Part shown: positions 1 through 34,570 of the stretch, in pieces | Numbering within the stretch: the first letter of the stretch is position 1 | Layout of the letters: the number at the start of each line of letters is the position of its first letter | Assembly (NCBI GenBank): GCA_964556655.1 | Contig: CAZKWY010000007.1 | Location: 1-34,570, forward strand | Length of the DNA stretch: 34,570 nt | From: an uncultured Candidatus Saccharibacteria bacterium | GTDB taxonomy: Bacteria; Patescibacteriota; Minisyncoccia; Portnoybacterales; UBA2143 | Direction: 5' to 3' | The notes under the pieces: generated by a model | Told to the model about the DNA's origin: nothing | What the model saw: only the letters and a program-made list of their open reading frames with translations | Databases searched by the model: none | Made by a program: the position numbers and the translations under genes

Positions 1-234
1 AGTTTACTGTTTAACAGTTGAATTAATTGCTCAGTCATTCGTCTTGTCTCCAAACGTAGCGTCTAAGTACACGAAGCGTATACTCTGTGCCTAGTTGCTG
101 GTTACACATGACTACAAAATACTCTACATTAGAATACTTGTGGTCATGGTAATGTGAGGGCTTCCCGTATCTCATCTTAGGTCAAGTAAGATACTAGAAC
201 ATAGACTATATAAGTTTAACTGTGTTCAGAAGCA

Positions 235-843
235 TTATACTTCAAACAGGGTTTTCTGAGTGTTACCCCTAGCTGAAGCCAATATAACTTTACCTAGTTC
301 AGGTTCAACACAGTTCCGGAGAATAGTGCGTTTATCTATACCACTATACTTATCAAGATTAACCCCTTTGCGTTCTTGAAGCTCCTTTATACCATCATGA
401 ACAGTAGGTTCAACACGTATCTTTCTTATCTTAAAGTTAGCCCAGAAATAATGTCGCCCTAATGTCTGCGGTTCTATAAGTGGGTCATAGTAACTTATCA
501 CGTTTTCTACACAATATTTCCCATCAAAATGATGCTGTAAGAATAATATCTCCTCATATAACTTCATGTCCGGGTAAACAGGGTTCTTATTTTTCTGTCC
601 CCAATAACGTGCTCTGCTATGTGTGGGGCATGGTGGGCTGCTCCATATAAAATCATACTCCTGGAAGTGATCTAACAGATATTGGTGAGCATCGGCCACT
701 ATCACAGTGTCATCGAGGAAGAAGTCACTGTATATTTCCGCTATCTTTGGTTCCCACTCCACGGCGGTAACATCTACATCCTCCCATAGTTTACGGTTAC
801 CCCCACCACCAGCATACAGGTTTAACACTTTCCACCTAGACAT
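235..843 (-). CDS. short C5-cytosine DNA methyltransferase-like protein (paralog A)
   Basis: 202 aa ORF. Motif I-like LYAGGGG, an E-x-x-K region, motif IV-like SSPPCPTHS (PC motif), ENV motif (CVENV), and a C-terminal ARGNTQ motif. Shorter than canonical C5-MTases, so probably little or no target recognition domain. Clear paralog of 33807..34433. Confidence 0.55.
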   Translation of the reverse strand: MSRWKVLNLYAGGGGNRKLWEDVDVTAVEWEPKIAEIYSDFFLDDTVIVADAHQYLLDHFQEYDFIWSSPPCPTHSRARYWGQKNKNPVYPDMKLYEEILFLQHHFDGKYCVENVISYYDPLIEPQTLGRHYFWANFKIRKIRVEPTVHDGIKELQERKGVNLDKYSGIDKRTILRNCVEPELGKVILASARGNTQKTLFEV

Positions 844-899
844 ATTAAGATAAAAACACGTAAAACAATATATAAGTTTATCTAAAAAAGTATTAAGAA

Positions 900-1088
900 T
901 TATAAAAGTTTTACACAGTAATTTATTTCACGCTGAGAAAGTGCCAATCCCTCCCCGTTAAAATCAATATACGTAAAATCAGGGTAATCATCCATGTTAT
1001 ATATCTCCCCAATCTCCCCTTCTACGATACACCCTTTCTCTCCATCACAGAAGTGTTTTATAACTATAACATAATCCCCTATCTCCAT
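900..1088 (-). CDS. hypothetical small protein
   Basis: 62 aa ORF on the same strand as, and immediately upstream of, the MTase-like gene. No recognisable motif. Confidence 0.3.
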   Translation of the reverse strand: MEIGDYVIVIKHFCDGEKGCIVEGEIGEIYNMDDYPDFTYIDFNGEGLALSQREINYCVKLL

Positions 1089-1094
1089 CTTAGG

Positions 1095-1286
1095 TCAAAT
1101 AATATAATCCTTAAACCATATATAACTCTTCTCATTCACTGTTTGAACCCAACTAACATACCCCCACCCCCAACAAGGGTACCCCCCTCCAATGAAACAA
1201 ATAATATCCAAAACCAGAGCATAAACACATAACATAAACCCGTGAATAAAACCAAAGAAAAAACCAGGAATAAAACCCCCGGACAA
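1095..1286 (-). CDS. hypothetical small hydrophobic protein
   Basis: 63 aa Gly/Phe-rich hydrophobic ORF encoded opposite a CA-rich low-complexity stretch. May be a composition artefact. Confidence 0.2.
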   Translation of the reverse strand: MSGGFIPGFFFGFIHGFMLCVYALVLDIICFIGGGYPCWGWGYVSWVQTVNEKSYIWFKDYII

Positions 1287-1396
1287 ACCCGTGGATCCAC
1301 AACATAGACAACGCCCTAATTCAAGGCGTTCCCTTCAACTTGACGGGTAAGCAGGGGTAGGGGTGCTCAAGCTGTGCAACCATCTTAAGCACCTTG

Positions 1397-1540
1397 CACA
1401 CCATGCACACCATGCACGGCTTTCTCGGGACGCCGCCGTGGCCGTGGCCTCTTTGAGTCTGGAGCTTTGGGGCTGAGCTTTGGCTTTGGCTTTGATTTTT
1501 TGATTTTTTGGTTTTTTGACTTTGAGACTTTGGGACTTTG
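1397..1540. repeat. cluster of short tandem repeats in a divergent intergenic region
   Basis: (caccatgca)x2+ at 1397-1417. gccgtgg x2 at about 1433-1447. ggctttg x2 and ttgatttt/ttggtttt repeats at 1480-1518. gactttg x3 at 1519-1540. GC-richer than the surrounding sequence. Confidence 0.6.
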
Positions 1541-1696
1541 TATGAAACAAAAAATATTTTCCATGAAAACCATAAAGTCCCGCCTTCTCGGCCTATAATC
1601 TCCTAATATATAACCATAATTACAATAATTACCAGTATATACCATTCTAACAGAATAAGCACATAACCCCTATATATCCCTTCTCATACTATACGC

Positions 1697-2254
1697 TTGA
1701 TTCAAAATGAAACAAATAGGAGCCTGGTTATAATGCTATATCGGATATTCTTTTCTAATGGTAATGATAGGGACGAATTAGGCCGCGTATCAGCTCCAGA
1801 CATAGAGTGTGCGGCACTGTACGCACTGGAACAATACTTTGAAAACGATTTAGAGTACACTACAGAGTATCAAAGTGAAAACCAATTATTCCTGATGCTT
1901 GACTCATGTAAATACTGTGATTTCCTGGAGACTACAGCGGAACAAAAAGAGGAAATATGTGAAAACTGTGAGATATCGGAGTATATCGAAATACAAAAAG
2001 ATGAAAACGCGGAGCCTGCGTATAAGACAATATTCGGAAAAAACGAGTATGCTAATATAGAGACTGGAGAAAAACCCAAAGCGTATAACGAGACACTGGT
2101 AAAAGCGTGGAATAAAGGCGGAAATATAGGAGCAACAGAACTCATGTATCAAACAATCAAGGATAATCCCCAAATAGCTCAAGGCGTCGATAAAGAGTAT
2201 ATAGAAAGGATTAACGAGAATCACGAAAAACTATTAGAGGAGGACGAGGAGTAA
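1697..2254 (+). CDS. hypothetical acidic protein
   Basis: 185 aa ORF. The track start is TTG; the first in-frame ATG is at 1733. Very acidic C-terminal half. No recognisable domain. Confidence 0.45.
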   Translation: MIQNETNRSLVIMLYRIFFSNGNDRDELGRVSAPDIECAALYALEQYFENDLEYTTEYQSENQLFLMLDSCKYCDFLETTAEQKEEICENCEISEYIEIQKDENAEPAYKTIFGKNEYANIETGEKPKAYNETLVKAWNKGGNIGATELMYQTIKDNPQIAQGVDKEYIERINENHEKLLEEDEE

Positions 2255-2343
2255 TGGATACCTTAACCCTATACGTAGTCCTAGTTCTCACACTCGGAAT
2301 ACTCATAATAACACACACCTTATTCAACAAGAAACAAAAATAA
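2254..2343 (+). CDS. putative 29-aa single-TM peptide
   Basis: ATG overlaps the upstream TAA (TAATG). Encodes MDTLTLYVVLVLTLGILIITHTLFNKKQK. Not in the ORF track because it is under 60 aa. Confidence 0.25.
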   Translation: MDTLTLYVVLVLTLGILIITHTLFNKKQK

Positions 2344-2344
2344 C

Positions 2345-2470
2345 GCCTATAACCCTAACCCCCTAAACCCTAATTAGAACCCCATAACCATAAACCATTA
2401 ACCCTTTTCTATACCTATAACCTATTTCTCATAAACCTAATTCTCTAACCCCAATAAACCTATAAGAGCC
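2345..2470. repeat. CA-rich telomere-like (CCCTAA-type) low-complexity tract
   Basis: Imperfect ccctaa/ccctaaacc repeats on the + strand. The complement has 4 or more G-runs. Confidence 0.5.
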
Positions 2471-2612
2471 GAAAAAATCAACCTTTCTTCCTCTCCCTGT
2501 GTTTGTTTTTGTTTGTGTGTGTATGTTGTATTTGTGTCTTTTTGTCAGGTTTGTGACATTTTTATTCGGTATTCTTATATATTAATTGTTTCATTATCTT
2601 ATTTGACTTAAG

Positions 2613-2855
2613 ATGAAAGCAAAAGAACTAGTCGAGTTCGTTGAACATGAATCCTCAAGGCGTTGGGCTAACAGTGATCTATGGAGTGAAACACAAGTAA
2701 TCCTAGAGCACATAGCCACCCACTTTCAAGAGGGTTGCCAGGAATGCAGAGAAGAATTCAATGCTATGAATTACCCGGACTATGCCCGTGTAATAGAGGA
2801 AATAGAGCGTGACCCGGATCTGCGGAACTGGGTATGTGAGAAATATCGTTACTAG
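2613..2855 (+). CDS. hypothetical protein
   Basis: 80 aa ORF with an ATG start, preceded by an AT-rich TATA-like sequence (ttatatatt near 2575). Confidence 0.4.
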   Translation: MKAKELVEFVEHESSRRWANSDLWSETQVILEHIATHFQEGCQECREEFNAMNYPDYARVIEEIERDPDLRNWVCEKYRY

Positions 2856-2879
2856 AAGCCTATCCTAGGCTCATTTATT

Positions 2880-3230
2880 TATTTTATTTTATTTTACCCC
2901 CATAGCCTAAACCTATTCCATTATTTTATTCTTACCCCATTATCCTATTCCTTCTTAACCTATTGGCCCATTAACCTACTCCTTCTTACCACCCCATCCT
3001 CTTAACCTACCACACCCACCCCCGTACCGAAAAAAATACACCGAAAAACTTAAAAAGGCAATATAACGGGGTTCTGTCTACGCGGGTTTTTTGGGGAGTG
3101 GGTTGTATGTTGTGAGTGTTGTGTGTTGTTGTGAGTGTTATGTGTTGTTGTGGGTTATGGGTTGTTGTTTGGGTTGTTTGTCCATCCCCATTCTTGTCTT
3201 ATTTGGTTTAGTATTCGCTGGGTTAGTTTA
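2880..3230. repeat. strand-asymmetric low-complexity tracts (CA-rich 2880-3030, then GT-rich 3060-3230)
   Basis: Repeated cctaacc/ccttcttacc-type units, followed by gtgttgttgtgagtgtt-type units. The GT-rich part overlaps the 3' end of the - strand gene 3155..3706. Confidence 0.4.
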
Positions 3231-3706
3231 TAGGTTTTGGTGGGGAGTCTTCTCATTAGTTCTTGGTTTAGTTTTTTGTATGCTCGTAGTTGTTCGGTGT
3301 CTTGGTTTATGTTGACGTTTATGTTTTCTGTTCTGGTTGGTCTTATTTTGTCTGCTATGTTTTTTGCGACGTCTATTCGGTATTTGGTTGCTGCTCTTTT
3401 GTTGGTGGGGTTGTCTGGTTTGGTGTGGTATAGTTCGTTGATCCATTTGTTTATAGTGGCTTCGTGTTCTGCTAGTTCTCTTTTGAGGAGTTTCTGGGTG
3501 TATTCACGTGTTACTATTTTGTCGAGTGTGGGGCGGCTTATCTGTAGGGCGTCGGCTATTTGTTGGTTGCTGAGGTGGGGGCTGCTTGTTATGAGTTCAG
3601 CGGCTTTGTTGGCGAGTGCTGTTCTTTTAGCGTCTGGTATACGGTATTTTTCTATGTTATCAGTTATTTTCTCTGTTGTTTCTATTTTTTTTGTTTGAGT
3701 GTTCAT
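3155..3706 (-). CDS. helix-turn-helix DNA-binding protein
   Basis: 183 aa ORF with an ATG start. HTH-like segment LSNQQIADALQISRPTLDKIV. The low-complexity C-terminus (NNPNNNP) comes from the CA-rich strand. Divergent from the terminase gene. Confidence 0.5.
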   Translation of the reverse strand: MNTQTKKIETTEKITDNIEKYRIPDAKRTALANKAAELITSSPHLSNQQIADALQISRPTLDKIVTREYTQKLLKRELAEHEATINKWINELYHTKPDNPTNKRAATKYRIDVAKNIADKIRPTRTENINVNINQDTEQLRAYKKLNQELMRRLPTKTYKLTQRILNQIRQEWGWTNNPNNNP

Positions 3707-3811
3707 TCTGTATGTGTATATGCATCCTTGTTTATAGGTTTACGTTTTTTTACGGTTCATGGGGGTTGATGTAAACATGTGACGGGTTTATGGGTTTATT
3801 AGTTTTATTAC

Positions 3812-3822
3812 TTATGCTATGT
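3812..3822 (+). promoter_or_regulatory. candidate archaeal TATA box upstream of the terminase gene
   Basis: tatataat lies about 20-28 nt upstream of the ATG at 3842, consistent with a leaderless or short-leader archaeal promoter. Confidence 0.3.
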
Positions 3823-3841
3823 ATATAATTGTGATATAGTT

Positions 3842-5428
3842 ATGGATATGGTTGTGGATATGGTTGATATGCGGGACACTGGTTTCACTTATAAGGGTGA
3901 GCCAGTTGATCCATGTGGTTCTTTATATGATTTCAGTAGATACTGTTTTAATCAACCTCATGAGAATAAACCGTTTCACGTGGATTGGTATGAGACTATC
4001 GCGGATCACAACATTAAGAGTGGTTTAATTATTGCTCCACGTAACAGTACTAAGAGTACTTGTTGGGGTAGAGTAGCGCCCCTATGGTTACTCGGCTGTA
4101 ACCCAGACTTACGTGTCGTTTTAGTTAGCCGTACCAGTAGCCTCGCTCAGGATAATCTACGTTTCATTCGTTTACAGGTTGAGAGTAATGACAAGGTACG
4201 GGAAGTGTTTCCCTATGAAGAGGTTAACGGACGAGTATTCGGGTTAAAAGCTAGTAGTCCATGGGGTACTGAGAAATTGACTATTATGAATAACCGTAAC
4301 GATGGAGTTCCCTCAGTGTACGCGGTTGGGTTAGAGGGAAGCATTTCAGGTATAAGAGCCGATTTGATAATAGTTGATGACTTAATTGACATTAATAACG
4401 TTATGACTGAGGGGCAACGTGAGAAAGTTAACGATTTCTGGGATAGCGTGATTTTACCTACGCTTAACCCTGATGGACGCATATTCCTTGTAGGGACACG
4501 GTATCACGCTAAGGATTTCTATAACCGTATGCTTGAAGACCCTATGTATAAGGATAACTCATTCATGTTCCCAGCGTTAACAAACGAGAAAGGGGAGACA
4601 TGGTATGATGAAGAAGACACACCGATTAGTTATTGGCCTGAACGGTGGCCTGTTGAGAGACTTATCTCTATGAAGGAACGTATGGGTAGTCTAGCTTTTA
4701 ACAGTCAATATCAATGTGATCCATCTGGGTACGCTGGAACCGTGTTTAACCCCGAGGATTTAATGTTTTATGACCCTGAACGTGACTTATTACCTATATG
4801 GGGTGACCTAGACTTCGTTATGAGTGTTGACCCTAACGTCACTGAGAACCCTGAATCAGATAACACCGCTATTGTGACCGCTGCGGTGGATAGGCGTCGT
4901 AGCCAGATATTCATTCTTGACATATACGCGAAGCCACTGGGTTTCACTAATCAAGTTAAGAAGATAACTGAGTATGGGCGTCGTCGACAGGTGTCGGTTG
5001 GTGATCTTCGGTTTGACTCTGAGATACGTATCAGTAAGATTGGGGTTGAGGCTGTCGCGTATCAGCGGAGTCTTCAGCAGACGGGTTATATGCTTGGTTT
5101 ACCTGTGGTTGAGGTGCAGCAGGGTAATAAGAATAAGGAAGTGCGTATAGTTGGTGTTCAACCGCATTTTGAGAACGGGCGACTGCGTTTACCTAATCCC
5201 GATAAAATTAGTCTCCCATGGTATGATGCCTTCTATAAAGAGTACGTGAGTTTCCCGAAGGGGCGGCGGGATGATATGCTTGACGCGGTTGAGATTCTTG
5301 TCGGTATGGTGAGTGATAGCTTCGCTGTTTCAGGTATACCATGGGGTCCTAGTGATGGGGGTGCGTTGAATATGAGTCGCAGTCGTTCAGGGCGTGGTTT
5401 AGGTTTCTCGGGGGGTTTCAGGGGCTAA
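3842..5428 (+). CDS. terL: terminase large subunit
   Basis: 528 aa. P-loop-like GLIIAPRNSTKST, Walker B-like DLIIVDDLID, C-terminal nuclease-like region. Typical position upstream of the portal gene. Unusual Gly/Ser/Arg-rich C-terminal tail. Confidence 0.9.
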   Translation: MDMVVDMVDMRDTGFTYKGEPVDPCGSLYDFSRYCFNQPHENKPFHVDWYETIADHNIKSGLIIAPRNSTKSTCWGRVAPLWLLGCNPDLRVVLVSRTSSLAQDNLRFIRLQVESNDKVREVFPYEEVNGRVFGLKASSPWGTEKLTIMNNRNDGVPSVYAVGLEGSISGIRADLIIVDDLIDINNVMTEGQREKVNDFWDSVILPTLNPDGRIFLVGTRYHAKDFYNRMLEDPMYKDNSFMFPALTNEKGETWYDEEDTPISYWPERWPVERLISMKERMGSLAFNSQYQCDPSGYAGTVFNPEDLMFYDPERDLLPIWGDLDFVMSVDPNVTENPESDNTAIVTAAVDRRRSQIFILDIYAKPLGFTNQVKKITEYGRRRQVSVGDLRFDSEIRISKIGVEAVAYQRSLQQTGYMLGLPVVEVQQGNKNKEVRIVGVQPHFENGRLRLPNPDKISLPWYDAFYKEYVSFPKGRRDDMLDAVEILVGMVSDSFAVSGIPWGPSDGGALNMSRSRSGRGLGFSGGFRG

Positions 5429-5442
5429 AATGAGGCGTTTAC

Positions 5443-5679
5443 GTGGTTTATAGTGATTTATTACCTGATTCATGGGGTTTGGTGGCGTATAAGCGTTACA
5501 GGCAGCTAAGGGATAGTACTATTAAGGAGATAAGGGAGAAGAAGAGAACGGGTGACGCGTGTTTATCTTGCCCCGGTTTCTGTGCGTGTTTCACTGAGGA
5601 CTATGTTTACACTTGGTGTCGCTTCAATAAATGTATAAGGCAGTATCCGCATATTAGGGATAGAGGAGAGTTCACTTAG
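5443..5679 (+). CDS. hypothetical Cys-rich small protein
   Basis: 78 aa ORF with a GTG start and no in-frame ATG. Contains CLSCPGFCAC...C...C. Confidence 0.2.
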   Translation: MVYSDLLPDSWGLVAYKRYRQLRDSTIKEIREKKRTGDACLSCPGFCACFTEDYVYTWCRFNKCIRQYPHIRDRGEFT

Positions 5680-5680
5680 G

Positions 5681-6133
5681 TTGACATGTAGTTTTATGCA
5701 TAAGCTTTGCCCCACAGCGGGGTGTGAGACAGTTGTCTGTAGAGCGTTTTTCCCTGATAAACAAACGATTTTAAGCGAAAAAGAGCAGGAAAAGTGTCGT
5801 AGCGGGGACTATAAAGAGGTTTGCAGCGTCTACGCGGAGGGTTTAAAGCATAGAGAGGAGAGACGGAGGAAGGAGTTGGATATGCGTTGCCCGTTCGCTA
5901 GTAACAAGGAGTGCGGGCACCCTGATCGTTGGCAGTGTAAGGGGGGTAACCCTGCGTTCAGATTATATCCATGTTATAGTGATGACGGGGAGCTACTAAA
6001 CACGTGGGAGAATATATTGGAGACTTGTCTAAGCGGGGATCGCAGTATCTACGTGGAGTGTCCACACTTCAAGACGGGGTTGGAGCAGTACGGTAAAACT
6101 GTTGAGGATGTATTTAACCCACGGAAACTATAA
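5681..6133 (+). CDS. hypothetical Cys/His-rich protein (putative metal-binding)
   Basis: 150 aa with 12 Cys. TTG start at 5681 is preceded by GAGGAGAG; an alternative ATG is at 5696. Lies between the terminase and portal genes. Confidence 0.35.
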   Translation: MTCSFMHKLCPTAGCETVVCRAFFPDKQTILSEKEQEKCRSGDYKEVCSVYAEGLKHREERRRKELDMRCPFASNKECGHPDRWQCKGGNPAFRLYPCYSDDGELLNTWENILETCLSGDRSIYVECPHFKTGLEQYGKTVEDVFNPRKL

Positions 6134-6168
6134 AGTATTGACTGTAAATGATTGAGAGGGTATAGAAT

Positions 6169-7698
6169 ATGAGTGAAGAAGAGGGTAAAGGGGAAACAGG
6201 AGGTATAAGTAGAAGCATTAGAAGCGGTATCCCGGGGCTAGGTGACAGCGGTGGGGTTGCTTCTGATAGCTACACTAGTCGTGAAAGCTTTAAAGCTTTT
6301 AATCAACGTGGAAGATATATTGGAGCATATGAGGGATACGGTGCTAAGATACGTGACACGGATCGTTTATTCTATAGTACACGTGAACCGGTTGGAGTGT
6401 GGTGGGTTAAACACATCGCGTATGATATCTTTGATAACGGTTTCCACGTGGTTAACCCTGATGATGTGGATGATAAAACACTGGATAGAGACGTTCAGAG
6501 ACTATTTCATCAGTTAAAAGCGAAGCAGGCGCTTATACGTAGCACGGTTTTTGAGCGAAGATACGGTACAAGCATACTTGTGCATAGCTACACGGGGTTC
6601 GGTGATAACGTCGATTGGGGGACGCCTTTATTCGAGTTAGAGCCAGACGGCTCGTTCCCAGATAACCTTAACGCGGGGGAGCTTCTTCAGGTAACACCTT
6701 ACCCGTGGACATCAGTTAACGTTGATGAACTTGATCTAGATGAGTCAAGCATACGCTATGGTTTACCTTTATACTATAAGATACATATAGGTTCAGCTTC
6801 AAGCGACACAGTTGTACCGAGCGGTGAACAAGCGGATAACACAGTTAAGGTTCACTGGACTAGAGTCACGTTAGATAATCCACGACTAGATGAACACCCC
6901 TATGAAGGCATACCAGCGATAGACGCTATATTCGATGACTTAGTTGGCGGACGTAACGCACGGTGGGGAGCGTATGAATCCTATTACCGCCACGGAACAG
7001 GTTTCCCCGTGATAAAGACAAGGGGTACTCCTGAGCAGAACCGTGAATGGATAGAGAACGGTGGACTCAACGACTACGTGAATGTACGTGGATACTTCGT
7101 GTGTCACATAGATGAAGAGTTCAGCTTCGAGGGAGCACAAGGAAGGGCGCTTAACCCTAACACCTACTTCGACATGTACTACACGTTCATAGCGGCAGCC
7201 ACGGGGGTAGCGAAGGATAGTATACAAGGAGTGAGCGCGGGGCGAGTAACTGGTAGCGAGGTGAATGAGCGTCAATACTATAAATCTATCTCCTTGCTTC
7301 AGAACCAGAAAGAACCAGTGATTAGGGAACTAGTGGATAGACTCATACAGACGGGGCAAATAGAATACGAGGGCGACTACGTGATTGACTGGGTTGACCC
7401 CTTCGAGGTTAACCCACAAGATAAAGCCGCTATAGAGTTCATGGAGACACGTACAAGAGCGTTGCAGACATGGAAAACGTTTAACGAGTTAAGAGCAGAG
7501 GAGGGCTTAGAACCCATAGAAGGGGGTGACGTGTTAATGAGTCTACCGGGGCAGATGGCGCCGGGGGGCAGTGAGCCTGCTCCTAACCAAGAGGAGCCGG
7601 CGGCAACTAGTTCTGAGCCGGAGGAAGGTAGTCCTAGTGAATCAACGTTACTTGATAAGGTTCTCGGTAAAGCCTTGGATGCCTTGGGTAAGGAGTGA
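6169..7698 (+). CDS. portal protein
   Basis: 509 aa ORF immediately downstream of the terminase region, with an acidic Pro/Glu-rich C-terminus. Called from size and gene order. Confidence 0.6.
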   Translation: MSEEEGKGETGGISRSIRSGIPGLGDSGGVASDSYTSRESFKAFNQRGRYIGAYEGYGAKIRDTDRLFYSTREPVGVWWVKHIAYDIFDNGFHVVNPDDVDDKTLDRDVQRLFHQLKAKQALIRSTVFERRYGTSILVHSYTGFGDNVDWGTPLFELEPDGSFPDNLNAGELLQVTPYPWTSVNVDELDLDESSIRYGLPLYYKIHIGSASSDTVVPSGEQADNTVKVHWTRVTLDNPRLDEHPYEGIPAIDAIFDDLVGGRNARWGAYESYYRHGTGFPVIKTRGTPEQNREWIENGGLNDYVNVRGYFVCHIDEEFSFEGAQGRALNPNTYFDMYYTFIAAATGVAKDSIQGVSAGRVTGSEVNERQYYKSISLLQNQKEPVIRELVDRLIQTGQIEYEGDYVIDWVDPFEVNPQDKAAIEFMETRTRALQTWKTFNELRAEEGLEPIEGGDVLMSLPGQMAPGGSEPAPNQEEPAATSSEPEEGSPSESTLLDKVLGKALDALGKE

Positions 7699-7702
7699 GA
7701 CT

Positions 7703-8593
7703 ATGGGTGATTCATTTTATACCCTTGTTTGCCCGTTATGTGACGGAGAACGTTTTATAACTGATTTATATAACTGTGAAGAGGTTTGCGTAAACTGTGG
7801 ATACGTGTTGAATAACCCATCGGATAAGAGAATACCTGTGCATCTACGAGGATACGAGAAAAACTATGGAGGCGAGGTACGTGAGAGTGTACATGATAAG
7901 GGGCTTAGCACAACGTTTAACGTTGGACGAGACGCCGCGGGGGCTTCACTGGATAAGGAAACCATGAACCTTGTTTACCGTATGAGGAAACATAACCGTC
8001 GTAGTAAGATAAATGACAGCGTTCAACGTAACCTCAGCATAAGCCTCAGCGAGCTTGACCGTATGATAGGGGTGTTAAAGCTACCTGAGTACGTGAAAGA
8101 GGAAGCTGCTCATATCTACCGCACGGCTTTACATATGGATATGATACGTGGGCGTAGTATAGATGACTTTGTAGCGGCAGCGGTTTATATGGCGTGCCGT
8201 AAACTACGGGTAGCACGCACCCTACGAAGCATAGTGGATGCGAGTAAGGGATGCTATGAGGATGTGTCCCGTACTTATCGTTTAATGCTACGTGAACTAG
8301 ATATACGTCTCCCCGTGGATACTCCGGGAAAGTTTGTGGCTGATATAGCTAGTTACCTTGGTTTACCTAGATGGGTTGAAAGGGAGGCTGTTGAGACGTT
8401 ATCTACGGCTCGTAGTCGTCGTTTAACGGTTGGTAAAGACCCTAAAGGGGTTGCTGCTAGTGCTTTGTATTATATTTGTGTAAAGAACGGGGTGGATGTT
8501 GTGCAACGTGATCTTAGTGAGGCTTGTGGAGTGTCTGAGATTACTATAAGGAATCGTTACCGTGACCTAGTTGACGGGTTAGGTGAGGACTAG
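7703..8593 (+). CDS. tfb: transcription factor B (TFB/TFIIB) homolog
   Basis: The ATG at 7703 directly follows the portal stop; the track ORF starts at an upstream GTG at 7571 inside the portal gene. N-terminal Zn ribbon CPLCDGERFITDLYNCEEVCVNCG. Two cyclin-like repeats: LPEYVKEEAAHIYRTAL...RGRSIDDFVAAAVYMACR and LPRWVEREAVETLSTARSRRLTVGKDPKGVAASALYYICV...ITIRNRYRDL. Confidence 0.85.
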   Translation: MGDSFYTLVCPLCDGERFITDLYNCEEVCVNCGYVLNNPSDKRIPVHLRGYEKNYGGEVRESVHDKGLSTTFNVGRDAAGASLDKETMNLVYRMRKHNRRSKINDSVQRNLSISLSELDRMIGVLKLPEYVKEEAAHIYRTALHMDMIRGRSIDDFVAAAVYMACRKLRVARTLRSIVDASKGCYEDVSRTYRLMLRELDIRLPVDTPGKFVADIASYLGLPRWVEREAVETLSTARSRRLTVGKDPKGVAASALYYICVKNGVDVVQRDLSEACGVSEITIRNRYRDLVDGLGED

Positions 8594-8620
8594 GAGAGGT
8601 GTGGGTTTAGTGTCTAGTCT

Positions 8621-8953
8621 ATGTTTATTAATCATTCTACGCTAACTAATATGAGGATACTTCACGTGTCAGATGCAGATTCAAGTATTAACTACCCGAC
8701 TGTAAACGAGTGTAAACTTATTCAGAGAAGCGTTGATAACCGTTTTTTATCCCTAGAACATGATATAATGGAGAATAAACGGGTTAACAGTAAACTATCT
8801 AAGATAATAATAGGGAACGGAGGGGTTGGACTCGTAGAGAAAGTGAATCTACTCTATCACCGTAACCAGTTGCTTTACCATTTTTTCGGGGTAATACAGT
8901 CAATAAGTGTTTCACTTATAATATTATACTTAACAGGAGTTTTAAAACTATGA
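8621..8953 (+). CDS. hypothetical protein
   Basis: 110 aa ORF with a hydrophobic C-terminus, between the TFB and protease genes. Confidence 0.3.
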   Translation: MFINHSTLTNMRILHVSDADSSINYPTVNECKLIQRSVDNRFLSLEHDIMENKRVNSKLSKIIIGNGGVGLVEKVNLLYHRNQLLYHFFGVIQSISVSLIILYLTGVLKL

Positions 8954-10326
8954 AGGATATGAAGGAAGGAAAAGATATGAAGATAATTTATCAGCAAGAC
9001 GAATACACGTTATCACCTGACAAGATAACAGAGTACACTCACCCCGTGTACGGGGAAGTCACCGTGTTCCATGACGTAGTGATAGCGTCAGAGATAGTTC
9101 AACAATACAGCGACGGATACGCTTATAAGCCAAGAGAAGAGTTACAGCAATACACGTGGACAGCCGACGGTAGATGGGTTACACTCCGTCAACACCCCCA
9201 AGAGGGAGTGATAAGCACCCGTGACCAAGTGTCAGGGCGCACTGTGAACCCCAGATACGTGAAGAACCTGAAAGACCATGAAACAGGGAGACCTAACAGA
9301 GCAGGCGTATTAGCTGACGTGGAGATATTTAACGAACGAACCACCCCTCAGGCGCTTAAAGACATGCGAGACGGTAAGAAACAGGATGTAAGCATAGGGT
9401 TCTTCTACACACATGACGCAACGAAGGGAGTAGTAAACGATGGACCGTTTAAGGGAAGAGAATACGATTACGTTCAACGAAACATGTTTCATGATCATCT
9501 TGCGGCTTGTATTGATAACGGTCGTTGCCCTATGCCTCTATGCGGGATTGGGGCTGACGAACTAGGGCGTAGGTTGACTGGTGATCCCTTCGCTGGGTTC
9601 GAGGGGTTTGATGGTTTCGTGGCTAAGATATTGGAGGAGAACAGTGATTTGAGTCGGGGGGACGCTGAGAAGATATGCGGTGAACTTAAATCAGAGCATG
9701 AGGATACATGTAGTGAGGACACATTGTTGAATGCTAAGGTACGTGAGTTAATAACGGTTCTCATGGATGAGTTGGAGGAAGTTAAAGGTATGAGAGACGC
9801 TGAACGGGAACATGAGTGGATTACGAGTATAGATTGGGGAGTTGAGCCTTTCACATCTATATACGGGAGACTAGCTGAGGATACTCGGTTGCAGATTAAG
9901 GAGCTTGGACTCTGCCCCACGTGTGAGGATTCTAAAGCAGTGGATATGTCGCTTGAAGAGATTAACTCTAAGATTAAGGAGCTACAAGATAGAAGAGACG
10001 AGTTACAGGAAAAAATAGATGAAATCTATGACGAAAACATGTCTAAAGAAGAGGAAGATCCTACTTCTGAGTTATGGGATGAGATAGAGAAACTTCGAGA
10101 TGAAATTGAGGTGCTTCTTCACGCTAAAGCTATTAAACTCGCGGAAGAGAAGTCTGAGGATAAATCAGATGAATCAGAGGAAACCGAGGATGAGTCTGAG
10201 GGAAAAGAGAAGTCTGATGAACCGTCTGAGGAATCTGAACCCGATGAGGATGTTAAGGATGAGGCGTCAGGGAAGAGGGTTGACGTGGATGCTTTGCTTG
10301 AGCGTGCTAATAGGGTTCTCGGATAA
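8950..10326 (+). CDS. prohead protease (HK97/S78-like) fused to an acidic coiled-coil scaffold-like domain
   Basis: 458 aa. N-terminal region with an HET...AGVLADVEI...DVSIGF pattern resembling the His/Ser motifs of HK97 gp4-type prohead proteases. C-terminal 150 aa is a strongly acidic coiled coil (KELQDRRDELQEKIDEIYDE..., ESEETEDESEG). Confidence 0.5.
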   Translation: MKDMKEGKDMKIIYQQDEYTLSPDKITEYTHPVYGEVTVFHDVVIASEIVQQYSDGYAYKPREELQQYTWTADGRWVTLRQHPQEGVISTRDQVSGRTVNPRYVKNLKDHETGRPNRAGVLADVEIFNERTTPQALKDMRDGKKQDVSIGFFYTHDATKGVVNDGPFKGREYDYVQRNMFHDHLAACIDNGRCPMPLCGIGADELGRRLTGDPFAGFEGFDGFVAKILEENSDLSRGDAEKICGELKSEHEDTCSEDTLLNAKVRELITVLMDELEEVKGMRDAEREHEWITSIDWGVEPFTSIYGRLAEDTRLQIKELGLCPTCEDSKAVDMSLEEINSKIKELQDRRDELQEKIDEIYDENMSKEEEDPTSELWDEIEKLRDEIEVLLHAKAIKLAEEKSEDKSDESEETEDESEGKEKSDEPSEESEPDEDVKDEASGKRVDVDALLERANRVLG

Positions 10327-10376
10327 CTTCTTCATTACCTAGTTTTTATTATAATTCACGTTAAACTAAGATTTTA

Positions 10377-10544
10377 TTAATCTTCTGAAACAGAAGAATA
10401 ATTTATTACATATCCCCACCTGTAGAAAGTCTGTTGTACATCTTCTAGTTTTTCTTGGAAATCCTTCACTTCATTTTTTGAGTTGAAAAAGAGTTCTATT
10501 GGGGGATTATCTTCTCTAGGTATATGTAACGTATAATTATACAT
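10377..10544 (-). CDS. hypothetical small protein (55 aa)
   Basis: Not in the track. ATG preceded by a perfect GGAGGTGA SD with 8-nt spacing. Last gene of the - strand cassette. Confidence 0.3.
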   Translation of the reverse strand: MYNYTLHIPREDNPPIELFFNSKNEVKDFQEKLEDVQQTFYRWGYVINYSSVSED

Positions 10545-10567
10545 TTATTCTTTCACCTCCATCATGT

Positions 10568-10789
10568 TCAGTCACTTATAAACCCAAATTCCTGTAAAGT
10601 TTCATATATATCATTCATCATAGCATAAGATGTTGTCGCTTGAAGTGAATCAGGGCAACCAAAACTTCTTAGCCATAGAAGCATTTTACCCAGAATAATT
10701 TCTTCAACCCCATTTAAGTCGTAGGATTCATCATAATAAGTTCTGCATAGTTCCATGAGTTCTTCGTTTGTTGCTTCCTCTCTTGGCAT
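10568..10789 (-). CDS. hypothetical small protein
   Basis: Track ORF 10568..10798 has a GTG start; the ATG is at 10789. Part of the - strand cassette. Confidence 0.35.
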   Translation of the reverse strand: MPREEATNEELMELCRTYYDESYDLNGVEEIILGKMLLWLRSFGCPDSLQATTSYAMMNDIYETLQEFGFISD

Positions 10790-10800
10790 TTTTTTCACCT

Positions 10801-10977
10801 TTTCAATTATTCGTCATATGGATTATACCAACCCATATCCTGTTTTATTCCCTCAAGAATCAACTTAATACAATCATGACATATCTCAGTTTTCTCGTTT
10901 CCTATCTGGTAAGTTTCTCGGTTTGCATGGTTTTTACCTATACAATATTTTCCAAGCATTATCATATCTATACTCAT
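10801..10977 (-). CDS. small Cys-containing (CxxC-like) protein, 58 aa
   Basis: Not in the track. Its ATG overlaps the stop of the upstream gene (TAATG). Contains C..H...CHDC. Confidence 0.3.
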
Positions 10978-11330
10978 TACTCTTCACCTGCATCACATTT
11001 CACGACCTGTCTTAGTCTGAAACCAATAACTTTTTCTCCATTCCACTGAACCATTATATCGTTTTTGTAATTTTCCTTAAGAATCTTTACACGCGCGTCT
11101 CTCTCTTGAAGATATTTACCTAGTTCTGATTCTGGTAGTAATTCTTCTATTGGTTTTGTATATCTATGTTTTTTGAGTTCTAATAACTCCTTTCGTTGCT
11201 CATCAGTTATACCAACATATCCAAATCGCCCATTATGTTTAATTAGACAAATTTGCCATAGTCCGCCGTTTGCAGTGTAATTCATATCCGAAAAAAGTTT
11301 GTATTCTTCTGGGTATGAAGTGTTACTCAA
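10977..11330 (-). CDS. hypothetical protein
   Basis: 117 aa ORF, tightly packed in the - strand operon. Confidence 0.4.
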   Translation of the reverse strand: MSNTSYPEEYKLFSDMNYTANGGLWQICLIKHNGRFGYVGITDEQRKELLELKKHRYTKPIEELLPESELGKYLQERDARVKILKENYKNDIMVQWNGEKVIGFRLRQVVKCDAGEE

Positions 11331-11661
11331 ATTGTTCTACCTCCGTTATTCTAGGATACCACTCAAACAACACCTTATCAGCGGTTATCCTATATCTTTG
11401 ATGTAACTCAAACGTGTGGTGTCCATAATAGGTTCTAGTGAAGTAATCAGCGTCCACTATGCTTGTTGGGTGTTCGATTGTAAACGTTACCTTTGTGTGT
11501 TCCCAAGGGAAGGATGCTTGTTCAACGTTAACAACGTATCCAACTACTTGGGTTTGCCCTAAATTACGTGTAACCCCCCAGAAGGGAAGAGAGAAAACAA
11601 CGAGAAACATAAAAATAAGCATGGTGTACATGCTCTTAATTATAATATCTAATTCATCCAT
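11323..11661 (-). CDS. membrane-anchored hypothetical protein
   Basis: 112 aa with an N-terminal hydrophobic helix (MLIFMFLVVFSLPFWGV) followed by a soluble domain. Confidence 0.4.
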   Translation of the reverse strand: MDELDIIIKSMYTMLIFMFLVVFSLPFWGVTRNLGQTQVVGYVVNVEQASFPWEHTKVTFTIEHPTSIVDADYFTRTYYGHHTFELHQRYRITADKVLFEWYPRITEVEQFE

Positions 11662-11861
11662 TATTCATCATCCTCTGTCAGTGTTTGCATAGAAACATCA
11701 TAGATTCGTATCTCCAAATCTTTTCTAAAGTTCCAGTAATCAACCTCCAACTCTAACCCAGTGTGGTTTATTATTCTAACATTCTCAAAATCAACTTTAC
11801 CTTCTCCTTTAACCCAAAAATTGTTGTTGATCGTGAACGTGGGGTGTAGCTTCTCTCTCAT
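11661..11861 (-). CDS. hypothetical small protein
   Basis: 66 aa. Its stop overlaps the start of the downstream gene. Confidence 0.35.
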   Translation of the reverse strand: MREKLHPTFTINNNFWVKGEGKVDFENVRIINHTGLELEVDYWNFRKDLEIRIYDVSMQTLTEDDE

Positions 11862-11929
11862 TTTATCATCTCTCTCAAAGTATCATTGATGGATATACTA
11901 TATAACAGTTTCTATAAAATGAAACCATG

Positions 11930-12208
11930 CTACGCTAAATGCTCAGCTATAATATACTTCACATCATTCACAGACAACCCGTAACGTTCAGCGATAAACT
12001 CGTAATCATCAAACTTATACCAATCCGCAACCACTCTCTCCTCAACATCATCATCACGTTGAAGCCAACGCATCTTAGAAGCATGATCAACTAGGAAAAG
12101 CTTGCTACATGCCATGCATTTAACGAAGTCCTTACCGTCTATGGTTACGATAATATAGTTAACTCCTCCACACGCTGGGCATTTAAATGATTCACTCATA
12201 GGACTCAA
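11930..12208 (-). CDS. Zn-ribbon plus HTH-like small regulator
   Basis: 92 aa. FKCPACGG...CMAC Zn-ribbon and C-terminal YEFIAERYGLSVNDVKYIIAEH helix-turn-helix-like segment. First gene of the - strand cassette, facing a divergent promoter region. Confidence 0.45.
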   Translation of the reverse strand: MSPMSESFKCPACGGVNYIIVTIDGKDFVKCMACSKLFLVDHASKMRWLQRDDDVEERVVADWYKFDDYEFIAERYGLSVNDVKYIIAEHLA

Positions 12209-12400
12209 AACATAATACGGGTATAAGTATAAAAACTATTTGCATAAAAACCCCGTGTTTACCCTTATAAATAACCAAGTTAATAAACTAGTGAAACCCG
12301 TGGGGGTATAAACCTTCAGGAGTCATCCTGACTAATATCATGTTCACTCAAGACAACTTGAGGGTGACTAATTTTATAGAGTTGAAGAGAGGACAGTAAC

Positions 12401-12829
12401 ATGTCTAAAGAAGAGAAAAATAATAAGGAAAATAAAGAAGAAAAAGGTAAAGACGAGAAACCTGAAACAATAGACGTTAACATGGCTCTCGTATTAGCCC
12501 AACTAGAGGAAGCACTAGACACAGTAGAGAAACTAGAAACCGAGCGAGATGAACTTAAGGAAGAAAACTATAAACTAAGGGAAAGAATAAACCAGGATAG
12601 CAAGAAAACAGTGATAAACGACATAGCACAGAAAACCACTCTCAGCAAGAAAATCTTAGCGGAGATGGATTTAAAGGAACTATTAAAGTACAAGAAAATC
12701 CTAGACACAGCAAAGACATCTAGCTTCAAATCAGCGACACCCCTAAAACTAGGGAAAGACGACCCGAGGGCAAAAGTAGAGTCTATGCACGATGATTACA
12801 TGCGTAAACTTAAAGGAGGACACAAGTAA
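12401..12829 (+). CDS. coiled-coil Lys/Glu-rich protein (scaffold-like)
   Basis: 142 aa highly charged alpha-helical sequence. ATG start preceded by GAGAGG. Position just upstream of the decoration and capsid genes. Confidence 0.45.
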   Translation: MSKEEKNNKENKEEKGKDEKPETIDVNMALVLAQLEEALDTVEKLETERDELKEENYKLRERINQDSKKTVINDIAQKTTLSKKILAEMDLKELLKYKKILDTAKTSSFKSATPLKLGKDDPRAKVESMHDDYMRKLKGGHK

Positions 12830-13311
12830 TGACAACTTACCCAGTTAAACCAACTACACTAATACTAGCAGGCGGACAACCCCTAGAAATGGAGTGGAAA
12901 GCCGCAACAGCAAGCGCAATACTACCCGGAGACCTCGTGCAATTCAATAACGCTCCAACTGATTGTACCATTAAAGAAGCGGCAGCGGATAGCACAGAAG
13001 TAATCGGCGTAGCAGCGATAAGCCCCGTACCAGGTGCAACCCCCCCACGTGGAGGGGATAGAACCACAGCCTTCGAGGCGGGAGACCAAGTGAAGACTAT
13101 ACGTGGCCCAATCACAGCTATGCTACGTATAGCGTCTAGCCAGGAGATTCAGTGCGGTGAGTTCGTGCAGCCAGCGGCTTCAGGTGAAGTGAAGGCGTAT
13201 ATATGTGGGACTGATAATGATTGTCAGCGTATCGCGCAGGCTCTTGAAACAACTTCAGTGGATACTACGAGTTTCCAGTGGGGAATATTTGCCTTGGAGA
13301 GGCTAAGTTAA
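12829..13311 (+). CDS. putative head decoration-like structural protein
   Basis: 160 aa Ala/Gly/Thr-rich ORF. TAATG overlap with the upstream gene and AAGGAGGA SD. Position immediately before the major capsid protein. Resembles phage decoration proteins in composition and length only. Confidence 0.35.
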   Translation: MTTYPVKPTTLILAGGQPLEMEWKAATASAILPGDLVQFNNAPTDCTIKEAAADSTEVIGVAAISPVPGATPPRGGDRTTAFEAGDQVKTIRGPITAMLRIASSQEIQCGEFVQPAASGEVKAYICGTDNDCQRIAQALETTSVDTTSFQWGIFALERLS

Positions 13312-13318
13312 GAGGTAG

Positions 13319-14212
13319 ATGAATATGAGAAGAGATCCATTTGCAGCAGACGTTGGAATACTAACAGAGGAAGAGCAGTCATACATTGAGACACGGGTGG
13401 TTGAAACCTATAGAGCACAGCTTAGAGCGCGTCAACTGTTTAACCTATTAAATATAGGTGACGATGGCGGCGAGAAGCTTTACAGGTTCTACACTGAAAC
13501 CGATCCTAGTGAAGCGATGATTGATATGCATGGAGTAGGGGCGAGCAATGATCTTCCTGAAAAGACAGCGAACGACATTGATCTACCTGTCATACATAAA
13601 GAGTTCTTCATACCTTGGCGTGACTTAGCGGCAAGTAGAAACGAGGGGCCGAGTCTTCTTGATGATAGTATAAGAACTTGCACTAGGAAAATAGCGGAGG
13701 CAGAGGATAAACTACTTATCACAGGTCAATACACTGGCTGGGATGCTCTCGAGTTAGAGGGCTTCTTCACAGCGACGGGTAGAACCGATAACGCTTCTGC
13801 TGGTGTATGGCCGGATAACGCTTATGAGGATATTAACACTGCTCGGGGTGCTTTGCAGGATTCAGGGTTTGACGACGTTGAACCTGTTCTTGTTGCGCCC
13901 CCTGCGTTAATTACTTCATTAGATGACTTGATTGCTAACACAGGTATTACTTATAAGCAGTCGTTTATGAGTAATGGTTTGCTTAGTGATATTATTCCAT
14001 CTAGTAACGCTTACGCGGCTGACGGGAATCAGGATAGCGCTGTGTTAGTTGTACCCGGTGGCGGGAACTTCTACGCGGTTGAGGCTTTACCTATTATGAC
14101 TAGGTTGTTTGAGGATAGGATGGGGAATGTTCACGGAACTGTTCGTGAGGTTGTTGCCCCTATTATAGCTAGACCAACTGCTATTGCTGAGATTAACACT
14201 ATTACGACTTAG
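13319..14212 (+). CDS. major capsid protein, HK97/encapsulin-like fold
   Basis: 297 aa. N-terminal LTEEEQSYIETRVVETYRAQLRARQLF and C-terminal GNFYAVEALPIMTRLFEDRMGNVHGTVREVVAPIIARP match the conserved pattern of encapsulin-type HK97-fold capsid proteins. AGAGGT SD. Confidence 0.8.
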   Translation: MNMRRDPFAADVGILTEEEQSYIETRVVETYRAQLRARQLFNLLNIGDDGGEKLYRFYTETDPSEAMIDMHGVGASNDLPEKTANDIDLPVIHKEFFIPWRDLAASRNEGPSLLDDSIRTCTRKIAEAEDKLLITGQYTGWDALELEGFFTATGRTDNASAGVWPDNAYEDINTARGALQDSGFDDVEPVLVAPPALITSLDDLIANTGITYKQSFMSNGLLSDIIPSSNAYAADGNQDSAVLVVPGGGNFYAVEALPIMTRLFEDRMGNVHGTVREVVAPIIARPTAIAEINTITT

Positions 14213-14223
14213 TAATCTTATCT

Positions 14224-14234
14224 ACTTTTTTTTA
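14224..14234 (+). terminator. oligo-T tract downstream of the capsid gene (archaeal-type terminator candidate)
   Basis: T8 run (cttttttttatc) about 12 nt after the MCP stop codon. Confidence 0.3.
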
Positions 14235-14284
14235 TCTATGTTTTTAACTAGTGACGGGTATATGTTATTGTATGGTGAATATGT

Positions 14285-14680
14285 TTGAGTTATAGTCTTA
14301 AAGAGTTAGCGAAGGGAAGCGGGTTTAAGTCATCGGTTACTGTTAACGAGTCAATGGATTCTCATACGGTTCTCTACGTGGATAGTAATGGTTGCTGGGT
14401 GAAGGCGGATGCTAGTGATGCTTCTAAGATGCCGTGTAGTGGTATATCATGTGAAGATATATCATCAGGGTTGAAGGGAACAATACTTGTGACTGGGTTG
14501 ATTCATAGTAATAACTGGAACTGGACTCCTGGGGGGTTACTCTATGTTTCAACTACTAGTGGGGATATGACTCAGACAGCACCTGATGCGCAGGGTAATC
14601 GTGTTCAAATAGTTGGGAGAGCGTTATCAACGACGCTGATATTATTTAACCCTGACTTCTACATGACAACGGTTTCCTAA
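14285..14680 (+). CDS. hypothetical structural protein
   Basis: 131 aa. TTG start at 14285 with upstream GGTGA; no early ATG. Gly/Thr-rich and beta-rich in appearance. Directly follows the capsid gene. Confidence 0.35.
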   Translation: MSYSLKELAKGSGFKSSVTVNESMDSHTVLYVDSNGCWVKADASDASKMPCSGISCEDISSGLKGTILVTGLIHSNNWNWTPGGLLYVSTTSGDMTQTAPDAQGNRVQIVGRALSTTLILFNPDFYMTTVS

Positions 14681-14768
14681 TGACTTCAAAGGGTTTCATA
14701 ATGGTTTCATAGGTTCACAAAGTTTTTAACTTAATCATACAACATATCTAATAGATACAGAGAGAGAT

Positions 14769-15341
14769 ATGAAGATGAAACCTGAAGGAAACTATGAGAT
14801 GCGGTTCATATGCGATGAAAACGGTAAACTATTGAAAGGTGCACCCGGTAACTATACGTGCGGGGAAACCTATATGATGCCTCTTCGTCACAGTGAATAC
14901 CCGTACTGGGAGCTATTAGGGGAACCCCCCGTGTTAGAGATACCGCCTCCAAGCGAGGATGATGACGTGTTTAGCGGTGTATCACCTTTACCTGATATAG
15001 AGGTAGAGCAAGATGATTCAGATAGAGAAAACGTTGAGGACTTTGACGCGGAGAACGTTGACGCTGACGCCCCCGCCGTGCTTGAGCCTTATGCAAGTAT
15101 TAAGAATGGGAAAGTTGTTGCTTATCAAGAGGAGACACGTATACCAGAGGTGTCGGATAGTAACGAAGCTGAGGAAGAGGAAACCGATGAGGAACTTGAT
15201 GAGTTTCCTAGTGACGAGGAGTGGAGTAGGGATGAGTTGAAACGTATCCTAGATGAAGAGGGAGTAGAGTACAGTAAATACGCTCATACACCTACTTTAA
15301 AGGAGAAGGTTGAGGAACTTGGCTCTGAAGAAGAGTCTTAA
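14769..15341 (+). CDS. hypothetical acidic protein
   Basis: 190 aa with an ATG start. C-terminal two thirds extremely acidic (EDDDVFSG..., EAEEEETDEELDEFPSDEEWS). Confidence 0.4.
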   Translation: MKMKPEGNYEMRFICDENGKLLKGAPGNYTCGETYMMPLRHSEYPYWELLGEPPVLEIPPPSEDDDVFSGVSPLPDIEVEQDDSDRENVEDFDAENVDADAPAVLEPYASIKNGKVVAYQEETRIPEVSDSNEAEEEETDEELDEFPSDEEWSRDELKRILDEEGVEYSKYAHTPTLKEKVEELGSEEES

Positions 15342-16014
15342 AGTATTCACAGCGATACCGAATCTACGTAAAGGAGACGAGTACGGGGGATACCTCGGCT
15401 CGGTTCTAAACCATTTACATGCTCAGGAAACCTCGGTTAAGGTTCTTGAACCCTACATAACCACGAATTATCACGGTAAATTTAAACCCGGTGAAGATAG
15501 TAAACTAGATGCAATCACTTATCAGATGAACCGTATAGTTGATAAATTCATGGCTAGTGACGCAACGCATTTATTCTTTAACGATGGAGACGTGGAGATA
15601 CCGCCAGACACTATTGACACTCTTCTCAGACATAACGTGGATTTAGCGAGCGGTGTTTACCCTTTTAAGAACTTTGACTCAGTTTACGCTATGCTATTCG
15701 GGCGTATGGCTGAGAATAAGCCATGCGGTAACTTTATTCCACGTGACTGGGATCACATGAAAGGTAGAGTATGGGGGGAGAAAGATAAATGGGCGGGGGG
15801 TAGTGGCTGTATGCTTGTTAAGAGAAGAGTGTTTCAACGTTATCACCCTAATATTCCTCCTCTACGTTTCAGTCGTGACGGGGGTTGTAGTCTTGATATG
15901 TTGTTCTGGAAACGTGTTCAAGACGCTGGGTTCACTGCACGTGTTGACGCTAGGGTGGTGTGTGGGCATCTCCCAGAGCATCCGTTAAATGAGATAAATG
16001 AATGGCTAAAATGA
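15310..16014 (+). CDS. family-2-like glycosyltransferase (GT-A fold)
   Basis: 234 aa. LEPYITTNY (compare the IPTYN motif), DGD (a DxD-like motif in FFNDGDVEIP) and GGSGCMLVKRRVF (compare GGxxxxRRxxF). No in-frame ATG before the N-terminal motif, so a TTG start at 15310 or 15319 after AAGGAG is implied. Overlaps the previous ORF by about 30 nt. Confidence 0.55.
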   Translation: MRNLALKKSLKVFTAIPNLRKGDEYGGYLGSVLNHLHAQETSVKVLEPYITTNYHGKFKPGEDSKLDAITYQMNRIVDKFMASDATHLFFNDGDVEIPPDTIDTLLRHNVDLASGVYPFKNFDSVYAMLFGRMAENKPCGNFIPRDWDHMKGRVWGEKDKWAGGSGCMLVKRRVFQRYHPNIPPLRFSRDGGCSLDMLFWKRVQDAGFTARVDARVVCGHLPEHPLNEINEWLK

Positions 16015-16034
16015 TTGTTTGGAGTGAATAGTGA

Positions 16035-16628
16035 TTGAAGACGATTCGTGGACTCAGTGTTGACAGAGTAGAGTGCGTGGATAGAACCCGTAACGTTTTT
16101 CATGGAGTAGACGAGGATACTGGTTTCATCTTCACTGTTAAGCAACCGTCACGAATGGATACACGGGAGCATAAGAAGGCGTGGAACCAGTTAACCGAAA
16201 ACACTGTTAACCATTATAAACGGTTAAACCTAGATGATGAGTATTATGATAGTAAGTATAGGTGTAGTCTCCCAAAGTTTCAGCCAAGTCAACACGGTTT
16301 CCTCCCCCTAGTTATGATTATAGATGGTAACATTGTAGGGTTCGCTGATATGCTGTTCTATAAAGGAGACGAATACATGCTTCATGATATCCCCCTAGAT
16401 GATGTGGGGTGCAGTATGAATCTATGCGTATTAGACTCTTATCAAGGACTAGGAATAGGATACTATTATAGCGTTATGAGTGTAAAGATAGCTAAACATT
16501 TTAAAGCAGACTGGGCGCTAGGGTTCACTGAGCGAGATGGCGCCATGTGGCGTCTCCGTAAGAAACAAGGGTGGACACTAGTAGGGTACTATCAAGGTAA
16601 CTACGTTGTTATAAAGAAACAACTATAA
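16035..16628 (+). CDS. GNAT-family acetyltransferase-like protein
   Basis: 197 aa. Motif-A-like VLDSYQGLGIGYYYSVMSVKIAK. TTG start after GGAGTGA; alternative GTG/ATG starts downstream. Confidence 0.5.
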   Translation: MKTIRGLSVDRVECVDRTRNVFHGVDEDTGFIFTVKQPSRMDTREHKKAWNQLTENTVNHYKRLNLDDEYYDSKYRCSLPKFQPSQHGFLPLVMIIDGNIVGFADMLFYKGDEYMLHDIPLDDVGCSMNLCVLDSYQGLGIGYYYSVMSVKIAKHFKADWALGFTERDGAMWRLRKKQGWTLVGYYQGNYVVIKKQL

Positions 16629-16676
16629 CGGTTATTACCCTTAAATCCCGCCAAACGAATCTATTACTGAATAACA

Positions 16677-17003
16677 GTGGCGTACTGCACGAACACCCAA
16701 GTCAAGGCAATAGTAGACACAGATATGAGCGACGCAGAGGTAACAGAGTATATCACGGAGACAGACGCATACCTCGATGAAATACTTGACACAGGCACAT
16801 TATCAGCGACGATACTACAGATGCTATCAAGACACTACACAGCGTACCGAGTCATGCTTAAAGACCCGAACGCTCGTACAATAGGAAGCTACAGTGAGAA
16901 CCGTTCAGATACAATGAATTTAATGAAAGCAGAGTTCGATCACCTAGTGTTCATGTTCGCAGGAGGCATAGCGTTCACAGCAGCGGGGGAGAGCCTATAT
17001 TGA
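16677..17003 (+). CDS. head-tail connector protein (gp6-like)
   Basis: 108 aa with a GTG start. N-terminal TNTQVKAIVDTDMSDAEVTEYITETDAYLDEILDTGTL resembles the N-terminus of gp6-type head-tail connector/DNA-packaging proteins. Confidence 0.45.
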   Translation: MAYCTNTQVKAIVDTDMSDAEVTEYITETDAYLDEILDTGTLSATILQMLSRHYTAYRVMLKDPNARTIGSYSENRSDTMNLMKAEFDHLVFMFAGGIAFTAAGESLY

Positions 17004-17020
17004 GTAACGTAGAGGAAGTA

Positions 17021-17146
17021 ATGACTGAGCTAGAGGATGAAACAAGGTTCATATTAGTAGACGGGAAACCAGTTAGCCTACAAGCAGTAGTAGATAAAAT
17101 ACTAGAAAAAGACGAGGAAAACACGCGTAGAATAGGGAGCGGGTAA
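17021..17146 (+). CDS. hypothetical 41-aa protein
   Basis: Not in the track. Fills the gap between the connector and head-closure genes. An in-frame TTG at 17000 is also possible. Confidence 0.25.
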   Translation: MTELEDETRFILVDGKPVSLQAVVDKILEKDEENTRRIGSG

Positions 17147-17148
17147 AC

Positions 17149-17496
17149 ATGGCGACAGCATCCCCCTTCATAGACGCTATGGGTGAATCCGCTACACTGA
17201 AAACACGTGCACAGGGAGCAAGAGACGCGGTGACACAGTGGCCTGTTGTCACGTATACGGATAGTACTATAAAGATACTTGTGGATCATAATCAAAGCAC
17301 GATAAGGGAGCTTGGCGGGGAACGTGTCTCGCATCAAGTGTTACGGGGATTCATAAAGAGCAGTATCACGGTGACGGATCAAGACCGTGTAGTGTATCAT
17401 GGGGAAACCTACCTAGTTGAGGGATTAGAGAACGTAGAGTATCATCTAGGGGATGCTTCATATAAATCCGTGACTCTTGTGAGGTTAACCGAGTAA
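17149..17496 (+). CDS. head closure / head-tail adaptor-like protein
   Basis: 115 aa. Called from position and size after the connector gene. GGAGCGGG SD. Confidence 0.4.
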   Translation: MATASPFIDAMGESATLKTRAQGARDAVTQWPVVTYTDSTIKILVDHNQSTIRELGGERVSHQVLRGFIKSSITVTDQDRVVYHGETYLVEGLENVEYHLGDASYKSVTLVRLTE

Positions 17497-17981
17497 TGGC
17501 TGCAACTGATCCACGTACAACTATACGCTCAGGGATAGTAGCAAACCTTGGGAACATTAAGAAAGATGACGGAGTAGCGAACGCCTCAGTTATCCATCTC
17601 TGGTCAGGGGGCGTGGAGTCGTTAAAAGAGTTATTCTATGTAGATGACTATGACATAGTTTTCACATATGATGACCCTCAGAGCACGGGGGTTCGTAGAG
17701 TAGATGAGATACCTGTTCACTATTTGATGACTTACCCTGTTCACGTGTTCACAGCGGATAAGCCTTTAACTGGGGCACTAGTCTGCACCGCGTCGGAGAT
17801 GCAGTATAAGGTAACGTATGCGTTAAGAGACGCTGTAACGGATTTCAGGGAAAGCGCGGCGGGGGCGTCGCCAGCGTATCGGCTTACGTTGATAAGTGAC
17901 AACTCTAATACTGTTCGTGTAGGCGGTGTGCGTTTCTGGGAGACGTTGCATAGATTGGAGTATGAGACGGATTATGGTTAA
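17496..17981 (+). CDS. tail completion / neck-like protein
   Basis: 161 aa. TAATG overlap with the upstream gene. Called from position in the head-tail joining block. Confidence 0.4.
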   Translation: MAATDPRTTIRSGIVANLGNIKKDDGVANASVIHLWSGGVESLKELFYVDDYDIVFTYDDPQSTGVRRVDEIPVHYLMTYPVHVFTADKPLTGALVCTASEMQYKVTYALRDAVTDFRESAAGASPAYRLTLISDNSNTVRVGGVRFWETLHRLEYETDYG

Positions 17982-18004
17982 ACAAGGTAAAGGATTGAGG
18001 AAGG

Positions 18005-18505
18005 ATGGTTGAAACAAAATACGATAAGGTATCAAGTGTGGAGATAGGGCGAACATCAGGTGACTGTGTTGAGATAACTAATGTATTATACTTCAGTGAA
18101 AGAGTGGTAGCGGTGGAGGGTGACATGGTTACGCCTCTCACAGTTATCAACGACTGGAACCCGGGTGGGGTTCATCATAGTCACAAGTATCTTGAACTAG
18201 AGCTTGCTCTTGACTCGGATTGGTTAACGGATACTACGGATAGAACGACTCGTTGGGCTTATACTCAACACGTGGACGCGGCTGATAGTAAACCAGCGAT
18301 AGATGAGGATGGAGCTAATACAGCGATAGAGCATTTCGTGGTTAACGTAAGGGAGCATGATGGAAGCGCTAAGACGCTTACCTACGCGGATGAGGACGCG
18401 AACGTGTTATGGTGTACAGGGGAAACCAGTGAGATAAGTAACGAGGATGATACACGTCATCAACCAGTAACGTTTAGCTTCATATGTCTACAGGATGTGA
18501 GTTAA
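18005..18505 (+). CDS. tail protein (terminator or tube candidate)
   Basis: 166 aa ORF with an ATG start, preceded by GGATTGAGGAAGG. Confidence 0.35.
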   Translation: MVETKYDKVSSVEIGRTSGDCVEITNVLYFSERVVAVEGDMVTPLTVINDWNPGGVHHSHKYLELELALDSDWLTDTTDRTTRWAYTQHVDAADSKPAIDEDGANTAIEHFVVNVREHDGSAKTLTYADEDANVLWCTGETSEISNEDDTRHQPVTFSFICLQDVS

Positions 18506-18506
18506 G

Positions 18507-18932
18507 ATGGCTGAGGGTGCGATAAAACTAAAGAAAATTAAGAGCGTGACAGCGAACGGGGTTACAGATGAAAACGTGTTAGATGTACGTGAAGAACATT
18601 TAATGAACATCACCCCCCAGTTTGTGCCGAACACTTATCAGGGACTAGGTGTACTAGAGAAAGCTAAGTGGCGGCAAATCACGATTATATTTGACAGTGA
18701 CAGCGATGCGTTAGACGCGTCTTACAGCGTCACAGCGGCTAACAGCTCTATAGGCACATCGTTCATAATAAAGTACACGGTTGCGGATGCGGCGGGTACA
18801 GAGGAGTCTTGGACATATGAACACGGTAAAAGCTATGTTATGGGTAAGGAGCCGGGGCGTATTGAGGACGGGGCGGCTAGGAACACGACTGAGTACACGG
18901 TGTTGACTTATGGGACGAGAACAATCTCATAG
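18507..18932 (+). CDS. major tail protein candidate
   Basis: 141 aa beta-rich Thr/Ser-rich ORF. Called from position only. Confidence 0.35.
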   Translation: MAEGAIKLKKIKSVTANGVTDENVLDVREEHLMNITPQFVPNTYQGLGVLEKAKWRQITIIFDSDSDALDASYSVTAANSSIGTSFIIKYTVADAAGTEESWTYEHGKSYVMGKEPGRIEDGAARNTTEYTVLTYGTRTIS

Positions 18933-19188
18933 CCGTGACGTGACGGTTGCCTCTGTTTTAACTAGTCTCCTAGAAGAGGATTATGTGGATGAGTTATCCA
19001 CTCTTGAGATAGAGGTAGCGTTGCTCTCGCTTAGACACGGGTTATCAGTGGATTATGTTATGGATATGAGTTGGGGGGATTACCTAGAACTATACACTCC
19101 TTTAGAGACGCCTAGTGTACGTGTAACTGGGAGATGGGATAAAGTATACTACGGTGAAGCTGCTTTCAGGGGGGATGGGGATGAGTAA
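18910..19188 (+). CDS. hypothetical protein (tail assembly chaperone-like by position)
   Basis: 92 aa acidic ORF that overlaps both the upstream gene and the downstream gene. Confidence 0.3.
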   Translation: MGREQSHSRDVTVASVLTSLLEEDYVDELSTLEIEVALLSLRHGLSVDYVMDMSWGDYLELYTPLETPSVRVTGRWDKVYYGEAAFRGDGDE

Positions 19189-19621
19189 CGTGTTATATAT
19201 ACGGGGGGATGTTCCCTCGGTTATTAATAAACTTGAGACTGTTAGAGATATCCTTGTAGAGAGGGAGTTAAAAGGGTACAGTATGTTTAACTCAGAGTTT
19301 GAGTGGAGATATAAGACGGCGGGAGACACTAGAGTATGCCCCATATGTAACAGTCATAATGGCAACGTTTATAACGGTGAAGAAGTTAAAAACAATTTCC
19401 CTAACACACTCTACCTCGGAAACTACATAGCACACCCAAGAACACATGATAACCCAGATTTCCCTGACGCAGGATACTATAGTGAAGGAAACCGTTTCGA
19501 GGGAGCAATATATAGAAGAAACGGAGCGGATTACGGATGTGGATGTAGGTTACGTCTTCTTCACCCAGCGGAGAGCTTTGAACATATACTTCATAAAGAG
19601 AAAGCGGGGGCGATACAATAA
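19175..19621 (+). CDS. MuF-like (SPP1 gp7 / Mu F C-terminal domain-like) protein
   Basis: The ATG at 19175 lies within the GTG-started track ORF 19154..19621. TAGDTRVCPICNSHNGNVY resembles the D-x-R-V-R-P-x-H core of the Phage_Mu_F domain, and GCGCRL resembles its terminal NCRC motif. Here Cys replaces Arg/His. Confidence 0.4.
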   Translation: MGMSNVLYIRGDVPSVINKLETVRDILVERELKGYSMFNSEFEWRYKTAGDTRVCPICNSHNGNVYNGEEVKNNFPNTLYLGNYIAHPRTHDNPDFPDAGYYSEGNRFEGAIYRRNGADYGCGCRLRLLHPAESFEHILHKEKAGAIQ

Positions 19622-20376
19622 TGGCGACAGAGCGTATAAGAGTAGATATATCACGGGATGACTTAGATAAATACCTCGATGACTTAAGTAAAGTTAGAAC
19701 CGGGACAGAGGAAACAGAGTCAGGTTTACCGGGGATAAGGAAAGAAGTTAATAAGATAAGAAGAGAAGCAGCTGCCTCTGGTTTAAACCTAGATGAGTTA
19801 CCTGCTCTTAACCGTGAGTTAAGGATTATCGGGCGTCTTATACCCGGGTTCACACGTGGCTCTAGCCTATATTTTCAGTTACGGAGACAAGTTAGGGGGC
19901 AGATGGGCACACGTTCCGCTGATGCTTTACGTGAACAGTTAAGCGACCCTAAGTTTATTCAAGACTTGATGACTGAGACAGGGGAAACTGAGAACGTTAT
20001 ACGTAACTTTATCGAGAAACAGATAACCGCTGATTTAATGAAGGGGGCTTTAGCGAAAATCGTTATAGTTGCGGTTATAATTCAATTCATTGTAAAGACT
20101 ATTAGACAAGTAGAGAAAAAGATTGAACGTGAACGCGCTCAGTTTGAGAACGAGATAAGGCGTGACACTGAGCTTACGCATAGACAGTTCCGTGAATTAC
20201 AGGCTGAGCAGATAGGGTTCGCTACGTGGGTAGATCAGTTTGAAGCAGAGTGGGATGAAGAAGGGTTTGTGAATACGGCTGTTAAAACAGTGATAAACCG
20301 TCTTCAAGCACAAGGATACATATTACCGAAGGGAGGGAAATACACGGCGGCTTCGCAAGTTGATCCGTGGCAGTGA
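19621..20376 (+). CDS. tape-measure-like coiled-coil protein with one TM segment
   Basis: 251 aa largely helical protein with a hydrophobic helix (ALAKIVIVAVIIQFIVKTI), located before the large fibre gene. TAATG overlap with the upstream gene. Confidence 0.35.
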   Translation: MATERIRVDISRDDLDKYLDDLSKVRTGTEETESGLPGIRKEVNKIRREAAASGLNLDELPALNRELRIIGRLIPGFTRGSSLYFQLRRQVRGQMGTRSADALREQLSDPKFIQDLMTETGETENVIRNFIEKQITADLMKGALAKIVIVAVIIQFIVKTIRQVEKKIERERAQFENEIRRDTELTHRQFRELQAEQIGFATWVDQFEAEWDEEGFVNTAVKTVINRLQAQGYILPKGGKYTAASQVDPWQ

Positions 20377-20378
20377 CA

Positions 20379-23300
20379 ATGACAGATGTAACAATAACTA
20401 TTGGTGGAAACAACGTTAGTAACAGCGTCATAGACGTAGACATATATAAAAATAAGGATACGGGGATAGGTAACTGTGAGTTAATACTAGATAATGATAG
20501 TGACACATGGGGTGACACGTTTAACCCTAATGACGCTGTGAGTATAAGCATAAACGGTGACCTAGTTTTCACTGGATACGTTGACGACGTTGTGCCGAAG
20601 CTAGAGAAAACAGGTGTCTTAACTAATAGGCTACGGGTTAAAACACGTGACGATGGGAGAATACTTACAGATTACTATGTGACAACCCCTAGATACAATA
20701 AAACCGCAGCAGGAGTTATAATAACTAACATATTATCAGAGGCAGGAGACCCCTTAACCTACTCTGACCCGGGTGGAACGCCTTCGATTACGTATAAATG
20801 TAAACGCACTAAGCTAAGTGACGCTTTAAATGATATAAGTAAACTCTCTGGATGGGATTACTATGTTGACACAACGGGGGAGCTTCACTTCTTTGAAGCA
20901 GGCACCGTTGATAGCGGAGTGGATTTAATCAGTGAAGCAGGGGGAGCGAATAATAATCTTCTCAGCTTCGAGGAGTATGAGAGTATAGGAGTAGATATTA
21001 AGAACTATATTGAGATACACGGTGGCTCGTTGAAGGATCACTGGACAGAGGGAAACGCTAGTGACTGGAGCGTGTTAACTGGGGCAGGTACAACCATGGA
21101 TGATGATGACTCGGTTCATCACCCGTATGGTGACTATAGCGTTGAGATAGTTGTAGCGGATACTGATGAAACGGTTGGATTAGACTTCAGTGGGGGCTTG
21201 TATAGTCAGGGAACTAGTATTGATTTAACTGAGTTCTGTCAATCAACAATCATATTCATACCTAAAGCAGGTTCAACGGGGGCATTTAGTTTTCAGCCTT
21301 ACCTTAAAGACGGTTCTGGTAGAGACATATTCTTCTATAGAAGTAAGGATGATGGAAACGGAAGAACTAACACTGCGTTAGGGGGTGGACTGGACGCTGA
21401 TGTATTTTCATGGAGAATACTTAAGTATCCTATGGGTGAGCATACTGATAACGAGATAGTGGATTCAGGTACAACCACTATGAAGAACGGTAAATGGCAT
21501 GGAAACCCTAACTTTGATTGGAGCGACGTAGAGCAACTAGGATTCAACATACAGGTAAGTGACACCGCTAACGTTGACACAATATACGTTGACATGTGGA
21601 GTATACCTAGCTTAGAAGTTAAAAGCATATCAGAGGACAGCGGAGCAGGAAGCAGTCAAGAAACCTACGGAAAGCGAATGTACAGTGAGTATAAGAAAGA
21701 GTTAACCAGTCAAGGCGAGTTAGATGATTATTCAGCGAAGCAGTTAGCGTTAAAGAAAGACCCTGTGAAGAAGTTTAAAGCATTAGCCGTAGGGGAAACA
21801 GGTACATTATACGCGGCTCAATCAGTAGACGTGTTAGCCCCGGGATACGGTATAGCGGCTCTCACGGATTACATAATAGTTGAGCTTCATCATATACTTC
21901 ATAACGATGACGATGAACGGGGATGGGATTATGTTACAGAGTATGAGTTAGCTGAGTCAGATGTAGACGCTACACGTATCATATACACGGATAACCCCGT
22001 GGAAGCAGAGTTACAAGCACTACGTAAAGCGAATAGAGGATATAAGGGAAGCGTAACTGATGACGATTACTGGATAGGGAACATATCACTAGGAGTAGGC
22101 ACACAGATACTTAGAGGAACAGAGTTCCCAACGGATCAGAACGATGGAGACGAGTTCTTCCTAACCACAGATTATACGGATGGAGGGGGTAACGAGTACT
22201 ATGGCCCAGCGTTATATAAGTATGATGACGATGCTGGTGACTGGGTGCGTAACCCCATAGTCATGCATCGGGGTGCTGACCCTAACGCGGGGGGGGAGGT
22301 TACAGGGGACACGCTTCACCGTACGGATGAGGATAAATGGTATGAGTGGACTGGTGCTGCTTGGAGTCTTATAGAGTTCGCGGCTTCCACGGTTAGCGGT
22401 GAACTTGACGCGGATCAATTATCAATAGAGATGCGTCCATGGAGTCATAACCTTGAACTAAGGTTCTACGAGGACGCTGCAAACGACTACGCGTCACCAG
22501 TTATAGATAGGGTTTACTGGGGGAAAGGAGGGGAATACAGTGAAGGAGTGGACGCGGATGATAGCGGGTTCTCTGAGGTGAATGAAGCTCAGGTAAAGTT
22601 TGACGGGGGAACCACTGTGGATATAAACTCAGGTGACTCTGATGATGATTACCCCGCTGGTTTAGCTGTTGGAAAACATTTCCTGTACTGGGATGAAACA
22701 GAGAAAACGGGGGATGACTATGATCTTCAGATAGCTAGTGGTGTGGATAACTATGGTGACGCTGTTGGCTCAGGGAAGGGACTTATCGCGATAATAGGTA
22801 TAGATGCGTCTGGTACACCTACTCTTATACCTGTTGATAGTTATTTTCCATATCTAGGTGTAGGTGTGTTGAACGCTAACACGGTGTTAAGTAGACATAT
22901 CACTGCAACGGAGTGGATTACAGGTAAAAACTTTCAAACCGCAGTGGATGTAGGGTCTGGTAGTGCGGGAATAAAATTTAATTCAAACGGGATAATAGGA
23001 TACACCGCGGGAGGAGACAAAACTGTTGAAATGGAGGCGGGAACAGGACATTTCATAGCTTACGGTAACGCTGGTGGGGGGGCAGGTTCATTCAGAATAA
23101 ATATTGGTGGAGATAACTATGGGTGGATTAGTTGCCAAGACGATGGAGCAGATGAAGTAGTAGAGATAAGAGGAGACAACCAGATATGGATGAATGTCTT
23201 CGGAGATTTAATTAAATTACTTCCAAACAAAGAAATTCAAGCTAAATCCTATAATATAGAAAATGCACCAGCAGACGACACAGGAACCGGGATAACTAAA

Positions 23301-23678
23301 ACATTCATAGCAACAGAAGCAATAGCAATAGGACAAGCAGTATATTTGGATGATGATGGAGACACATATGCGGAAGTAGGTTTAGCAAGAGCACACTCAT
23401 ACGCTACAATGCCATGTATCGGAATAGCCACATCAACAGCCGCAGCAGATGGGGATACTTTAACGGTGCTTCTATTCGGCGTCATGGAGGACACTTCGCG
23501 TTGGAGTGGATTCGCTAACCCCGGTGACGGAGTATATGTATCAGAGTCCACGGCAGGAGACTTAACAACCACGCAACCAAGTGGTAGCGGGGAACTTGTG
23601 CAACGCGTCGGAGAAGTCACTGATGACGGTGGAGAGTTATTGTTTGCGCCAAACAAGTATATCTTGGAGCTAGCGTAG
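20379..23678 (+). CDS. large tail fibre / host-recognition structural protein (1099 aa)
   Basis: The ATG at 20379 follows the upstream stop; the track start is a GTG at 20367. Gly/Asp/Thr-rich and beta-rich throughout. The N-terminal 100 aa resembles distal-tail/baseplate-type domains. Confidence 0.5.
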   Translation: MTDVTITIGGNNVSNSVIDVDIYKNKDTGIGNCELILDNDSDTWGDTFNPNDAVSISINGDLVFTGYVDDVVPKLEKTGVLTNRLRVKTRDDGRILTDYYVTTPRYNKTAAGVIITNILSEAGDPLTYSDPGGTPSITYKCKRTKLSDALNDISKLSGWDYYVDTTGELHFFEAGTVDSGVDLISEAGGANNNLLSFEEYESIGVDIKNYIEIHGGSLKDHWTEGNASDWSVLTGAGTTMDDDDSVHHPYGDYSVEIVVADTDETVGLDFSGGLYSQGTSIDLTEFCQSTIIFIPKAGSTGAFSFQPYLKDGSGRDIFFYRSKDDGNGRTNTALGGGLDADVFSWRILKYPMGEHTDNEIVDSGTTTMKNGKWHGNPNFDWSDVEQLGFNIQVSDTANVDTIYVDMWSIPSLEVKSISEDSGAGSSQETYGKRMYSEYKKELTSQGELDDYSAKQLALKKDPVKKFKALAVGETGTLYAAQSVDVLAPGYGIAALTDYIIVELHHILHNDDDERGWDYVTEYELAESDVDATRIIYTDNPVEAELQALRKANRGYKGSVTDDDYWIGNISLGVGTQILRGTEFPTDQNDGDEFFLTTDYTDGGGNEYYGPALYKYDDDAGDWVRNPIVMHRGADPNAGGEVTGDTLHRTDEDKWYEWTGAAWSLIEFAASTVSGELDADQLSIEMRPWSHNLELRFYEDAANDYASPVIDRVYWGKGGEYSEGVDADDSGFSEVNEAQVKFDGGTTVDINSGDSDDDYPAGLAVGKHFLYWDETEKTGDDYDLQIASGVDNYGDAVGSGKGLIAIIGIDASGTPTLIPVDSYFPYLGVGVLNANTVLSRHITATEWITGKNFQTAVDVGSGSAGIKFNSNGIIGYTAGGDKTVEMEAGTGHFIAYGNAGGGAGSFRINIGGDNYGWISCQDDGADEVVEIRGDNQIWMNVFGDLIKLLPNKEIQAKSYNIENAPADDTGTGITKTFIATEAIAIGQAVYLDDDGDTYAEVGLARAHSYATMPCIGIATSTAAADGDTLTVLLFGVMEDTSRWSGFANPGDGVYVSESTAGDLTTTQPSGSGELVQRVGEVTDDGGELLFAPNKYILELA

Positions 23679-23679
23679 C

Positions 23680-24810
23680 ATGGTTATACGTTACTATGAG
23701 TTAATGAGCAGTTATTTCAGCCCTAGCTCCGGGTTCACATGGGAAGAGTTTGACTTAACAAGCAGAGGGGTTCCAGCGAATTGTGTAGCGGAGATAGGTA
23801 TAGAGCACCCCAAAGCAGAAGGTGGAAGCGCTCTTGAGCAACGTGCAGGCGTACGTGAGGTTGGTAGTGGTCTTAGCCGTAGAATAGTTTTAAGCCCCTA
23901 TGCGGGAGCACGCCAACGTGCCACTATGAGAGTTAATGTTGATGGTGACAGTAAAATAGAGATATATGGATCGTATCTCACAATACCATCTAATCCTCAT
24001 CCTTATTTTCAAGTACTAGGATACTACACCGGGGGAACATATACAGAGACAAACATAGAACTAGACTTCACGGATAACACATGGCACACAAACGACTTAT
24101 ATACAAGCGATAGCGTACCGAAAGGCTCAGTTGTAGACGTAATAATAGGACCCGGTCGTGAAGGGGGGGTTCAAGAGGTTGGTTTACGTGAGTTCGGTGA
24201 ATCTGGTCGTACTTATCTTATGAAGGACACGTGGTATGATTATGGTGAGAACACGGTTAGCATATATGAGACTACTGACGCTAGTGACGGGAAGATTCAA
24301 ACCTATTGTGAAGACGCTACTTATATGGCGGAGAGTAATATTGTTGCTGGTTACTGGGATAGTAGCATAGAGTACACGGTTATGGATCAGATACTAGTAC
24401 CATCTAGTGCAGCTTCATGGGTTGATCATGATTTGGATACCTATAGTGTTCCAACTAATGTACCGGGGGTGTTTATTCAGTTTAACCGTGAGGATGATAC
24501 GGTTAACACTATTGGTGTGCGTGAGGATGGTAGCAGTTTAACTCGGTACACTAACGTGGATTATGGGGAATACGTTAACCCGGATTACTACGCTACGTGT
24601 GGCACTATGACTTGTCAAGTTACTGGCGCTGATAGTCGTGTTGAGTTATACACTACTGACACTACTTATGGGTATCTGATACTTGACGGTTATCTTAAGA
24701 CTAAGGGGAAACTAGCTAAACTTGATGGAATAAGTCTAGCGGATATAGATAAAATTGATGGTATAGATTTAACGGATATAATCGCTGTTAATAATATTCC
24801 CACAAGCTAG
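23680..24810 (+). CDS. fibre/receptor-binding-like protein with internal repeats
   Basis: 376 aa. Three copies of a G-V-R-E-x-G-S-x-L/R-type module: EQRAGVREVGSGLSRRIVLSPY, GGVQEVGLREFGESGRTYLMKD and NTIGVREDGSSLTRYTNVD. C-terminal DGISLADIDKIDGIDLTDI tandem. Confidence 0.4.
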   Translation: MVIRYYELMSSYFSPSSGFTWEEFDLTSRGVPANCVAEIGIEHPKAEGGSALEQRAGVREVGSGLSRRIVLSPYAGARQRATMRVNVDGDSKIEIYGSYLTIPSNPHPYFQVLGYYTGGTYTETNIELDFTDNTWHTNDLYTSDSVPKGSVVDVIIGPGREGGVQEVGLREFGESGRTYLMKDTWYDYGENTVSIYETTDASDGKIQTYCEDATYMAESNIVAGYWDSSIEYTVMDQILVPSSAASWVDHDLDTYSVPTNVPGVFIQFNREDDTVNTIGVREDGSSLTRYTNVDYGEYVNPDYYATCGTMTCQVTGADSRVELYTTDTTYGYLILDGYLKTKGKLAKLDGISLADIDKIDGIDLTDIIAVNNIPTS

Positions 24811-24852
24811 ATTCTCTACTCTTTTAACCAACCACGCCTATACACTTATAGA

Positions 24853-25194
24853 ATGATAGAAACATCACTACTCGGTATGACAGACTTAGAGACCATATAC
24901 ATGATAGGCATATTCGTAGGCACACTAATACTAGCACTCGCCCCGTATATACGTAAAATAGATGAAGGTAAAGTAACCGAATGGAACCACGCATACACAT
25001 TCGTTATGCTAGTAGCTTTCACCGTAGCGTTTATAGCGAGCTTCATAGTGTTCAGCCTAAACCCGTTAGAAGCAGTTACACCCCCTCTCGCCCTCGCTCA
25101 GGGGTTAATAGTTGGACTCGCGGCTAAGCCCACGGTTGAGGAGCTACTGAAACGATTGGTTCCTTCATGGTTTAAAGACGTTAACGGGGAGTAG
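24853..25194 (+). CDS. small 3-TM membrane protein (holin-like by architecture)
   Basis: 113 aa with three hydrophobic helices and a charged C-terminus. Immediately upstream of the peptidase-like gene. Confidence 0.4.
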   Translation: MIETSLLGMTDLETIYMIGIFVGTLILALAPYIRKIDEGKVTEWNHAYTFVMLVAFTVAFIASFIVFSLNPLEAVTPPLALAQGLIVGLAAKPTVEELLKRLVPSWFKDVNGE

Positions 25195-25196
25195 CG

Positions 25197-25886
25197 TTGA
25201 CGCTATGGGATAGTCTCTCATCACTGTTCTGCTCAAAGTATCAGAACAAGGTAAGGGACTTGGAGGCTGAGAACACTGTGCTACGTGAAGATAAACGCGT
25301 GTTGAAACGTAACTACAGTAACCTTCTAGAGGAGAAACAGGAGCTAGTGGCTGCTTTAACAGCTGAGACTCTTGACCTTTATCAACAGTTACAGGATTTA
25401 CAAGCGGTAATAGCTTCAAGTATGCCGATACCTGATATATCCATACACTTAGATAACCCTATCCTGTTTAAACCATTCAACGAGGATATTGGGATACCTC
25501 TTGGTTTAATAGGTGACGCAGAGTACTATACGTGGACTTTGGAGCAGTGGAGACAGATGCTTTCACCTGTGCAGGACGTGGTTCGTGAACATGCTTTAAA
25601 GAATGGGTGGGTAACCGAGATAAGTGACTGCGAGAACTTCGCTGTGGTTATGTCAGGGATTTTGATGACATCGTTTTTACATAGTGGCTTAGATAAACAG
25701 GGAGCGTTCCTTCTTACTCGTAGCCGTAGTCACGCGTATAACGTGTTTGTAGCGAGGGATGGTGACGTGTTTACTCCCTACGTGTATGAGCCTCAGAGCG
25801 ATAAAGTAGTTGGGAAACTGGATATGGTGGATTGGGAGCCTTATGTGACGATTAAAGGATGGTATCTGGGAACCGCGATAGTTTAA
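25197..25886 (+). CDS. transglutaminase/papain-like cysteine peptidase candidate with N-terminal leucine-zipper coiled coil
   Basis: 229 aa. TTG start after GGGGAG; the first ATG is far downstream. C-terminal ISDCENFAVVMSGIL ... SHAYNVFVARDGDVF gives a Cys, then His about 36 aa later, then Asp about 12 aa after that, as in transglutaminase-like peptidases. Confidence 0.4.
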   Translation: MTLWDSLSSLFCSKYQNKVRDLEAENTVLREDKRVLKRNYSNLLEEKQELVAALTAETLDLYQQLQDLQAVIASSMPIPDISIHLDNPILFKPFNEDIGIPLGLIGDAEYYTWTLEQWRQMLSPVQDVVREHALKNGWVTEISDCENFAVVMSGILMTSFLHSGLDKQGAFLLTRSRSHAYNVFVARDGDVFTPYVYEPQSDKVVGKLDMVDWEPYVTIKGWYLGTAIV

Positions 25887-25941
25887 CAATTATCACAACC
25901 TTTTTATATTTACGCCGTAACCCTATTTCTAGGAATAAACA

Positions 25942-26703
25942 ATGGATGATATAAGAGAACCGATTACTTGCTTCGATGACGAGGAGTGTAACTATGATGG
26001 ATGCCCCTTGTTCAACGTGAAGCTTGATAAATGTAAGTTATGGAAGCTTAAAACGTTACTAGACTCCACAGCAGAGGCGAAGACACCTATACGTGAAACA
26101 GTACCTCAGTCTAAAGAGGTTAAAGAAGTTAACCCGTTATATGATTACCCGCCTTCAAGACAGGATTTAGAGGCTAAGCTGGGTGACGTGTTTGACTCGG
26201 ATTTAGAGTATTGTTCTGATGGAACAGTTAAGACACGTAGATTCCTAGATGATAAATGGGGAGAAATTAATGAAGTGTTAGCTAGTATGGGTTACTCGTG
26301 GCATAGTGATAAAGAGAGTAAAGTCTATGAGTGGAGATACGGTGAAAAGAAACCCATAGTAAAGAAGAAAGATAAGAAGGATGAAACCATCTTCGCTAAC
26401 CTAAAACAAGACAGCTTCGCTCCTAAACTAAAAGGGAAAATAGTGGACGACCCCGTTCAGAGAGACATAGACACAAGTTATGGCCCTAAGACGTTAGCTA
26501 ATTTTAGGTTAAACGATGGAACAGCAAACATTCGTGTAACACTATGGGGTGACTTAGCTGAGGAAATCATGGATCATGTTAAGGGAGACGAGATAACTCT
26601 AACTAACATGAGTGTAAGAGACCATTATAAGGGAACATTACAGGTAAGCAGTACTCGCCCTAACCCTGAGAAGAAGTTTAAAGGTACACAGCTTTTTTCC
26701 TAA
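25942..26703 (+). CDS. RPA/SSB-like OB-fold ssDNA-binding protein
   Basis: 253 aa. C-terminal KGKIVDDPVQRDIDTSYGPKTLANFRLNDGTANIRVTLWGDLAEEI...GDEITLTNMSV matches the archaeal RPA OB-fold pattern. N-terminal Cys cluster (CFDDEECNYDGC...C). Confidence 0.5.
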   Translation: MDDIREPITCFDDEECNYDGCPLFNVKLDKCKLWKLKTLLDSTAEAKTPIRETVPQSKEVKEVNPLYDYPPSRQDLEAKLGDVFDSDLEYCSDGTVKTRRFLDDKWGEINEVLASMGYSWHSDKESKVYEWRYGEKKPIVKKKDKKDETIFANLKQDSFAPKLKGKIVDDPVQRDIDTSYGPKTLANFRLNDGTANIRVTLWGDLAEEIMDHVKGDEITLTNMSVRDHYKGTLQVSSTRPNPEKKFKGTQLFS

Positions 26704-26767
26704 CCCTATATAATCTAAACTATTTTTTTAACCGATACACTTAAATAACCTTCTTTACACCGTAAAC

Positions 26768-27109
26768 ATGGTAAGGATGTCGCAACGAGAAGTAGATAAA
26801 CTGAAGAAAACGCTTCACCCAGAGAAACAGATGAACATCATTGAACAGGCACGCATAGTGTCAACAGCCCTAGATGAAGAGGGAAGCTTCTATAATAACA
26901 CTGAGGGACTTGCTCAGTATCTTGAGATTAGTAAGAGTAAAGTGTATCAACTTAACCGTGTGTGGGTTGATATGATTCCAGAGGTTAAGGAATGGTTTCG
27001 GGGTACGGAGTTTCAGTGCCGTAAAGCGTATGATACCGCTGTGTTGACTGAGGGGGAGCAACGTGAGTTTCTGCGTGGTATGAATGTGCTTGTGGAGGGA
27101 AGGGAATGA
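26768..27109 (+). CDS. HTH DNA-binding protein
   Basis: 113 aa. TEGLAQYLEISKSKVYQLNRV helix-turn-helix segment. Confidence 0.4.
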   Translation: MVRMSQREVDKLKKTLHPEKQMNIIEQARIVSTALDEEGSFYNNTEGLAQYLEISKSKVYQLNRVWVDMIPEVKEWFRGTEFQCRKAYDTAVLTEGEQREFLRGMNVLVEGRE

Positions 27110-27252
27110 GTAACCCTAACGCTATAAGAACACGGTTCTATGATATACTACGAACGCTTAGGGTGAAGGGGGAGATAACTCATAGGGAGTTTCGGATGAT
27201 GCGTTGTATAGTGGATAGTGGCGTGGATAACTTGTTTAAGGAGGCAGAGAAA
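27106..27252 (+). CDS. hypothetical 48-aa protein
   Basis: Not in the track. ATGA overlaps on both sides couple it to the flanking genes. Confidence 0.25.
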
Positions 27253-27773
27253 TGATGAGAACTGAAAACGATAAATACCATGCGGTTATGAATAGAAAAC
27301 CAAACGAACTCACAGCAACAACGCATCCAAGAATGAACAAATGGATAGGACAAGTTACTTGTGCTTATGGGATGGTTGCACAGGATTTTGATGATTATAA
27401 AGCAATCTCTAAACAACGTATTGAGAAACTACAGGAAAAAGAGAGGCAACTCAAAGAGGAGAACAAGCGACTAAAACAAGATAATCAAAAACTAAAACTA
27501 TTTGAGAACCTATTAAGAGAAATCTATAATGCTGATATGGGGATAAACATTGAGATAGAAACAGGGTTATGGACTTGTGATTACTGTAACAAGGAGTTTA
27601 ATGAAGACATGTTTCGATATTTTGTACCTATGGATTGGGTTTGTTTACAGGAATACAAGAAGAATAAAGAGAAGCTTTCAGCGATACGGGAGATAGTTAA
27701 ACCAGTAAATACCTATGAAATGGAGCCAATCCCGATTATCCTTAAAATTCGTGAGGTGTTGGGTGATGAGTGA
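27252..27773 (+). CDS. hypothetical coiled-coil protein with CxxC pair
   Basis: 173 aa. Central KLQEKERQLKEENKRLKQDNQKLKL coiled coil, then CDYC...C. Confidence 0.4.
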   Translation: MMRTENDKYHAVMNRKPNELTATTHPRMNKWIGQVTCAYGMVAQDFDDYKAISKQRIEKLQEKERQLKEENKRLKQDNQKLKLFENLLREIYNADMGINIEIETGLWTCDYCNKEFNEDMFRYFVPMDWVCLQEYKKNKEKLSAIREIVKPVNTYEMEPIPIILKIREVLGDE

Positions 27774-27924
27774 CAAGATATCTCAAACAGTGAATCAAGT
27801 TAAAATTACCTTTCCCTCACCACTATCAAAAGAATCATGGAGATTGATTCTTCAAGAAAAACCGCTTGTAGAAATATGGATTGGAAAAGACAGAAAAAAA
27901 TATGATAACAGAACTAAAGGTTAA
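27766..27924 (+). CDS. hypothetical 52-aa protein
   Basis: ATG within the track ORF 27715..27924, overlapping the upstream stop. Confidence 0.25.
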   Translation: MSDKISQTVNQVKITFPSPLSKESWRLILQEKPLVEIWIGKDRKKYDNRTKG

Positions 27925-28120
27925 GTTAGCCAAGGAATATGAAGAATGTATGGATAAATATAAAGATGTTCCATGCACATATGCAGGATGCGAATTATGG
28001 TCACAATGCAAGAGATGTAAAGGATTATACCATGATCACAAAGATTGCGGTGACTGGTGTTTCGCTATGGGGTGGCATCAAGCAATATCAGAGAGAACGG
28101 GTAACGTAAGCCCATATTAA
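27902..28120 (+). CDS. Cys/His-rich small protein
   Basis: ATG at 27902 inside the TTG-started track ORF 27881..28120. Contains C...C..C..C..C...H.H..C..C. Confidence 0.35.
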   Translation: MITELKVKLAKEYEECMDKYKDVPCTYAGCELWSQCKRCKGLYHDHKDCGDWCFAMGWHQAISERTGNVSPY

Positions 28121-28258
28121 AGATGAAGAATGTGAAAATGAATAAATCAAATAAACTAAATAAAAAATATTCTAGTAAATCTGAATATGGTTTCCCACCA
28201 GAGCTACTTTTTATAGAAAGATTTAAATATTTGGCAATTCACCTTAAGGTGAAAAACG

Positions 28259-28471
28259 ATGGTATGGCACGTTCATTATAAAGATGGAAAATATGCAGTA
28301 TGGTCAACTATAATAGATGACTACATAACTCGGTGGGGATCGGTAGATGAGGTAAAATCATTCTATATCGAAAAAGCTATGGAAGAAGCGGAAGAAACTG
28401 CTATGATAAATATACAGAATGCAAAGAAAGATGGGTGTTCTGCTCAACCTTATTTCAGATGTGAGATATGA
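28259..28471 (+). CDS. hypothetical small protein
   Basis: 70 aa with an ATG after AAGGTGA. Confidence 0.3.
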   Translation: MVWHVHYKDGKYAVWSTIIDDYITRWGSVDEVKSFYIEKAMEEAEETAMINIQNAKKDGCSAQPYFRCEI

Positions 28472-28707
28472 CTGAAAATTTTTTGTTTATAAGATTAAAG
28501 CAAAGTTACAAAAGAAGTTTAGATAAACTTCGAGCAAACTGCCGACATAGAGAAGCTATGTACTATAATAGAGGGGGCGGTAGAAACAGACAGAATGATG
28601 TACTGATTTGTAAACGATGTGGGAAGATACTCTGGACACCGCGTTATGTTGAAGCTATTTCACCAGAAAAACTAAAATTTTTAATTGAGGAAGAAAATGA
28701 AAAATAA
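28468..28707 (+). CDS. Zn-ribbon small protein
   Basis: 79 aa. CRHRE...CKRCGK. ATGA overlap with the upstream gene. Confidence 0.35.
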   Translation: MTENFLFIRLKQSYKRSLDKLRANCRHREAMYYNRGGGRNRQNDVLICKRCGKILWTPRYVEAISPEKLKFLIEEENEK

Positions 28708-28963
28708 AGATAACTGGGGAACGCCCGAATATTTATATGAAAAACTGGATGAAGAATTTCACTTTACACTTGATCCATGTCCATATCCTAGACCTAAGTG
28801 GGATGGCTTACAGATAAATTGGGGAGATGAAATTTCATCACCAAAAATTGCGGCTTCACAGATTGCGGCAAAACATATAATTTCAGGAGAAGGAACATCT
28901 GATTATATAAAAACTCTACACAAATATTTTAGTTCAAAGCAAACAGTAAAGGAGGAAAGTTAA
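28697..28963 (+). CDS. Dam-family (phage Dam-like) N6-adenine MTase N-terminal domain protein, apparently truncated
   Basis: NWGTPEYLYEKLDEEFHFTLDPCPYP...DGLQINWG matches the conserved N-terminal block of phage Dam-like MTases. No NPPY catalytic motif follows in any frame. Confidence 0.4.
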   Translation: MKNKDNWGTPEYLYEKLDEEFHFTLDPCPYPRPKWDGLQINWGDEISSPKIAASQIAAKHIISGEGTSDYIKTLHKYFSSKQTVKEES

Positions 28964-29202
28964 TGTTTACTTTATGGTATCTCTCCAAAATAAATGAACG
29001 AATTGAAAGAAAAGAGAACGAATATTTAGAACAAAAATATAGAAACGTAGATATTGATCCCATGTTCGGTAATCCGCCTCATCATTGGACGGGTTCAGTT
29101 ATGGGGGGCATGGAAATAATGCTTAGTATGTTATTGGAATTAGAAATTTGTGTCGTTATAGATTTAGTTATCTTAACGCTAATACTAAAAATCTTGGTTT
29201 AA
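28963..29202 (+). CDS. hypothetical protein with NPPH motif and hydrophobic C-terminus
   Basis: 79 aa with AAGGAGGA SD. Contains DIDPMFGNPPHHW. The C-terminus is a hydrophobic helix. Confidence 0.25.
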   Translation: MFTLWYLSKINERIERKENEYLEQKYRNVDIDPMFGNPPHHWTGSVMGGMEIMLSMLLELEICVVIDLVILTLILKILV

Positions 29203-29214
29203 GGTGAAAAGAGA

Positions 29215-29997
29215 TTGAACACTTATACACTTTACCAAGGAGACTGCCTAGAAGTCTTACCTACACTTGAATCAGAGTCAGTAGACTTGGTTGTAACAAG
29301 CCCCCCGTATAATCTAGGTATGGATTATGAAAAAAAACTACTTGAAGAAAACTATTTCACCTTCATAGAACAAACCCTGAAAGAAATATATCGTGTGCTT
29401 AAACCAAGTGGACGTATATGTTGGAACATAATACACCAATGTCGTTGGGGGAAAGATGGTGACATATATCCAATGGCGAGGAAACACGCTAACAAACTAG
29501 AAGATGCGGGGTTCAGGTTTTTCGATCACCTAATATGGAACCAAGGTTACTCGGATTCAGCAACCGCGTGGGGGAGCTGGTTATCGCCTTCAGCACCATT
29601 TATACGACATAAAACAGAAGCTATTCTAGTTTTCTATAAAGACGAGTGGAAGTTAAGAGATAAAGGAGAAACGGATTTAACTAAGAAGGAGTTTATGAGT
29701 TGGACTAATAATGAGGTGTGGGAAATACAACCAGAGTCAGCTAAGAGGATAGGACACCCAGCTCCTTACCCAGAGGAATTTGTATATCGTTGCGTCAAGC
29801 TATTCAGTTACGTTGATTCAGTTATCCTCGATCCGTTTCTTGGTTCAGGTACTACTATGAAGGTATGCCAAGATAATAACCGTAGCTGTATAGGGATAGA
29901 AAAGTTTGAGGAATACATCCCCTTAATTAAGAAGAGGTGTTGGGGTAGACAATTCCTAGATAGACAAGTAGAATACAACTTTCACTCTTGTAAGTAA
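29215..29997 (+). CDS. beta-class N4-cytosine / N6-adenine DNA methyltransferase
   Basis: 260 aa. Motif IV DLVVTSPPY near the N-terminus and motif I ILDPFLGSGTT near the C-terminus (beta permutation). TTG start after AAGGTGA; no ATG upstream of the catalytic motif. Confidence 0.85.
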   Translation: MNTYTLYQGDCLEVLPTLESESVDLVVTSPPYNLGMDYEKKLLEENYFTFIEQTLKEIYRVLKPSGRICWNIIHQCRWGKDGDIYPMARKHANKLEDAGFRFFDHLIWNQGYSDSATAWGSWLSPSAPFIRHKTEAILVFYKDEWKLRDKGETDLTKKEFMSWTNNEVWEIQPESAKRIGHPAPYPEEFVYRCVKLFSYVDSVILDPFLGSGTTMKVCQDNNRSCIGIEKFEEYIPLIKKRCWGRQFLDRQVEYNFHSCK

Positions 29998-30128
29998 ACC
30001 CTCATAACAATCCTTTTTGATAACTAAACCCATACGAAGCAACTTAGAGTAACTTGAAAATAGTGAACAAGGCGAATACGTTAAATATAAGTACGGGTAT
30101 AGGATATTAAGAGCAAGGAGAACAAGTT

Positions 30129-30344
30129 ATGCCATATTGGATGAAAGAAGAAGAACAACTATTTGAGAAAGCATGGAAATCAGGTGAATACGACCCTGAT
30201 ACTATGTCAAGGGTTTTCCAGAGAAGCTTCGATGCTTTACGTGCGAAGGCAAAGAACATGGGTTTACCTACGTGGGAAGCAGTAGAAGGAGAAGTCCGTT
30301 TACGGGCTATACGGGAAGCACTTGATAACGAGGTAACGATTTGA
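30129..30344 (+). CDS. hypothetical small protein
   Basis: 71 aa with an ATG after AAGGAG. Confidence 0.3.
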   Translation: MPYWMKEEEQLFEKAWKSGEYDPDTMSRVFQRSFDALRAKAKNMGLPTWEAVEGEVRLRAIREALDNEVTI

Positions 30345-31168
30345 GCACCATCGTTCGTAGCGTGCTTGTAGTAGGGGATATACATGGAGGTTCACCTTAC
30401 TCAGTATGCGACGAAGAGGGAATAGCCCTCCCATTCGGGAACGAAGTGAACTATGTGACACCAAGCGAGGGACAACTAGAGTTATATGAACACTGGAAAT
30501 ATATGATTGAAATAGCTGATATATTAAACGTTGACACAGTTATAGACCTCGCTGACGCAGTGGATGGAGTGGATTACTATAATAGTGGACAAGGAGTTAT
30601 GACTAGTATACTTGACTCACAGCTAGAGCTAACTACAAGACTCTATAAACCCGTGGTTAAGGGGCGACGGTTTATCGGGTGCAGCGGTAGCCCGTATCAC
30701 CAAAGCAGAGACATGAAGATTCATAAACAGTTAGCGAGTAACCTAAGTAAATACGCTGATTCCACAGAGTTCGTTGGCTCAGCGGGGATACTTACGATAG
30801 AGGAAATAGATAAAAAACTGTTGATAGCTCATAAAGCGAGTAACGCTATGCTCTACACTGCTACTATGCTTGACCGTGAGTTAACTTATCAGAAGGTTGC
30901 TGAAGCTAATGAACAGTTACCTGGTATTGATTACAGGATCACGGCTCATCTTCATAAGGCGATGCATCTTGATAATGGGCGTCAGCATTATATTCAGAAT
31001 CCTTGCTGGAAGAGTTGGTACCCGATTAAGAATAGTACACAGCTTATTGGGCGTAGGCAGACGGATATTGGGTGGGCTGTGATAATGTTTGATGAGGAGG
31101 GGCGTAGCACGGTGAAGTTGTTTGTGTATAATAGCCCGAATATAGCTATACGTGAGTTATCTATCTAA
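30341..31168 (+). CDS. calcineurin-like metallophosphoesterase
   Basis: 275 aa. VLVVGDIHGG (GDxHG), DLADAVDG (GDxxD), GCSGSPYH and ITAHLH (GHxH-like) in canonical order. TTG start at 30341 or GTG at about 30361. Confidence 0.65.
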   Translation: MSTIVRSVLVVGDIHGGSPYSVCDEEGIALPFGNEVNYVTPSEGQLELYEHWKYMIEIADILNVDTVIDLADAVDGVDYYNSGQGVMTSILDSQLELTTRLYKPVVKGRRFIGCSGSPYHQSRDMKIHKQLASNLSKYADSTEFVGSAGILTIEEIDKKLLIAHKASNAMLYTATMLDRELTYQKVAEANEQLPGIDYRITAHLHKAMHLDNGRQHYIQNPCWKSWYPIKNSTQLIGRRQTDIGWAVIMFDEEGRSTVKLFVYNSPNIAIRELSI

Positions 31169-31354
31169 CCCCCCTCTCTTTTGTTTCGTAACGTTTATAA
31201 CATATTCACCATTTACTAGTATCGTGGATTAATGGTATTGTAGCGCATCTAATCGAGTGTGGTTAAATACGATCCAATCCCCGTAACTACATAAAACGGG
31301 GTATCCACTCTTATCAACAATAACCTTTTATAATAGACTAACACCTAGTTAAGT

Positions 31355-31813
31355 ATGATGCAGAGCAAAGAGAACCCAGTCACAGCAAAAATGATAAACA
31401 ACTTAAAAGAATATATAAAAAAGGAGTACGAGAAGAAAACCCAGATAAATAAAAACAAGGAAAACGTCATAGAAATTTTCTATAATTCACCTATTATAAC
31501 AACTGAAACAGGGAAAATAGAGATTCCAATAATTCATAAAGAGTTCAATATAGACGCCTATGCCTCTGAGAAAGTAATAAAAGAAGAAATACTTGACTCA
31601 TTAGATAAAATAGTGAAATCAGAGAACTTTATTCTAAGTAAAATGAGTGAAGAGGATACAATTTACTACGGTGGATTAACTTCACGTATTAAAGTATTCC
31701 CAGAGGAAACAGGGGATAACGTGAACCTATGGGTTACTATAAGGTCTTACTTAAACACGTCTGCAACACCAAAGATTTCGGAGCTTACAGAACAACACCG
31801 TAAAGAACTATAA
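31355..31813 (+). CDS. hypothetical protein
   Basis: 152 aa Lys/Glu/Ile-rich ORF in an AT-rich region. Confidence 0.35.
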   Translation: MMQSKENPVTAKMINNLKEYIKKEYEKKTQINKNKENVIEIFYNSPIITTETGKIEIPIIHKEFNIDAYASEKVIKEEILDSLDKIVKSENFILSKMSEEDTIYYGGLTSRIKVFPEETGDNVNLWVTIRSYLNTSATPKISELTEQHRKEL

Positions 31814-31892
31814 ACAATAACCCTTTTCCCTTAAACCCCTCTTTTTTATTATTTCACCGATACTGTTATATACTCTATCCCTAAACAATTAC

Positions 31893-32108
31893 ATGATACC
31901 TATGAGTAAAAAACAGTCAATAAACGAGCTTATAGACGAGTATAACAAAGTAGACACAGAGATAAAAGAGAAATATAAAACAGAAGGCGGAGCATGGCTT
32001 GACACAGATGAATACACGGAGCTATACTTAGAGAAGATAAGGCTACGTGACCTTCTTATGACGCCTGAGCCTGCTCAGGATAAGGAGTGGGTGAACACGA
32101 AATGGTAG
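31893..32108 (+). CDS. hypothetical small protein
   Basis: 71 aa with an ATG start. Confidence 0.3.
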   Translation: MIPMSKKQSINELIDEYNKVDTEIKEKYKTEGGAWLDTDEYTELYLEKIRLRDLLMTPEPAQDKEWVNTKW

Positions 32109-32572
32109 ACAAGAATGATAATTCAATAACAAAGATGAAAACAGTTTACGCAGTTGGATGCGGATGCTATAGCGATTATCATATACGGTGCATATTTTCA
32201 ACACGCGAACTAGCAGAAAAATATGTAGAGATTATCAACTCAAAGGCAGAATATTCTATGGACAAATGTGAAGTCGAGGCATATGTGTTAGATGAACCAC
32301 AGGAAGAATGGGTTACAACAATGGTTCGTATGAAGAAAAACGGTGATGTAGCTAGTACTTGGGAAAGCTTTTACAGTGGAAAAGGGTTCGCTTGTTACGA
32401 TGTTGACAATAATCTAGTTTATGGTGTAGCTACAGAGAATAAAATAAAAGCAATAAAAGTTACAAACGAGATAAGAACTATTCTTCTTGCACATGGCGTG
32501 TTCGGGGATATGGCAAAAACTAGCGATTATCTTAGTTCACAATCAACAAATACAGAGGATACAGAGAAATGA
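32102..32572 (+). CDS. hypothetical protein
   Basis: ATG at 32102 after GGAGTG; the track ORF starts at a GTG at 32087. Contains GCGC. Confidence 0.35.
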   Translation: MVDKNDNSITKMKTVYAVGCGCYSDYHIRCIFSTRELAEKYVEIINSKAEYSMDKCEVEAYVLDEPQEEWVTTMVRMKKNGDVASTWESFYSGKGFACYDVDNNLVYGVATENKIKAIKVTNEIRTILLAHGVFGDMAKTSDYLSSQSTNTEDTEK

Positions 32573-32853
32573 CTTGGTGGTGTGAAGACTACGGGAAAAA
32601 CATATTACGCATAGCATATCTTCACCCAACTGATTCTCATAATGAATGTGAACATTGTCATCTGTTGGATAAATGTGTAGCTGATTCTATTTACATGGAT
32701 ACTGAGGTTCCTATTATGTTAAAGTGTAGTGATGTCATGATAATAGTAAAGGTGATGGATGATCACGATTCAAAGATAGCTGAAAACATATCAAATCAAT
32801 TATTAAGATACGCCGATAACACTTCTATCTCAAGGGTGAATGATGATGAGTAG
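32569..32853 (+). CDS. Cys/His-containing small protein
   Basis: 94 aa with ATGA overlap to the upstream gene. Contains C...HNECEHCH...C. Confidence 0.35.
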   Translation: MTWWCEDYGKNILRIAYLHPTDSHNECEHCHLLDKCVADSIYMDTEVPIMLKCSDVMIIVKVMDDHDSKIAENISNQLLRYADNTSISRVNDDE

Positions 32854-33010
32854 CTGTTTCTTCTATCAAGAAGATAAGTGTATGTTTAGAGACATGATGA
32901 AGTCAACTAAGAAAGACTGCCCATTTATGGATGAGAATCGTAAATGCACTGCATCAGAGGGTGACTTGGTTGATTATGACTTCAATTTTCAGGAGATTAA
33001 TAAAGAATGA
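32840..33010 (+). CDS. hypothetical 56-aa Cys-containing protein
   Basis: Not in the track. Begins with an ATGATGATG triple start overlapping the upstream stop. Confidence 0.25.
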   Translation: MMMSSCFFYQEDKCMFRDMMKSTKKDCPFMDENRKCTASEGDLVDYDFNFQEINKE

Positions 33011-33101
33011 AAAGTGATTGGGATTCGATTCTAATAGATTGGTACAACTATACCAAGACGATTCACAGTTTGAACGGAACAAAGATAGGAGTAAAAGATA
33101 A

Positions 33102-33302
33102 ATGAAGTTTTCTGAAACAGGGTTATTTCATACCCCATGTAATGATTGGACGTATGAGAAGTGCCCCAACTATTCTGAGGATTGGAATAAACGCGTTAAT
33201 CAAGAAATATGTTGTCATGAATGCTCAAAAACTAACTGTCTTTGGAGATGCAACTTAGCAAAATCCTTCGATGATTGCCCATATAAACATGAGGTATTAT
33301 AG
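33102..33302 (+). CDS. Cys-rich small protein
   Basis: 66 aa with 9 Cys (C...C...CCHEC...C..C...C). Confidence 0.3.
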   Translation: MKFSETGLFHTPCNDWTYEKCPNYSEDWNKRVNQEICCHECSKTNCLWRCNLAKSFDDCPYKHEVL

Positions 33303-33319
33303 TTTAGAAAGAAAAGAGA

Positions 33320-33664
33320 TTGAATGAAATGAAAGATGAATCAGAGATATACCGTGAAGCCATGGAGTTATGGGGATGGGAACTACAAGCAGGAGTCCTA
33401 GCCGAGGAATGCTGTGAACTAGCCAAAGCCACATTAAAACTCATACGATATAAGAACATATACCCTGCCCACCCGAACCGTGAAGAGTTAGAGAACTTTG
33501 TAGAGGAAATGGCTGACGTGCAGATAATGTTAAACCAGTTCCTCAACGAGTATTTAGATTATGGAGATAGGTTGCTGTATCATGAATTGAAGAAGCGGAA
33601 ACTTGAACGAGTAGCACAGTGGATAGAACGAGATAAAATTAGTGTTGTAGATGAAAAGAGATGA
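33320..33664 (+). CDS. MazG-like nucleotide pyrophosphohydrolase
   Basis: 114 aa. LAEECCELAKA (EExxEL-like) and EEMADVQIML (EExxD) motifs typical of the all-alpha MazG family. Confidence 0.6.
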   Translation: MNEMKDESEIYREAMELWGWELQAGVLAEECCELAKATLKLIRYKNIYPAHPNREELENFVEEMADVQIMLNQFLNEYLDYGDRLLYHELKKRKLERVAQWIERDKISVVDEKR

Positions 33665-33810
33665 TAGAGGATTATTATTGTTATGGTTGTGGATCAATCA
33701 ACCTTCGCTTTGATAGGGGGTTCCGAGTAGTCTGTCTTGATTGCGGAAGAGATTGGTATGAAATAAGAAAATCTATTCAAGATAAAATCTTATTTGAGGA
33801 AGAACAATGA
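33661..33810 (+). CDS. Zn-ribbon 49-aa protein
   Basis: Not in the track. CYGCG...CLDCG. ATGA overlaps on both sides. Confidence 0.3.
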   Translation: MIEDYYCYGCGSINLRFDRGFRVVCLDCGRDWYEIRKSIQDKILFEEEQ

Positions 33811-34433
33811 CTTGGAAAGTGCTTAACCTGTATTCGGGCATCGGGGGTAACCGTAAACTATGGACAGATGTGGATGTAACAGCAGTAGAGTTAGTTCCTG
33901 AGATAGCACAAGTTTACCAAGACTTCTTTCCAGAAGACGAAATTATAATAACAGATGCACATCAATTCCTATTAGAGAATTTCCAAGATTATGATTTTAT
34001 ATGGAGTTCGCCTCCATGCCCGACTCACTCACAAATAAGGTATAGATTAGGGGTGTTAAATGATTCAGCTGAACCTGTTTATCCAGATATGACTTTGTAT
34101 CAAGAGATAATATTTCTCCAATATCACGCTAAAGGAAAATGGGTTGTGGAAAACACTGAGCCATATTATGAACCACTAATAAAGCCACAAGTCTGTGGAA
34201 GGCATAGAGTGTGGACGAATTTCTTAGTTACTGAGTTTAAGGAAAGTGGTGCTGGAACTACAAGATGGGGGAGTTTACAGGACATGCAGAAGTTAAAGGG
34301 TTTTAACTTGGATAAATATAGTGGAGTAGATAAAAGAACAATGTTACGAAACTGTGTTAACCCAGAAACAGGTAAACATATATTGGATTGTGCTAGGGGT
34401 AATACTCAGAAAACCCTGTTTGAAGTATATTAG
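33807..34433 (+). CDS. short C5-cytosine DNA methyltransferase-like protein (paralog B)
   Basis: 208 aa. LYSGIGG, SSPPCPTHS, VVENT and ARGNTQ motifs. Clearly homologous to 235..843 over the full length. Confidence 0.55.
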   Translation: MTWKVLNLYSGIGGNRKLWTDVDVTAVELVPEIAQVYQDFFPEDEIIITDAHQFLLENFQDYDFIWSSPPCPTHSQIRYRLGVLNDSAEPVYPDMTLYQEIIFLQYHAKGKWVVENTEPYYEPLIKPQVCGRHRVWTNFLVTEFKESGAGTTRWGSLQDMQKLKGFNLDKYSGVDKRTMLRNCVNPETGKHILDCARGNTQKTLFEVY

Positions 34434-34446
34434 TTGTGATTAAACG

Positions 34447-34560
34447 ATGAGAGGAAAATGGATTATACTCGGAGCAATAGTATCCCTAATCACGGGAGAC
34501 GGTTTTTTCTTTATACTAGGCTTCCTATTCAGCGTCATGTTTGACGACGAGGAAACATAA
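34447..34560 (+). CDS. putative 37-aa TM peptide
   Basis: Not in the track. MRGKWIILGAIVSLITGDGFFFILGFLFSVMFDDEET. Small hydrophobic ORF after the MTase-like gene. Confidence 0.2.
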   Translation: MRGKWIILGAIVSLITGDGFFFILGFLFSVMFDDEET

Positions 34561-34570
34561 AGTTTTTATA

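Follow-up and report, generated by a model that had tools for sequence, protein, structure and literature searches.

Why should one viral genome keep two miniature genes resembling cytosine-5 methyltransferases (C5-MTases), far apart and in opposite orientation, diverged over most of their length and yet identical, letter for letter, in two short stretches? In the window, by which we mean the whole stretch of 34,570 nucleotides analysed, the left copy lies at 235..843 on the minus strand and encodes 202 aa, and the right copy lies at 33807..34433 on the plus strand and encodes 208 aa; both are intact ORFs, with the stop codon included in the coordinates. As the first-pass annotation had described them, they are inverted paralogs of a miniature C5-MTase-like gene, sharing 62% of their amino acids (BLASTP, E 1e-94) and 66–68% of their nucleotides overall. 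For the left copy, the ATG at 843 is the preferred start over the GTG chosen by the gene caller (P0047), because K4/V5 match the N-terminus of the family. A BRE/TATA-like 12-mer, TAAACTTATATA, is found at 869..880 on the minus strand, ends 25 nt upstream of this ATG, and could act as an archaeal promoter giving a leaderless mRNA. A second exact copy, at 207..218 on the same strand, lies shortly beyond the end of the left copy and precedes the ORF at 35..175(-) by 31 nt. Chance may account for the two, since two or more matches to the 12-mer with at most one mismatch arose in 15 of 100 shuffles. The start of the right copy overlaps the stop of an upstream 49-aa zinc-ribbon ORF (ATGA).

The contig comes from an archaeal tailed virus, as its TFIIB, MCM and RadA genes indicate. 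The window maps identically onto bases 13527–48096 of a 59,160-nt contig and is thus an internal slice of it, which rules it out as a complete or circular genome, and with that the earlier suggestion that the two genes would be adjacent and convergent if the molecule were circular. The copies are separated by 32,963 nt in one direction and, even if the contig is circular, by about 24,961 nt in the other, so that they are never adjacent, and they belong to different transcription units. Across 54 kb of the contig the pair is the sole repeat, and neither a third copy nor longer flanking repeats were found there. The virus has genes for at least two N6/N4 DNA methylases as well, and a RadA/Rad51 gene of its own. 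It lacks a close reference genome: among isolated phages the most similar terminase shares no more than 28% identity, and a megablast search with 25 kb of sequence gave zero matches in 50,697 phage records. Contigs carrying the closest relatives of the two genes showed no synteny except the mini-MTase gene itself.

At the level of fold, both copies belong with the C5-MTases. They have the class I SAM-dependent Rossmann fold with motif I (F/Y-x-G-x-G-G), and the AF2 model of the left copy (pLDDT 85.9) has its secondary-structure elements in the same order as the right copy. Motif IV, with its Pro-Cys, reads SSPPCPTHS in both, at 616..642(-) in the left copy, where Cys72 is the predicted catalytic nucleophile, and at 34005..34031(+) in the right copy, where the equivalent residue is Cys71; the prolines and cysteine (P69, P70, C71) are invariant in alignments of 49 and 44 sequences. 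The ENV motif noted at first sight holds for the left copy only: motif VI, mapped manually to the end of a beta-strand (E111–117), is VENV on the left and VENT on the right, with E115 and N116 invariant. The motif VIII region reads P-Q-x-x-(G)-R-H-x-x-W-x-N, in which H133, W136 and N138 are invariant and R132 merely frequent, and profile searches leave it unaligned. A motif X-like RNCV helix follows near the C-terminus; in classical C5-MTases motif X (G-N-S/A-V) is the C-terminal helix that closes the SAM pocket. Together, the invariant positions are G11, G13, G14, N15, R16, P69-P70-C71, H74, R78, E115, N116, H133, W136, N138, R181 and C183, and every catalytic residue is kept in both copies. 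General C5-MTase models recover these proteins in part: PF00145 matches the left copy at 25.9 bits over residues 5–80 only, and NCBIfam TIGR00675 (dcm) scores 20.0 and 25.5 bits, below its cut-off of 100.65. A profile search against the PDB aligned motifs I–IV only, as did hhalign against an M.HhaI sequence. The best structural match is DNMT3B, and sequence identity to the catalytic domains of DNMT3A/DNMT3B is 16%.

The proteins are members of a large family of more than 8,000 clusters at 90% identity, nearly all of 195–230 aa, with 334 clusters at 50% identity found at E <= 1e-30. It is carried by phages of Flavobacterium, Vibrio and Gordonia, by a Nitrosopumilaceae virus, and by bacterial and archaeal genomes. 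A family profile matched 1,413 of 1.84 billion representatives at E <= 0.001, and we read the mini-MTases, on these profile matches, as a clade separate from canonical C5-MTases, because the latter would give far more than 1,413 matches if the profile recognised them. What sets the family apart is its architecture, which is the catalytic large domain alone: motifs I, IV and VI, an atypical VIII (R-H-x-x-W-x-N) and the X-like helix. Canonical C5-MTases (PF00145; M.HhaI, M.HaeIII, Dcm) have 320–450 aa, whereas members of the mini family have about 200; the former carry a target recognition domain (TRD, about 80–150 aa) and a small domain between motifs VIII and IX, both absent here. About 24 residues separate the VIII-like and IX/X-like segments, which bears out the original remark that there is no room for a normal TRD. 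In addition, canonical motif VIII is Q-x-R-x-R, and its Arg-x-Arg is replaced by R/x-His in the mini family. In DNMT3 enzymes a TRD loop of some 50 residues is retained, and contact with DNA is gained through dimer and tetramer interfaces. Supply of a TRD in trans by a conserved neighbour was ruled out, since no neighbour family is universal; the zinc-ribbon ORF that overlaps the start of the right copy recurs at few loci, with at least two CxxC motifs in 13 of 129 upstream ORFs.

Judged by their identities to outside sequences, the two copies are not recent duplicates but members of two different subclades, recognisable by 'ENVISYY / GRHYFW / KTVHDGI' on the left and 'ENTEPYY / GRHRxW / TRWG' on the right. 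The left copy is 74–79% identical to P0121, P0086, P0119 and P0122, and the right copy is 71–73% identical to P0002–P0008. Each is closer to these outside relatives than to the other copy at 62%, and the two are therefore old paralogs or separate acquisitions. Homologues of both copies, at 73–79%, are present in the samples ERZ27256808 and ERZ27256828. Their divergence is mosaic: copy-to-copy identity is 72% over motifs I–IV, 41% in the post-motif-IV loop, 62% in the next segment, 8% in the stub between VIII and IX, 76% beyond it and 92% in the tail. The loop, a predicted mobile catalytic loop with low pLDDT, lies at 565..615(-) in the left copy and aligns with 34032..34091(+) in the right. 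The stub that stands in place of a TRD has 21 aa at 370..432(-) on the left and 24 aa at 34224..34295(+) on the right, and is conserved in each subclade. That the greatest differences fall in the two predicted DNA-facing segments suggests different targets, and from where the copies differ they probably have two different short or degenerate DNA targets. Mosaicism is also seen elsewhere in the family, as in P0007, whose body is of the right clade and whose N-terminus shares 87% identity with the left copy.

The reading that we favour, with a probability of roughly 0.6, is that the pair are stand-alone orphan minimal C5-MTases with different targets, old paralogs whose 3' tails were homogenised by conversion. 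The sequences themselves show the paralogy, the membership of the family by fold, the missing TRD, the mosaic divergence and the local fall in dS, whereas enzymatic activity, DNA as substrate, the different specificities and conversion as the mechanism are inferred from them. As orphan DNA methylases, both copies would most likely mark viral DNA against host restriction. In three independent cases a family member is fused to ParB_N (with or without HTH), and the commonest neighbour, at 20 loci, is a ParB-N6/N4 DNA methylase; these fusions and neighbours therefore favour DNA as the substrate. A substrate other than DNA, such as RNA (a Dnmt2-like tRNA m5C activity) or free nucleotides (dCMP/dCTP), or the transfer of a group other than methyl, is an unlikely alternative in the light of the same associations, although a free-nucleotide substrate would explain the missing TRD. 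The match to Dnmt2 is limited to motifs I–IV, which are common to all C5-MTases, and the stub, hypervariable yet conserved within each subclade, fits diverse sequence targets better than one small molecule. A link to nucleotide metabolism through a MazG-like gene was ruled out, as that gene is not a recurrent neighbour. Full-text literature searches yielded no activity data for any family member, no TRD-less C5-MTase family and no clamp-binding phage methylase.

The identical stretches bear on the history of the pair. Island 1 (GGGGGTAACCGTAAACTATGG) covers the codons for GGNRKLW at the end of motif I, at 784..804(-) and 33843..33863(+), and matches exactly at the positions first claimed for it. 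Island 2 (ACTCAGAAAACCCTGTTTGAAGTATA) is likewise an exact identity, although its right arm had been placed one base too far along, at 34405–34430: it spans 236..261(-) in the left copy, comprising the codons for TQKTLFEV and the first two bases of the stop codon, and 34404..34429(+) in the right copy, comprising the same codons and the TA of a Tyr codon. No further near-matches to either island occur in the window. Such runs could in principle be chance products of conserved peptides and shared codon preferences, with no exchange between the genes, and for island 1 taken singly this account goes some way. Among 1,533 inter-genome family pairs of 57–69% amino-acid identity, which served as an empirical null, a run of at least 21 nt occurs in 12%, so that a single island is not unusual in the family, and relatives on other contigs match island 1 at 17–19 of its 21 nt. 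Hence the special status once given to the 5' island gives way to ordinary family conservation around motif I, and it is the 3' tract alone that stands clear of the background. Runs of at least 24 nt occur in 5% of the null pairs and both runs together in 0.5%. In a permutation that keeps the amino-acid alignment and the codon pairs, the probability of a longest run of at least 24 is 0.008, that of a second run of at least 21 is 0.002, and that of both is 0.0004. Moreover, the two copies share 92% of the nucleotides in their last 16 codons, a value that none of the 1,533 control pairs reaches (median 52%, highest 85%); dS collapses to 0.14 in the last 17 codons, compared with 2.58 in the remainder, and sliding windows show it saturated throughout the interior; and the islands use the rare codons CTA (0.18) and ACC (0.13), which are present in the tract. 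The KTLFEV ending, too, is confined to the two copies of this genome among the family sequences inspected. For the pair as a whole, chance is thus distinctly unlikely.

These sequence comparisons of the 3' island are best explained by a short gene conversion. The first-pass annotation had named conversion as one of several possibilities for the islands, and it is supported for the 3' island, with its fall in dS, whereas the 5' island belongs to the family background. The putative conversion tract comprises the last 16 codons of the left copy (ILASARGNTQKTLFEV), at 238..285(-), of which 44 of 48 nt are identical to the right copy, and codons 192–207 of the right copy (ILDCARGNTQKTLFEV), aligned at 34380..34427(+). 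The TQKTLFEV tail of the right copy matches the left copy at 24 of 24 nt and matches P0003, P0007 and P0006 poorly; in a similarity comparison made without a formal tree, the tract groups with the paralog and the body of the right copy groups with P0002–P0008. GNTQKTL is native to the left clade, and the relatives in the right clade have other tails. Non-reciprocal recombination would have left the two coding sequences near-identical over their final ~50 nt, with the left-clade copy as the probable donor; the RadA encoded by the virus is noted alongside this proposal. The tract being short, strong selection on synonymous sites may be an alternative to conversion. No 3' homogenisation was seen in the other multi-copy loci, L044, L134 and L018.

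What the homogenised tail might do is suggested, speculatively, by its sequence: the 3' tract would encode a Q-x-x-L-F tail similar to a motif for binding the sliding clamp. Of 73 non-redundant tails, 17 contain Qxx[LIM][FLMWY], where 3.0 would be expected and 500 shuffles gave at most 8, and in 7 of the 17 it stands at the very C-terminus. Q-x-(T/S)-L-(F/L) occurs in about 23–37% of family members, frequently as the last residues. The tail of the window copies, QKTLFEV(Y), has a pLDDT of 53–77 and differs from the canonical PIP box (Qxx[IL]xxFF). Consensus motifs for clamp binding and the link between DNMT1 and PCNA have been described (PMC9690074), and compared with clamp-tethered methylation as known from the DNMT1 PIP box and the beta-clamp motif QL(S/D)LF, the flexible tail of the mini family shares motif resemblance only. 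A tentative and, in our estimate, rather doubtful extension is that the tail tethers the TRD-less core to the sliding clamp (PCNA in archaea, the beta clamp in bacteria), which would lead to broad methylation of nascent, replicating viral DNA by a 200-aa core that would not locate DNA unaided and would read its sequence barely or not at all, the 3' island then being a host-adapted clamp peptide copied by conversion. If true, the family would correspond, in cytosine-5 methylation, to the near-non-specific M.EcoGII, with the clamp bringing it to DNA as PCNA does DNMT1.

The shared C-terminal tail could also be an interface, and the two proteins would then form a hetero-oligomer like DNMT3A-DNMT3L or the two-subunit M.AquI, each giving part of the DNA-binding surface. 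DNMT3B, the closest structure, has a very small TRD and relies on dimerisation, and tandem sets of two or three diverged members exist elsewhere (L044, L018, L134). However, about 97% of loci are single-copy within +/-10 kb (4 of 164 have more), no conserved partner gene accompanies the family, neither copy has lost its catalytic residues, and the genes here differ in orientation and transcription unit and are separated by about 33 kb; we hold a hetero-oligomer to be as improbable as chance is for the islands. Least probable of all is that the 26-mer is an embedded cis-acting site under selection as DNA or RNA, whether it works as promoter or terminator of the gene downstream, as the target of a recombinase or invertase, or in an inversion of the 33-kb segment: its arms are inverted, no other long exact repeat occurs in the window, and the tract stops at the stop codon with an A/T-rich GTATA at its end, but the spacing to the next start is unequal (14 nt on the right, to a hand-read ORF, vs 60 nt on the left), the left side has its own, better TATA-like element at 207–218, a terminator-like hairpin was found at neither site, a second contig, from a sister sample (L002), has the parental junction only, no recombinase gene was noted nearby, and neither island was found elsewhere in IMG/VR, the 26-mer being missing from 2.9 million contigs there. 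Scans for sigma-70 promoters and intrinsic terminators gave nothing relevant, with models unsuited to an archaeal virus.

Stand-alone orphan C5-MTases with different targets would have counterparts among known viral enzymes. Multispecific C5-MTases are known from the Bacillus phages SPR, phi3T and rho11s, and the present pair would resemble them in providing viral C5 methylation that covers several targets; those enzymes carry several TRDs in one long polypeptide, whereas here there are several separate TRD-less genes. Arrayed TRDs are mentioned in PMC12707154. The mini family is also like the orphan 'semi-specific' protective methylases of phages and plasmids (M.EcoGII and the ParB-fused N6/N4 enzymes) in that its genes travel on mobile elements and have no restriction partner, and it often lies beside other methylases or is fused to ParB_N. 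The proposed role of the semi-specific enzymes is broad protection from restriction (PMC12707154; for M.EcoGII, PMC5778455). Unlike them, since they are amino-methyltransferases acting on N6-A or N4-C, the mini family has predicted C5 chemistry.

If this reading is true, no smaller C5-cytosine methyltransferase architecture would be known than that of this family, which has the catalytic core but no recognition domain and is plentiful among bacterial and archaeal viruses alike. Such a compact enzyme could serve in epigenetic labelling. Conversion itself is an ordinary process, and its value here is that it would mark the C-terminal tail as a unit exchanged intact. The archaeal virus stacks four methylases, two of them diverged C5 cores, which fits pressure from several host restriction systems. 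For the family at large, the choice of cytosines by a short stub, by oligomerisation or by clamp tethering would extend the rules of recognition by C5-MTases.

Near its two ends the window carries an inverted pair of minimal C5-MTase-like genes, the left copy (235..843, minus strand; 202 aa) and the right copy (33807..34433, plus strand; 208 aa). The full-length proteins are 62% identical (BLASTP, E 1e-94) and the genes align at 66-68% identity at the DNA level, and a repeat scan lists the two as inverted-repeat arms (I1, I2). LY(A/S)G.GGNRKLW and SSPPCPTHS occur in both proteins, with VENV in the left copy and VENT in the right. Two DNA stretches match exactly between them: island 1, GGGGGTAACCGTAAACTATGG (784-804, minus strand, and 33843-33863, plus strand), and island 2, ACTCAGAAAACCCTGTTTGAAGTATA (236-261, minus strand, and 34404-34429, plus strand). 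The inverted paralogs with identical islands that the first-pass annotation had described are therefore real, and its island coordinates are exact apart from the plus-strand positions of island 2, which were one base too high.

Logan contig SRR7048225_56066 (59,160 nt) encodes both the exact right-copy protein (P0001) and the left copy (P0047). The window corresponds to bases 13527-48096 of it, and the sequences agree fully in both overlaps with the flanks. Because the window is an internal slice of this contig, with the copies 32,963 nt apart and still ~24,961 nt apart by the other path if the contig is circular, the most striking proposal of the first-pass annotation, that circularity would render them adjacent and convergent, fails. 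Across 54 kb of the contig, neither a third copy nor any other repeat was found. Judged from its genes, the element is an archaeal tailed virus, since the window encodes a large terminase, a portal, an HK97-like capsid protein and a TFIIB/TFB homologue, and the flanks an MCM, a RadA/Rad51 and a STIV_B116-like protein; a set of 50,697 phage records contains nothing closely related to it. The TFIIB homologue (7571-8593, plus strand; Pfam E 6e-35, two cyclin-like repeats and a weak zinc ribbon) is flanked by the portal gene and the structural gene that follows, and a basal transcription factor within a viral morphogenesis module is unusual; TFIIB genes have been reported in thaumarchaeal conjugative elements (PMC6563490). 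At least two N6/N4 DNA methylases (29215-29997, plus strand, and L001 16361-17185) and the two C5-like cores make four methylase genes in ~59 kb.

The two copies lie in different settings. The left copy belongs to a leftward block of small genes and is bracketed by two exact minus-strand copies of the 12-mer TAAACTTATATA, at 869-880 (ending 25 nt upstream of its ATG) and at 207-218 (31 nt before the next ORF's ATG); the window has no further copy, and the pair may be due to chance. The copy at 869-880 would fit an archaeal BRE/TATA element with a leaderless mRNA, and if it is a promoter element the left copy would be transcribed by itself, as a leaderless unit. The start of the right copy overlaps the stop of a 49-aa zinc-ribbon ORF (ATGA), so that translation of the two is coupled, and the gene lies within a long rightward operon that continues into MCM and RadA just outside the window (L001 12559-14601 and 17501-18541). 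Two genes upstream of it is a MazG-like nucleoside triphosphate pyrophosphohydrolase (33320-33664, plus strand; phrog_2245, E 4e-20), which Pfam missed and which is not a recurrent neighbour across 170 family loci. A 37-aa hydrophobic ORF, MRGKWIILGAIVSLITGDGFFFILGFLFSVMFDDEET (34447-34560, plus strand), begins 14 nt beyond the stop codon of the right copy and was left uncalled by the metagenome gene caller. Short tandem repeats comprise a GT-rich 19-mer in three to four units (3099-3175), a 12/23-mer array across the terminase start at 3842 (3818-3866), an 8-mer repeated four times in the divergent region near the left copy (1491-1523) and a 33-mer repeated twice inside a tail-region gene (24713-24780). 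Coding signal is weak from 1.1 to 3.8 kb, between the divergent modules, a region that could hold an origin or regulatory region.

Both proteins represent a very large family of uniform length (195-230 aa; > 8,000 clusters at 90% and, at the 50% level, 334 representatives at E <= 1e-30). PF00145 scores above its gathering threshold but is confined to residues 4-88 (motifs I-IV), PHROGs 'DNA methyltransferase' families match mainly the N-terminal ~80 residues, with phrog_757 extending to residue 120, and NCBIfam dcm falls far under its cut-off. The family profile matched 1,413 of 1.84 billion representatives at E <= 0.001, and because canonical C5-MTases, if matched, would give far more, we take the family to form a clade of its own. 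Its members come from phages of Flavobacterium, Vibrio and Gordonia, a Nitrosopumilaceae spindle-shaped virus, 80 IMG/VR contigs and genomes that carry the labels of many bacterial and archaeal phyla. On Flavobacterium chromosomes the gene shares a single conserved neighbourhood that includes membrane proteins and a 673-aa protein (L105, L106, L111, L113, L127, L128, L142, L146-L149, L156, L162), perhaps a conjugative or integrative element; most of these genomes have a basic tail, ...SKTRKNGKGVR, in place of Q-x-x-L-F.

AF2 models of the two copies are confident (pLDDT 89.8 and pTM 0.87 for the right, 85.9 and 0.86 for the left), and residues invariant in a 49-sequence alignment include G11, G13, G14, N15, R16, P69-P70-C71, H74, R78, E115-N116, H133, W136, N138, R181 and C183. 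Only 21-24 residues stand in place of the target recognition domain (TRD) and small domain, confirming that there is no room for a normal TRD, and no conserved partner gene able to supply one in trans was found among the family neighbourhoods. DNA as the substrate is supported by three fusions of ParB_N(+HTH) to the core and by the commonest family neighbour, a ParB-N6/N4 DNA methylase in 20 loci. Longer members (359-521 aa) include P0226, P0205 and P0217, with ParB_N upstream of the minimal core and also an HTH in P0226, and the BFVD entries H9YQD4 and H9YTL8, which are structural matches at 44-45% identity.

Each copy has many relatives closer to it than the other copy is: identity is 71-73% between the right copy and P0002-P0008 and 74-79% between the left copy and P0121, P0086, P0119 and P0122, and the left copy's match list places its partner about 55th. 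The two, which fall in two subclades, are therefore either ancient paralogs or genes acquired separately. Identity between them is 72% in motifs I-IV, 41% in the post-motif-IV loop, 62% in motifs V-VIII, 8% in the short stub between motifs VIII and IX, 76% in motifs IX-X and 92% in the C-terminal tail, and the stub is conserved inside each subclade (right, E.G.G.TRWG; left, KTVHDGI.E.QERK). In canonical C5-MTases the catalytic loop and the region separating motifs VIII and IX set the specificity; by analogy, this mosaic divergence suggests two different targets. Diverged copies also stand in tandem at 4 of 164 loci, with three at L134 (655-3534), two at L044 (9998-11380), two at L018 (5328-6606) and one plus a fragment at L122; the arrays include a distinct 'YACLGGNRY...RNLVDYEAGKTI' subtype beside the canonical one.

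Against this divergence the islands were compared with two nulls. When the amino-acid alignment was kept and codon pairs were shuffled among positions with the same residue, P was 0.008 for a run of at least 24 nt, 0.002 for a second run of at least 21 nt and 0.0004 for both. Among 1,533 family gene pairs from different genomes at 57-69% aa identity, 12% have a run of at least 21 nt, 5% one of at least 24 nt, 0.85% a second run of at least 21 nt and 0.5% both together, so that one identical island by itself is nothing out of the ordinary among family members. Close relatives on other contigs match island 1 at 17-19 of 21 nt, and it is ordinary family background. The 3' tract around island 2 lies beyond the null: the copies share 92% identity over their last 16 codons, where the null pairs have a median of 52% and reach 85% at most (0/1,533 pairs as high). 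The last 17 codons have a dS of 0.14 versus 2.58 for the rest; in sliding windows the first 17 codons give 0.46, the interior is saturated and the last two windows give 0.25 and then 0.14, and synonymous sites elsewhere than in the islands are almost saturated (identical codons 68/123 versus 56 expected). The tract includes the rare codons CTA (0.18) and ACC (0.13). Gene conversion, raised for both islands by the first-pass annotation, is retained for the 3' tract and dropped for island 1.

GNTQKTL is native to the left subclade's tail, whereas tails of right-clade relatives differ (e.g. ...NATQIKLSQF, ...GNTQVSLSSF, ...FKEKQLGL), and among the family sequences inspected the KTLFEV ending was seen solely in this genome's two copies. 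Given this distribution and the dS collapse, the simplest account is a short gene conversion with a left-type copy as donor and the right copy as recipient, over a tract of ~38-50 nt ending at or just past the stop codon. A cis-acting element embedded in coding sequence is less likely for the 3' 26-mer, as its distance to the downstream start codon differs between the copies, a terminator scan found no hairpin at either 3' tract, the 26-mer was not found elsewhere in IMG/VR or the window, and the sister-sample contig L002 has the parental junction alone. Gene conversion is a common process, and island 2 is best explained by it; the virus itself encodes RadA, and terminal homogenisation was absent from the other multi-copy loci examined. 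At least one relative, P0007, also bears the marks of recombination between family members, having a right-clade body and an N-terminal 76 residues 87% identical to the left copy; such exchange between the subclades may be common. P0007 (right-clade, 73%; L171) and P0086 (left-clade, 77% identical to the window's copy; L170) come from one metagenome (ENA sample ERZ27256808); a related virus may carry the same pair.

The 3' tract encodes a flexible tail after the last core helix (AF2 pLDDT 53-77), in which a minority of members carry a positionally conserved Q-x-(T/S)-L-(F/L). Qxx[LIMV] is present in 242/357 tails versus 80 in shuffles and Qxx[LIMV][FLIM] in 132/357 versus 18; among 73 non-redundant representatives, 17 have the motif (3.0 expected), in 7 at the extreme C-terminus. 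Endings in members labelled as bacterial include ...QKSLF, ...QGVLF, ...QTTLF and ...QKTLF. These tails are similar to QL(S/D)LF, the pentapeptide that binds the beta clamp, and less closely to the PIP box Qxx[IL]xxFF, although QKTLFEV(Y) in the window's copies is not a canonical PIP box. DNMT1 is delivered by PCNA (PMC9690074); no paper was found that connects a phage methylase with a clamp motif. The motif resemblance makes a clamp-binding tail a lead.

The two copies probably work in the manner of the orphan protective DNA methylases of mobile elements (PMC12707154). At the fold level they belong with the C5-MTases, but they lack the TRD, one of the features that define the classical enzymes, and their motif VIII is atypical, and therefore they are not ordinary Dcm-type enzymes; no experimental characterisation of any family member was found in the literature. 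The interest of the finding lies mainly in this minimal methylase architecture and in the hypothesis of a clamp-binding tail.

Follow-up and report, generated by a model that had tools for sequence, protein, structure and literature searches.

We identified a full-length homolog of transcription factor B (TFB/TFIIB), 296 residues long, at positions 7703..8593 of the forward strand of the window, i.e., of the whole stretch of 34,570 nucleotides analyzed here. The gene lies in the head-gene string of a tailed virus and belongs to a viral lineage in which, at the level of sequence, the B-reader has lost its conservation while the rest of the protein has kept a degree of conservation close to that of cellular TFBs. 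Virus-encoded TFBs are already known, so the present case is less a surprise than an interesting extension of that group: what is new is a TFB with a degenerate B-reader that is fixed in the same slot across a virus clade.

The preliminary description had proposed a full-length TFB from a few motifs, all of which are in place: C10-P-L-C13, C29-V-N-C32-G33, R149-G-R-S152 followed by A-A-A-V-Y162-M-A-C165-R166, and G244-K-D-P-K-G-V-A-A-S-A-L-Y256. Profile and structure searches bear out this identification. The Pfam TFIIB repeat (PF00382) matches two stretches of the protein (E=3.7e-35, 120 bits for a cutoff of 23.6), and the NCBIfam profile PRK00423, 'transcription initiation factor IIB', aligns with residues 8-293 over its positions 14-306 of 312 (E=1.4e-79). 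The score against the latter (NF001658 / PRK00423), 267.4 bits, is under the curated cutoff of 384, and the one against Pfam Zn_Ribbon_TF is also under its cutoff (16.3 bits for 29). Hence, the ribbon is divergent and so is the whole TFB, which does not qualify as an equivalog of the housekeeping factor. The core of the Pyrococcus TFB (PDB 1D3U/1AIS) is matched over residues 103-293 with an E-value of about 1e-43. The AlphaFold2 model has a mean pLDDT of 79, which reaches about 90 in the core, and its top match in a Foldseek search against the PDB is 1D3U_B.

The ATG at 7703 is included in a longer open reading frame (7571-8593), and the evidence supports it as the translation start, as had been suggested initially, rather than the GTG at 7571. 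A Shine-Dalgarno-like AAGGAG (7690..7695, forward strand) is found 7 nt before this ATG, where it overlaps the end of the portal gene, and GGAG or GGTGA sites likewise precede other internal genes of the window. The alternative in-frame starts (ATG 7679, GTG 7637, and GTG 7571), all within the portal gene and without such a site, are less probable. The length of 296 residues was likewise obtained when genes were called independently on the source contig. The same protein (P0001) is present on a contig of 59,160 bp and on four short contigs, and the nucleotide sequence of its gene is identical across five samples.

The surroundings of the gene are those of a capsid morphogenesis module, and the position assigned to it in the preliminary description, between portal and protease, stands. 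The portal gene (6169..7698, forward strand; 509 residues; Pfam Phage_portal_3, E=1.1e-15) ends with the TGA at 7696-7698, 4 nt before the TFB gene. Downstream, we found a small conserved open reading frame of 110 residues with a hydrophobic C-terminus (8621..8953, forward strand), whose homologs also follow TFB in related loci, and then a DUF2213 / head maturation protease-like gene with an acidic C-terminal tail (8950..10326, forward strand; Pfam DUF2213, E=5e-7; PHROGs 530, 3778, and 2229, 'head maturation protease'). The portal and TFB genes are part of a tightly packed, co-directional string led by the large terminase gene (3842..5428, forward strand; Terminase_6C) and two small open reading frames (5443-6133). 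The HK97-fold major capsid protein (MCP) is encoded at 13319..14212 of the same strand (phrog_264 'major head protein', E=8e-13), and its gene on the contig also matches Linocin_M18. The presence of terminase, portal, protease, and HK97-type MCP in a single module is characteristic of head-tail (Caudoviricetes-type) viruses.

The rest of the contig of about 59 kb encodes an MCM helicase, a RadA-like protein, methylases, and many small open reading frames, and we saw neither integrase nor housekeeping genes on it. A Pfam scan of the open reading frames of the window revealed no TBP or TFE homolog. The location of a regulator gene within a structural operon is unusual, which counts against the role that we favor below. 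A MuF/ejection protein was considered for the slot after the portal, but this candidate is weakened, as the sole MuF-like signal, a weak one, comes from another part of the window (19154-19621). A megablast of positions 3800-14300 of the window against INPHARED phages gave no match, and the portal had a single distant one by tblastn, in the halovirus Humcor1 (24%). Hence, the virus is absent from INPHARED. A scan of IMG/VR by TFB peptide patterns retrieved no relatives.

Conserved modules and the degenerate B-reader

We recovered full-length viral TFB sequences from 17 of the 28 loci described in the next section and compared them with cellular TFBs. The Zn ribbon (residues 10-33, CPLC...CVNCG; 7730..7801, forward strand), the module predicted to bind the dock of the RNA polymerase (RNAP), has four cysteines in the window (C10, C13, C29, and C32), and the pattern C..C(10-25)C..C is found in 17/17 viral TFBs. 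The ribbon, for which AlphaFold2 predicts strands at residues 18-21 and 26-29, is 61% identical within viral copies and 56% within the cellular sister group. The motif of the B-linker strand region (residues 64-80, HDKGLSTTF...; 7892..7942, forward strand) is conserved in 16 of the 17 viral TFBs, and D65, G67, and T70 of H64-D-K-G-L-S-T70 are invariant in an alignment of 93 sequences (A3).

The two cyclin repeats are supported by Pfam and by alignment with 1D3U. The first one (RNLSISLSELD ... IRGRSIDDFVAAAVYMACR ...; 8027..8302, forward strand) includes a Pfam TFIIB repeat at residues 117-197 and has a pLDDT of about 90. The second one (8324..8581, forward strand), for which conserved residues give further support, contains the helix-turn-helix that recognizes the BRE. 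Its recognition helix, S278-R287 (SEITIRNRYR; 8534-8563, forward strand), is at the sequence level nearly the same as the cellular TEVT[IL]RNRY[KR], with E279, T281, R283, N284, and R285 invariant in the alignment of 93 sequences and a [TVI][LIV]RNR pattern in all viral (17/17) and database (123/123) TFBs. Taken together, the Zn ribbon, the B-linker, and the cyclin repeats have comparable conservation in viral TFBs and in their cellular sisters.

The B-reader is the TFB segment that extends to the polymerase active site, and it normally aids promoter opening and start-site placement. Its contacts with the template strand fall at about -4 to -8 (PMC13502027). In the window, this segment is degenerate (residues 37-63, NNPSDKRIPVHLRGYEKNYGGEVRESV; 7811..7891, forward strand): it has neither the helix motif D.GPEWRAF nor the loop R.R.G of cellular TFBs, it has 27 residues vs 33 in cellular TFBs, and the pLDDT is <50 at residues 38-45 and 48-57. 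A helix motif of the PEWRAF type, exact or with one substitution, is present in 123/123 database TFBs and in 0/17 viral ones. Similarly, GPE[WYF]R is found in 112 of the 123 database sequences, the remaining 11 being one-residue variants, and in none of the viral copies. The identity of the B-reader falls to 28% within viral copies, vs 53% within their cellular sisters, and its length varies between 26 and 41 residues, the one in the window being among the shortest (two relatives have 26). Most viral TFBs have in common an RRHG.G loop motif at the site of the cellular R.R.G; the TFB of the window, the most divergent of the viral copies, has no RRHG loop motif. Hence, the intact B-reader architecture assumed in the preliminary description does not hold, as neither this protein nor any of its viral relatives has the helix motif.

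Related loci, origin, and host

The slot occupied by TFB in the window is also occupied by TFB in related viruses, which adds up to 28 loci, 27 of them from other metagenomes, with portals 57-77% identical. By tblastn, TFB is found directly after the portal in 26 related loci, whereas L013 and L018 have TFB N-termini cut off by contig ends. In a neighbor-joining (NJ) tree of the portal, the TFB-bearing loci form one clade, and loci without the gene fall outside of it (L052, L030, L034, L010, L011, and proviruses of Bathyarchaeia metagenome-assembled genomes, MAGs). A single portal clade with TFB whose closest outgroups lack it indicates a single capture, a conclusion that leans mainly on this tree, on an insertion site that does not vary, and on the affinity of the sequences in HMM comparisons. 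In two of the TFB-less outgroups (L030 and L052), the sole open reading frame between portal and protease is a homolog of the one at 8621..8953. This family represents the ancestral content of the gap.

The pairwise identities of TFB and portal are correlated (r=0.57, 136 pairs), and TFB evolves faster (mean identity of 55% vs 71% for the portal). In one NJ tree, the 17 viral TFBs are grouped together, with Bathyarchaeia TFBs as their sister group, and the TFB of the window scores higher with the HMM built from its viral relatives (356 bits) than with that built from the cellular sisters (332.5 bits). A distance bootstrap of 50 replicates united the other viral TFBs in 39 of them but had the window sequence inside this clade in only 19, i.e., monophyly including the TFB of the window has weak support. 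A Kimura-distance NJ tree of the full data had no clade uniting all viral TFBs. It is conceivable that a second host TFB replaced the gene in the lineage of the window. The dN/dS values of 0.08-0.18 across six pairs, i.e., about 0.1, are those of a gene maintained under purifying selection.

Two independent lines point to the host. The cellular TFBs closest to the one of the window, and the sister group of the viral ones, are from Bathyarchaeia (44-48% identity), and 15 of the 16 genome contigs with portal relatives belong to Bathyarchaeia MAGs. This agrees with the initial suggestion of an archaeal host and narrows it, since the virus probably infects Bathyarchaeia. These are among the most abundant archaea of sediments, and the description of their virome has only just begun. 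The TFB gene provides a practical host marker that ties this uncultured virus clade to them. The accessible parts of the main text and supplements of Duan et al., on viruses of Bathyarchaeia, make no mention of TFB or TFIIB, although a homolog of TBP, encoded on a different contig, appears in these supplements.

Promoters and possible roles of the viral TFB

The genes that lead operons in the window have ordinary TATA-like boxes, such as the TATATAA about 20-30 nt before the terminase gene. Candidate viral promoters lie at about 3820-3845, 12370-12400, 14250-14285, and 31320-31355. The 90 nt before the viral TFB gene lack a TATA-like box. Around the predicted start sites, we found no virus-specific element: the only recurrent motif is GTGACGGGTWTATG, which has just two exact copies, one upstream of terL and the other upstream of the gene that follows the MCP, too few for a regulon. 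Related loci have a conserved TTATA..GGTTTAC upstream of terL, in a divergent intergenic region, that looks like an ordinary TATA box and may serve the HTH gene of the minus strand. The preliminary description had suggested that the virus redirects the host RNAP to its own promoters. The ordinary boxes and the near-cellular BRE helix do not favor this idea: since the helix that reads the BRE is unchanged, redirection by means of a different BRE is unsupported, and any specificity would more likely arise after recruitment than at promoter recognition.

To our knowledge, archaeal viruses encode no RNAP, and the initiation machinery of their hosts is eukaryote-like. In this setting, we lean towards a TFB paralog owned by the virus, which would derive from a single Bathyarchaeia-type capture and work as an alternative initiation factor with altered open-complex and start-site behavior. 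The ancestor of the tailed-virus clade would have captured TFB once from a Bathyarchaeia-type host, with insertion between the portal gene and the gene of a small membrane protein, and vertical inheritance since then. The gene would be co-transcribed, and is probably translationally coupled, with the portal gene in the head-gene string. Given the unchanged BRE-reading helix, we propose that the cyclin repeats bind the host TBP on TATA/BRE promoters; the Zn ribbon would dock the host RNAP, and the conserved B-linker would assist DNA opening. The viral TFB may thereby assemble pre-initiation complexes in the manner of a TFB2-type variant, a behavior that is expected because the B-reader has lost its helix motif and is free to vary in sequence and length. 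Open-complex formation and start-site selection would differ from those of cellular TFBs and would probably be weaker or depend on TFE. The virus would likely benefit from a private supply of initiation factor, with which RNAP recruitment on its own DNA is kept up, or biased, in the phase of assembly.

A TFB without the helix motif could also be inactive as an initiator. If its docking surfaces were kept and its B-reader non-functional, it might be a dominant-negative decoy that ties up promoters, RNAP, or both in dead-end complexes and silences host transcription at a late stage of infection. We regard this as unlikely, although several facts speak for it: the helix motif is lost in 17/17 viral copies, whose Zn ribbon and core match cellular TFBs in their degree of conservation, point mutations in the B-reader of a cellular TFB impair promoter opening and activity (PMC13502027), and global RNAP inhibitors, such as RIP and TFS4, are known from archaeal viruses and hosts (PMC7289017). 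However, with an unchanged BRE-reading helix such a decoy would block the viral TATA/BRE promoters as well. Furthermore, the B-linker, which is required only after recruitment, is conserved in all but one viral copy, the RRHG.G loop of most copies suggests a modified function rather than a pure loss, and the TFB2 of Pyrococcus furiosus is active in spite of its divergent B-reader (PMC13502027).

We give somewhat less credit to a virus-specific factor that discriminates after recruitment, in a takeover similar to that by sigma factors, where the remodelled B-reader would change the initiator or start-site preference or the needs of the open complex, and RNAP loaded by the viral TFB would initiate productively chiefly at viral promoters. 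The region touching the template strand is indeed the sole systematic difference from cellular TFBs, and purifying selection has kept the gene across a deep viral clade. Yet, a B-reader this variable resembles one under relaxed constraint, not one with a new specificity, and the start sites have no virus-specific element to match. A counterpart of the takeover sigma factors that is loaded on TATA/BRE promoters in the ordinary way seems to us just as doubtful; its B-reader would favor viral DNA by altering opening or start, or by escaping an inhibitor of the RNAP cleft, which, speculatively, might come from the host or from a rival virus. It is even more speculative that the viral TFB could be packaged with the genome and prime the first round of transcription, an idea that comes from the fixed position beside the portal and the apparent translational coupling.

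The same position and coupling would suit a role outside of transcription, be it binding of viral DNA at the portal in packaging, a protein carried inside the virion and delivered along with the genome, or Orc6-like replication, and Pfam ORC6_2nd gives a weak, sub-threshold match (E=6.8e-5). We find this improbable, as the cysteines of the Zn ribbon, the DKGLST of the B-linker, and the RNRY of the BRE helix are all conserved, and an ORC6 match under the cutoff is expected from the common ancestry of cyclin folds. Finally, the identity with cellular Bathyarchaeia TFBs could evoke a passenger, i.e., a functionless recent capture, a host gene flanking a provirus, or a mis-assembled contig, but this is most improbable given the filled slot in 27 loci of other metagenomes with diverged portals, the low dN/dS, and the identical sequence in five samples, and a host-gene or provirus-flank origin is rejected by synteny (virus structural genes on both sides) and by a contig devoid of housekeeping genes.

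This lineage is a natural experiment, with 28 diverged loci, apparently one capture, and a B-reader freed from constraint. The elements predicted to dock RNAP, bind TBP and the BRE, and open DNA are kept while the B-reader varies, which makes the lineage relevant to the role of the B-reader and to the ways in which initiation may be tuned or subverted through it.

Comparison with known systems

Cellular TFBs, such as the Pyrococcus TFB1 (1D3U/1AIS) and those of Bathyarchaeia (P0003, P0005, and P0008), have the same domain order as the TFB of the window, with a Zn ribbon, a linker, and two cyclin repeats. They share with it the DKGLST B-linker, the RGRS motif, and the RNRY BRE-recognition helix, and the Pyrococcus core is 43-44% identical to it. 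In contrast with them, the TFB of the window lacks the D.GPEWRAF helix motif, has a degenerate loop, and is encoded within the head-gene string of a virus.

Virus-encoded TFBs are less rare than had been assumed in the preliminary description. Homologs have been reported in rudiviruses (SSRV1, ARV2/3, and MRV1), in the Sulfolobales viruses YNP1/2, in the tailed Halorubrum virus HRTV-DL1 (ORF43), in the Asgard WyrdV1 and mobile genetic elements (MGEs), and in thaumarchaeal ICEs. Recruitment of the host RNAP has been proposed for TFIIB-fold proteins of viruses and MGEs, and the literature cited on them describes no functional test of a virus-encoded TFB. The TFB of the window matches phrog_20431 over positions 7-286 of its 293 (E=2.4e-43), but it is only about 24-27% identical to the other viral and MGE TFBs. 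The matches to rudiviral TFBs are restricted to the C-terminal 52-66% of the protein, i.e., to the core domain. The TFB of YNP2 has no Zn-ribbon cysteines and keeps DPGPEWRTF, whereas that of HRTV-DL1 keeps DRGAEWR and adjoins replication genes (PCNA and primase) instead of a head module. None of these TFBs has been reported as a clade-wide gene with a fixed position and a selectively degenerate B-reader.

Among cellular paralogs, the TFB3 of Sulfolobus is, like the viral TFB, non-canonical, but it lacks most of the core domain, whereas the viral TFB is full length. This truncated, damage-inducible protein acts in trans and modulates transcription without being a substitute for TFB1 (PMC7289017). 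The best functional analogy for the viral TFB seems to be the TFB2 of Pyrococcus furiosus, which by its description also combines an intact Zn ribbon and core with a non-conserved B-reader. Unlike the viral TFB, TFB2 is a stress-type paralog from a cellular genome, and its B-linker is divergent too, whereas that of the viral TFB is conserved. It is active, with a lower efficiency and a defect in promoter opening that is partially rescued by TFE-alpha or by pre-melted templates (PMC13502027).

The TFB gene and its product

The open reading frame at 7571-8593 (+) contains an ATG at 7703 from which a 296-aa product is read. The preliminary description had placed a TFB/TFIIB homolog with this start in the capsid module, and we recovered the ORF and all the motifs it quoted: CPLC (residues 10-13), CVNCG (29-33), RGRS (149-152) followed by AAAVYMACR, and GKDPKGVAASALY (244-256). 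The support from profiles and structures is unambiguous. Searches against TFIIB/TFB families identified two TFIIB cyclin repeats (Pfam, E=3.7e-35) and a full-length alignment to PRK00423, "transcription initiation factor IIB" (NCBIfam, E=1.4e-79), and the Pyrococcus TFB core structures 1D3U/1AIS matched at E ~1e-43. An AlphaFold2 model built from an alignment of 93 sequences reached a pLDDT of ~90 over both cyclin repeats, and its top Foldseek match in the PDB was 1D3U_B (TBP/TFB/BRE-TATA complex), with TFIIB chains from Pol II pre-initiation complexes next in rank. It is precisely in the B-reader segment (residues 38-57) that model confidence drops below 50. The protein is a divergent rather than an ordinary TFB, because its Zn_Ribbon_TF (16.3 bits for a Pfam cutoff of 29) and NCBIfam scores (267 bits for a curated cutoff of 384) both fall short.

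The start at 7703 is upheld by an SD-like AAGGAG (7690-7695, +) 7 nt upstream, which overlaps the codons just before the portal stop (7696-7698), and by a separate gene call on the source contig that gave the identical 296-aa product. Comparable GGAG/GGTGA sites precede other internal genes of the window. In most related loci, the TFB ORF opens with a conserved MSQ(L/P)FLTEPL peptide (e.g., L007:1208, L012:1794, L014:2072, L019:11430). Its codons overlap those for the portal's conserved ESTLLD terminus in a different frame. The peptide may truly extend the N-terminus or may merely reflect the conservation of the portal. The equivalent position in the window is the GTG at 7637, and the SD-preceded downstream ATG is used instead.

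Ordinary TATA-like boxes lie 25-50 nt upstream of the start codons of operon-leading genes, e.g., on the plus (2613, 3842, 12401, 14285, 25942, 31355) and minus strands (3706, 12199). The TFB gene itself has no such box. It follows the portal gene after just 4 nt and has the SD site, which makes joint transcription and translational coupling with that gene probable. The 14-mer GTGACGGGTWTATG occurs in exactly two copies, upstream of terL (3779-3792) and before the gene that follows the MCP gene (14251-14264), with a third copy at two mismatches at 1233-1246 (-). At up to three mismatches it has 13 matches for 4.95 expected, a number reached in 0 of 100 shuffles, and could act as a common promoter or operator.

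Viral genome and probable host

The large terminase (3842-5428) and the portal (6169-7698, Phage_portal_3) lie upstream of the TFB gene, with two small ORFs between them. Downstream are a 110-aa ORF, a DUF2213 protein (8950-10326; head maturation protease in PHROGs) and, beyond a minus-strand cassette of seven genes, the HK97-type major capsid protein (13319-14212). The cassette of small genes (10377-12208, -) splits the head module, with the protease on one side and orf142, orf160 and the MCP gene on the other. One of its products is a Zn-ribbon protein (11930-12208) with weak Lar/Elf1-like matches. Positions 12200-12400 are a divergent, TATA-rich intergenic region.

Other features of the window can be noted. 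Just upstream of the terminase module, 2255-3240 has two long non-coding stretches whose strands are strikingly asymmetric, with repeats rich in C/A (AACCCTA, CCTATAACC, TTATTTTATTTTA) preceding G/T-rich ones (TGTTGTGAGTGTT, three copies). Cumulative GC skew is lowest near 3000, and the region is a candidate for an origin of replication or a packaging site. Near the window ends, two short C5-cytosine-methylase-like paralogs (235-843, -; 33807-34433, +; 62% identical) match the Pfam profile in its N-terminal part only, and their genes form inverted repeats that are 73-75% complementary. Weaker signals include an Arc/RHH-like repressor C-terminus (14769-15341; phrog_1539, E=3e-5) and sub-threshold matches to a Mu-F-like minor head protein (19154-19621; E=4.5e-5) and to an Spt4/RpoE2 zinc finger (1697-2254; E=0.008).

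A 59,160-bp contig (SRR7048225) and four short ones from sister samples encode the identical TFB protein, and the gene does not differ between them by a single nucleotide. Beyond the window, the source contig (SRR7048225_56066) encodes an MCM helicase, a RadA/Rad51-like recombinase, methylases, a STIV_B116-like protein, a glycosyltransferase and many small ORFs; we saw no integrase or housekeeping genes in this part. It resembles the free genome of a tailed virus, roughly 59 kb long. The MCM, recombinase and STIV_B116-like genes, together with a second N6/N4 methylase, were recorded in this outer part (L074:12559-14601, 17501-18541; L076:14165-14503).

Two independent lines point to a member of the Bathyarchaeia as the probable host. 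The cellular TFBs nearest to the window protein (44-48% identity) are from Bathyarchaeia/Bathyarchaeota, as is the sister group in the neighbor-joining (NJ) tree. A portal-alignment scan of 185,579 species-representative genomes found 16 contigs, 15 of them in Bathyarchaeia MAGs; some are 104-545 kb long, which points to integrated proviruses.

Acquisition and evolution of the viral TFB

The best non-self match of the TFB (database protein P0002, 46% identity) is on a metagenome contig of 3.9 kb that shares the gene order (portal, TFB, small ORF, DUF2213 protein), where the portal is 65% and the protease 60% identical to those of the window. Portal-alignment scans gave 44 loci from metagenomes and 2 from IMG/VR. 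A TFB homolog lies directly 3' of the portal in 26 of these loci (tblastn with the window proteins), the portals being 57-77% identical and the TFBs 40-60% identical across the aligned stretch. The seeming exceptions L013 and L018 have TFB N-termini truncated at the contig end. The region between portal and protease lacks a TFB in L030 and L052 (portals ~59% identical), where it contains only the small hydrophobic ORF, in L034, L010 and L011 (40-48%), and in the proviruses of Bathyarchaeia MAGs (30-39%). In an NJ tree of 37 portals, every TFB-bearing locus falls in one clade, with L052 and L030 branching just below. As the nearest branches lack the gene, the parsimonious reading is that a host TFB was inserted once, separating the portal gene from the small ORF. 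In three relatives, the TerL gene is interrupted by ~0.5-1 kb insertions (L019:7372-8333, L052:870-1342, L053:1314-2371) at TerL residue ~219 (L019, L052) or ~287 (L053). Both flanking halves can be aligned to the window TerL, which is uninterrupted, and the insertions could be inteins, introns or homing-endonuclease insertions.

The 17 portal-adjacent TFBs used in our alignments, including the window copy, form a single clade relative to 124 database TFBs in a BLOSUM-distance NJ tree. Bootstrap support is moderate when the window copy is left out (39/50) and weak when it is included (19/50), and a clade of all viral TFBs was absent from the Kimura-distance NJ tree of the full data. An HMM of the other viral TFBs fits the window protein better than one of the cellular sisters, by 23.5 bits. 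The window TFB is therefore a long branch, and a later replacement of the gene in its lineage is possible. Pairwise TFB and portal identities are correlated (r=0.57, 136 non-independent pairs), and the mean identity is lower for TFB (55%) than for portals (71%), i.e., TFB evolves faster.

The B-reader and the role of viral TFBs

We aligned viral and cellular TFBs and computed identity per region. Viral TFBs are close to the cellular sister group in the Zn ribbon (61% vs 56%), the B-linker to core (50% vs 62%), and cyclin repeats 1 (64% vs 67%) and 2 (59% vs 66%). The only region that stands out is the B-reader (28% vs 53%), whose length varies between 26 and 41 aa in viral TFBs and is fixed at 33 aa among the cellular sisters listed. 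Of 123 database TFBs, 112 carry the archaeal signature of the B-reader helix, GPE[WYF]R, and the other 11 have single-residue variants (e.g., TPEWRAF, GPERRSF); none of the 17 viral TFBs has the signature. A modified loop motif, RRHG.G, persists in most of the latter; the window TFB has KNYGGE instead, in a 27-aa segment that is among the shortest. All 17 retain the four Zn-ribbon cysteines, RGRS and the BRE-recognition helix (T/S)E(V/I)T(L/I)RNRY, and 16 a DKGLST-type B-linker.

In TFB, it is the second cyclin repeat that recognises the BRE and sets promoter orientation, and the Zn ribbon docks RNAP (PMC7289017; PMC13502027). Point mutations in the B-reader impair promoter opening and activity, and TFB2, a Pyrococcus furiosus paralog whose B-reader and B-linker diverge, is partly rescued by TFE-alpha or pre-melted DNA (PMC13502027). 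From the conservation pattern, we infer that the viral TFB would still assemble TBP-TFB-DNA complexes on canonical promoters and recruit host RNAP, with the initiation step altered in the manner of TFB2. RNAP recruitment is a strong inference from homology, and the initial interpretation is partly supported. The proposed redirection of host RNAP to different promoter sequences is disfavoured at the level of BRE recognition, because the BRE-reading helix is unchanged; any selectivity would have to come after recruitment.

We lean towards the viral TFB being an active alternative initiation factor. Retained recruitment with an altered B-reader would also suit a dominant-negative decoy that shuts off the host, which we consider rather unlikely, and a "sigma-like" specificity factor acting after recruitment is somewhat less likely still. 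A role outside transcription, or delivery in the virion, is improbable for a protein with conserved RNAP-docking and BRE-reading elements. The TFB gene is real and viral, and it is both conserved and under purifying selection, with dN/dS values of 0.08-0.18 across six pairs (dS close to saturation). A functionless passenger is effectively excluded.

Viral TFBs as such are not new and will not surprise specialists. Homologs are on record in rudiviruses, in the Asgard virus WyrdV1 and several Asgard MGEs, and in thaumarchaeal integrative-conjugative elements, as well as in the Sulfolobales viruses YNP1/2 and in HRTV-DL1 (GenBank annotation; PMC10544981). PHROGs groups such proteins in phrog_20431, labelled "unknown function", and the window TFB matches this family at E=2.4e-43. 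The recorded proteins are all just ~24-27% identical to the window TFB, and matches to rudiviral TFBs span the core domain only. In the tailed halovirus HRTV-DL1, the gene adjoins PCNA and primase genes, not the head module. The loss of the B-reader motif is specific to the present viral clade: the TFB of HRTV-DL1 still has DRGAEWR and that of YNP2 DPGPEWRTF. The published Bathyarchaeia-virus paper (Duan et al.) makes no mention of TFB. Its supplement annotates a TATA-binding protein homolog on contig PLYI01000078 (gene 10), and other Bathyarchaeia viruses may carry this partner general factor; Pfam found no TBP among the window ORFs scanned. Three findings are new: a deep clade of tailed viruses, probably of Bathyarchaeia, carries a full-length TFB close to the cellular ones; the gene is inserted at a fixed place between portal and protease, which can be traced to one node of the portal tree; and the B-reader has selectively decayed. 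This clade-wide motif loss, with the rest of the protein retained, offers a testable handle on initiation mechanics and on the viral control of archaeal transcription.

Follow-up and report, generated by a model that had tools for sequence, protein, structure and literature searches.

A reverse-oriented cassette of seven mini-genes in the head module of an uncultured archaeal virus is probably a hypervariable, moron-like accessory-gene island

Introduction

The late structural operons of lambdoid and HK97-like tailed phages can carry morons (the concept of Juhala and Hendrix), which are extra genes lying between genes that are adjacent in relatives. Phage morons have their own promoter and a deviant base composition, and they are dispensable for virion assembly. 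Other known cases of hypervariable regions are the hyperplastic regions of T4-like phages and the shuffling of modules at boundary sequences in lambdoid phages. Neither morons nor hypervariable islands are new as concepts, and features of this kind are familiar.

The viruses that infect uncultured archaea of sediments have hardly been explored, and orphans make up most of their gene content. The 34,570-nt stretch of DNA analyzed here (the window) is a piece of the genome of an uncultured archaeal head-tailed virus, with the gene order terminase, portal, TFB, DUF2213 protease, cassette (c1 to c7), scaffold, and HK97 capsid. We conclude, with a probability of about 0.72, that the cassette is a hypervariable island of accessory genes, or a reverse-oriented “moron” with more than one gene, which occupies a lineage-specific hotspot of insertion with the protease gene on one side and the scaffold-capsid promoter and leader on the other, and that its products are likely to act early and on the host. 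The island is neither part of core morphogenesis nor a fixed seven-part system.

Results

Seven genes tile the minus strand

A preliminary description of the window had placed seven minus-strand ORFs at 10377 to 12208, between a protease and a capsid gene. The flanking genes indeed encode a DUF2213 protease and an HK97/Linocin_M18 capsid protein, and, small corrections aside, all seven ORFs are present:

c1, 11930..12208, minus strand: 92 aa from TTG 12208; Zn-ribbon (CPAC...CMAC) and C-terminal three-helix HTH
c2, 11661..11861, minus strand: 66 aa, acidic, no Cys
c3, 11323..11661, minus strand: 112 aa; N-terminal membrane helix (residues 6 to 24) and an ~85-aa domain of unknown fold
c4, 10977..11330, minus strand: 117 aa from TTG 11330; GGAGGT 8 nt upstream
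c5, 10807..10977, minus strand: 56-aa mini-protein; AGGTGA 6 nt upstream; deleted in allele D
c6, 10568..10789, minus strand: 73 aa, very acidic (pI 4.1); AGGTGA 5 nt upstream; deleted in allele D
c7, 10377..10544, minus strand: 55 aa; GGAGGTGA 8 nt upstream

The end of c5 was corrected to 10807 from 10801, and c1 more likely starts at ATG 12199, the choice of the gene caller, which gives 89 aa. The TTG start of c4 is backed both by its GGAGGT motif and by homologues covering residues 9 to 113. For c6, we retained ATG 10789, as first described; the longer version starting at GTG 10798 lacks a motif of the AGGTGA type. The statement that most of the genes are joined by ATGA/TAATG overlaps was slightly overstated: overlaps occur at three of the six junctions (TAATG in c2/c3 and in c4/c5, 8 nt in c3/c4), and gaps of 68, 17, and 23 nt separate the genes at the remaining three.

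No homologues were found for six of the seven proteins, the single point in favor of regarding the ORFs as chance open frames within an AT-rich noncoding spacer. However, ORFs of at least 55 aa tile 94.6% of one strand between 10377 and 12208, far above the same tiling in 1,000 dinucleotide shuffles (mean, 23.4%; standard deviation, 12.5%; maximum, 76%), and Shine-Dalgarno (SD) motifs of at least six bases at the correct spacing precede four of the six internal genes, versus a background of 2.8%. Moreover, an independent gene caller predicted all seven, c4 is conserved across metagenomes, and insertions and deletions among strains keep to gene boundaries, all of which makes chance frames extremely unlikely.

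The cassette proteins are orphans

No cassette protein matched the Pfam, PHROG, or PADLOC libraries at threshold, no toxin or defense domain was found with Pfam and PADLOC, and no homologue of c1 to c7 was found in 137 related loci (1.07 Mb) or in 50,697 phage genomes. The view that none of the proteins belongs to a recognizable family was thus borne out, the Pfam, PHROG, PADLOC, and PDB searches being empty or subthreshold. Very large libraries were searched one protein at a time for c1 (by word index) and c4 (exhaustively), whereas for c2, c3, and c5 to c7 the search consisted of exact-cluster look-up and of comparisons with profile libraries, with the local relatives, and with the phage genome set; distant homologues of these five may therefore be missed.

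For c4, exhaustive HMMER searching of 1.84 billion representatives returned only its own cluster and two proteins, P0135 (51% identity) and P0136 (45% identity), both encoded on ~1-kb contigs amid same-strand mini-genes. It is the sole cassette protein with homologues found elsewhere (in two other metagenomes); a query of IMG/VR with the three-sequence alignment gave no homologues. PDB sequence matches that would make c4 a Nudix ADP-ribose pyrophosphatase were not significant (E, 0.04 to 0.06), no Nudix box could be seen by eye, and we rejected that assignment. The AF2 single-sequence model of c4 (pLDDT, 45) was unusable.

The first gene had been described as encoding a Zn-ribbon plus HTH regulator, and several lines of evidence agree with that domain assignment. 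Pfam gave Zn-ribbon and HTH_36 matches, both subthreshold (HTH_36 E, 0.13), the HTH resembles the CAP HTH of PDB chain 8vd6 (9e-5), and the AF2 single-sequence model (pLDDT, 76.8) has a three-stranded ribbon followed by three helices. Foldseek gave domain-level matches only, to the ribbons of aIF2-beta, Rpb9, and TFIIB and to the HTH domains of LuxR and Mor, none with an E of <0.1; likewise, fold searches of the PDB and BFVD gave Zn-ribbon and HTH matches at the domain level alone, none significant. A word-indexed search of 5.8 billion proteins returned only c1 itself. No SD motif was found upstream of c1, which is probably a DNA-binding regulator read from a leaderless mRNA.

A membrane-anchored protein had also been claimed, and c3 fits this claim through its predicted N-terminal helix (Kyte-Doolittle 19-residue maximum, 2.14); c3 matched nothing in Pfam, PHROG, PADLOC, or the PDB. 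Residues C12, H17, and C33-H-D-C36 of c5 may form a metal site.

These properties of c1 and c3 bear on whether the cassette is a toxin-antitoxin, abortive-infection, or superinfection-exclusion unit, with c1, for instance, as an MqsA-like antitoxin and c3 as a membrane effector. The modeled domain order of c1 (Zn-binding N terminus and HTH C terminus) recalls that of MqsA, c3 has its membrane anchor, and there is a weak Foldseek match to a mycobacteriophage “antitoxin” (E, 0.045; probability, 0.66). However, neither Pfam nor PADLOC gave a toxin, antitoxin, or defense match, c2 to c7 included, the 68 nt between c1 and c2 contrast with the tight coupling usual in toxin-antitoxin pairs, and the single-gene variation among strains described below does not suit an obligate multipart system. 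We consider such a unit very unlikely.

Promoters, boundaries, and leader

Several elements flank or punctuate the cassette, the first two of which were read from the sequence:

12228..12235, minus strand: TATA-like box TTTTTATA, 29 nt upstream of the c1 ATG
11893..11919, minus strand: two TATA-like elements, TTTTATAG and TTATATAG, in the 68-nt c1-c2 spacer
10339..10361, no strand assigned: left boundary of variability, T-run/TATA-like CTAGTTTTTATTATAATTCACG, directly past the protease stop
12265-12272, plus strand: right boundary, scaffold-capsid promoter TTATAAAT (consensus only), outside the cassette
within 12265..12400, plus strand: structured leader of ~105 nt (H0, 12296-12307; H1, 12316-12331; H2, 12344-12367)

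The box TTTTTATA is predicted to be the cassette promoter, placed back to back with the scaffold promoter; a motif of the TTTTTAT type also precedes TerL and other first genes. The elements TTTTATAG and TTATATAG are a possible internal promoter for c2 to c7. At the left boundary, sibling alleles are identical to 10364-10368 and diverge beyond, and CTAGTTTTTATTATAATTCACG probably serves the protease operon as its oligo-T terminator. No clear oligo-T terminator was found 3' of c7. Scans for sigma-70-type promoters and hairpins are uninformative for archaea.

A 22-nt inverted repeat with 77% identity (10340-10361 versus 12217-12238) was considered as a pair of mobile-element ends and rejected, as it is at about chance level and absent in relatives and its arms are generic TATA/T-run motifs of the kind also found at TerL. 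It is best explained as two such motifs.

The leader RNA that precedes the scaffold gene, with its hairpins, is kept in 27 relatives, with compensatory changes, and had no match in Rfam.

The arrangement at the right boundary raises the possibility of a regulatory switch, in which c1, divergent from the scaffold-capsid promoter, would repress or time the late genes (in a lysogeny-like or early/late manner) and the downstream genes would be passengers. In keeping with this, the two TATA boxes lie back to back ~30 bp apart, c1 is a Zn-ribbon and HTH protein, and its predicted leaderless message is typical of first genes and regulators. However, relatives without the cassette, or with unrelated first genes, also conserve the late promoter and leader, so c1 is not essential to late control. 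Furthermore, no relative was found to have a c1 homologue and no integrase was seen in the window. A switch of this kind is unlikely.

Related viruses carry other genes or none at the same site

A single capsid query of IMG/VR found no match, and neither DNA nor capsid-protein queries matched any of 50,697 phage records, so that the clade is absent from the searched collection of deposited phage genomes. The viral TFB is most similar to that of a Nezhaarchaeales MAG, but at 37% identity the match is inconclusive, and we dropped it as a means of host assignment. Searches of the literature on DUF7336 and on TFB-encoding tailed archaeal viruses found nothing relevant.

The comparison covered 56 related loci that hold both the protease and the scaffold gene. 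The protease-scaffold gap, which is 2,074 nt in the window, is 23 to 204 nt in the distant relatives (capsid 32 to 45% identical), with L046 and L054 as the two exceptions. In the closer clade (capsid identity of 50% or more; TFB encoded by several members), gaps of 171 to 2,408 nt hold from 0 to ~8 genes, mostly low-GC mini-genes on the reverse strand, none of which resembles c1 to c7; one member (L013) has a 407-nt gap with no called gene. L007, another relative, has at this site a gene whose homologue lies within the RadA-MCM replication block of a further relative, L010.

The suggestion that the cassette is an accessory, moron-like island is therefore upheld, since the site is gene free in all but two distant relatives and holds unrelated genes in close ones. 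By the same evidence, it is scarcely conceivable that the genes encode core morphogenesis helpers, such as chaperones or scaffold accessory proteins, on the opposite strand. Such helpers would fit the position within the head module, and nothing else; against them stand their absence from all but two distant relatives, the unrelated genes or empty site of close ones (L013, for example), gene content that varies among co-occurring strains, and the lack of conserved synteny, no homologue having been found in the 137 loci (1.07 Mb).

The cassette is AT-richer than the flanking structural genes, as the preliminary description had noted (GC, 0.358 versus 0.459 and 0.451), and in every relative with an insert at the site the GC content of the gap is below that of its own flanks. 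As a sign of separate acquisition, however, low GC is weak: the virus's own mini-gene clusters at 27.2 to 29.2 kb (GC, 0.343) and 31.4 to 34.4 kb (GC, 0.364) share this composition, and the GC3 of c1 to c3 (0.40 to 0.42) is core-like. We accordingly rejected low GC as proof of a foreign origin. Given this core-like GC3 and the absence of strain variation in c3, some of the island may be older and have an important function in the lineage.

Sibling alleles differ by whole genes

Seven sibling sequencing runs gave at least five alleles of the cassette, with flanks 99.8 to 100% identical, and the differences between alleles are insertions, deletions, and swaps of whole genes. Allele B has an extra 92-aa gene. 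In this allele, the neighboring gene supplies the last nine residues of c2, which therefore spans a deletion junction. In alleles C and D, c7 is replaced by a 133-aa DUF7336 gene, and allele D also lacks c5 and c6; allele E has a different promoter-distal end, with other genes in place of c7. The c3 gene is identical across all sibling contigs (it is present in seven). The junctions between alleles lie in a 13-nt overlap and, at the 3' ends of genes, in a repeat of ~50 nt with 88% similarity, and the comparison shows that single genes are inserted, deleted, and swapped, mostly promoter distally, by recombination at short similar gene-boundary sequences.

The idea that the seven genes form one coherent “undescribed system” does not survive this comparison, in which single genes come and go between alleles that are otherwise 99.8 to 100% identical; no fixed gene set is inherited as a unit. 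The moron-like, hypervariable island is instead indicated, because relatives hold other genes or none and the alleles, at least five in number, differ by whole genes.

Rapid turnover between strains and the location at a hotspot would also suit an anti-defense locus, in which small acidic orphans inhibit host CRISPR or restriction and c1 is an HTH autorepressor in the manner of acr-aca. Such a locus would account for the presence of small, mostly acidic orphans (pI 4.1 to 5.2 for six of the seven proteins) next to an HTH gene. However, acidity is unspecific, since the whole proteome of the virus is acidic, and none of the proteins resembles any library family. Aca genes are conserved across elements, whereas c1 is an orphan that matches no known regulator family at threshold (its HTH_36 match is subthreshold, and no homologue was found among 5.8 billion proteins), and it is first in the operon rather than last. 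We regard this specific function as possible but doubtful.

Discussion

A moron-like island would work as follows. A minus-strand transcript would be driven by the TATA box (12228-12235) that adjoins the late scaffold promoter back to back, and c1, the likely regulator of the unit, would be read first from a leaderless or near-leaderless message. The genes c2 to c7 would be translated from a polycistronic RNA shared with c1, or from one arising at an internal promoter in the c1-c2 spacer, through SD motifs lying within the acidic 3' end of each preceding gene and through stop/start overlaps. Cassette transcription would converge on the protease operon across a 50-nt spacer (10327-10376). The products would be orphan proteins that are small, mostly acidic, and independent of one another, plus one protein anchored in the membrane; their most likely role is an early one directed at the host (takeover, counter-defense, or exclusion of rival viruses) and not one in virion assembly. 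The island is linked to the nonstructural gene pool by the DUF7336 swap-in gene, which has a paralogue at 32087-32572 of the window, by the homologue shared between L007 and L010, and by a composition like that of the other mini-gene clusters. Relatives and alleles that lack individual genes suggest that the cassette genes are dispensable for assembly.

A further-reaching reading, which we put forward only tentatively and consider improbable, is that an undescribed clade of archaeal viruses has in the island a locus dedicated to counter-defense or host takeover, made up entirely of new protein families under the control of c1 as a new Zn-ribbon-HTH regulator and renewed through the hotspot, with the protease terminator and structured late leader as its bounds. 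The island would then be the archaeal counterpart of acr-aca or of an “anti-defense island.” As a hypervariable island, the locus is a hotspot with exact bounds, used by a whole virus clade to store small genes that evolve fast, and natural alleles of it co-occur at one site; for these reasons, it is a practical place to seek archaeal anti-defense and host-takeover proteins. It also allows the study of gene-cassette exchange at short boundary repeats.

Among known systems, the cassette has points in common with acr-aca loci and MqsA-type antitoxins. As in acr-aca loci, very small orphans accompany an HTH DNA-binding gene and turnover is high; unlike in those loci, c1 is first and not last, is an orphan instead of belonging to a conserved marker family, and has an extra Zn-ribbon, and there is no anti-CRISPR homology. 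With MqsA, c1 shares the order of its two domains, a Zn-binding N terminus and an HTH, but it has neither a sequence or profile match nor an MqsR-like partner and is much shorter (89 to 92 aa).

Hyperplastic regions and module shuffling offer another likeness: there is a fixed hotspot, each relative has different small orphans, exchange occurs at short boundary sequences, and strains differ. Unlike those regions, the cassette lies inside the head module, directly upstream of a conserved structured leader RNA, and it belongs to an undescribed clade of archaeal viruses, several of which encode TFB. Finally, the cassette resembles morons in sitting between genes that are adjacent in relatives (2,074 nt versus at most 204 nt in all but two distant relatives) and in differing from its flanks in composition, though in this it equals the other mini-gene clusters of the virus. 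It departs from them in being a seven-gene operon rather than one gene and in being reversed, in an archaeal virus, with predicted TATA/leaderless and SD-coupled expression.

Seven reverse-strand genes within the head module

The window belongs to an archaeal head-tailed virus, and the cassette, seven minus-strand mini-genes named c1 (first, right end) to c7 (left end), lies within its head genes as follows.

Gene order around the cassette
3842-5428, large terminase
6169-7698, portal
about 7700-8593, +, TFIIB/TFB homologue (PF00382, 5.8e-35)
between the TFB and protease genes, 110-aa gene
8950-10326, DUF2213 prohead protease with a long acidic tail
10377-12208, -, cassette c1-c7, after the protease gene and before the scaffold-like gene
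12401-12829, coiled-coil scaffold-like gene
between the scaffold-like and capsid genes, 160-aa gene
13319-14212, HK97/Linocin_M18 capsid protein
after the capsid gene, cement-like gene

Searches of 50,697 deposited phage genomes with the window DNA and with the capsid protein gave no match; in a protein collection from public genomes and metagenomes, 162 relatives of the capsid protein were found at E<=1e-5. The TFB, only 30-37% identical to cellular TFBs, is a full homologue (Zn-ribbon and two cyclin repeats) lying inside the head module between portal and protease. A TFB gene holds the equivalent place in several close relatives (loci L007, 1149-2054; L008, 5659-6606; L013, 5804-6754; L077, 2171-3118) and is absent from L015, L010 and the distant clade. 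The window also carries three DNA methyltransferase genes or fragments (235-843, -; 29215-29997, +; 33807-34433, +), two of them short N-terminal pieces of C5-cytosine methylases (~200 aa) and the third a complete N6/N4 methylase (PF01555 at 1e-44), which suggests self-protection against host restriction.

All seven open reading frames (ORFs) are present as the preliminary description listed them, with minor corrections (c5 ends at 10807, and c1 probably starts at ATG 12199), and independent gene calling on the source contig (Logan SRR7048225_56066, 59,160 bp) found them all. Three of the six junctions overlap (TAATG twice, 8 nt once) and three are gaps, of 17, 23 and 68 nt, so that overlaps join fewer of the genes than had been thought. 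On one strand, 94.6% of 10377-12208 is covered by ORFs of 55 aa or more, compared with a mean of 23.4% (sd 12.5%, maximum 76%) in 1000 dinucleotide-preserving shuffles. Promoters and Shine-Dalgarno (SD) motifs were read at the level of consensus, the latter as complementarity to the canonical archaeal 16S 3' end.

Predicted expression signals
12228-12235, TTTTTATA box, predicted c1 promoter, 29 nt upstream of the c1 ATG
12265-12272, TTATAAAT box of the scaffold operon, back to back with the c1 box
c2, weaker SD, GAGaTGAT type
c3, weaker SD, GAGGaTGAT type
c4 (TTG 11330), SD GGAGGT, 8 nt to start
c5, SD AGGTGA, 6 nt to start
c6 (ATG 10789), SD AGGTGA, 5 nt to start
c7, SD GGAGGTGA, 8 nt to start

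At the correct spacing, SD matches of at least five bases have a background rate of 2.8%. That the cassette consists of chance ORFs is contradicted by these statistics and by the tiling, and we give that idea almost no credence. The SD motifs lie within the 3' ends of the upstream genes, which we take to be the reason why Asp or Glu is the last residue of six of the seven proteins. The c1 gene lacks such a motif and, with its box, would be arranged as leaderless first genes of archaea usually are; two more TATA-like elements lie in the 68-nt spacer between c1 and c2 and may give c2-c7 a promoter of their own as well. A TAGTTTT(T)AT[AT]A motif occurs at both cassette borders as an inverted pair (22 nt, 77%; 10339-10361, +, and 12217-12238, -) and once more 5' of TerL (about 3790-3810). 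The simplest reading is a TATA-box or oligo-T terminator motif, and the plus-strand copy, 3' of the protease stop, could fire antisense into the cassette.

As first described, the cassette is AT-richer than its flanks (GC 0.358, versus 0.459 for the protease gene and 0.451 for the scaffold-to-capsid stretch). GC3 is 0.25-0.30 in c4-c7 and a structural-gene-like 0.40-0.42 in c1-c3, and the island looks layered in age. However, the virus's other mini-gene clusters are equally poor in GC (27.2-29.2 kb, 0.343; 31.4-34.4 kb, 0.364), some of their genes having comparably low GC3 (0.23-0.35). Low GC is therefore a mark of the virus's small non-structural genes generally and is weak evidence for foreign origin.

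The same site in related viruses

Protease and scaffold homologues were both located at 56 loci around capsid homologues. Where the capsid is 32-45% identical, the protease-to-scaffold gap is at most 204 nt, save in L046 and L054, distant relatives that have independent inserts. It ranges from 171 to 2408 nt in the closer clade, where capsid identity is 50% or more and several members have TFB beside portal.

Protease-to-scaffold gaps in the closer clade
L010-L012, L070, L096: 171-184 nt, no genes
L013, L014: 407 nt, none called
L015, L016: 679 nt, 2 genes
L076: 772 nt, none clear
L008, L009, L062: 956 nt, 3 genes
window: 2074 nt, 7 genes
L077: 2311 nt, about 6 genes
L007: 2408 nt, 7-8 genes

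The inserted genes are mostly on the reverse strand, GC in the gap is below that of the flanks in every case, and in L093 reverse-strand mini-genes occupy at least 4.4 kb 5' of the scaffold gene. Searches with phmmer and jackhmmer over 1.07 Mb found no homologue of c1-c7 among the relatives' inserted genes. One L007 cassette gene recurs at the equivalent position in L093, and another has a homologue within the RadA-MCM replication block of L010. From this comparison we infer a derived hotspot for insertions that draws on the non-structural gene pool, and not a conserved morphogenesis feature. Homologues serving as core morphogenesis genes, which the preliminary description had named as one finding that would speak against its reading, did not appear in these loci, the site being empty or otherwise filled; that the cassette genes are morphogenesis helpers is thus contradicted and hardly credible.

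Close relatives have a large glycosyltransferase/methyltransferase/polysaccharide deacetylase/radical-SAM block downstream of their head genes (L007, 10155-17330; L008, 14660-20891; L010, 12945-17029; L013, 15794-20377), and some also have RadA and MCM genes and NUMOD3 homing-endonuclease-like genes beside the capsid gene. The window showed none of these at the corresponding place.

Strain alleles of the cassette

In their shared parts, the contigs of seven sibling runs match the window at 99.8-100% identity; they differ by whole genes.

Cassette alleles
A (SRR7048225, the window; SRR7048224): c1 to c7
B (SRR7048228, SRR7048220): additional 92-aa gene between c2 and c3
C (SRR7048219): ~270 nt and a 133-aa DUF7336 gene in place of c7
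D (SRR7048218): both the 92-aa and DUF7336 genes, without c5 and c6
E (SRR7048227): matches the window as far as 10368, with unrelated reverse genes beyond

The A/B junction falls in an ~50-nt repeat (88% identical) that c2 and the 92-aa gene share at their 3' ends, and consequently c2 of the window carries the last nine residues of the 92-aa gene; the allele D deletion used a 13-nt overlap. Variability sets in at 10364-10368, directly after the T-run motif 3' of the protease stop.

DUF7336 has two copies in the virus population, one at 32087-32572 (+) in the 31-34 kb mini-gene cluster and one at L003 1445-1846, the alternative last cassette gene of alleles C and D. The paralogues match at 1e-9 (phmmer) and hit Pfam PF24024 at 1e-5 and 3e-5; their presence in both accessory regions shows gene traffic between cluster and cassette. 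The acidic, coiled-coil, scaffold-like C-terminal part of the protease is itself polymorphic (window 9929-10176, +, versus L138 2717-2818): in the L138 sibling, ~250 nt are swapped for a shorter, unrelated, Cys-containing acidic segment (410 versus 458 aa), with flanks 99.8-100% identical.

We consider it about 70% probable that the cassette is a moron-like accessory island of several genes in reverse orientation, located at a hotspot and evolving via recombination at boundary sequences. The hotspot would be bounded by the protease terminator on one side and the late-operon promoter and leader on the other, and the island would be transcribed on its own. Its orientation, its small orphan proteins and its links to the replication/early gene pool suggest early, host-directed roles for the products. 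The proposal that the cassette is a single undescribed system is not supported, as single genes turn over between strains and no fixed multi-part set was found. The same turnover, with the lack of toxin domains, makes a toxin-antitoxin, abortive-infection or exclusion unit improbable.

Cassette proteins

No cassette protein had a convincing or curated-cut-off match in Pfam, PHROG or PADLOC, in keeping with the earlier statement that none has a recognisable family; the best library matches were sub-threshold, of Zn-ribbon families to c1. In Pfam, c1 hit only those families and HTH_36 below threshold. The Zn-ribbon and HTH originally assigned to it are borne out by CPAC...CMAC, a C-terminal HTH matching a CAP-derived PDB chain (9e-5) and an AF2 single-sequence model (pLDDT 76.8) with a three-stranded ribbon, a disordered linker and a three-helix bundle (pLDDT around 90). 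With Foldseek, the whole model found nothing at E<0.1 in PDB or E<0.005 in BFVD, and the matches, at domain level only, were to aIF2-beta/Rpb9/TFIIB ribbons and LuxR/Mor/AsnC HTH domains. An anti-defence locus with c1 as an Aca-like regulator would be a more specific version of the accessory-island reading, for which no homology turned up, and we regard it as possible but doubtful.

The predicted membrane anchor is c3 (hydrophobic helix, residues 6-24, Kyte-Doolittle 2.14); c5 has the pattern C..H...CHDC, and c6 is strongly acidic (pI 4.1). The seven proteins had no tblastn match in the 50,697 phage genomes. By exact look-up among ~15 billion proteins grouped at 90% identity, six of the seven fell in clusters of 1-3 members, and all contigs retrieved came from one set of sibling runs; the exact 92-aa c1 was absent. 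Individual searches of very large libraries covered c1 and c4: a word-indexed search of 5.8 billion proteins returned only c1's own 89-aa form, and an exhaustive search of 1.84 billion representatives just two distant c4 homologues (51% and 45% identity). Both are on ~1-kb contigs amid same-strand mini-genes, and the metagenome of one also contains a related virus; the AF2 single-sequence model of c4 was unusable (pLDDT 45). The gene next to the c4 homologue P0135 on its 1.1-kb contig (L136, 485-649 for this next gene) encodes a 54-aa Cys/His mini-protein whose spacing (GKY.C, about 19-20 aa, IC..[CH]) recalls c5 (window 10807-10977) by eye only, the likeness being significant in no search; this hints at a conserved c4-c5 pair.

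A structured leader RNA of the scaffold-capsid operon

Most of the 192-nt "intergenic" stretch on the right-hand side of c1 is taken up by a leader of the scaffold-capsid operon that is conserved and structured.

Leader elements
12265-12400, +, leader, TATA box then hairpins
12296-12307, hairpin H0, GUGG or GUGA loop
12316-12331, hairpin H1, UUC-stem-GUCA-stem-GACUAA
12344-12367, hairpin H2, UUCAC-stem-loop-stem-GUGACUAA, mostly GNRA-like loop
relatives, for example: L007 5854-5993; L013 8985-9124

The leader comprises two to three hairpins in which certain bases are conserved (UUC...GACUAA) and the stems covary freely. The six sequences aligned across its TATA box all keep that box. H1 (5-7 bp) and H2 (5-8 bp) form in 27 of 27 relatives, with 20 and 21 distinct hairpin sequences. 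In the condensed arm alignment, for which H1 arms were chosen by a pairing-favouring procedure and H2 arms anchored solely by conserved flanking motifs, 99.6% of cells pair. Changes on both sides occur in 60 cells, versus 21±3 in shuffles (observed value reached in 0 of 500), and the covariation score is 0.648, versus 0.144 in shuffles and at most 0.115 with slid partner columns. Occasional U-G pairs indicate plus-strand RNA. The motif is unique within the window and had no match in Rfam; more distant relatives have similar hairpin repeats in the protease-scaffold spacer. The leader is a candidate for a new cis-regulatory RNA or protein-binding site controlling capsid-gene expression. It could be supposed that c1 is a switch for this late promoter, but promoter and leader are conserved without c1, and we think this rather unlikely.

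Comparison with known systems

The cassette falls outside the known Aca families and the known toxin-antitoxin families. In the way it works it resembles a phage moron or hyperplastic region; its position and composition agree with the original designation as a moron or accessory island, and its genes do not behave as core genes. It is made up of orphan proteins and belongs to an undescribed archaeal virus clade; as a concept it is ordinary. What makes it worth searching further is its natural series of alleles and the sharp bounds of the hotspot.

Follow-up and report, generated by a model that had tools for sequence, protein, structure and literature searches.

A glycosyltransferase-acetyltransferase module in the head operon of an archaeal tailed virus suggests virus-encoded glycosylation of a capsid cement protein

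Virion glycosylation encoded by the virus itself is well documented in giant viruses and chloroviruses; for a few mycobacteriophages it is a recent finding, and for the archaeal virus STIV it is suspected. In chloroviruses, an enzyme with both glycosyltransferase (GT) and methyltransferase domains is known, and glycans are built on capsid or fibril proteins. The STIV protein A197 is thought to glycosylate a capsid protein in the cytoplasm, with neither donor nor acceptor known (PMC10551542), and what viral GTs do in archaeal viruses is described in the literature as unclear. Among tailed viruses, GTs of the cluster F1 mycobacteriophages Che8 and Rita attach glycans to capsid proteins, giving a glycan shield; the reported acceptor is the major capsid protein, and their GT genes are located towards the 3' end of the genome, outside the head block (Freeman et al. 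2023, cited in PMC11256854). As far as our searches show, virus-encoded capsid glycosylation has not been described for archaeal tailed viruses within the literature searched. In the same literature search, published accounts of Bathyarchaeia virus families made no mention of a module of a GT and a GNAT acetyltransferase.

The 34,570-nt stretch of DNA analyzed here (the window) is from an archaeal head-tailed virus. The same virus encodes TFB, MCM and RadA, its relatives include proviruses in Bathyarchaeia MAGs, and its host probably belongs to the Bathyarchaeia; both virus and Bathyarchaeia-type host are uncultivated. No nucleotide similarity was found between the window and known phages, and all protein-level matches in the phage collection had at most 33% identity. 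Three ORFs encoding an acidic protein, a GT and a GNAT protein sit between the major capsid gene and the head-tail connector gene, on the same strand as the structural genes of the window and with operon-like spacing (Table 1). The original prediction had placed these ORFs within the head or neck gene block; their coordinates, on the plus strand, and their location were confirmed, with an HK97 capsid gene upstream and a connector-like ORF downstream.

Table 1 Features of the head-gene region, with positions counted from the first nucleotide of the window.
Feature	Position	Strand	Length and start	Remarks
Capsid cement (decoration) protein	12829-13311	+	160 aa	Just upstream of capsid gene; predicted GT acceptor
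Candidate site Thr47, cement protein	12967-12969			Codon; weaker candidate
Candidate site Thr146, cement protein	13264-13266			Codon
Candidate acceptor peptide, cement protein				ALETTSVDTTSFQW
HK97-fold major capsid protein	13319-14212	+		Linocin_M18 5e-13; phrog_264 'major head protein' 8e-13; anchors the module
Second, auxiliary cement-like protein	14285-14680	+	131 aa, TTG	Phage_cement_2 E 0.0032; phrog_4368 7e-12
Hyper-acidic protein	14769-15341	+	190 aa, ATG	
AAGGAG Shine-Dalgarno-like motif	15300-15305	+		4 nt upstream of TTG 15310, within 3' end of acidic ORF
Soluble minimal GT-A glycosyltransferase (predicted)	15310-16014	+	234 aa, ~26 kDa, TTG	
GT DxD, D92-G-D94	15583-15591			Key residues
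GT D111	15640-15642			Key residue
GT D196	15895-15897			Key residue
GT H220	15967-15969			Key residue
GNAT-fold acetyltransferase (predicted)	16035-16628	+	197 aa, TTG	
GNAT QGLGIG	16443-16460			Residues 137-142; acetyl-CoA motif
Head-tail connector-like protein	16677-17003	+		Downstream edge of inserted module; phrog_302, weak, E 0.032
Head-closure match	17149-17496			Weak; phrog_161, E 0.014

Sequence profiles placed the two enzymes poorly. The GT had no Pfam match at E ≤ 0.1 and did not reach the gathering threshold of PF00535 (GT2); the GNAT protein was below the gathering thresholds of Acetyltransf_1 and Acetyltransf_7 (19.1 bits vs 27 and 16.5 bits vs 20.7; E 0.0018 for Acetyltransf_7). 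In profile searches of PDB sequences, STIV A197 was the best but weak match of the GT (E 0.13), and the search with the GNAT protein was uninformative. Structure prediction was therefore needed, and both the GT-A and the GNAT fold were recovered by structure search. The AF2 model of the GT (pLDDT 93.6, pTM 0.91) had 437 Foldseek matches in the PDB at E ≤ 1e-3, and the top 50 were GT-A glycosyltransferases or nucleotidyltransferases of the same fold class, including COLGALT1 (1e-9), Mimivirus R699 (1.7e-8), STIV A197 (2.6e-8) and LH3. Viral GT-A proteins were also matched in BFVD. The model consists of a single Rossmann-like alpha/beta/alpha nucleotide-sugar-binding domain and carries the DxD motif and further acidic residues of such enzymes. 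The DGD motif spans residues 92-94, and GGSGCMLVKRRVF occupies residues 163-175. In 30 sequences D94 was invariant, as were D111 and H220, and D196 was nearly so. This set of a DxD motif, two aspartates and a histidine fits a divalent-metal- and NDP-sugar-dependent enzyme, as judged from conservation. Based on the model, ORF 15310-16014 has a GT-A glycosyltransferase fold, and sugar transfer itself is predicted. No hydrophobic or transmembrane segment was found in its sequence.

Since the GT fell below the PF00535 threshold, it was classed in a divergent GT-A family close to GT2 but not filed as GT2; the DGD motif and the glycosyltransferase fold of the original description were confirmed. Weak Glycos_transf_2 matches occurred in 8 of 30 relatives of the GT (best 6.5e-6), and PHROGs returned an unknown-function family and a weak GT match only. 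No source labels any of the 88 GT homologues as a glycosyltransferase, and a Pfam hit was obtained for just the three most distant ones. At E ≤ 1e-10 the family extends to 3,392 cluster representatives, and wider members of the superfamily are fused to GT1, GT2, TylF-type sugar O-methyltransferase or mannosyltransferase domains.

The best structural matches of the GT were COLGALT1 (GT25; 9evj, 9.6e-10, TM 0.61) and the GT domain of LH3 (2e-7), which are GT-A enzymes that glycosylate a protein side-chain hydroxyl. Both use an Asp/Asp/His metal site. Their identity to the window GT is 11-14%, however, and their acceptor is hydroxylysine in collagen; membership of GT25 was not established, because no Pfam GT25 match was found. 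Fold matches in giant viruses and chloroviruses comprised R699 and proteins of Klosneuvirus, Orpheovirus, Megavirus and PBCV-1 (Q98454). The virus-encoded enzymes of this group (the PBCV-1 Vp54 machinery, R699 and the L230-like collagen GT) are cytoplasmic GT-A enzymes as well, but they serve viruses of eukaryotic hosts with another capsid lineage, and the likeness is at the level of the fold only, at 11-18% identity. In the STIV system, made up of A197 and the glycosylated major capsid protein B345, the enzyme is, as in the window, a minimal single-domain GT-A from an archaeal virus. A197 shares only ~13% identity with the window GT, and STIV is a double-jelly-roll, membrane-containing virus, whereas the window virus is a tailed HK97 virus whose GT lies inside the head operon, often with tailoring enzymes and with a specific predicted cement residue as its target. 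Moreover, A197 was reported to be essential, while GTs of the window type were repeatedly lost. The GT showed no detectable sequence relationship to the Che8 and Rita system, which differs further in its bacterial host.

As the original prediction had noted, the GT has no in-frame ATG (none precedes the first beta strand) and overlaps the acidic ORF by about 30 nt, 32 nt by our count. Two start codons were candidates, TTG 15310 (234 aa) and TTG 15319 (231 aa), in keeping with the TTG start proposed there. The Shine-Dalgarno-like motif inside the 3' end of the acidic ORF suggests translational coupling. Based on the reading frames, the GT is translated from its own TTG, within the last 32 nt of the acidic ORF. 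The prediction had also raised a frameshift fusion of the GT to the acidic protein, for which the overlap and the missing ATG would speak, and had suggested a search for slippery heptamers. A T TTA AAG heptamer indeed occurs at 15296, but it leads into the -1 frame, which ends in a stop at 15311-15313, whereas the GT is in the +1 frame. The GT frame is closed by a TAA at 15298, only 9 nt before the TTG, so that a +1 shift would be needed within 15301-15338, and no slippery run is found there. In relatives, the GT starts at its own ATG or GTG, and the junction varies from a gap through exact abutment to an overlap of up to 35 nt: in L064/L065 an ATG follows the upstream stop immediately, L066 and L069 have an ATG, and L068 has a GTG after a 21-nt gap. 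The homologues are 229-245 aa long and start at a common M-x-L-K-S motif. With no slippery site into the GT frame and no conservation in relatives, the programmed fusion was rejected, and we regard it as highly improbable.

About 100 related viruses were compared; metagenome loci were found with a capsid-protein alignment, and the best 80 of 157 were taken. The order of capsid gene, cement-like ORF, acidic ORF and GT is kept in L063, L064/65, L068 and IMG/VR loci, and in L066 it is the same without the cement-like ORF. Homologues of the cement-like ORF 14285-14680 occupy the same position in L063, L064 and L068, and in relatives it corresponds to the N-terminal domain of proteins of 307-371 aa. 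The connector-like ORF is conserved directly after the glycan cassette in L068, L069, L006 and L011; in L077, which has no GT, a similar connector-like ORF lies directly 3' of the capsid gene. The same gene order recurs in dozens of related loci and is not due to chance. Of the 41 loci anchored on the capsid gene, 22 have a GT located 0.2-2 kb downstream of it, in line with the co-inheritance with structural genes expected of virion glycosylation systems, and identities of the GT and the capsid protein run in parallel (64/64, 47/51 and 34/31%). Judged from these comparisons, the GT is co-inherited with the capsid genes, and a GT behind the capsid gene recurs in the lineage and has been passed on vertically. 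Hence, the earlier remark that such enzymes are not expected in a head block does not apply to this lineage. The other 19 of the 41 loci have no GT, from which it follows that the GT is dispensable for making the capsid; in BLASTP searches against labelled cassette proteins, these relatives showed no other sugar enzymes. Where the GT is present, the genes directly downstream of it in relatives encode two GT2 enzymes, a GT1, FkbM and CmcI methyltransferases, a deacetylase and radical-SAM enzymes, and GT-methyltransferase fusions also occur.

The gene just before the capsid gene, the position of lambda gpD-like genes, encodes the protein to which the comparison of genomes with and without a GT pointed. 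Homologues of this protein matched XM1_gp53_minor_capsid (21 of 33, best 2.9e-9), Phage_cement (9 of 33, 1.2e-7) and Phage_cement_2 (5 of 33), and their profile matched the PDB entries 'Cement' 8hdt_G (E 0.016) and 'Capsid Stabilizing Protein' 5wk1_X (E 0.021); the window protein alone gave a weak profile match (E 0.042). Together, profile similarity and position beside the capsid gene place it in the cement family, a group that by Pfam and PDB profiles includes XM1 gp53, the TW1 capsid-stabilizing protein, Pam3 gp6/E217 gp24 and lambda gpD. In a sister clade with capsid proteins 36-44% identical to that of the window (the set from the window's own clade has no GT-lacking genome), position 146 of the cement protein was the most GT-associated of 450 cement and capsid-protein columns (p=6.5e-7), followed by the next column at 8e-4. 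With three extra loci, position 146 was Thr in 27 of 27 GT-bearing genomes and Ala in 7 of 8 genomes without an intact GT. The GT-lacking genomes are scattered in the capsid-protein tree, with at least three independent losses on 18% of the tree length, and they retain the local cement sequence of their GT-bearing sisters. Among the GT-bearing genomes, the Thr codons vary synonymously. The only GT-lacking genome with Thr146 is L174; its sister L175 has Ala, and both carry the same 45-aa GT remnant, which indicates a recent loss of the GT. In the window's own clade, position 146 was Thr in 120 and Ser in 1 of 121 homologues, and the flanking positions vary.

The covariation of Thr146 with the presence of the GT suggests that the GT modifies one threonine of the cement protein; for the window, the residue was assigned by aligning a loop with no other similarity. 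A GT-bearing clade (L008, L141, L146 and L147) has Ala at the aligned column and Thr two residues earlier. In the covarying clade the site reads N-V-T, and N-glycosylation of its Asn is possible there. The C-terminal Ser/Ala of the cement protein was a second correlated site in one clade (p=8e-4); it was not used for the window, because it is not conserved in the window's clade. The modification of virion proteins that the original prediction had put forward is thus supported indirectly. Alternatively, the sugar could go to another virion protein (the cement-like protein 14285-14680, the capsid protein, the acidic protein or a fibre-like protein), and the covariation of Thr146 would be an indirect structural effect. 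In many distant loci, the next gene after the GT encodes a fibre-like protein with a GLDADxVDGxHA motif; the most constant immediate neighbour of the GT is the acidic or small protein; and Che8 and Rita are reported to have glycans on the major capsid protein (PMC11256854). However, none of the capsid-protein columns tells GT-bearing from GT-lacking genomes, and the major capsid protein was rejected as acceptor on this ground; L084 retains the fibre-like protein after loss of the GT, and L084 and L092 both retain the small protein. Position 146 of the cement protein gave the strongest signal by three orders of magnitude. We therefore consider a different acceptor unlikely.

Because of the fold and active site of the GT, its synteny, the co-occurrence and fusions, the Thr146 covariation and the linkage to the GNAT gene, we lean slightly towards a virus-encoded capsid O-glycosylation module within the head-morphogenesis operon. 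In the cytoplasm, during late expression, the GT would take an NDP-sugar from the host and attach it to Thr146, which lies not far from the C-terminus of the cement protein in a loop whose other positions vary; Thr47 is perhaps a second site; the outcome would be a sugar coat outside the head. In the minimal version found in the window, the GNAT protein would be the tailoring enzyme, most likely N-acetylating an amino sugar. In relatives, the same slot would be filled by a fused or adjacent SAM methyltransferase, or by cassettes of 2-6 further GTs, sugar O-methyltransferases, a polysaccharide deacetylase and radical-SAM enzymes. Since the tailoring slot varies among relatives, the glycan structure would differ between strains. 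We give about an even chance to the broader proposal that this Bathyarchaeia-associated lineage of tailed viruses has an inherited O-glycosylation of its cement protein, in which a priming GT-A enzyme is combined with freely swapping tailoring enzymes and loss of the GT is followed by change of the acceptor Thr to Ala.

The analysis narrows "a GT in a virus" to one enzyme, one predicted 160-aa acceptor and one residue. If real, the proposed glycosylation would have no precedent in the literature searched, either as virus-encoded capsid glycosylation in archaeal Caudoviricetes or for any cement or decoration protein; a limited search found no report of glycosylation of such phage proteins. Capsid glycan coats would then emerge as an ancient strategy that is common among tailed viruses of sediments, the lineage would offer a natural case in which an enzyme is lost and its acceptor residue afterwards, and the module would yield a small, soluble O-glycosyltransferase for proteins, together with a modular set of tailoring enzymes. 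A function would also be assigned to a GT family, with its 88 close homologues and 3,392 representatives, that is annotated as a glycosyltransferase in no source.

The original prediction had allowed, too, for modification of a host surface glycan. Here the GT would remodel dolichol-linked S-layer N-glycan precursors or a surface polysaccharide, thereby blocking superinfection or aiding release, and the head block would merely be a tolerated insertion site. GT2 enzymes of the archaeal Agl pathway work on the cytoplasmic face; the GT gave a weak profile match to the dolichol-phosphate mannose synthase 5mlz (E 1.5), a homologous region is annotated as 'dpG-synthase-like' in one phage record, and the highly variable content of the cassettes is typical of surface-glycan loci. 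Serotype-converting Gtr/O-antigen loci likewise combine phage-encoded GT and acetyltransferase genes that alter a glycan. Gtr enzymes, however, are membrane proteins encoded beside the integrase and att site that act on host LPS, whereas the window enzymes are soluble and in the head operon, and the GT covaries with a residue of a capsid protein. The missing membrane segment, inheritance of the GT with capsid genes and not with lysogeny genes, the covarying cement threonine and the neck gene left directly after the capsid gene upon loss of the GT (L077) all argue against this less favoured alternative, which we rate as rather improbable.

The acetyltransferase allows a further choice, which is compatible with cement glycosylation by the GT. 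The best AF2 model of the GNAT protein had a pLDDT of 91, and the other four models only reached 51-64. All top 50 Foldseek matches in the PDB were GNATs, headed by the GNAT domain of the S. lividans PAT (1.3e-9). The QGLGIG motif, on which the original prediction of a GNAT-like enzyme was based, conforms to motif A (Q/R-x-x-G-x-G/A), and Y136, G138, L139, G140 and G142 were invariant in 9 homologues. ORF 16035-16628 thus has a GNAT fold in the one confident model of five, a fold that does not reveal the substrate. The enzyme might acetylate a virion protein, on lysine or at the N-terminus, independently of any sugar. In structure it comes closest to protein lysine acetyltransferases (S. lividans PAT, E. 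coli PatZ, Rv0998 and Sulfolobus PAT), and a homologue of 32% identity adjoins the capsid gene, ahead of the GT, in L066. Their TM-scores are only 0.5-0.6, however, and aminoglycoside and polyamine acetyltransferases score nearly equally. Furthermore, a member of the window's GNAT family stands last in the glycan cassette of L068, L069 has an unrelated GNAT, recognised by Pfam, between its GT and a GT1, and elsewhere a methyltransferase fused to or following the GT takes the tailoring role. Judged from these gene neighbours, which point at least as much to sugar tailoring as to protein acetylation, the latter is possible but doubtful.

The acidic protein, with 56 Asp+Glu vs 16 Lys+Arg residues, is indeed as extremely acidic as first described (29% Asp+Glu, pI 4.05). 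In an alignment of 9 syntenic homologues, a conserved N-terminal domain of ~55 aa is followed by a disordered acidic linker and, at the C-terminus, by an HeH/SAP-like helix pair. The C-terminus matches the C-terminal part of phrog_1539 (2.9e-5), and the L068 homologue matches Pfam HeH (4.6e-6). With this DNA-binding-type motif next to the GT, and with C5 and N6/N4 DNA methylase genes elsewhere in the window, the GT could be thought to glycosylate viral DNA, for instance at hydroxymethylated bases, as a defence against restriction, with the acidic protein as its DNA-binding partner; one distant superfamily member also gave a sub-threshold match to a TET-associated GT. Among the scanned ORFs of the window and the called genes of the next 10 kb of the contig, however, no TET/JBP, hydroxymethylase, thymidylate-synthase-like or other nucleotide-metabolism gene was found, and the explanation was rejected. 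The fusion partners of the GT are sugar-chain enzymes, and the covarying threonine points to a protein acceptor. DNA glycosylation is therefore very unlikely. The acidic protein may instead act as an adaptor or be a head protein that associates with DNA or the capsid, and in the proposed cement glycosylation it would be a conserved neighbour co-translated with the GT. Shorter forms of 71-93 aa, consisting of the N-terminal domain alone, lie ahead of the GT in distant relatives.

The window forms 34.6 kb of a 59-kb metagenomic contig (Logan SRR7048225_56066) and encodes a tailed-virus morphogenesis block on its + strand (see table). The DNA is that of an archaeal virus, based on its TFB gene together with an MCM helicase gene and a RadA-like gene farther along the same contig. 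Related proviruses were found within long contigs of Bathyarchaeota MAGs, and NCBI names a Bathyarchaeia MAG as the source of one cement protein homologue with 62% identity. A nucleotide-level search of phage records returned nothing similar to the window. The TFB gene encodes a full homologue and sits between the portal and protease genes, and the related locus L063 has TFB at the same place; according to a preprint, the only archaeal viruses with earlier known TFB homologues are some rod-shaped ones, the preprint's own Asgard spindle-shaped virus and mobile elements excepted. One Bathyarchaeota MAG contig (CAVQNT010000006.1) holds two related provirus-like head modules (L070 and L072) about 257 kb apart, both with the gene order portal, protease, cement, capsid, GT, and with portal genes in fragments that reflect either decay or long-read indel errors.

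Features of the window's morphogenesis block and fibre-like proteins of related loci (L numbers)
Locus	Feature	Position	Strand	Remarks
Window	Large terminase	3842-5428	+	
Window	Portal	6169-7698	+	
Window	TFIIB/TFB homologue	7571-8593	+	PF00382, 5.8e-35; two cyclin repeats and weak Zn-ribbon
Window	DUF2213 prohead-protease-like protein	8950-10326	+	
Window	Coiled-coil scaffold candidate	12401-12829	+	
Window	Cement-like protein	12829-13311	+	160 aa
Window	HK97-type major capsid protein	13319-14212	+	
Window	Second cement-like ORF	14285-14680	+	
Window	Acidic, GT and GNAT ORFs	14769-16628	+	14769-15341, 15310-16014 and 16035-16628
Window	Connector-like ORF	16677-17003	+	
Window	Weak head-closure match	17149-17496	+	phrog_161, E 0.014
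Window	More ORFs, including large tail proteins	from 17496	+	
L082	Fibre-like protein	10752-12518		
L084	Fibre-like protein	10170-11996		
L088	Fibre-like protein	11271-14503		
L089	Fibre-like protein	4161-5570		

The acidic, glycosyltransferase (GT)-like and GNAT-like ORFs named in the original prediction are present exactly as it described them. The GT carries a DGD motif at residues 92-94 and GGSGCMLVKRRVF. Since the profile libraries gave no match to the GT at all and placed the GNAT below threshold only, both assignments rest on structure. An AlphaFold2 model of the GT, with 30 homologues as input, had a pLDDT of 93.6, and its PDB neighbours were GT-A enzymes, namely COLGALT1, the human collagen galactosyltransferase (1e-9), Mimivirus R699, STIV A197 (2.6e-8), LH3 and WrtF, in agreement with the predicted glycosyltransferase fold. 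Its BFVD neighbours, too, are of the GT-A type and come from uncultured tailed phages, giant viruses and Sulfolobus filamentous virus 1. Residues D94, D111 and H220 are invariant across the GT homologues, D92 and D196 are nearly so, and no membrane segment was found in the GT. As modelled, the GT is a soluble GT-A enzyme; its gene belongs to the head operon and has been passed on together with the head genes. Of its 88 homologues at E ≤ 1e-3, no source lists any as a glycosyltransferase, and Pfam matches are confined to the three most distant. In an exhaustive profile search the close GT family was small (33 cluster representatives at E ≤ 1e-30), and the GT-A superfamily around it comprised 3,392 cluster representatives at E ≤ 1e-10.

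The GNAT ORF contains QGLGIG, and the acetyl-CoA loop is invariant in 9/9 homologues. The best model had a pLDDT of 91 and the other four of the five were poor, so that the model is only partly reliable; its top 50 PDB matches were GNATs only. On this one confident model the predicted GNAT fold holds, and the third ORF encodes a GNAT-fold enzyme in the head operon, co-inherited with the head genes. The family is rare, with nine homologues. It occurs at the end of a glycan cassette in the related locus L068, and in L066 a homologue with 32% identity lies right behind the capsid gene, where the cement-like ORF stands elsewhere. L069 has an unrelated, Pfam-recognised GNAT between the GT and a GT1.

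The acidic protein has 56 Asp and Glu among its 190 residues and a pI of 4.05, and is indeed hyper-acidic. Its conserved family has three parts: the N-terminal domain (about 55 residues), a linker that varies and is acidic or proline-rich, and an HeH-like helix pair at the C-terminus. Distant relatives keep just the N-terminal domain, followed by a lysine-rich tail, and there too the protein precedes the GT. The protein persists in L084 and L092, both of which have lost the GT, and is hence not simply a GT subunit. The 88-nt gap ahead of its ORF (14681-14768) holds AAAGTTTTTAAC about 40 nt upstream of the ATG (read by eye). Either an archaeal BRE/TATA element or an oligo-T terminator is conceivable here, in which case these three ORFs (acidic, GT and GNAT) may be transcribed as a unit of their own.

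A TAA at 15298 closes the GT frame, and the earliest possible starts are TTG 15310, with an AAGGAG motif 4 nt upstream, and TTG 15319, consistent with the TTG start originally proposed. The frameshift fusion to the acidic protein that was proposed alongside it would require a +1 shift within 15301-15338, where no slippery sequence was found; the frame entered from the T TTA AAG heptamer at 15296 is not that of the GT and stops at once. In related loci the GT has its own start, namely ATG directly behind the upstream stop (L064/65), ATG inside a 17- or 35-nt overlap (L066, L069), or GTG after a 21-nt gap (L068), and the N-terminus M-x-L-K-S is common to all relatives compared. Given the closed frame, the lack of a slippery site leading into the GT frame and the relatives' separate starts, the fusion is extremely improbable and was rejected, and the GT is initiated independently, probably with translational coupling to the acidic ORF. 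TTG is the apparent start of unusually many likely window genes (e.g. 14285, 15310, 16035, 25197, 29215, 30341), both enzymes among them.

Wherever a long contig was available, the GT was in the same place. The order capsid gene, cement-like ORF, acidic ORF, GT was found in L063, L064/65 and L068; in L006, L007 and L011 the acidic ORF and the GT were present and the cement-like ORF was not detected. The lower the capsid-protein identity to the window, the lower is that of the GT. Of 41 capsid-anchored loci, 22 carried a GT 0.2-2 kb beyond the capsid gene, and a GT was missing from the other 19; an enzyme at this position, regarded as unexpected in a head block in the original prediction, is thus recurrent. 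In L077, which has no GT, a connector-like gene directly follows the capsid gene, which makes the GT block an insert that separates head from neck genes. The cassettes 3' of the GT in closer relatives encode two-domain GT2, GT1, FkbM-/CmcI-type methyltransferases, polysaccharide deacetylase and radical-SAM enzymes. In a distant clade a SAM methyltransferase is fused to the GT or lies right after it, and elsewhere in the superfamily the GT domain is fused with GT1, GT2, TylF-type sugar O-methyltransferase or mannosyltransferase domains. Judged from gene content, the recurring theme is one conserved GT with variable sugar-tailoring enzymes, of which the window is a minimal version.

Head-protein columns were screened for residues that track GT presence (450 columns tested). 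No capsid-protein column did so, and position 146 (window numbering) of the cement protein encoded at 12829-13311 did. The family of this protein matches XM1 gp53, Phage_cement, Phage_cement_2 and PDB entries for 'Cement' and 'Capsid Stabilizing Protein'. The follow-up sample consisted of independent metagenome loci (the best 80 of 157) and three more IMG/VR loci. In the covariation clade, i.e. genomes whose cement protein ends ...E-S-S-N-V-[T/A]-x-D-A-E-I-L-V..., position 146 was Thr in 27/27 GT-bearing genomes, four of them with the GT cut by a contig end, and Ala in 7/8 genomes without an intact GT (Fisher p = 1.2e-6). It ranked first of the 450 columns, the next having 8e-4. Because the GT-less genomes (L084; L185/L168; L085 and L175) are scattered in the capsid-protein tree, at least three independent losses are indicated, on branches that make up 18% of the tree length. 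In these genomes the local sequence is still that of the GT-bearing sisters, evidence against a recombinant block common to them. Thr146 codons differ synonymously among GT-bearing genomes, and GT-less genomes have GCN. The sole exception is L174 (Thr), whose sister L175 has Ala; neither has an intact GT. An identical 45-residue N-terminal GT remnant follows their capsid genes (L174 ~2968-3150, L175 ~5647-5830) and looks like a recent deletion; Thr in one and Ala in the other is the state expected shortly after GT loss.

This covariation was measured in a sister clade; its extension to the window relies on alignment and on Thr146 being nearly invariant there: in the 121 sequences of the window's own clade (≥57% identity), position 146 was Thr in 120 and Ser in one, flanking positions 141-145 and 147 varied freely, and position 47 was Thr or Ser in 92%. 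The aligned column holds Ala in one clade that bears the GT. As no N-x-T sequon occurs at the site in the window's clade, O-linkage to Thr146 would be simplest for all clades; N-linkage to the Asn of N-V-T is conceivable for the distant clade. In the SNVT clade (L079-L204) the cement protein ended in Ser (...EPAAAS) in 21/24 GT-bearing genomes and in Ala (...EPAAAA) in 7/9 GT-less ones (p = 8e-4), a change that needs two nucleotide substitutions from the common AGC/AGT Ser codons. This Ser is a possible second modification site, though the window's clade does not conserve it.

The acceptor could instead be a different virion protein, such as a fibre-like protein, the auxiliary cement-like protein or the acidic protein, which is unlikely with the Thr146 signal far above any other column. 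In the distant clade, one to three fibre-like proteins with a Gly run and a GLDADxVDGxHA motif follow the GT, and the longer ones also carry repeated His-rich segments; these could be fibres of the head and alternative acceptors of the glycan. Remodelling of host glycans by the enzymes is quite unlikely for a GT that lacks a membrane segment, is inherited with head genes and covaries with Thr146. That the GT glycosylates DNA is highly improbable, as no base-hydroxymethylation genes were found among the ORFs scanned in the window and the called genes of the next 10 kb. In the model we propose, the GT would take a host NDP-sugar and glycosylate cement Thr146 in the cytoplasm during head assembly, and the GNAT would modify that sugar, e.g. 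by N-acetylation of an amino sugar or, less likely, would acetylate a protein amine. Swapping of the enzymes downstream of the GT would diversify the capsid glycan. Such a coat might serve stability, solubility, adhesion or evasion.

A literature search found no description of this GT module, nor of any glycosylated cement protein. In giant viruses and chloroviruses, self-encoded GT-A enzymes, which the window GT matches by fold, assemble the glycans of capsid or fibril. The closest analogue is STIV A197, like the window GT a minimal GT-A enzyme of an archaeal virus, for which glycosylation of the capsid protein is suspected and donor and acceptor are yet to be determined (PMC10551542). In mycobacteriophages Che8 and Rita, capsid proteins are glycosylated by GTs encoded near the genome 3' end, according to PMC11256854. 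In contrast to all of these, the window virus is an archaeal HK97-type tailed virus with the GT gene inside the head block and a cement protein as predicted acceptor, and its lineage has a modular tailoring slot downstream of the GT. A review-type statement describes the part that GTs play in archaeal viruses as still unclear.

Imperfect tandem repeats lie upstream of the terminase at 3099-3175 and 3818-3866, with units of 19 nt and 12 or 23 nt, the second array extending into the first terminase codons. The composition of this region is strongly skewed (AT skew -0.46 in 3001-4000), and the repeats are a candidate site for packaging or regulation. For two ORFs of about 200 aa (235-843, -; 33807-34433, +), the match to the C5-cytosine DNA methylase profile is confined to its first 80-90 positions, so these ORFs may be short or split methylases; a complete N6/N4 methylase is encoded at 29215-29997 (+) and another elsewhere on the contig. 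A tail/baseplate-like protein of 1,103 aa (20367-23678, +) has a Phage_cement_2-like domain at residues 966-1035 (E 3e-4). Its C-terminal domain resembles the small ORF after the capsid gene (14285-14680), a homologue of which lies among the post-connector genes in L069, and a cement-type beta domain therefore seems common to head and tail proteins.

Follow-up and report, generated by a model that had tools for sequence, protein, structure and literature searches.

Organization of the locus

Two genes lie in tandem on the forward strand of the window, by which we mean the whole 34,570-nucleotide stretch of DNA analysed here: a 113-aa membrane-protein gene at 24853..25194 and a 229-aa protease gene at 25197..25886, both present in the ORF list where the initial annotation had placed them. 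They are preceded by the genes of a 1103-aa baseplate-hub-like protein and of a 376-aa fibre candidate. The window belongs to an archaeal tailed virus; it contains a TFIIB gene, and the host is therefore archaeal. Its TerL and MCP have distant bacterial-phage or halovirus matches only, and no tRNA genes were found in it. A megablast search of the window against INPHARED returned nothing, as did tblastn searches with the window protease, P0144, P0131 and P0008. These negative results say little, since many archaeal viruses, Pyrobaculum filamentous virus 1 (PFV1) and Methanophagales virus GBV302 among them, are missing from that collection.

A TATA-like TTTTAA element was read from the sequence at 24822..24827 (+ strand), some 28 nt before the ATG of the membrane-protein gene, and is a candidate archaeal promoter of a leaderless transcript that would span both genes. 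The motif TTTT[AT]A[ACT] is about 8-fold enriched 20-45 nt upstream of the + strand ORF starts in the window, and at two other loci that encode the protease (L009 and L010) a conserved AACCTTTTTAAAC stands before the protease ATG with the same spacing. Beyond the stop codon of the protease gene, at 25897..25911 of the + strand, the sequence AACCTTTTTATATTT combines a T-run with a TATA-like element; it would close the pair and is likely the promoter of the next gene (25942..). TATA-like elements flank the pair on both sides, setting it apart from the fibre genes.

The membrane-protein gene

The 113-aa ORF was overlooked by the gene callers. Compared with its homologue at locus L004, it has a pN of 0.197 and a pS of 0.78, with codon-position differences of 30/18/65; these values indicate that purifying selection acts on the ORF and that it is a real gene. 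It belongs to a homologous family of 17 small, previously unannotated proteins. The gene callers' own choice was a 66-aa minus-strand ORF at 24846..25046, which we dropped because L004 has no ORF at the corresponding position and because it is the + frame that carries the coding codon-position signature.

Hydropathy predicts a layout of two strong TM segments (about residues 15-36 and 46-70), a loop of basic and acidic residues, a third, weaker hydrophobic stretch at residues 77-91, and a charged amphipathic C-terminus, KPTVEELLKRLVPSWFKDVNGE. The protein had been described as a three-helix membrane protein, a label that is partly right: two TM segments are clear, while residues 77-91 are weakly hydrophobic and the corresponding stretch is too short in the relatives of 85-95 aa. 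Searches of Pfam, PHROG, NCBIfam and PADLOC gave no match for the 113-aa protein, and hence none to a described holin family. Its small size, its possession of at least one TM segment, its charged C-terminus, and the location of its gene beside a candidate lysis enzyme are all features of the holin class, and on these grounds we regard it as a holin-like candidate.

The protease gene and its N-terminal module

The protease ORF begins with TTG 25197, its earliest possible in-frame start, 2 nt after the stop codon of the membrane-protein gene. A Shine-Dalgarno-like GGGGAG at 25186..25191 (+ strand) is located within the last membrane-protein codons, 5 nt upstream of the TTG, and this placement suggests that the two genes are translationally coupled. 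The homologues keep residues from about position 4 on, including an [LF]FC motif at positions 10-12, and the first internal Met of the window protein is residue 76; together with the upstream GGGGAG, these facts support the TTG start that the initial annotation had implied.

Residues 1-75 (25197..25421, + strand) constitute an N-terminal module in which the short hydrophobic [LF]FC motif is followed by a long coiled-coil helix. The coiled coil had been proposed from the sequence and was borne out: the AF2 model shows a single helix spanning residues 3-75 (pLDDT about 90-98), and hydrophobic residues occupy 62-75% of the heptad a/d positions in 28-residue segments within about residues 15-76, with one register shift. 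Weak coiled-coil Pfam matches agree with this picture. Such a coiled coil would favour oligomerisation. No signal peptide or TM segment was found in the protease. The [LF]FC motif, whose Cys12 is found in 41 of 60 relatives, was considered as a lipoprotein signal and rejected, as the Cys is preceded neither by a basic n-region nor by a hydrophobic core, and Phe occupies position -1. In one protein, P0142, the same N-terminal module is joined to a beta-helix-like domain in place of the protease, a variant that fits an exchangeable envelope-degrading head carried on the module.

Fold and active site of the protease domain

Profile and structure matches assign residues 76-229 (25422..25886, + strand) to the papain-fold cysteine protease domain found in Marasmius oreades agglutinin (MOA), a fungal chimerolectin (PDB 2IHO/3EF2/5MU9), and in PSL1a (PDB 3PHZ). 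Against the PDB, a 9-sequence family profile matched PSL1a (3phz) with an E-value of 2.7e-8 and MOA (2iho) with an E-value of 1e-4, and a 60-sequence profile matched them with E-values of 3.7e-13 and 4.3e-13, respectively. Judged from the profile match to PSL1a (E 3.7e-13), the resemblance far exceeds chance. The AF2 model obtained from the 9 sequences had a pLDDT of 66.5 and gave nothing significant against the PDB by Foldseek, its best match being LapG (E 0.057); the 60-sequence alignment gave a good model. The fold is the same as that of the MOA/PSL1a domain, and MOA and PSL1a are the best matches in both the sequence and the structure searches.

Several protease relatives carry precomputed matches to PF18021 (Agglutinin_C) or PF18022 (Lectin_C_term). 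Taken alone, the window protease did not match Pfam PF18021 at E-values up to 10, and 7 of 9 relatives match it weakly; direct scans of the window protease against Pfam, PHROGs, NCBIfam and PADLOC gave coiled-coil noise only and left the catalytic domain unmatched. Of the initial description as a transglutaminase-like peptidase, the superfold stands, while no Transglut_core signature appeared in the family scans and the closest family is MOA/PSL1a (PF18021/PF18022). Fold recognition led to a protease domain and not to the non-catalytic domain that had been named as an outcome contrary to an enzymatic role.

The alignment with MOA predicts an intact active site. Cys145 (codon 25629..25631, + strand; DCENFA), the predicted nucleophile, aligns with MOA Cys215, and His179 (25731..25733, + strand; SHAYN), the predicted catalytic base, aligns with MOA His257. 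Both residues had been correctly singled out in the initial annotation, and both are invariant in 60/60 diverse relatives, the His inside an HA[YF]N motif. Trp138 (25608..25610, + strand) corresponds to MOA Trp208, the oxyanion-hole residue (PMC4764322, PMC8244254); this position is occupied by Trp in 44 relatives and by Tyr in 14, out of 60. The Asp of a DGD motif had been proposed as the third catalytic residue. This residue, D188, is Asp in 27/60 relatives and is located in a beta-hairpin turn, and the invariant acidic partner is instead Glu198. It forms part of the segment Glu198-Pro199-Gln200 (25788..25796, + strand; YEPQ in the window protein), each residue of which is invariant (60/60) and which aligns with FFEPQN of MOA, so that Glu198 corresponds to MOA Glu274, the His anchor, and Gln200 to MOA Gln276, both with active-site roles (PMC8244254).

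This conservation persists among relatives that share just 18-30% identity. From these alignments, the C-terminal domain is predicted to be a cysteine peptidase that has the papain/transglutaminase-like superfold and an intact active site. Around the Cys, the positions D107, D144, D146 and D/N147 show little or no variation; their counterparts in MOA, which needs a binuclear Ca2+/Mn2+ site for its activation, are D183, D214, D216 and D217. By analogy, these acidic residues suggest a metal dependence like that of MOA. Intein-like insertions in some relatives fall exactly at the catalytic Cys, which indicates a conserved site that is important for fitness. A role of the enzyme as prohead protease was rejected because the head module of the window already has a separate DUF2213 protein.

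Family distribution and conserved gene pairing

The protease family comprises at least 464 metagenomic sequence clusters and occurs in archaeal viruses and proviruses; its relatives in Thermoproteota come from Culexarchaeia and Desulfurococcaceae MAGs and from PFV1. The best viral predicted-structure match is the PFV1 'Agglutinin C-terminal domain-containing protein' A0A140F3M5 (Foldseek E 1.3e-6, probability 1.00), which is probably the product of one of the two 'lectin-like' PFV1 genes, 29 and 30. Both genes are missing from the closely related PFV2 and therefore appear dispensable there.

We compared the neighbourhoods of 15 independent protease loci. In 8 of them, a gene of the same membrane-protein family adjoins the protease gene or, at L007, lies within about 1 kb of it; the family is absent from the other 7, and at L005 and L014 other small TM proteins adjoin the protease gene. 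The pairing persists down to about 25-30% protease identity, with the orientation inverted in one locus, and the start and stop codons of the two genes overlap or are 2 nt apart. The membrane protein and the protease are thus encoded by a conserved, tightly coupled gene pair.

The genomic position of the pair varies. In the window and at L014, it is placed between the tail/fibre genes and the following module, the L014 protease gene overlapping the end of a Gly-rich fibre-like gene. At L006, L011, L012 and L015, it opens the late operon and is followed immediately by TerS/TerL, with the protease gene after a strand switch and far from the tail genes; lambdoid phages carry their lysis cassettes at the equivalent position. 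At L009, L010 and L013, the protease gene is found among DNA-metabolism genes (replication, DNA modification).

Possible function of the gene pair

Since the pairing is conserved and the coupling of the two genes is tight, the lysis role put forward in the initial annotation is a reasonable one. In our preferred reading, which we consider plausible at a little less than an even chance, the holin-like protein and a metal-gated MOA-type protease make up an envelope-breaching (lysis) module. The first gene would supply a small membrane protein with two TM segments and a charged amphipathic tail, and the second would be coupled to it in translation. The N-terminal coiled coil would oligomerise the C-terminal protease (Trp138/Cys145/His179/Glu198/Gln200), which would build up in the cytoplasm in an inactive state; its activation probably needs Ca2+ or Mn2+ on the conserved acids beside the Cys, as in MOA. 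Late in infection, the membrane protein would permeabilise the membrane in the manner of a holin, and the protease could then reach the metal-rich exterior and cut a proteinaceous part of the envelope, for example the S-layer or its membrane anchor, to complete lysis. According to a 2024 review of archaeal tailed viruses, no S-layer-degrading viral enzyme is known, holins are elusive, and the egress machinery is 'completely uncharacterized' (PMC10791045); the functional niche is therefore open.

Some observations do not sit easily with a lysis module: the 7/15 loci without the partner, the positions of L009, L010 and L013, the lack of a match to any known holin, and the apparent dispensability of the PFV1 relatives. 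A virion-associated enzyme would account just as well for the location directly behind the fibre genes and for the beta-helix swap.

A virion-associated entry enzyme has a small but real chance of being the correct explanation. The coiled coil would anchor a di- or trimeric protease to the baseplate or the fibres, and the S-layer would be cut during adsorption and DNA injection; the membrane protein would be a neighbour with no link to the enzyme, or else a factor in assembly or immunity. The baseplate-hub-like and fibre genes upstream of the pair, the overlap with the fibre-like gene at L014, and the architecture of P0142, which is that of a typical tailspike or depolymerase, all speak for this, and long N-terminal coiled coils are common in fibre and needle proteins. 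The four loci with the gene upstream of the terminase, after a strand switch, speak against it, as do the TATA-like elements that part the pair from the fibre genes; a conserved partnership with a membrane protein, once in inverted order, would be unexpected for a fibre component. Rather unlikely, in our view, is an intracellular effector that the partner recruits to the membrane and that cleaves a host protein in the cytoplasm or close to the membrane, such as a cell-division/ESCRT protein, a defence protein or an S-layer precursor; the virus would thereby take over the host, exclude superinfection or counter host defences. The lack of a signal peptide, the three loci among replication and DNA-modification genes, and the seeming dispensability of the PFV1 relatives are in keeping with such an effector, and MOA itself is described as a toxin protease that works inside cells once it has been taken up (PMC4717121). 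On the other hand, if the enzyme depends on metal as suggested, it would be switched off at the low Ca2+ level of the cytoplasm, the only PADLOC matches to defence families were coiled-coil noise, and the beta-helix swap points to an extracellular polymer as substrate.

That the MOA-like fold serves only for dimerisation or 'lectin-like' binding is very improbable. The MOA domain does double as a dimerisation domain (PMC4764322), and PFV1 genes 29/30 are annotated as 'lectin-like'; however, Cys, His, Glu and Gln are conserved in 60/60 relatives and Trp/Tyr at position 138 in 58/60 at such low identity, and the inteins at the Cys imply that the spliced DCDD motif must be restored. In addition, no ricin-B domain is present, and the Pfam 'lectin' label derives from the adjacent trefoil domain, the family itself having since been reclassified as papain-like (PMC10318531). 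The initial annotation had suggested a divergent pseudomurein endoisopeptidase of the Pei type, with a Cys-His-Asp triad and a methanogen host, or else an S-layer-cleaving enzyme. Our results disfavour the Pei assignment to the point that we hold it extremely unlikely: the families reported for 9 members of the protease family did not include Peptidase_C71, PMBR repeats or Transglut_core, MOA and PSL1a are the closest matches, the acid is the Glu of EPQ within an MOA-specific Trp/Gln arrangement, and the relatives that can be placed belong to Thermoproteota MAGs and a Pyrobaculum virus. Pseudomurein walls belong to hosts of the Methanobacteriales and Methanopyrales, and the Culexarchaeia, Desulfurococcaceae and Pyrobaculum lineages are not known for pseudomurein. 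What the Pei enzymes do share with the window protein is the general papain/transglutaminase-like superfold and the order C...H...acid, and no lysis enzymes of archaeal tailed viruses other than these have been characterised (PMC10791045).

Returning to the lysis module, we tentatively propose, as a possibility short of probable, that archaeal tailed viruses with non-pseudomurein hosts have in this pair their first recognisable lysis cassette. A protease of the MOA type, equipped with a coiled coil and gated by Ca/Mn, would be released by a new holin-like family and would cut the S-layer or its membrane anchor, and the N-terminal module would be a general handle for exchangeable heads, either a protease or a beta-helix enzyme. 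If this is true, archaeal viruses are a large reservoir of the MOA protease fold that had been called 'fungal-specific'. The protease type that this archaeal tailed virus carries had previously been studied in mushroom toxins alone. For the lysis of S-layer-only hosts by such viruses, the pair offers concrete and conserved candidates. The module is testable, with C145A as the obvious catalytic mutant and Ca2+/Mn2+ as candidate activators, and a thermostable, metal-switchable protease of archaeal envelopes could serve as an archaeal lysis tool.

Comparison with known systems

Among bacterial enzymes, LapG/BTLCP (PDB 4FGO) shares about 15% identity with the window protease and has no sequence-level match to its family, and the window protein is not a PF01841/PF06035 member with a Cys-His-Asp triad. 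LapG is a bacterial housekeeping enzyme with a signal peptide, whereas the window protease is viral and signal-less. PeiW, PeiP and PeiR come from methanogen (pro)viruses and are, like the enzyme proposed here, cysteine peptidases that serve archaeal tailed viruses in lysis, their route across the membrane being unexplained as well (PMC10791045); they carry binding repeats where the window protein has a coiled coil, and the active-site signature and the likely hosts differ. Another archaeal virus, GBV302, encodes a putative 'PET_C39-like endopeptidase' (WAE39590.1; PMC12596118). The PFV1 protein A0A140F3M5 differs in its length of 167 aa and in its origin from a filamentous enveloped virus of another realm; PFV1 is nevertheless a lytic virus that infects Thermoproteota, and the tristromaviruses are lytic as a family.

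The arrangement of the locus resembles the holin-endolysin cassettes of tailed phages, in which a small membrane protein is likewise coupled to a signal-less, putatively envelope-degrading enzyme at the boundary of the tail module or the terminase genes. It differs from them in that the enzyme is a predicted protease and not a murein hydrolase, and in that the membrane protein falls outside the known holin families.

The closest resemblance is to MOA and PSL1a. The window protein shares with them the Trp of the oxyanion hole, the Cys-His dyad, the Glu that anchors the His and the Gln that follows, the motifs DC[DE][DN][FWY]A and HA[YF]N / EPQ, and the conserved acids at the positions of MOA D183, D214, D216 and D217. 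The MOA-type domain works as a homodimer whose protomers share an active-site cleft; in the window protein, the N-terminal coiled coil would favour oligomerisation. In contrast, the ricin-B (beta-trefoil) domain of the fungal proteins is replaced by the 75-residue coiled coil with its [LF]FC motif: no trefoil domain was found by Pfam, and the AF2 N-terminus is the single helix described above. It is thus the protease domain alone that the window protein has in common with MOA, and it is no chimerolectin. The MOA literature called the fold fungal-specific (PMC8244254); here, it is encoded by an archaeal virus, next to a membrane-protein partner.

The viral genome and the position of the gene pair

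From its gene content, the window (34,570 bp, 41.9% G+C) is a tailed virus: it has genes for the large terminase and the portal, for a capsid protein of the HK97/linocin type and for a 1103-aa protein resembling a baseplate hub. An archaeal host is indicated by a TFIIB/TFB homologue (7571..8593, plus strand) that matches the cyclin-like TFIIB repeat twice (E 5.8e-35) and, weakly, a Zn-ribbon. This gene lies inside the module for head morphogenesis, with the portal gene on one side and a DUF2213 gene on the other; since an ORF beginning at the listed GTG shares ~128 nt with the portal ORF, the real start is probably located further downstream. The 1103-aa protein (20367..23678, plus strand) joins an N-terminal baseplate-hub/GpP-like region to a C-terminal segment weakly similar to the decoration ('cement') proteins of phage heads (Pfam E 3e-4; phrog_122 E 0.007), an odd mix for a tail protein. 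The pair formed by the membrane-protein gene and the protease gene follows the 1103-aa and 376-aa tail-end genes. Across the 1,300 bp compared (24701..26000), the window is identical to part of the 59-kb metagenomic contig L001.

A predicted cysteine protease of the MOA type

No start codon precedes the TTG at 25197 in the frame of the 229-aa protease gene (25197..25886); this TTG lies 2 nt past the upstream stop codon and 5 nt past a GGGGAG sequence. The initial annotation was right to place the start here, because conservation among homologues begins at about residue 4. Together with nine close homologues, an exhaustive profile search delimits the family, with at least 464 cluster representatives at E<1e-3 (135 at E<1e-10). 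At the N-terminus, a coiled coil usually comes after an [LF]FC motif, and the motifs DC[DE][DN][FWY]A, HA[YF]N and EPQ are near-universal. In an alignment of 60 sequences, D107, C145, H179, A180, N182, E198, P199 and Q200 are invariant.

Apart from coiled coils, the solved proteins matched by the family profiles are all of a single kind: the C-terminal domain found in two fungal lectins, PSL1a (3PHZ, E 3.7e-13) and Marasmius oreades agglutinin, MOA (2IHO, E 4.3e-13). In MOA, this domain is active as a papain-like cysteine protease that depends on Ca2+/Mn2+; its active site comprises Cys215, His257, Glu274 (which anchors the His), the oxyanion-hole residue Trp208, and Gln276 (PMC4764322, PMC8244254). 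The viral residues C145, H179, E198, W138 and Q200 align exactly to these positions, and the acidic residues around the Cys are retained. The third catalytic residue had been assigned to the Asp of the 'DGD' motif; this assignment was wrong, as D188 is Asp in only 27 of the 60 aligned relatives, whereas E198, the counterpart of Glu274, is present in all of them.

Several members depart from this architecture. Four proteins of 450-504 aa (P0037, P0041, P0078 and P0100) are interrupted precisely at the catalytic Cys by a ~270-aa insertion (..D-C-[insert]-C-DD[FW]A..) with LAGLIDADG-like motifs (weak PF14528 match, E 0.016); the L007 locus (46..504) serves for comparison. At the same site, P0116 matches a Hint/intein-splicing domain (PF14890, E 1e-7) with a bit score just under the Pfam gathering cut-off. 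The flanks of P0078 are ~95% identical to an uninterrupted allele of a Ca. Culexmicrobium MAG, so intein-bearing and intein-free alleles coexist.

In P0142 (583 aa), the N-terminal 130 residues (coiled coil and linker) are 37% identical to those of the family member P0004 (E 2e-19), and the protease is replaced by a ~450-aa domain with a weak right-handed beta-helix match (E 0.012) and no sequence match in the PDB. This swap suggests that the N-terminal module serves to deliver exchangeable envelope-degrading heads. Directly downstream of the protease homologue of L013 lies a gene (6494..6841, plus strand) whose 115-aa product has an N-terminal segment resembling a signal or transmembrane sequence and its own C...H...IIEPQNDNIV motif. 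This protein may represent another copy of the fold, degenerate and secreted; the family HMM does not recover it at E<1e-3.

The membrane-protein partner

Automatic gene calls on the identical contig omitted 24853..25194 (plus strand) and chose a 66-aa ORF on the opposite strand (24846..25046). Judged from sequence comparison, the 113-aa plus-strand ORF is a genuine gene. A 113-aa homologue occupies the matching position in L004; the two genes differ at 30, 18 and 65 sites in codon positions 1, 2 and 3, respectively, with pN 0.197 and pS 0.78 (synonymous sites saturated). A profile built from six relatives recovered a family of 17 members (85-113 aa), all lacking a Pfam domain or an informative name, and the 113-aa protein matched no holin, defence or other described family. 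The three transmembrane helices initially proposed are borne out in part: hydropathy gives two strong segments, at about residues 15-36 and 46-70, and a much weaker third stretch (77-91), which shorter relatives have only in truncated form. Charged and amphipathic in character, the C-terminus shows the motif G-[LF]-A-A-x-D-x-I-E-N-[LF] in the relatives.

Genomic context of the relatives

Among fifteen independent loci carrying a protease-family member, eight (the window lineage, L004, L006, L007, L011, L012, L015 and L017) have a partner-family gene adjacent to that of the protease (in L007, at a distance of up to about 1 kb). The pairing persists down to about 25-30% protease identity, usually with overlapping start and stop codons; in L015 the partner gene is convergent. 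The partner family is absent from the other seven loci; in L005 and L014 other small transmembrane proteins adjoin the protease gene. In L006, L011, L012 and L015, the pair is located directly upstream of the terminase genes (small and large); in the last three of these loci it comes after a strand switch, the genes before the switch being of early type (with a PCNA-like gene in L015). In the window and L014 it follows fibre genes. In some loci the protease gene lies among DNA-metabolism genes. The taxonomic anchors of the relatives are the Ca. Culexmicrobium MAG and a Desulfurococcaceae MAG.

TATA-like motifs are enriched ~8-fold upstream of ORF starts within the window. T-rich elements of the form TTTT[AT]A, in many cases with CC or AACC in front, are located at 14241, 14724, 24822, 25901 and 26725, in each case 20-45 nt upstream of an ORF start, and about 25-36 nt upstream of position 6001 in L009 and L010, where AACCTTTTTAAAC is conserved ahead of the protease genes. 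Their recurrence suggests archaeal BRE/TATA promoters with short or absent leaders. As one TATA-like element lies ~28 nt ahead of the ATG of the membrane-protein gene and another just past the protease stop codon, we infer that the pair forms a separate two-gene transcription unit.

Other neighbours vary among loci. In two lineages (L006, 1056..1340; L012, 6724..6942), a conserved small protein of the tail-anchored type, with a single C-terminal transmembrane segment and no Pfam match, is encoded between the protease and small terminase genes and may be a third component of the module. The related loci L004 (1370..4638) and L017 (1828..6888) share a minus-strand block adjoining the pair, with radical-SAM and DUF483 genes and, in L017, a sulfotransferase gene; their products may be modification enzymes encoded by the virus. 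In L010, the protease homologue is directly preceded by QueT transporter and TGT/DpdA-like genes (4414..5717), which suggest 7-deazaguanine DNA modification in that virus. On the 316-kb, probably cellular contig L003 (5402..14694), the 57%-identical homologue P0003 has no membrane partner. Its neighbours are a CARDB surface protein of 954 aa on one side and a PKD/Big-domain protein of 1150 aa on the other, and genes of the phage tail-collar and DUF6916 types lie just upstream; the homologue could belong to a provirus in decay or have been domesticated.

Possible roles of the pair

The best-supported reading, which we hold tentatively and at slightly less than even confidence, is that the pair is an envelope-breaching module acting in egress. 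The coiled coil would oligomerise the signal-less protease, low cytoplasmic metal would probably hold it inactive, and the holin-like partner would release it to cleave a proteinaceous component of the envelope. A virion-associated enzyme acting in entry is unlikely; an intracellular effector is a little less probable again. The domain swap of P0142 fits entry and egress equally. Three observations speak against lysis as a universal and essential role: the seven loci without the partner family, the location among DNA-metabolism genes in some loci, and the absence from Pyrobaculum filamentous virus 2 (PFV2) of genes 29 and 30 of PFV1, published as 'lectin-like'.

The pseudomurein endoisopeptidase (Pei)-like enzyme envisaged initially was not borne out, as C71, PMBR and transglutaminase-core signatures were absent among the Pfam families reported, and we regard it as very improbable. 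Equally slight is the chance of a non-catalytic domain, because the active-site and neighbouring acidic residues align with those of the active MOA protease.

Comparison with known systems

In the literature searched, we found no description of the coiled coil plus MOA-type protease architecture, of the partnership of such a protease with the new membrane-protein family, of the size of the archaeal-virus family, or of a candidate lysis role. The MOA fold has been regarded as fungal-specific (PMC8244254). The best match among viral structure predictions (BFVD) is A0A140F3M5 (E 1.3e-6) of PFV1, a lytic, cultured filamentous virus of Thermoproteota. A further BFVD structure match lies in a giant virus, Klosneuvirus KNV1 (A0A1V0SJY7, E 5.3e-4). 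The enzyme domain is of a known kind, already labelled automatically in UniProt for PFV1 as 'Agglutinin C-terminal domain-containing protein'. The nearest structural neighbour outside the MOA type is LapG, a bacterial BTLCP protease. LapG is Ca-dependent and frees a surface protein, and for this reason offers a useful analogy for the viral protease.
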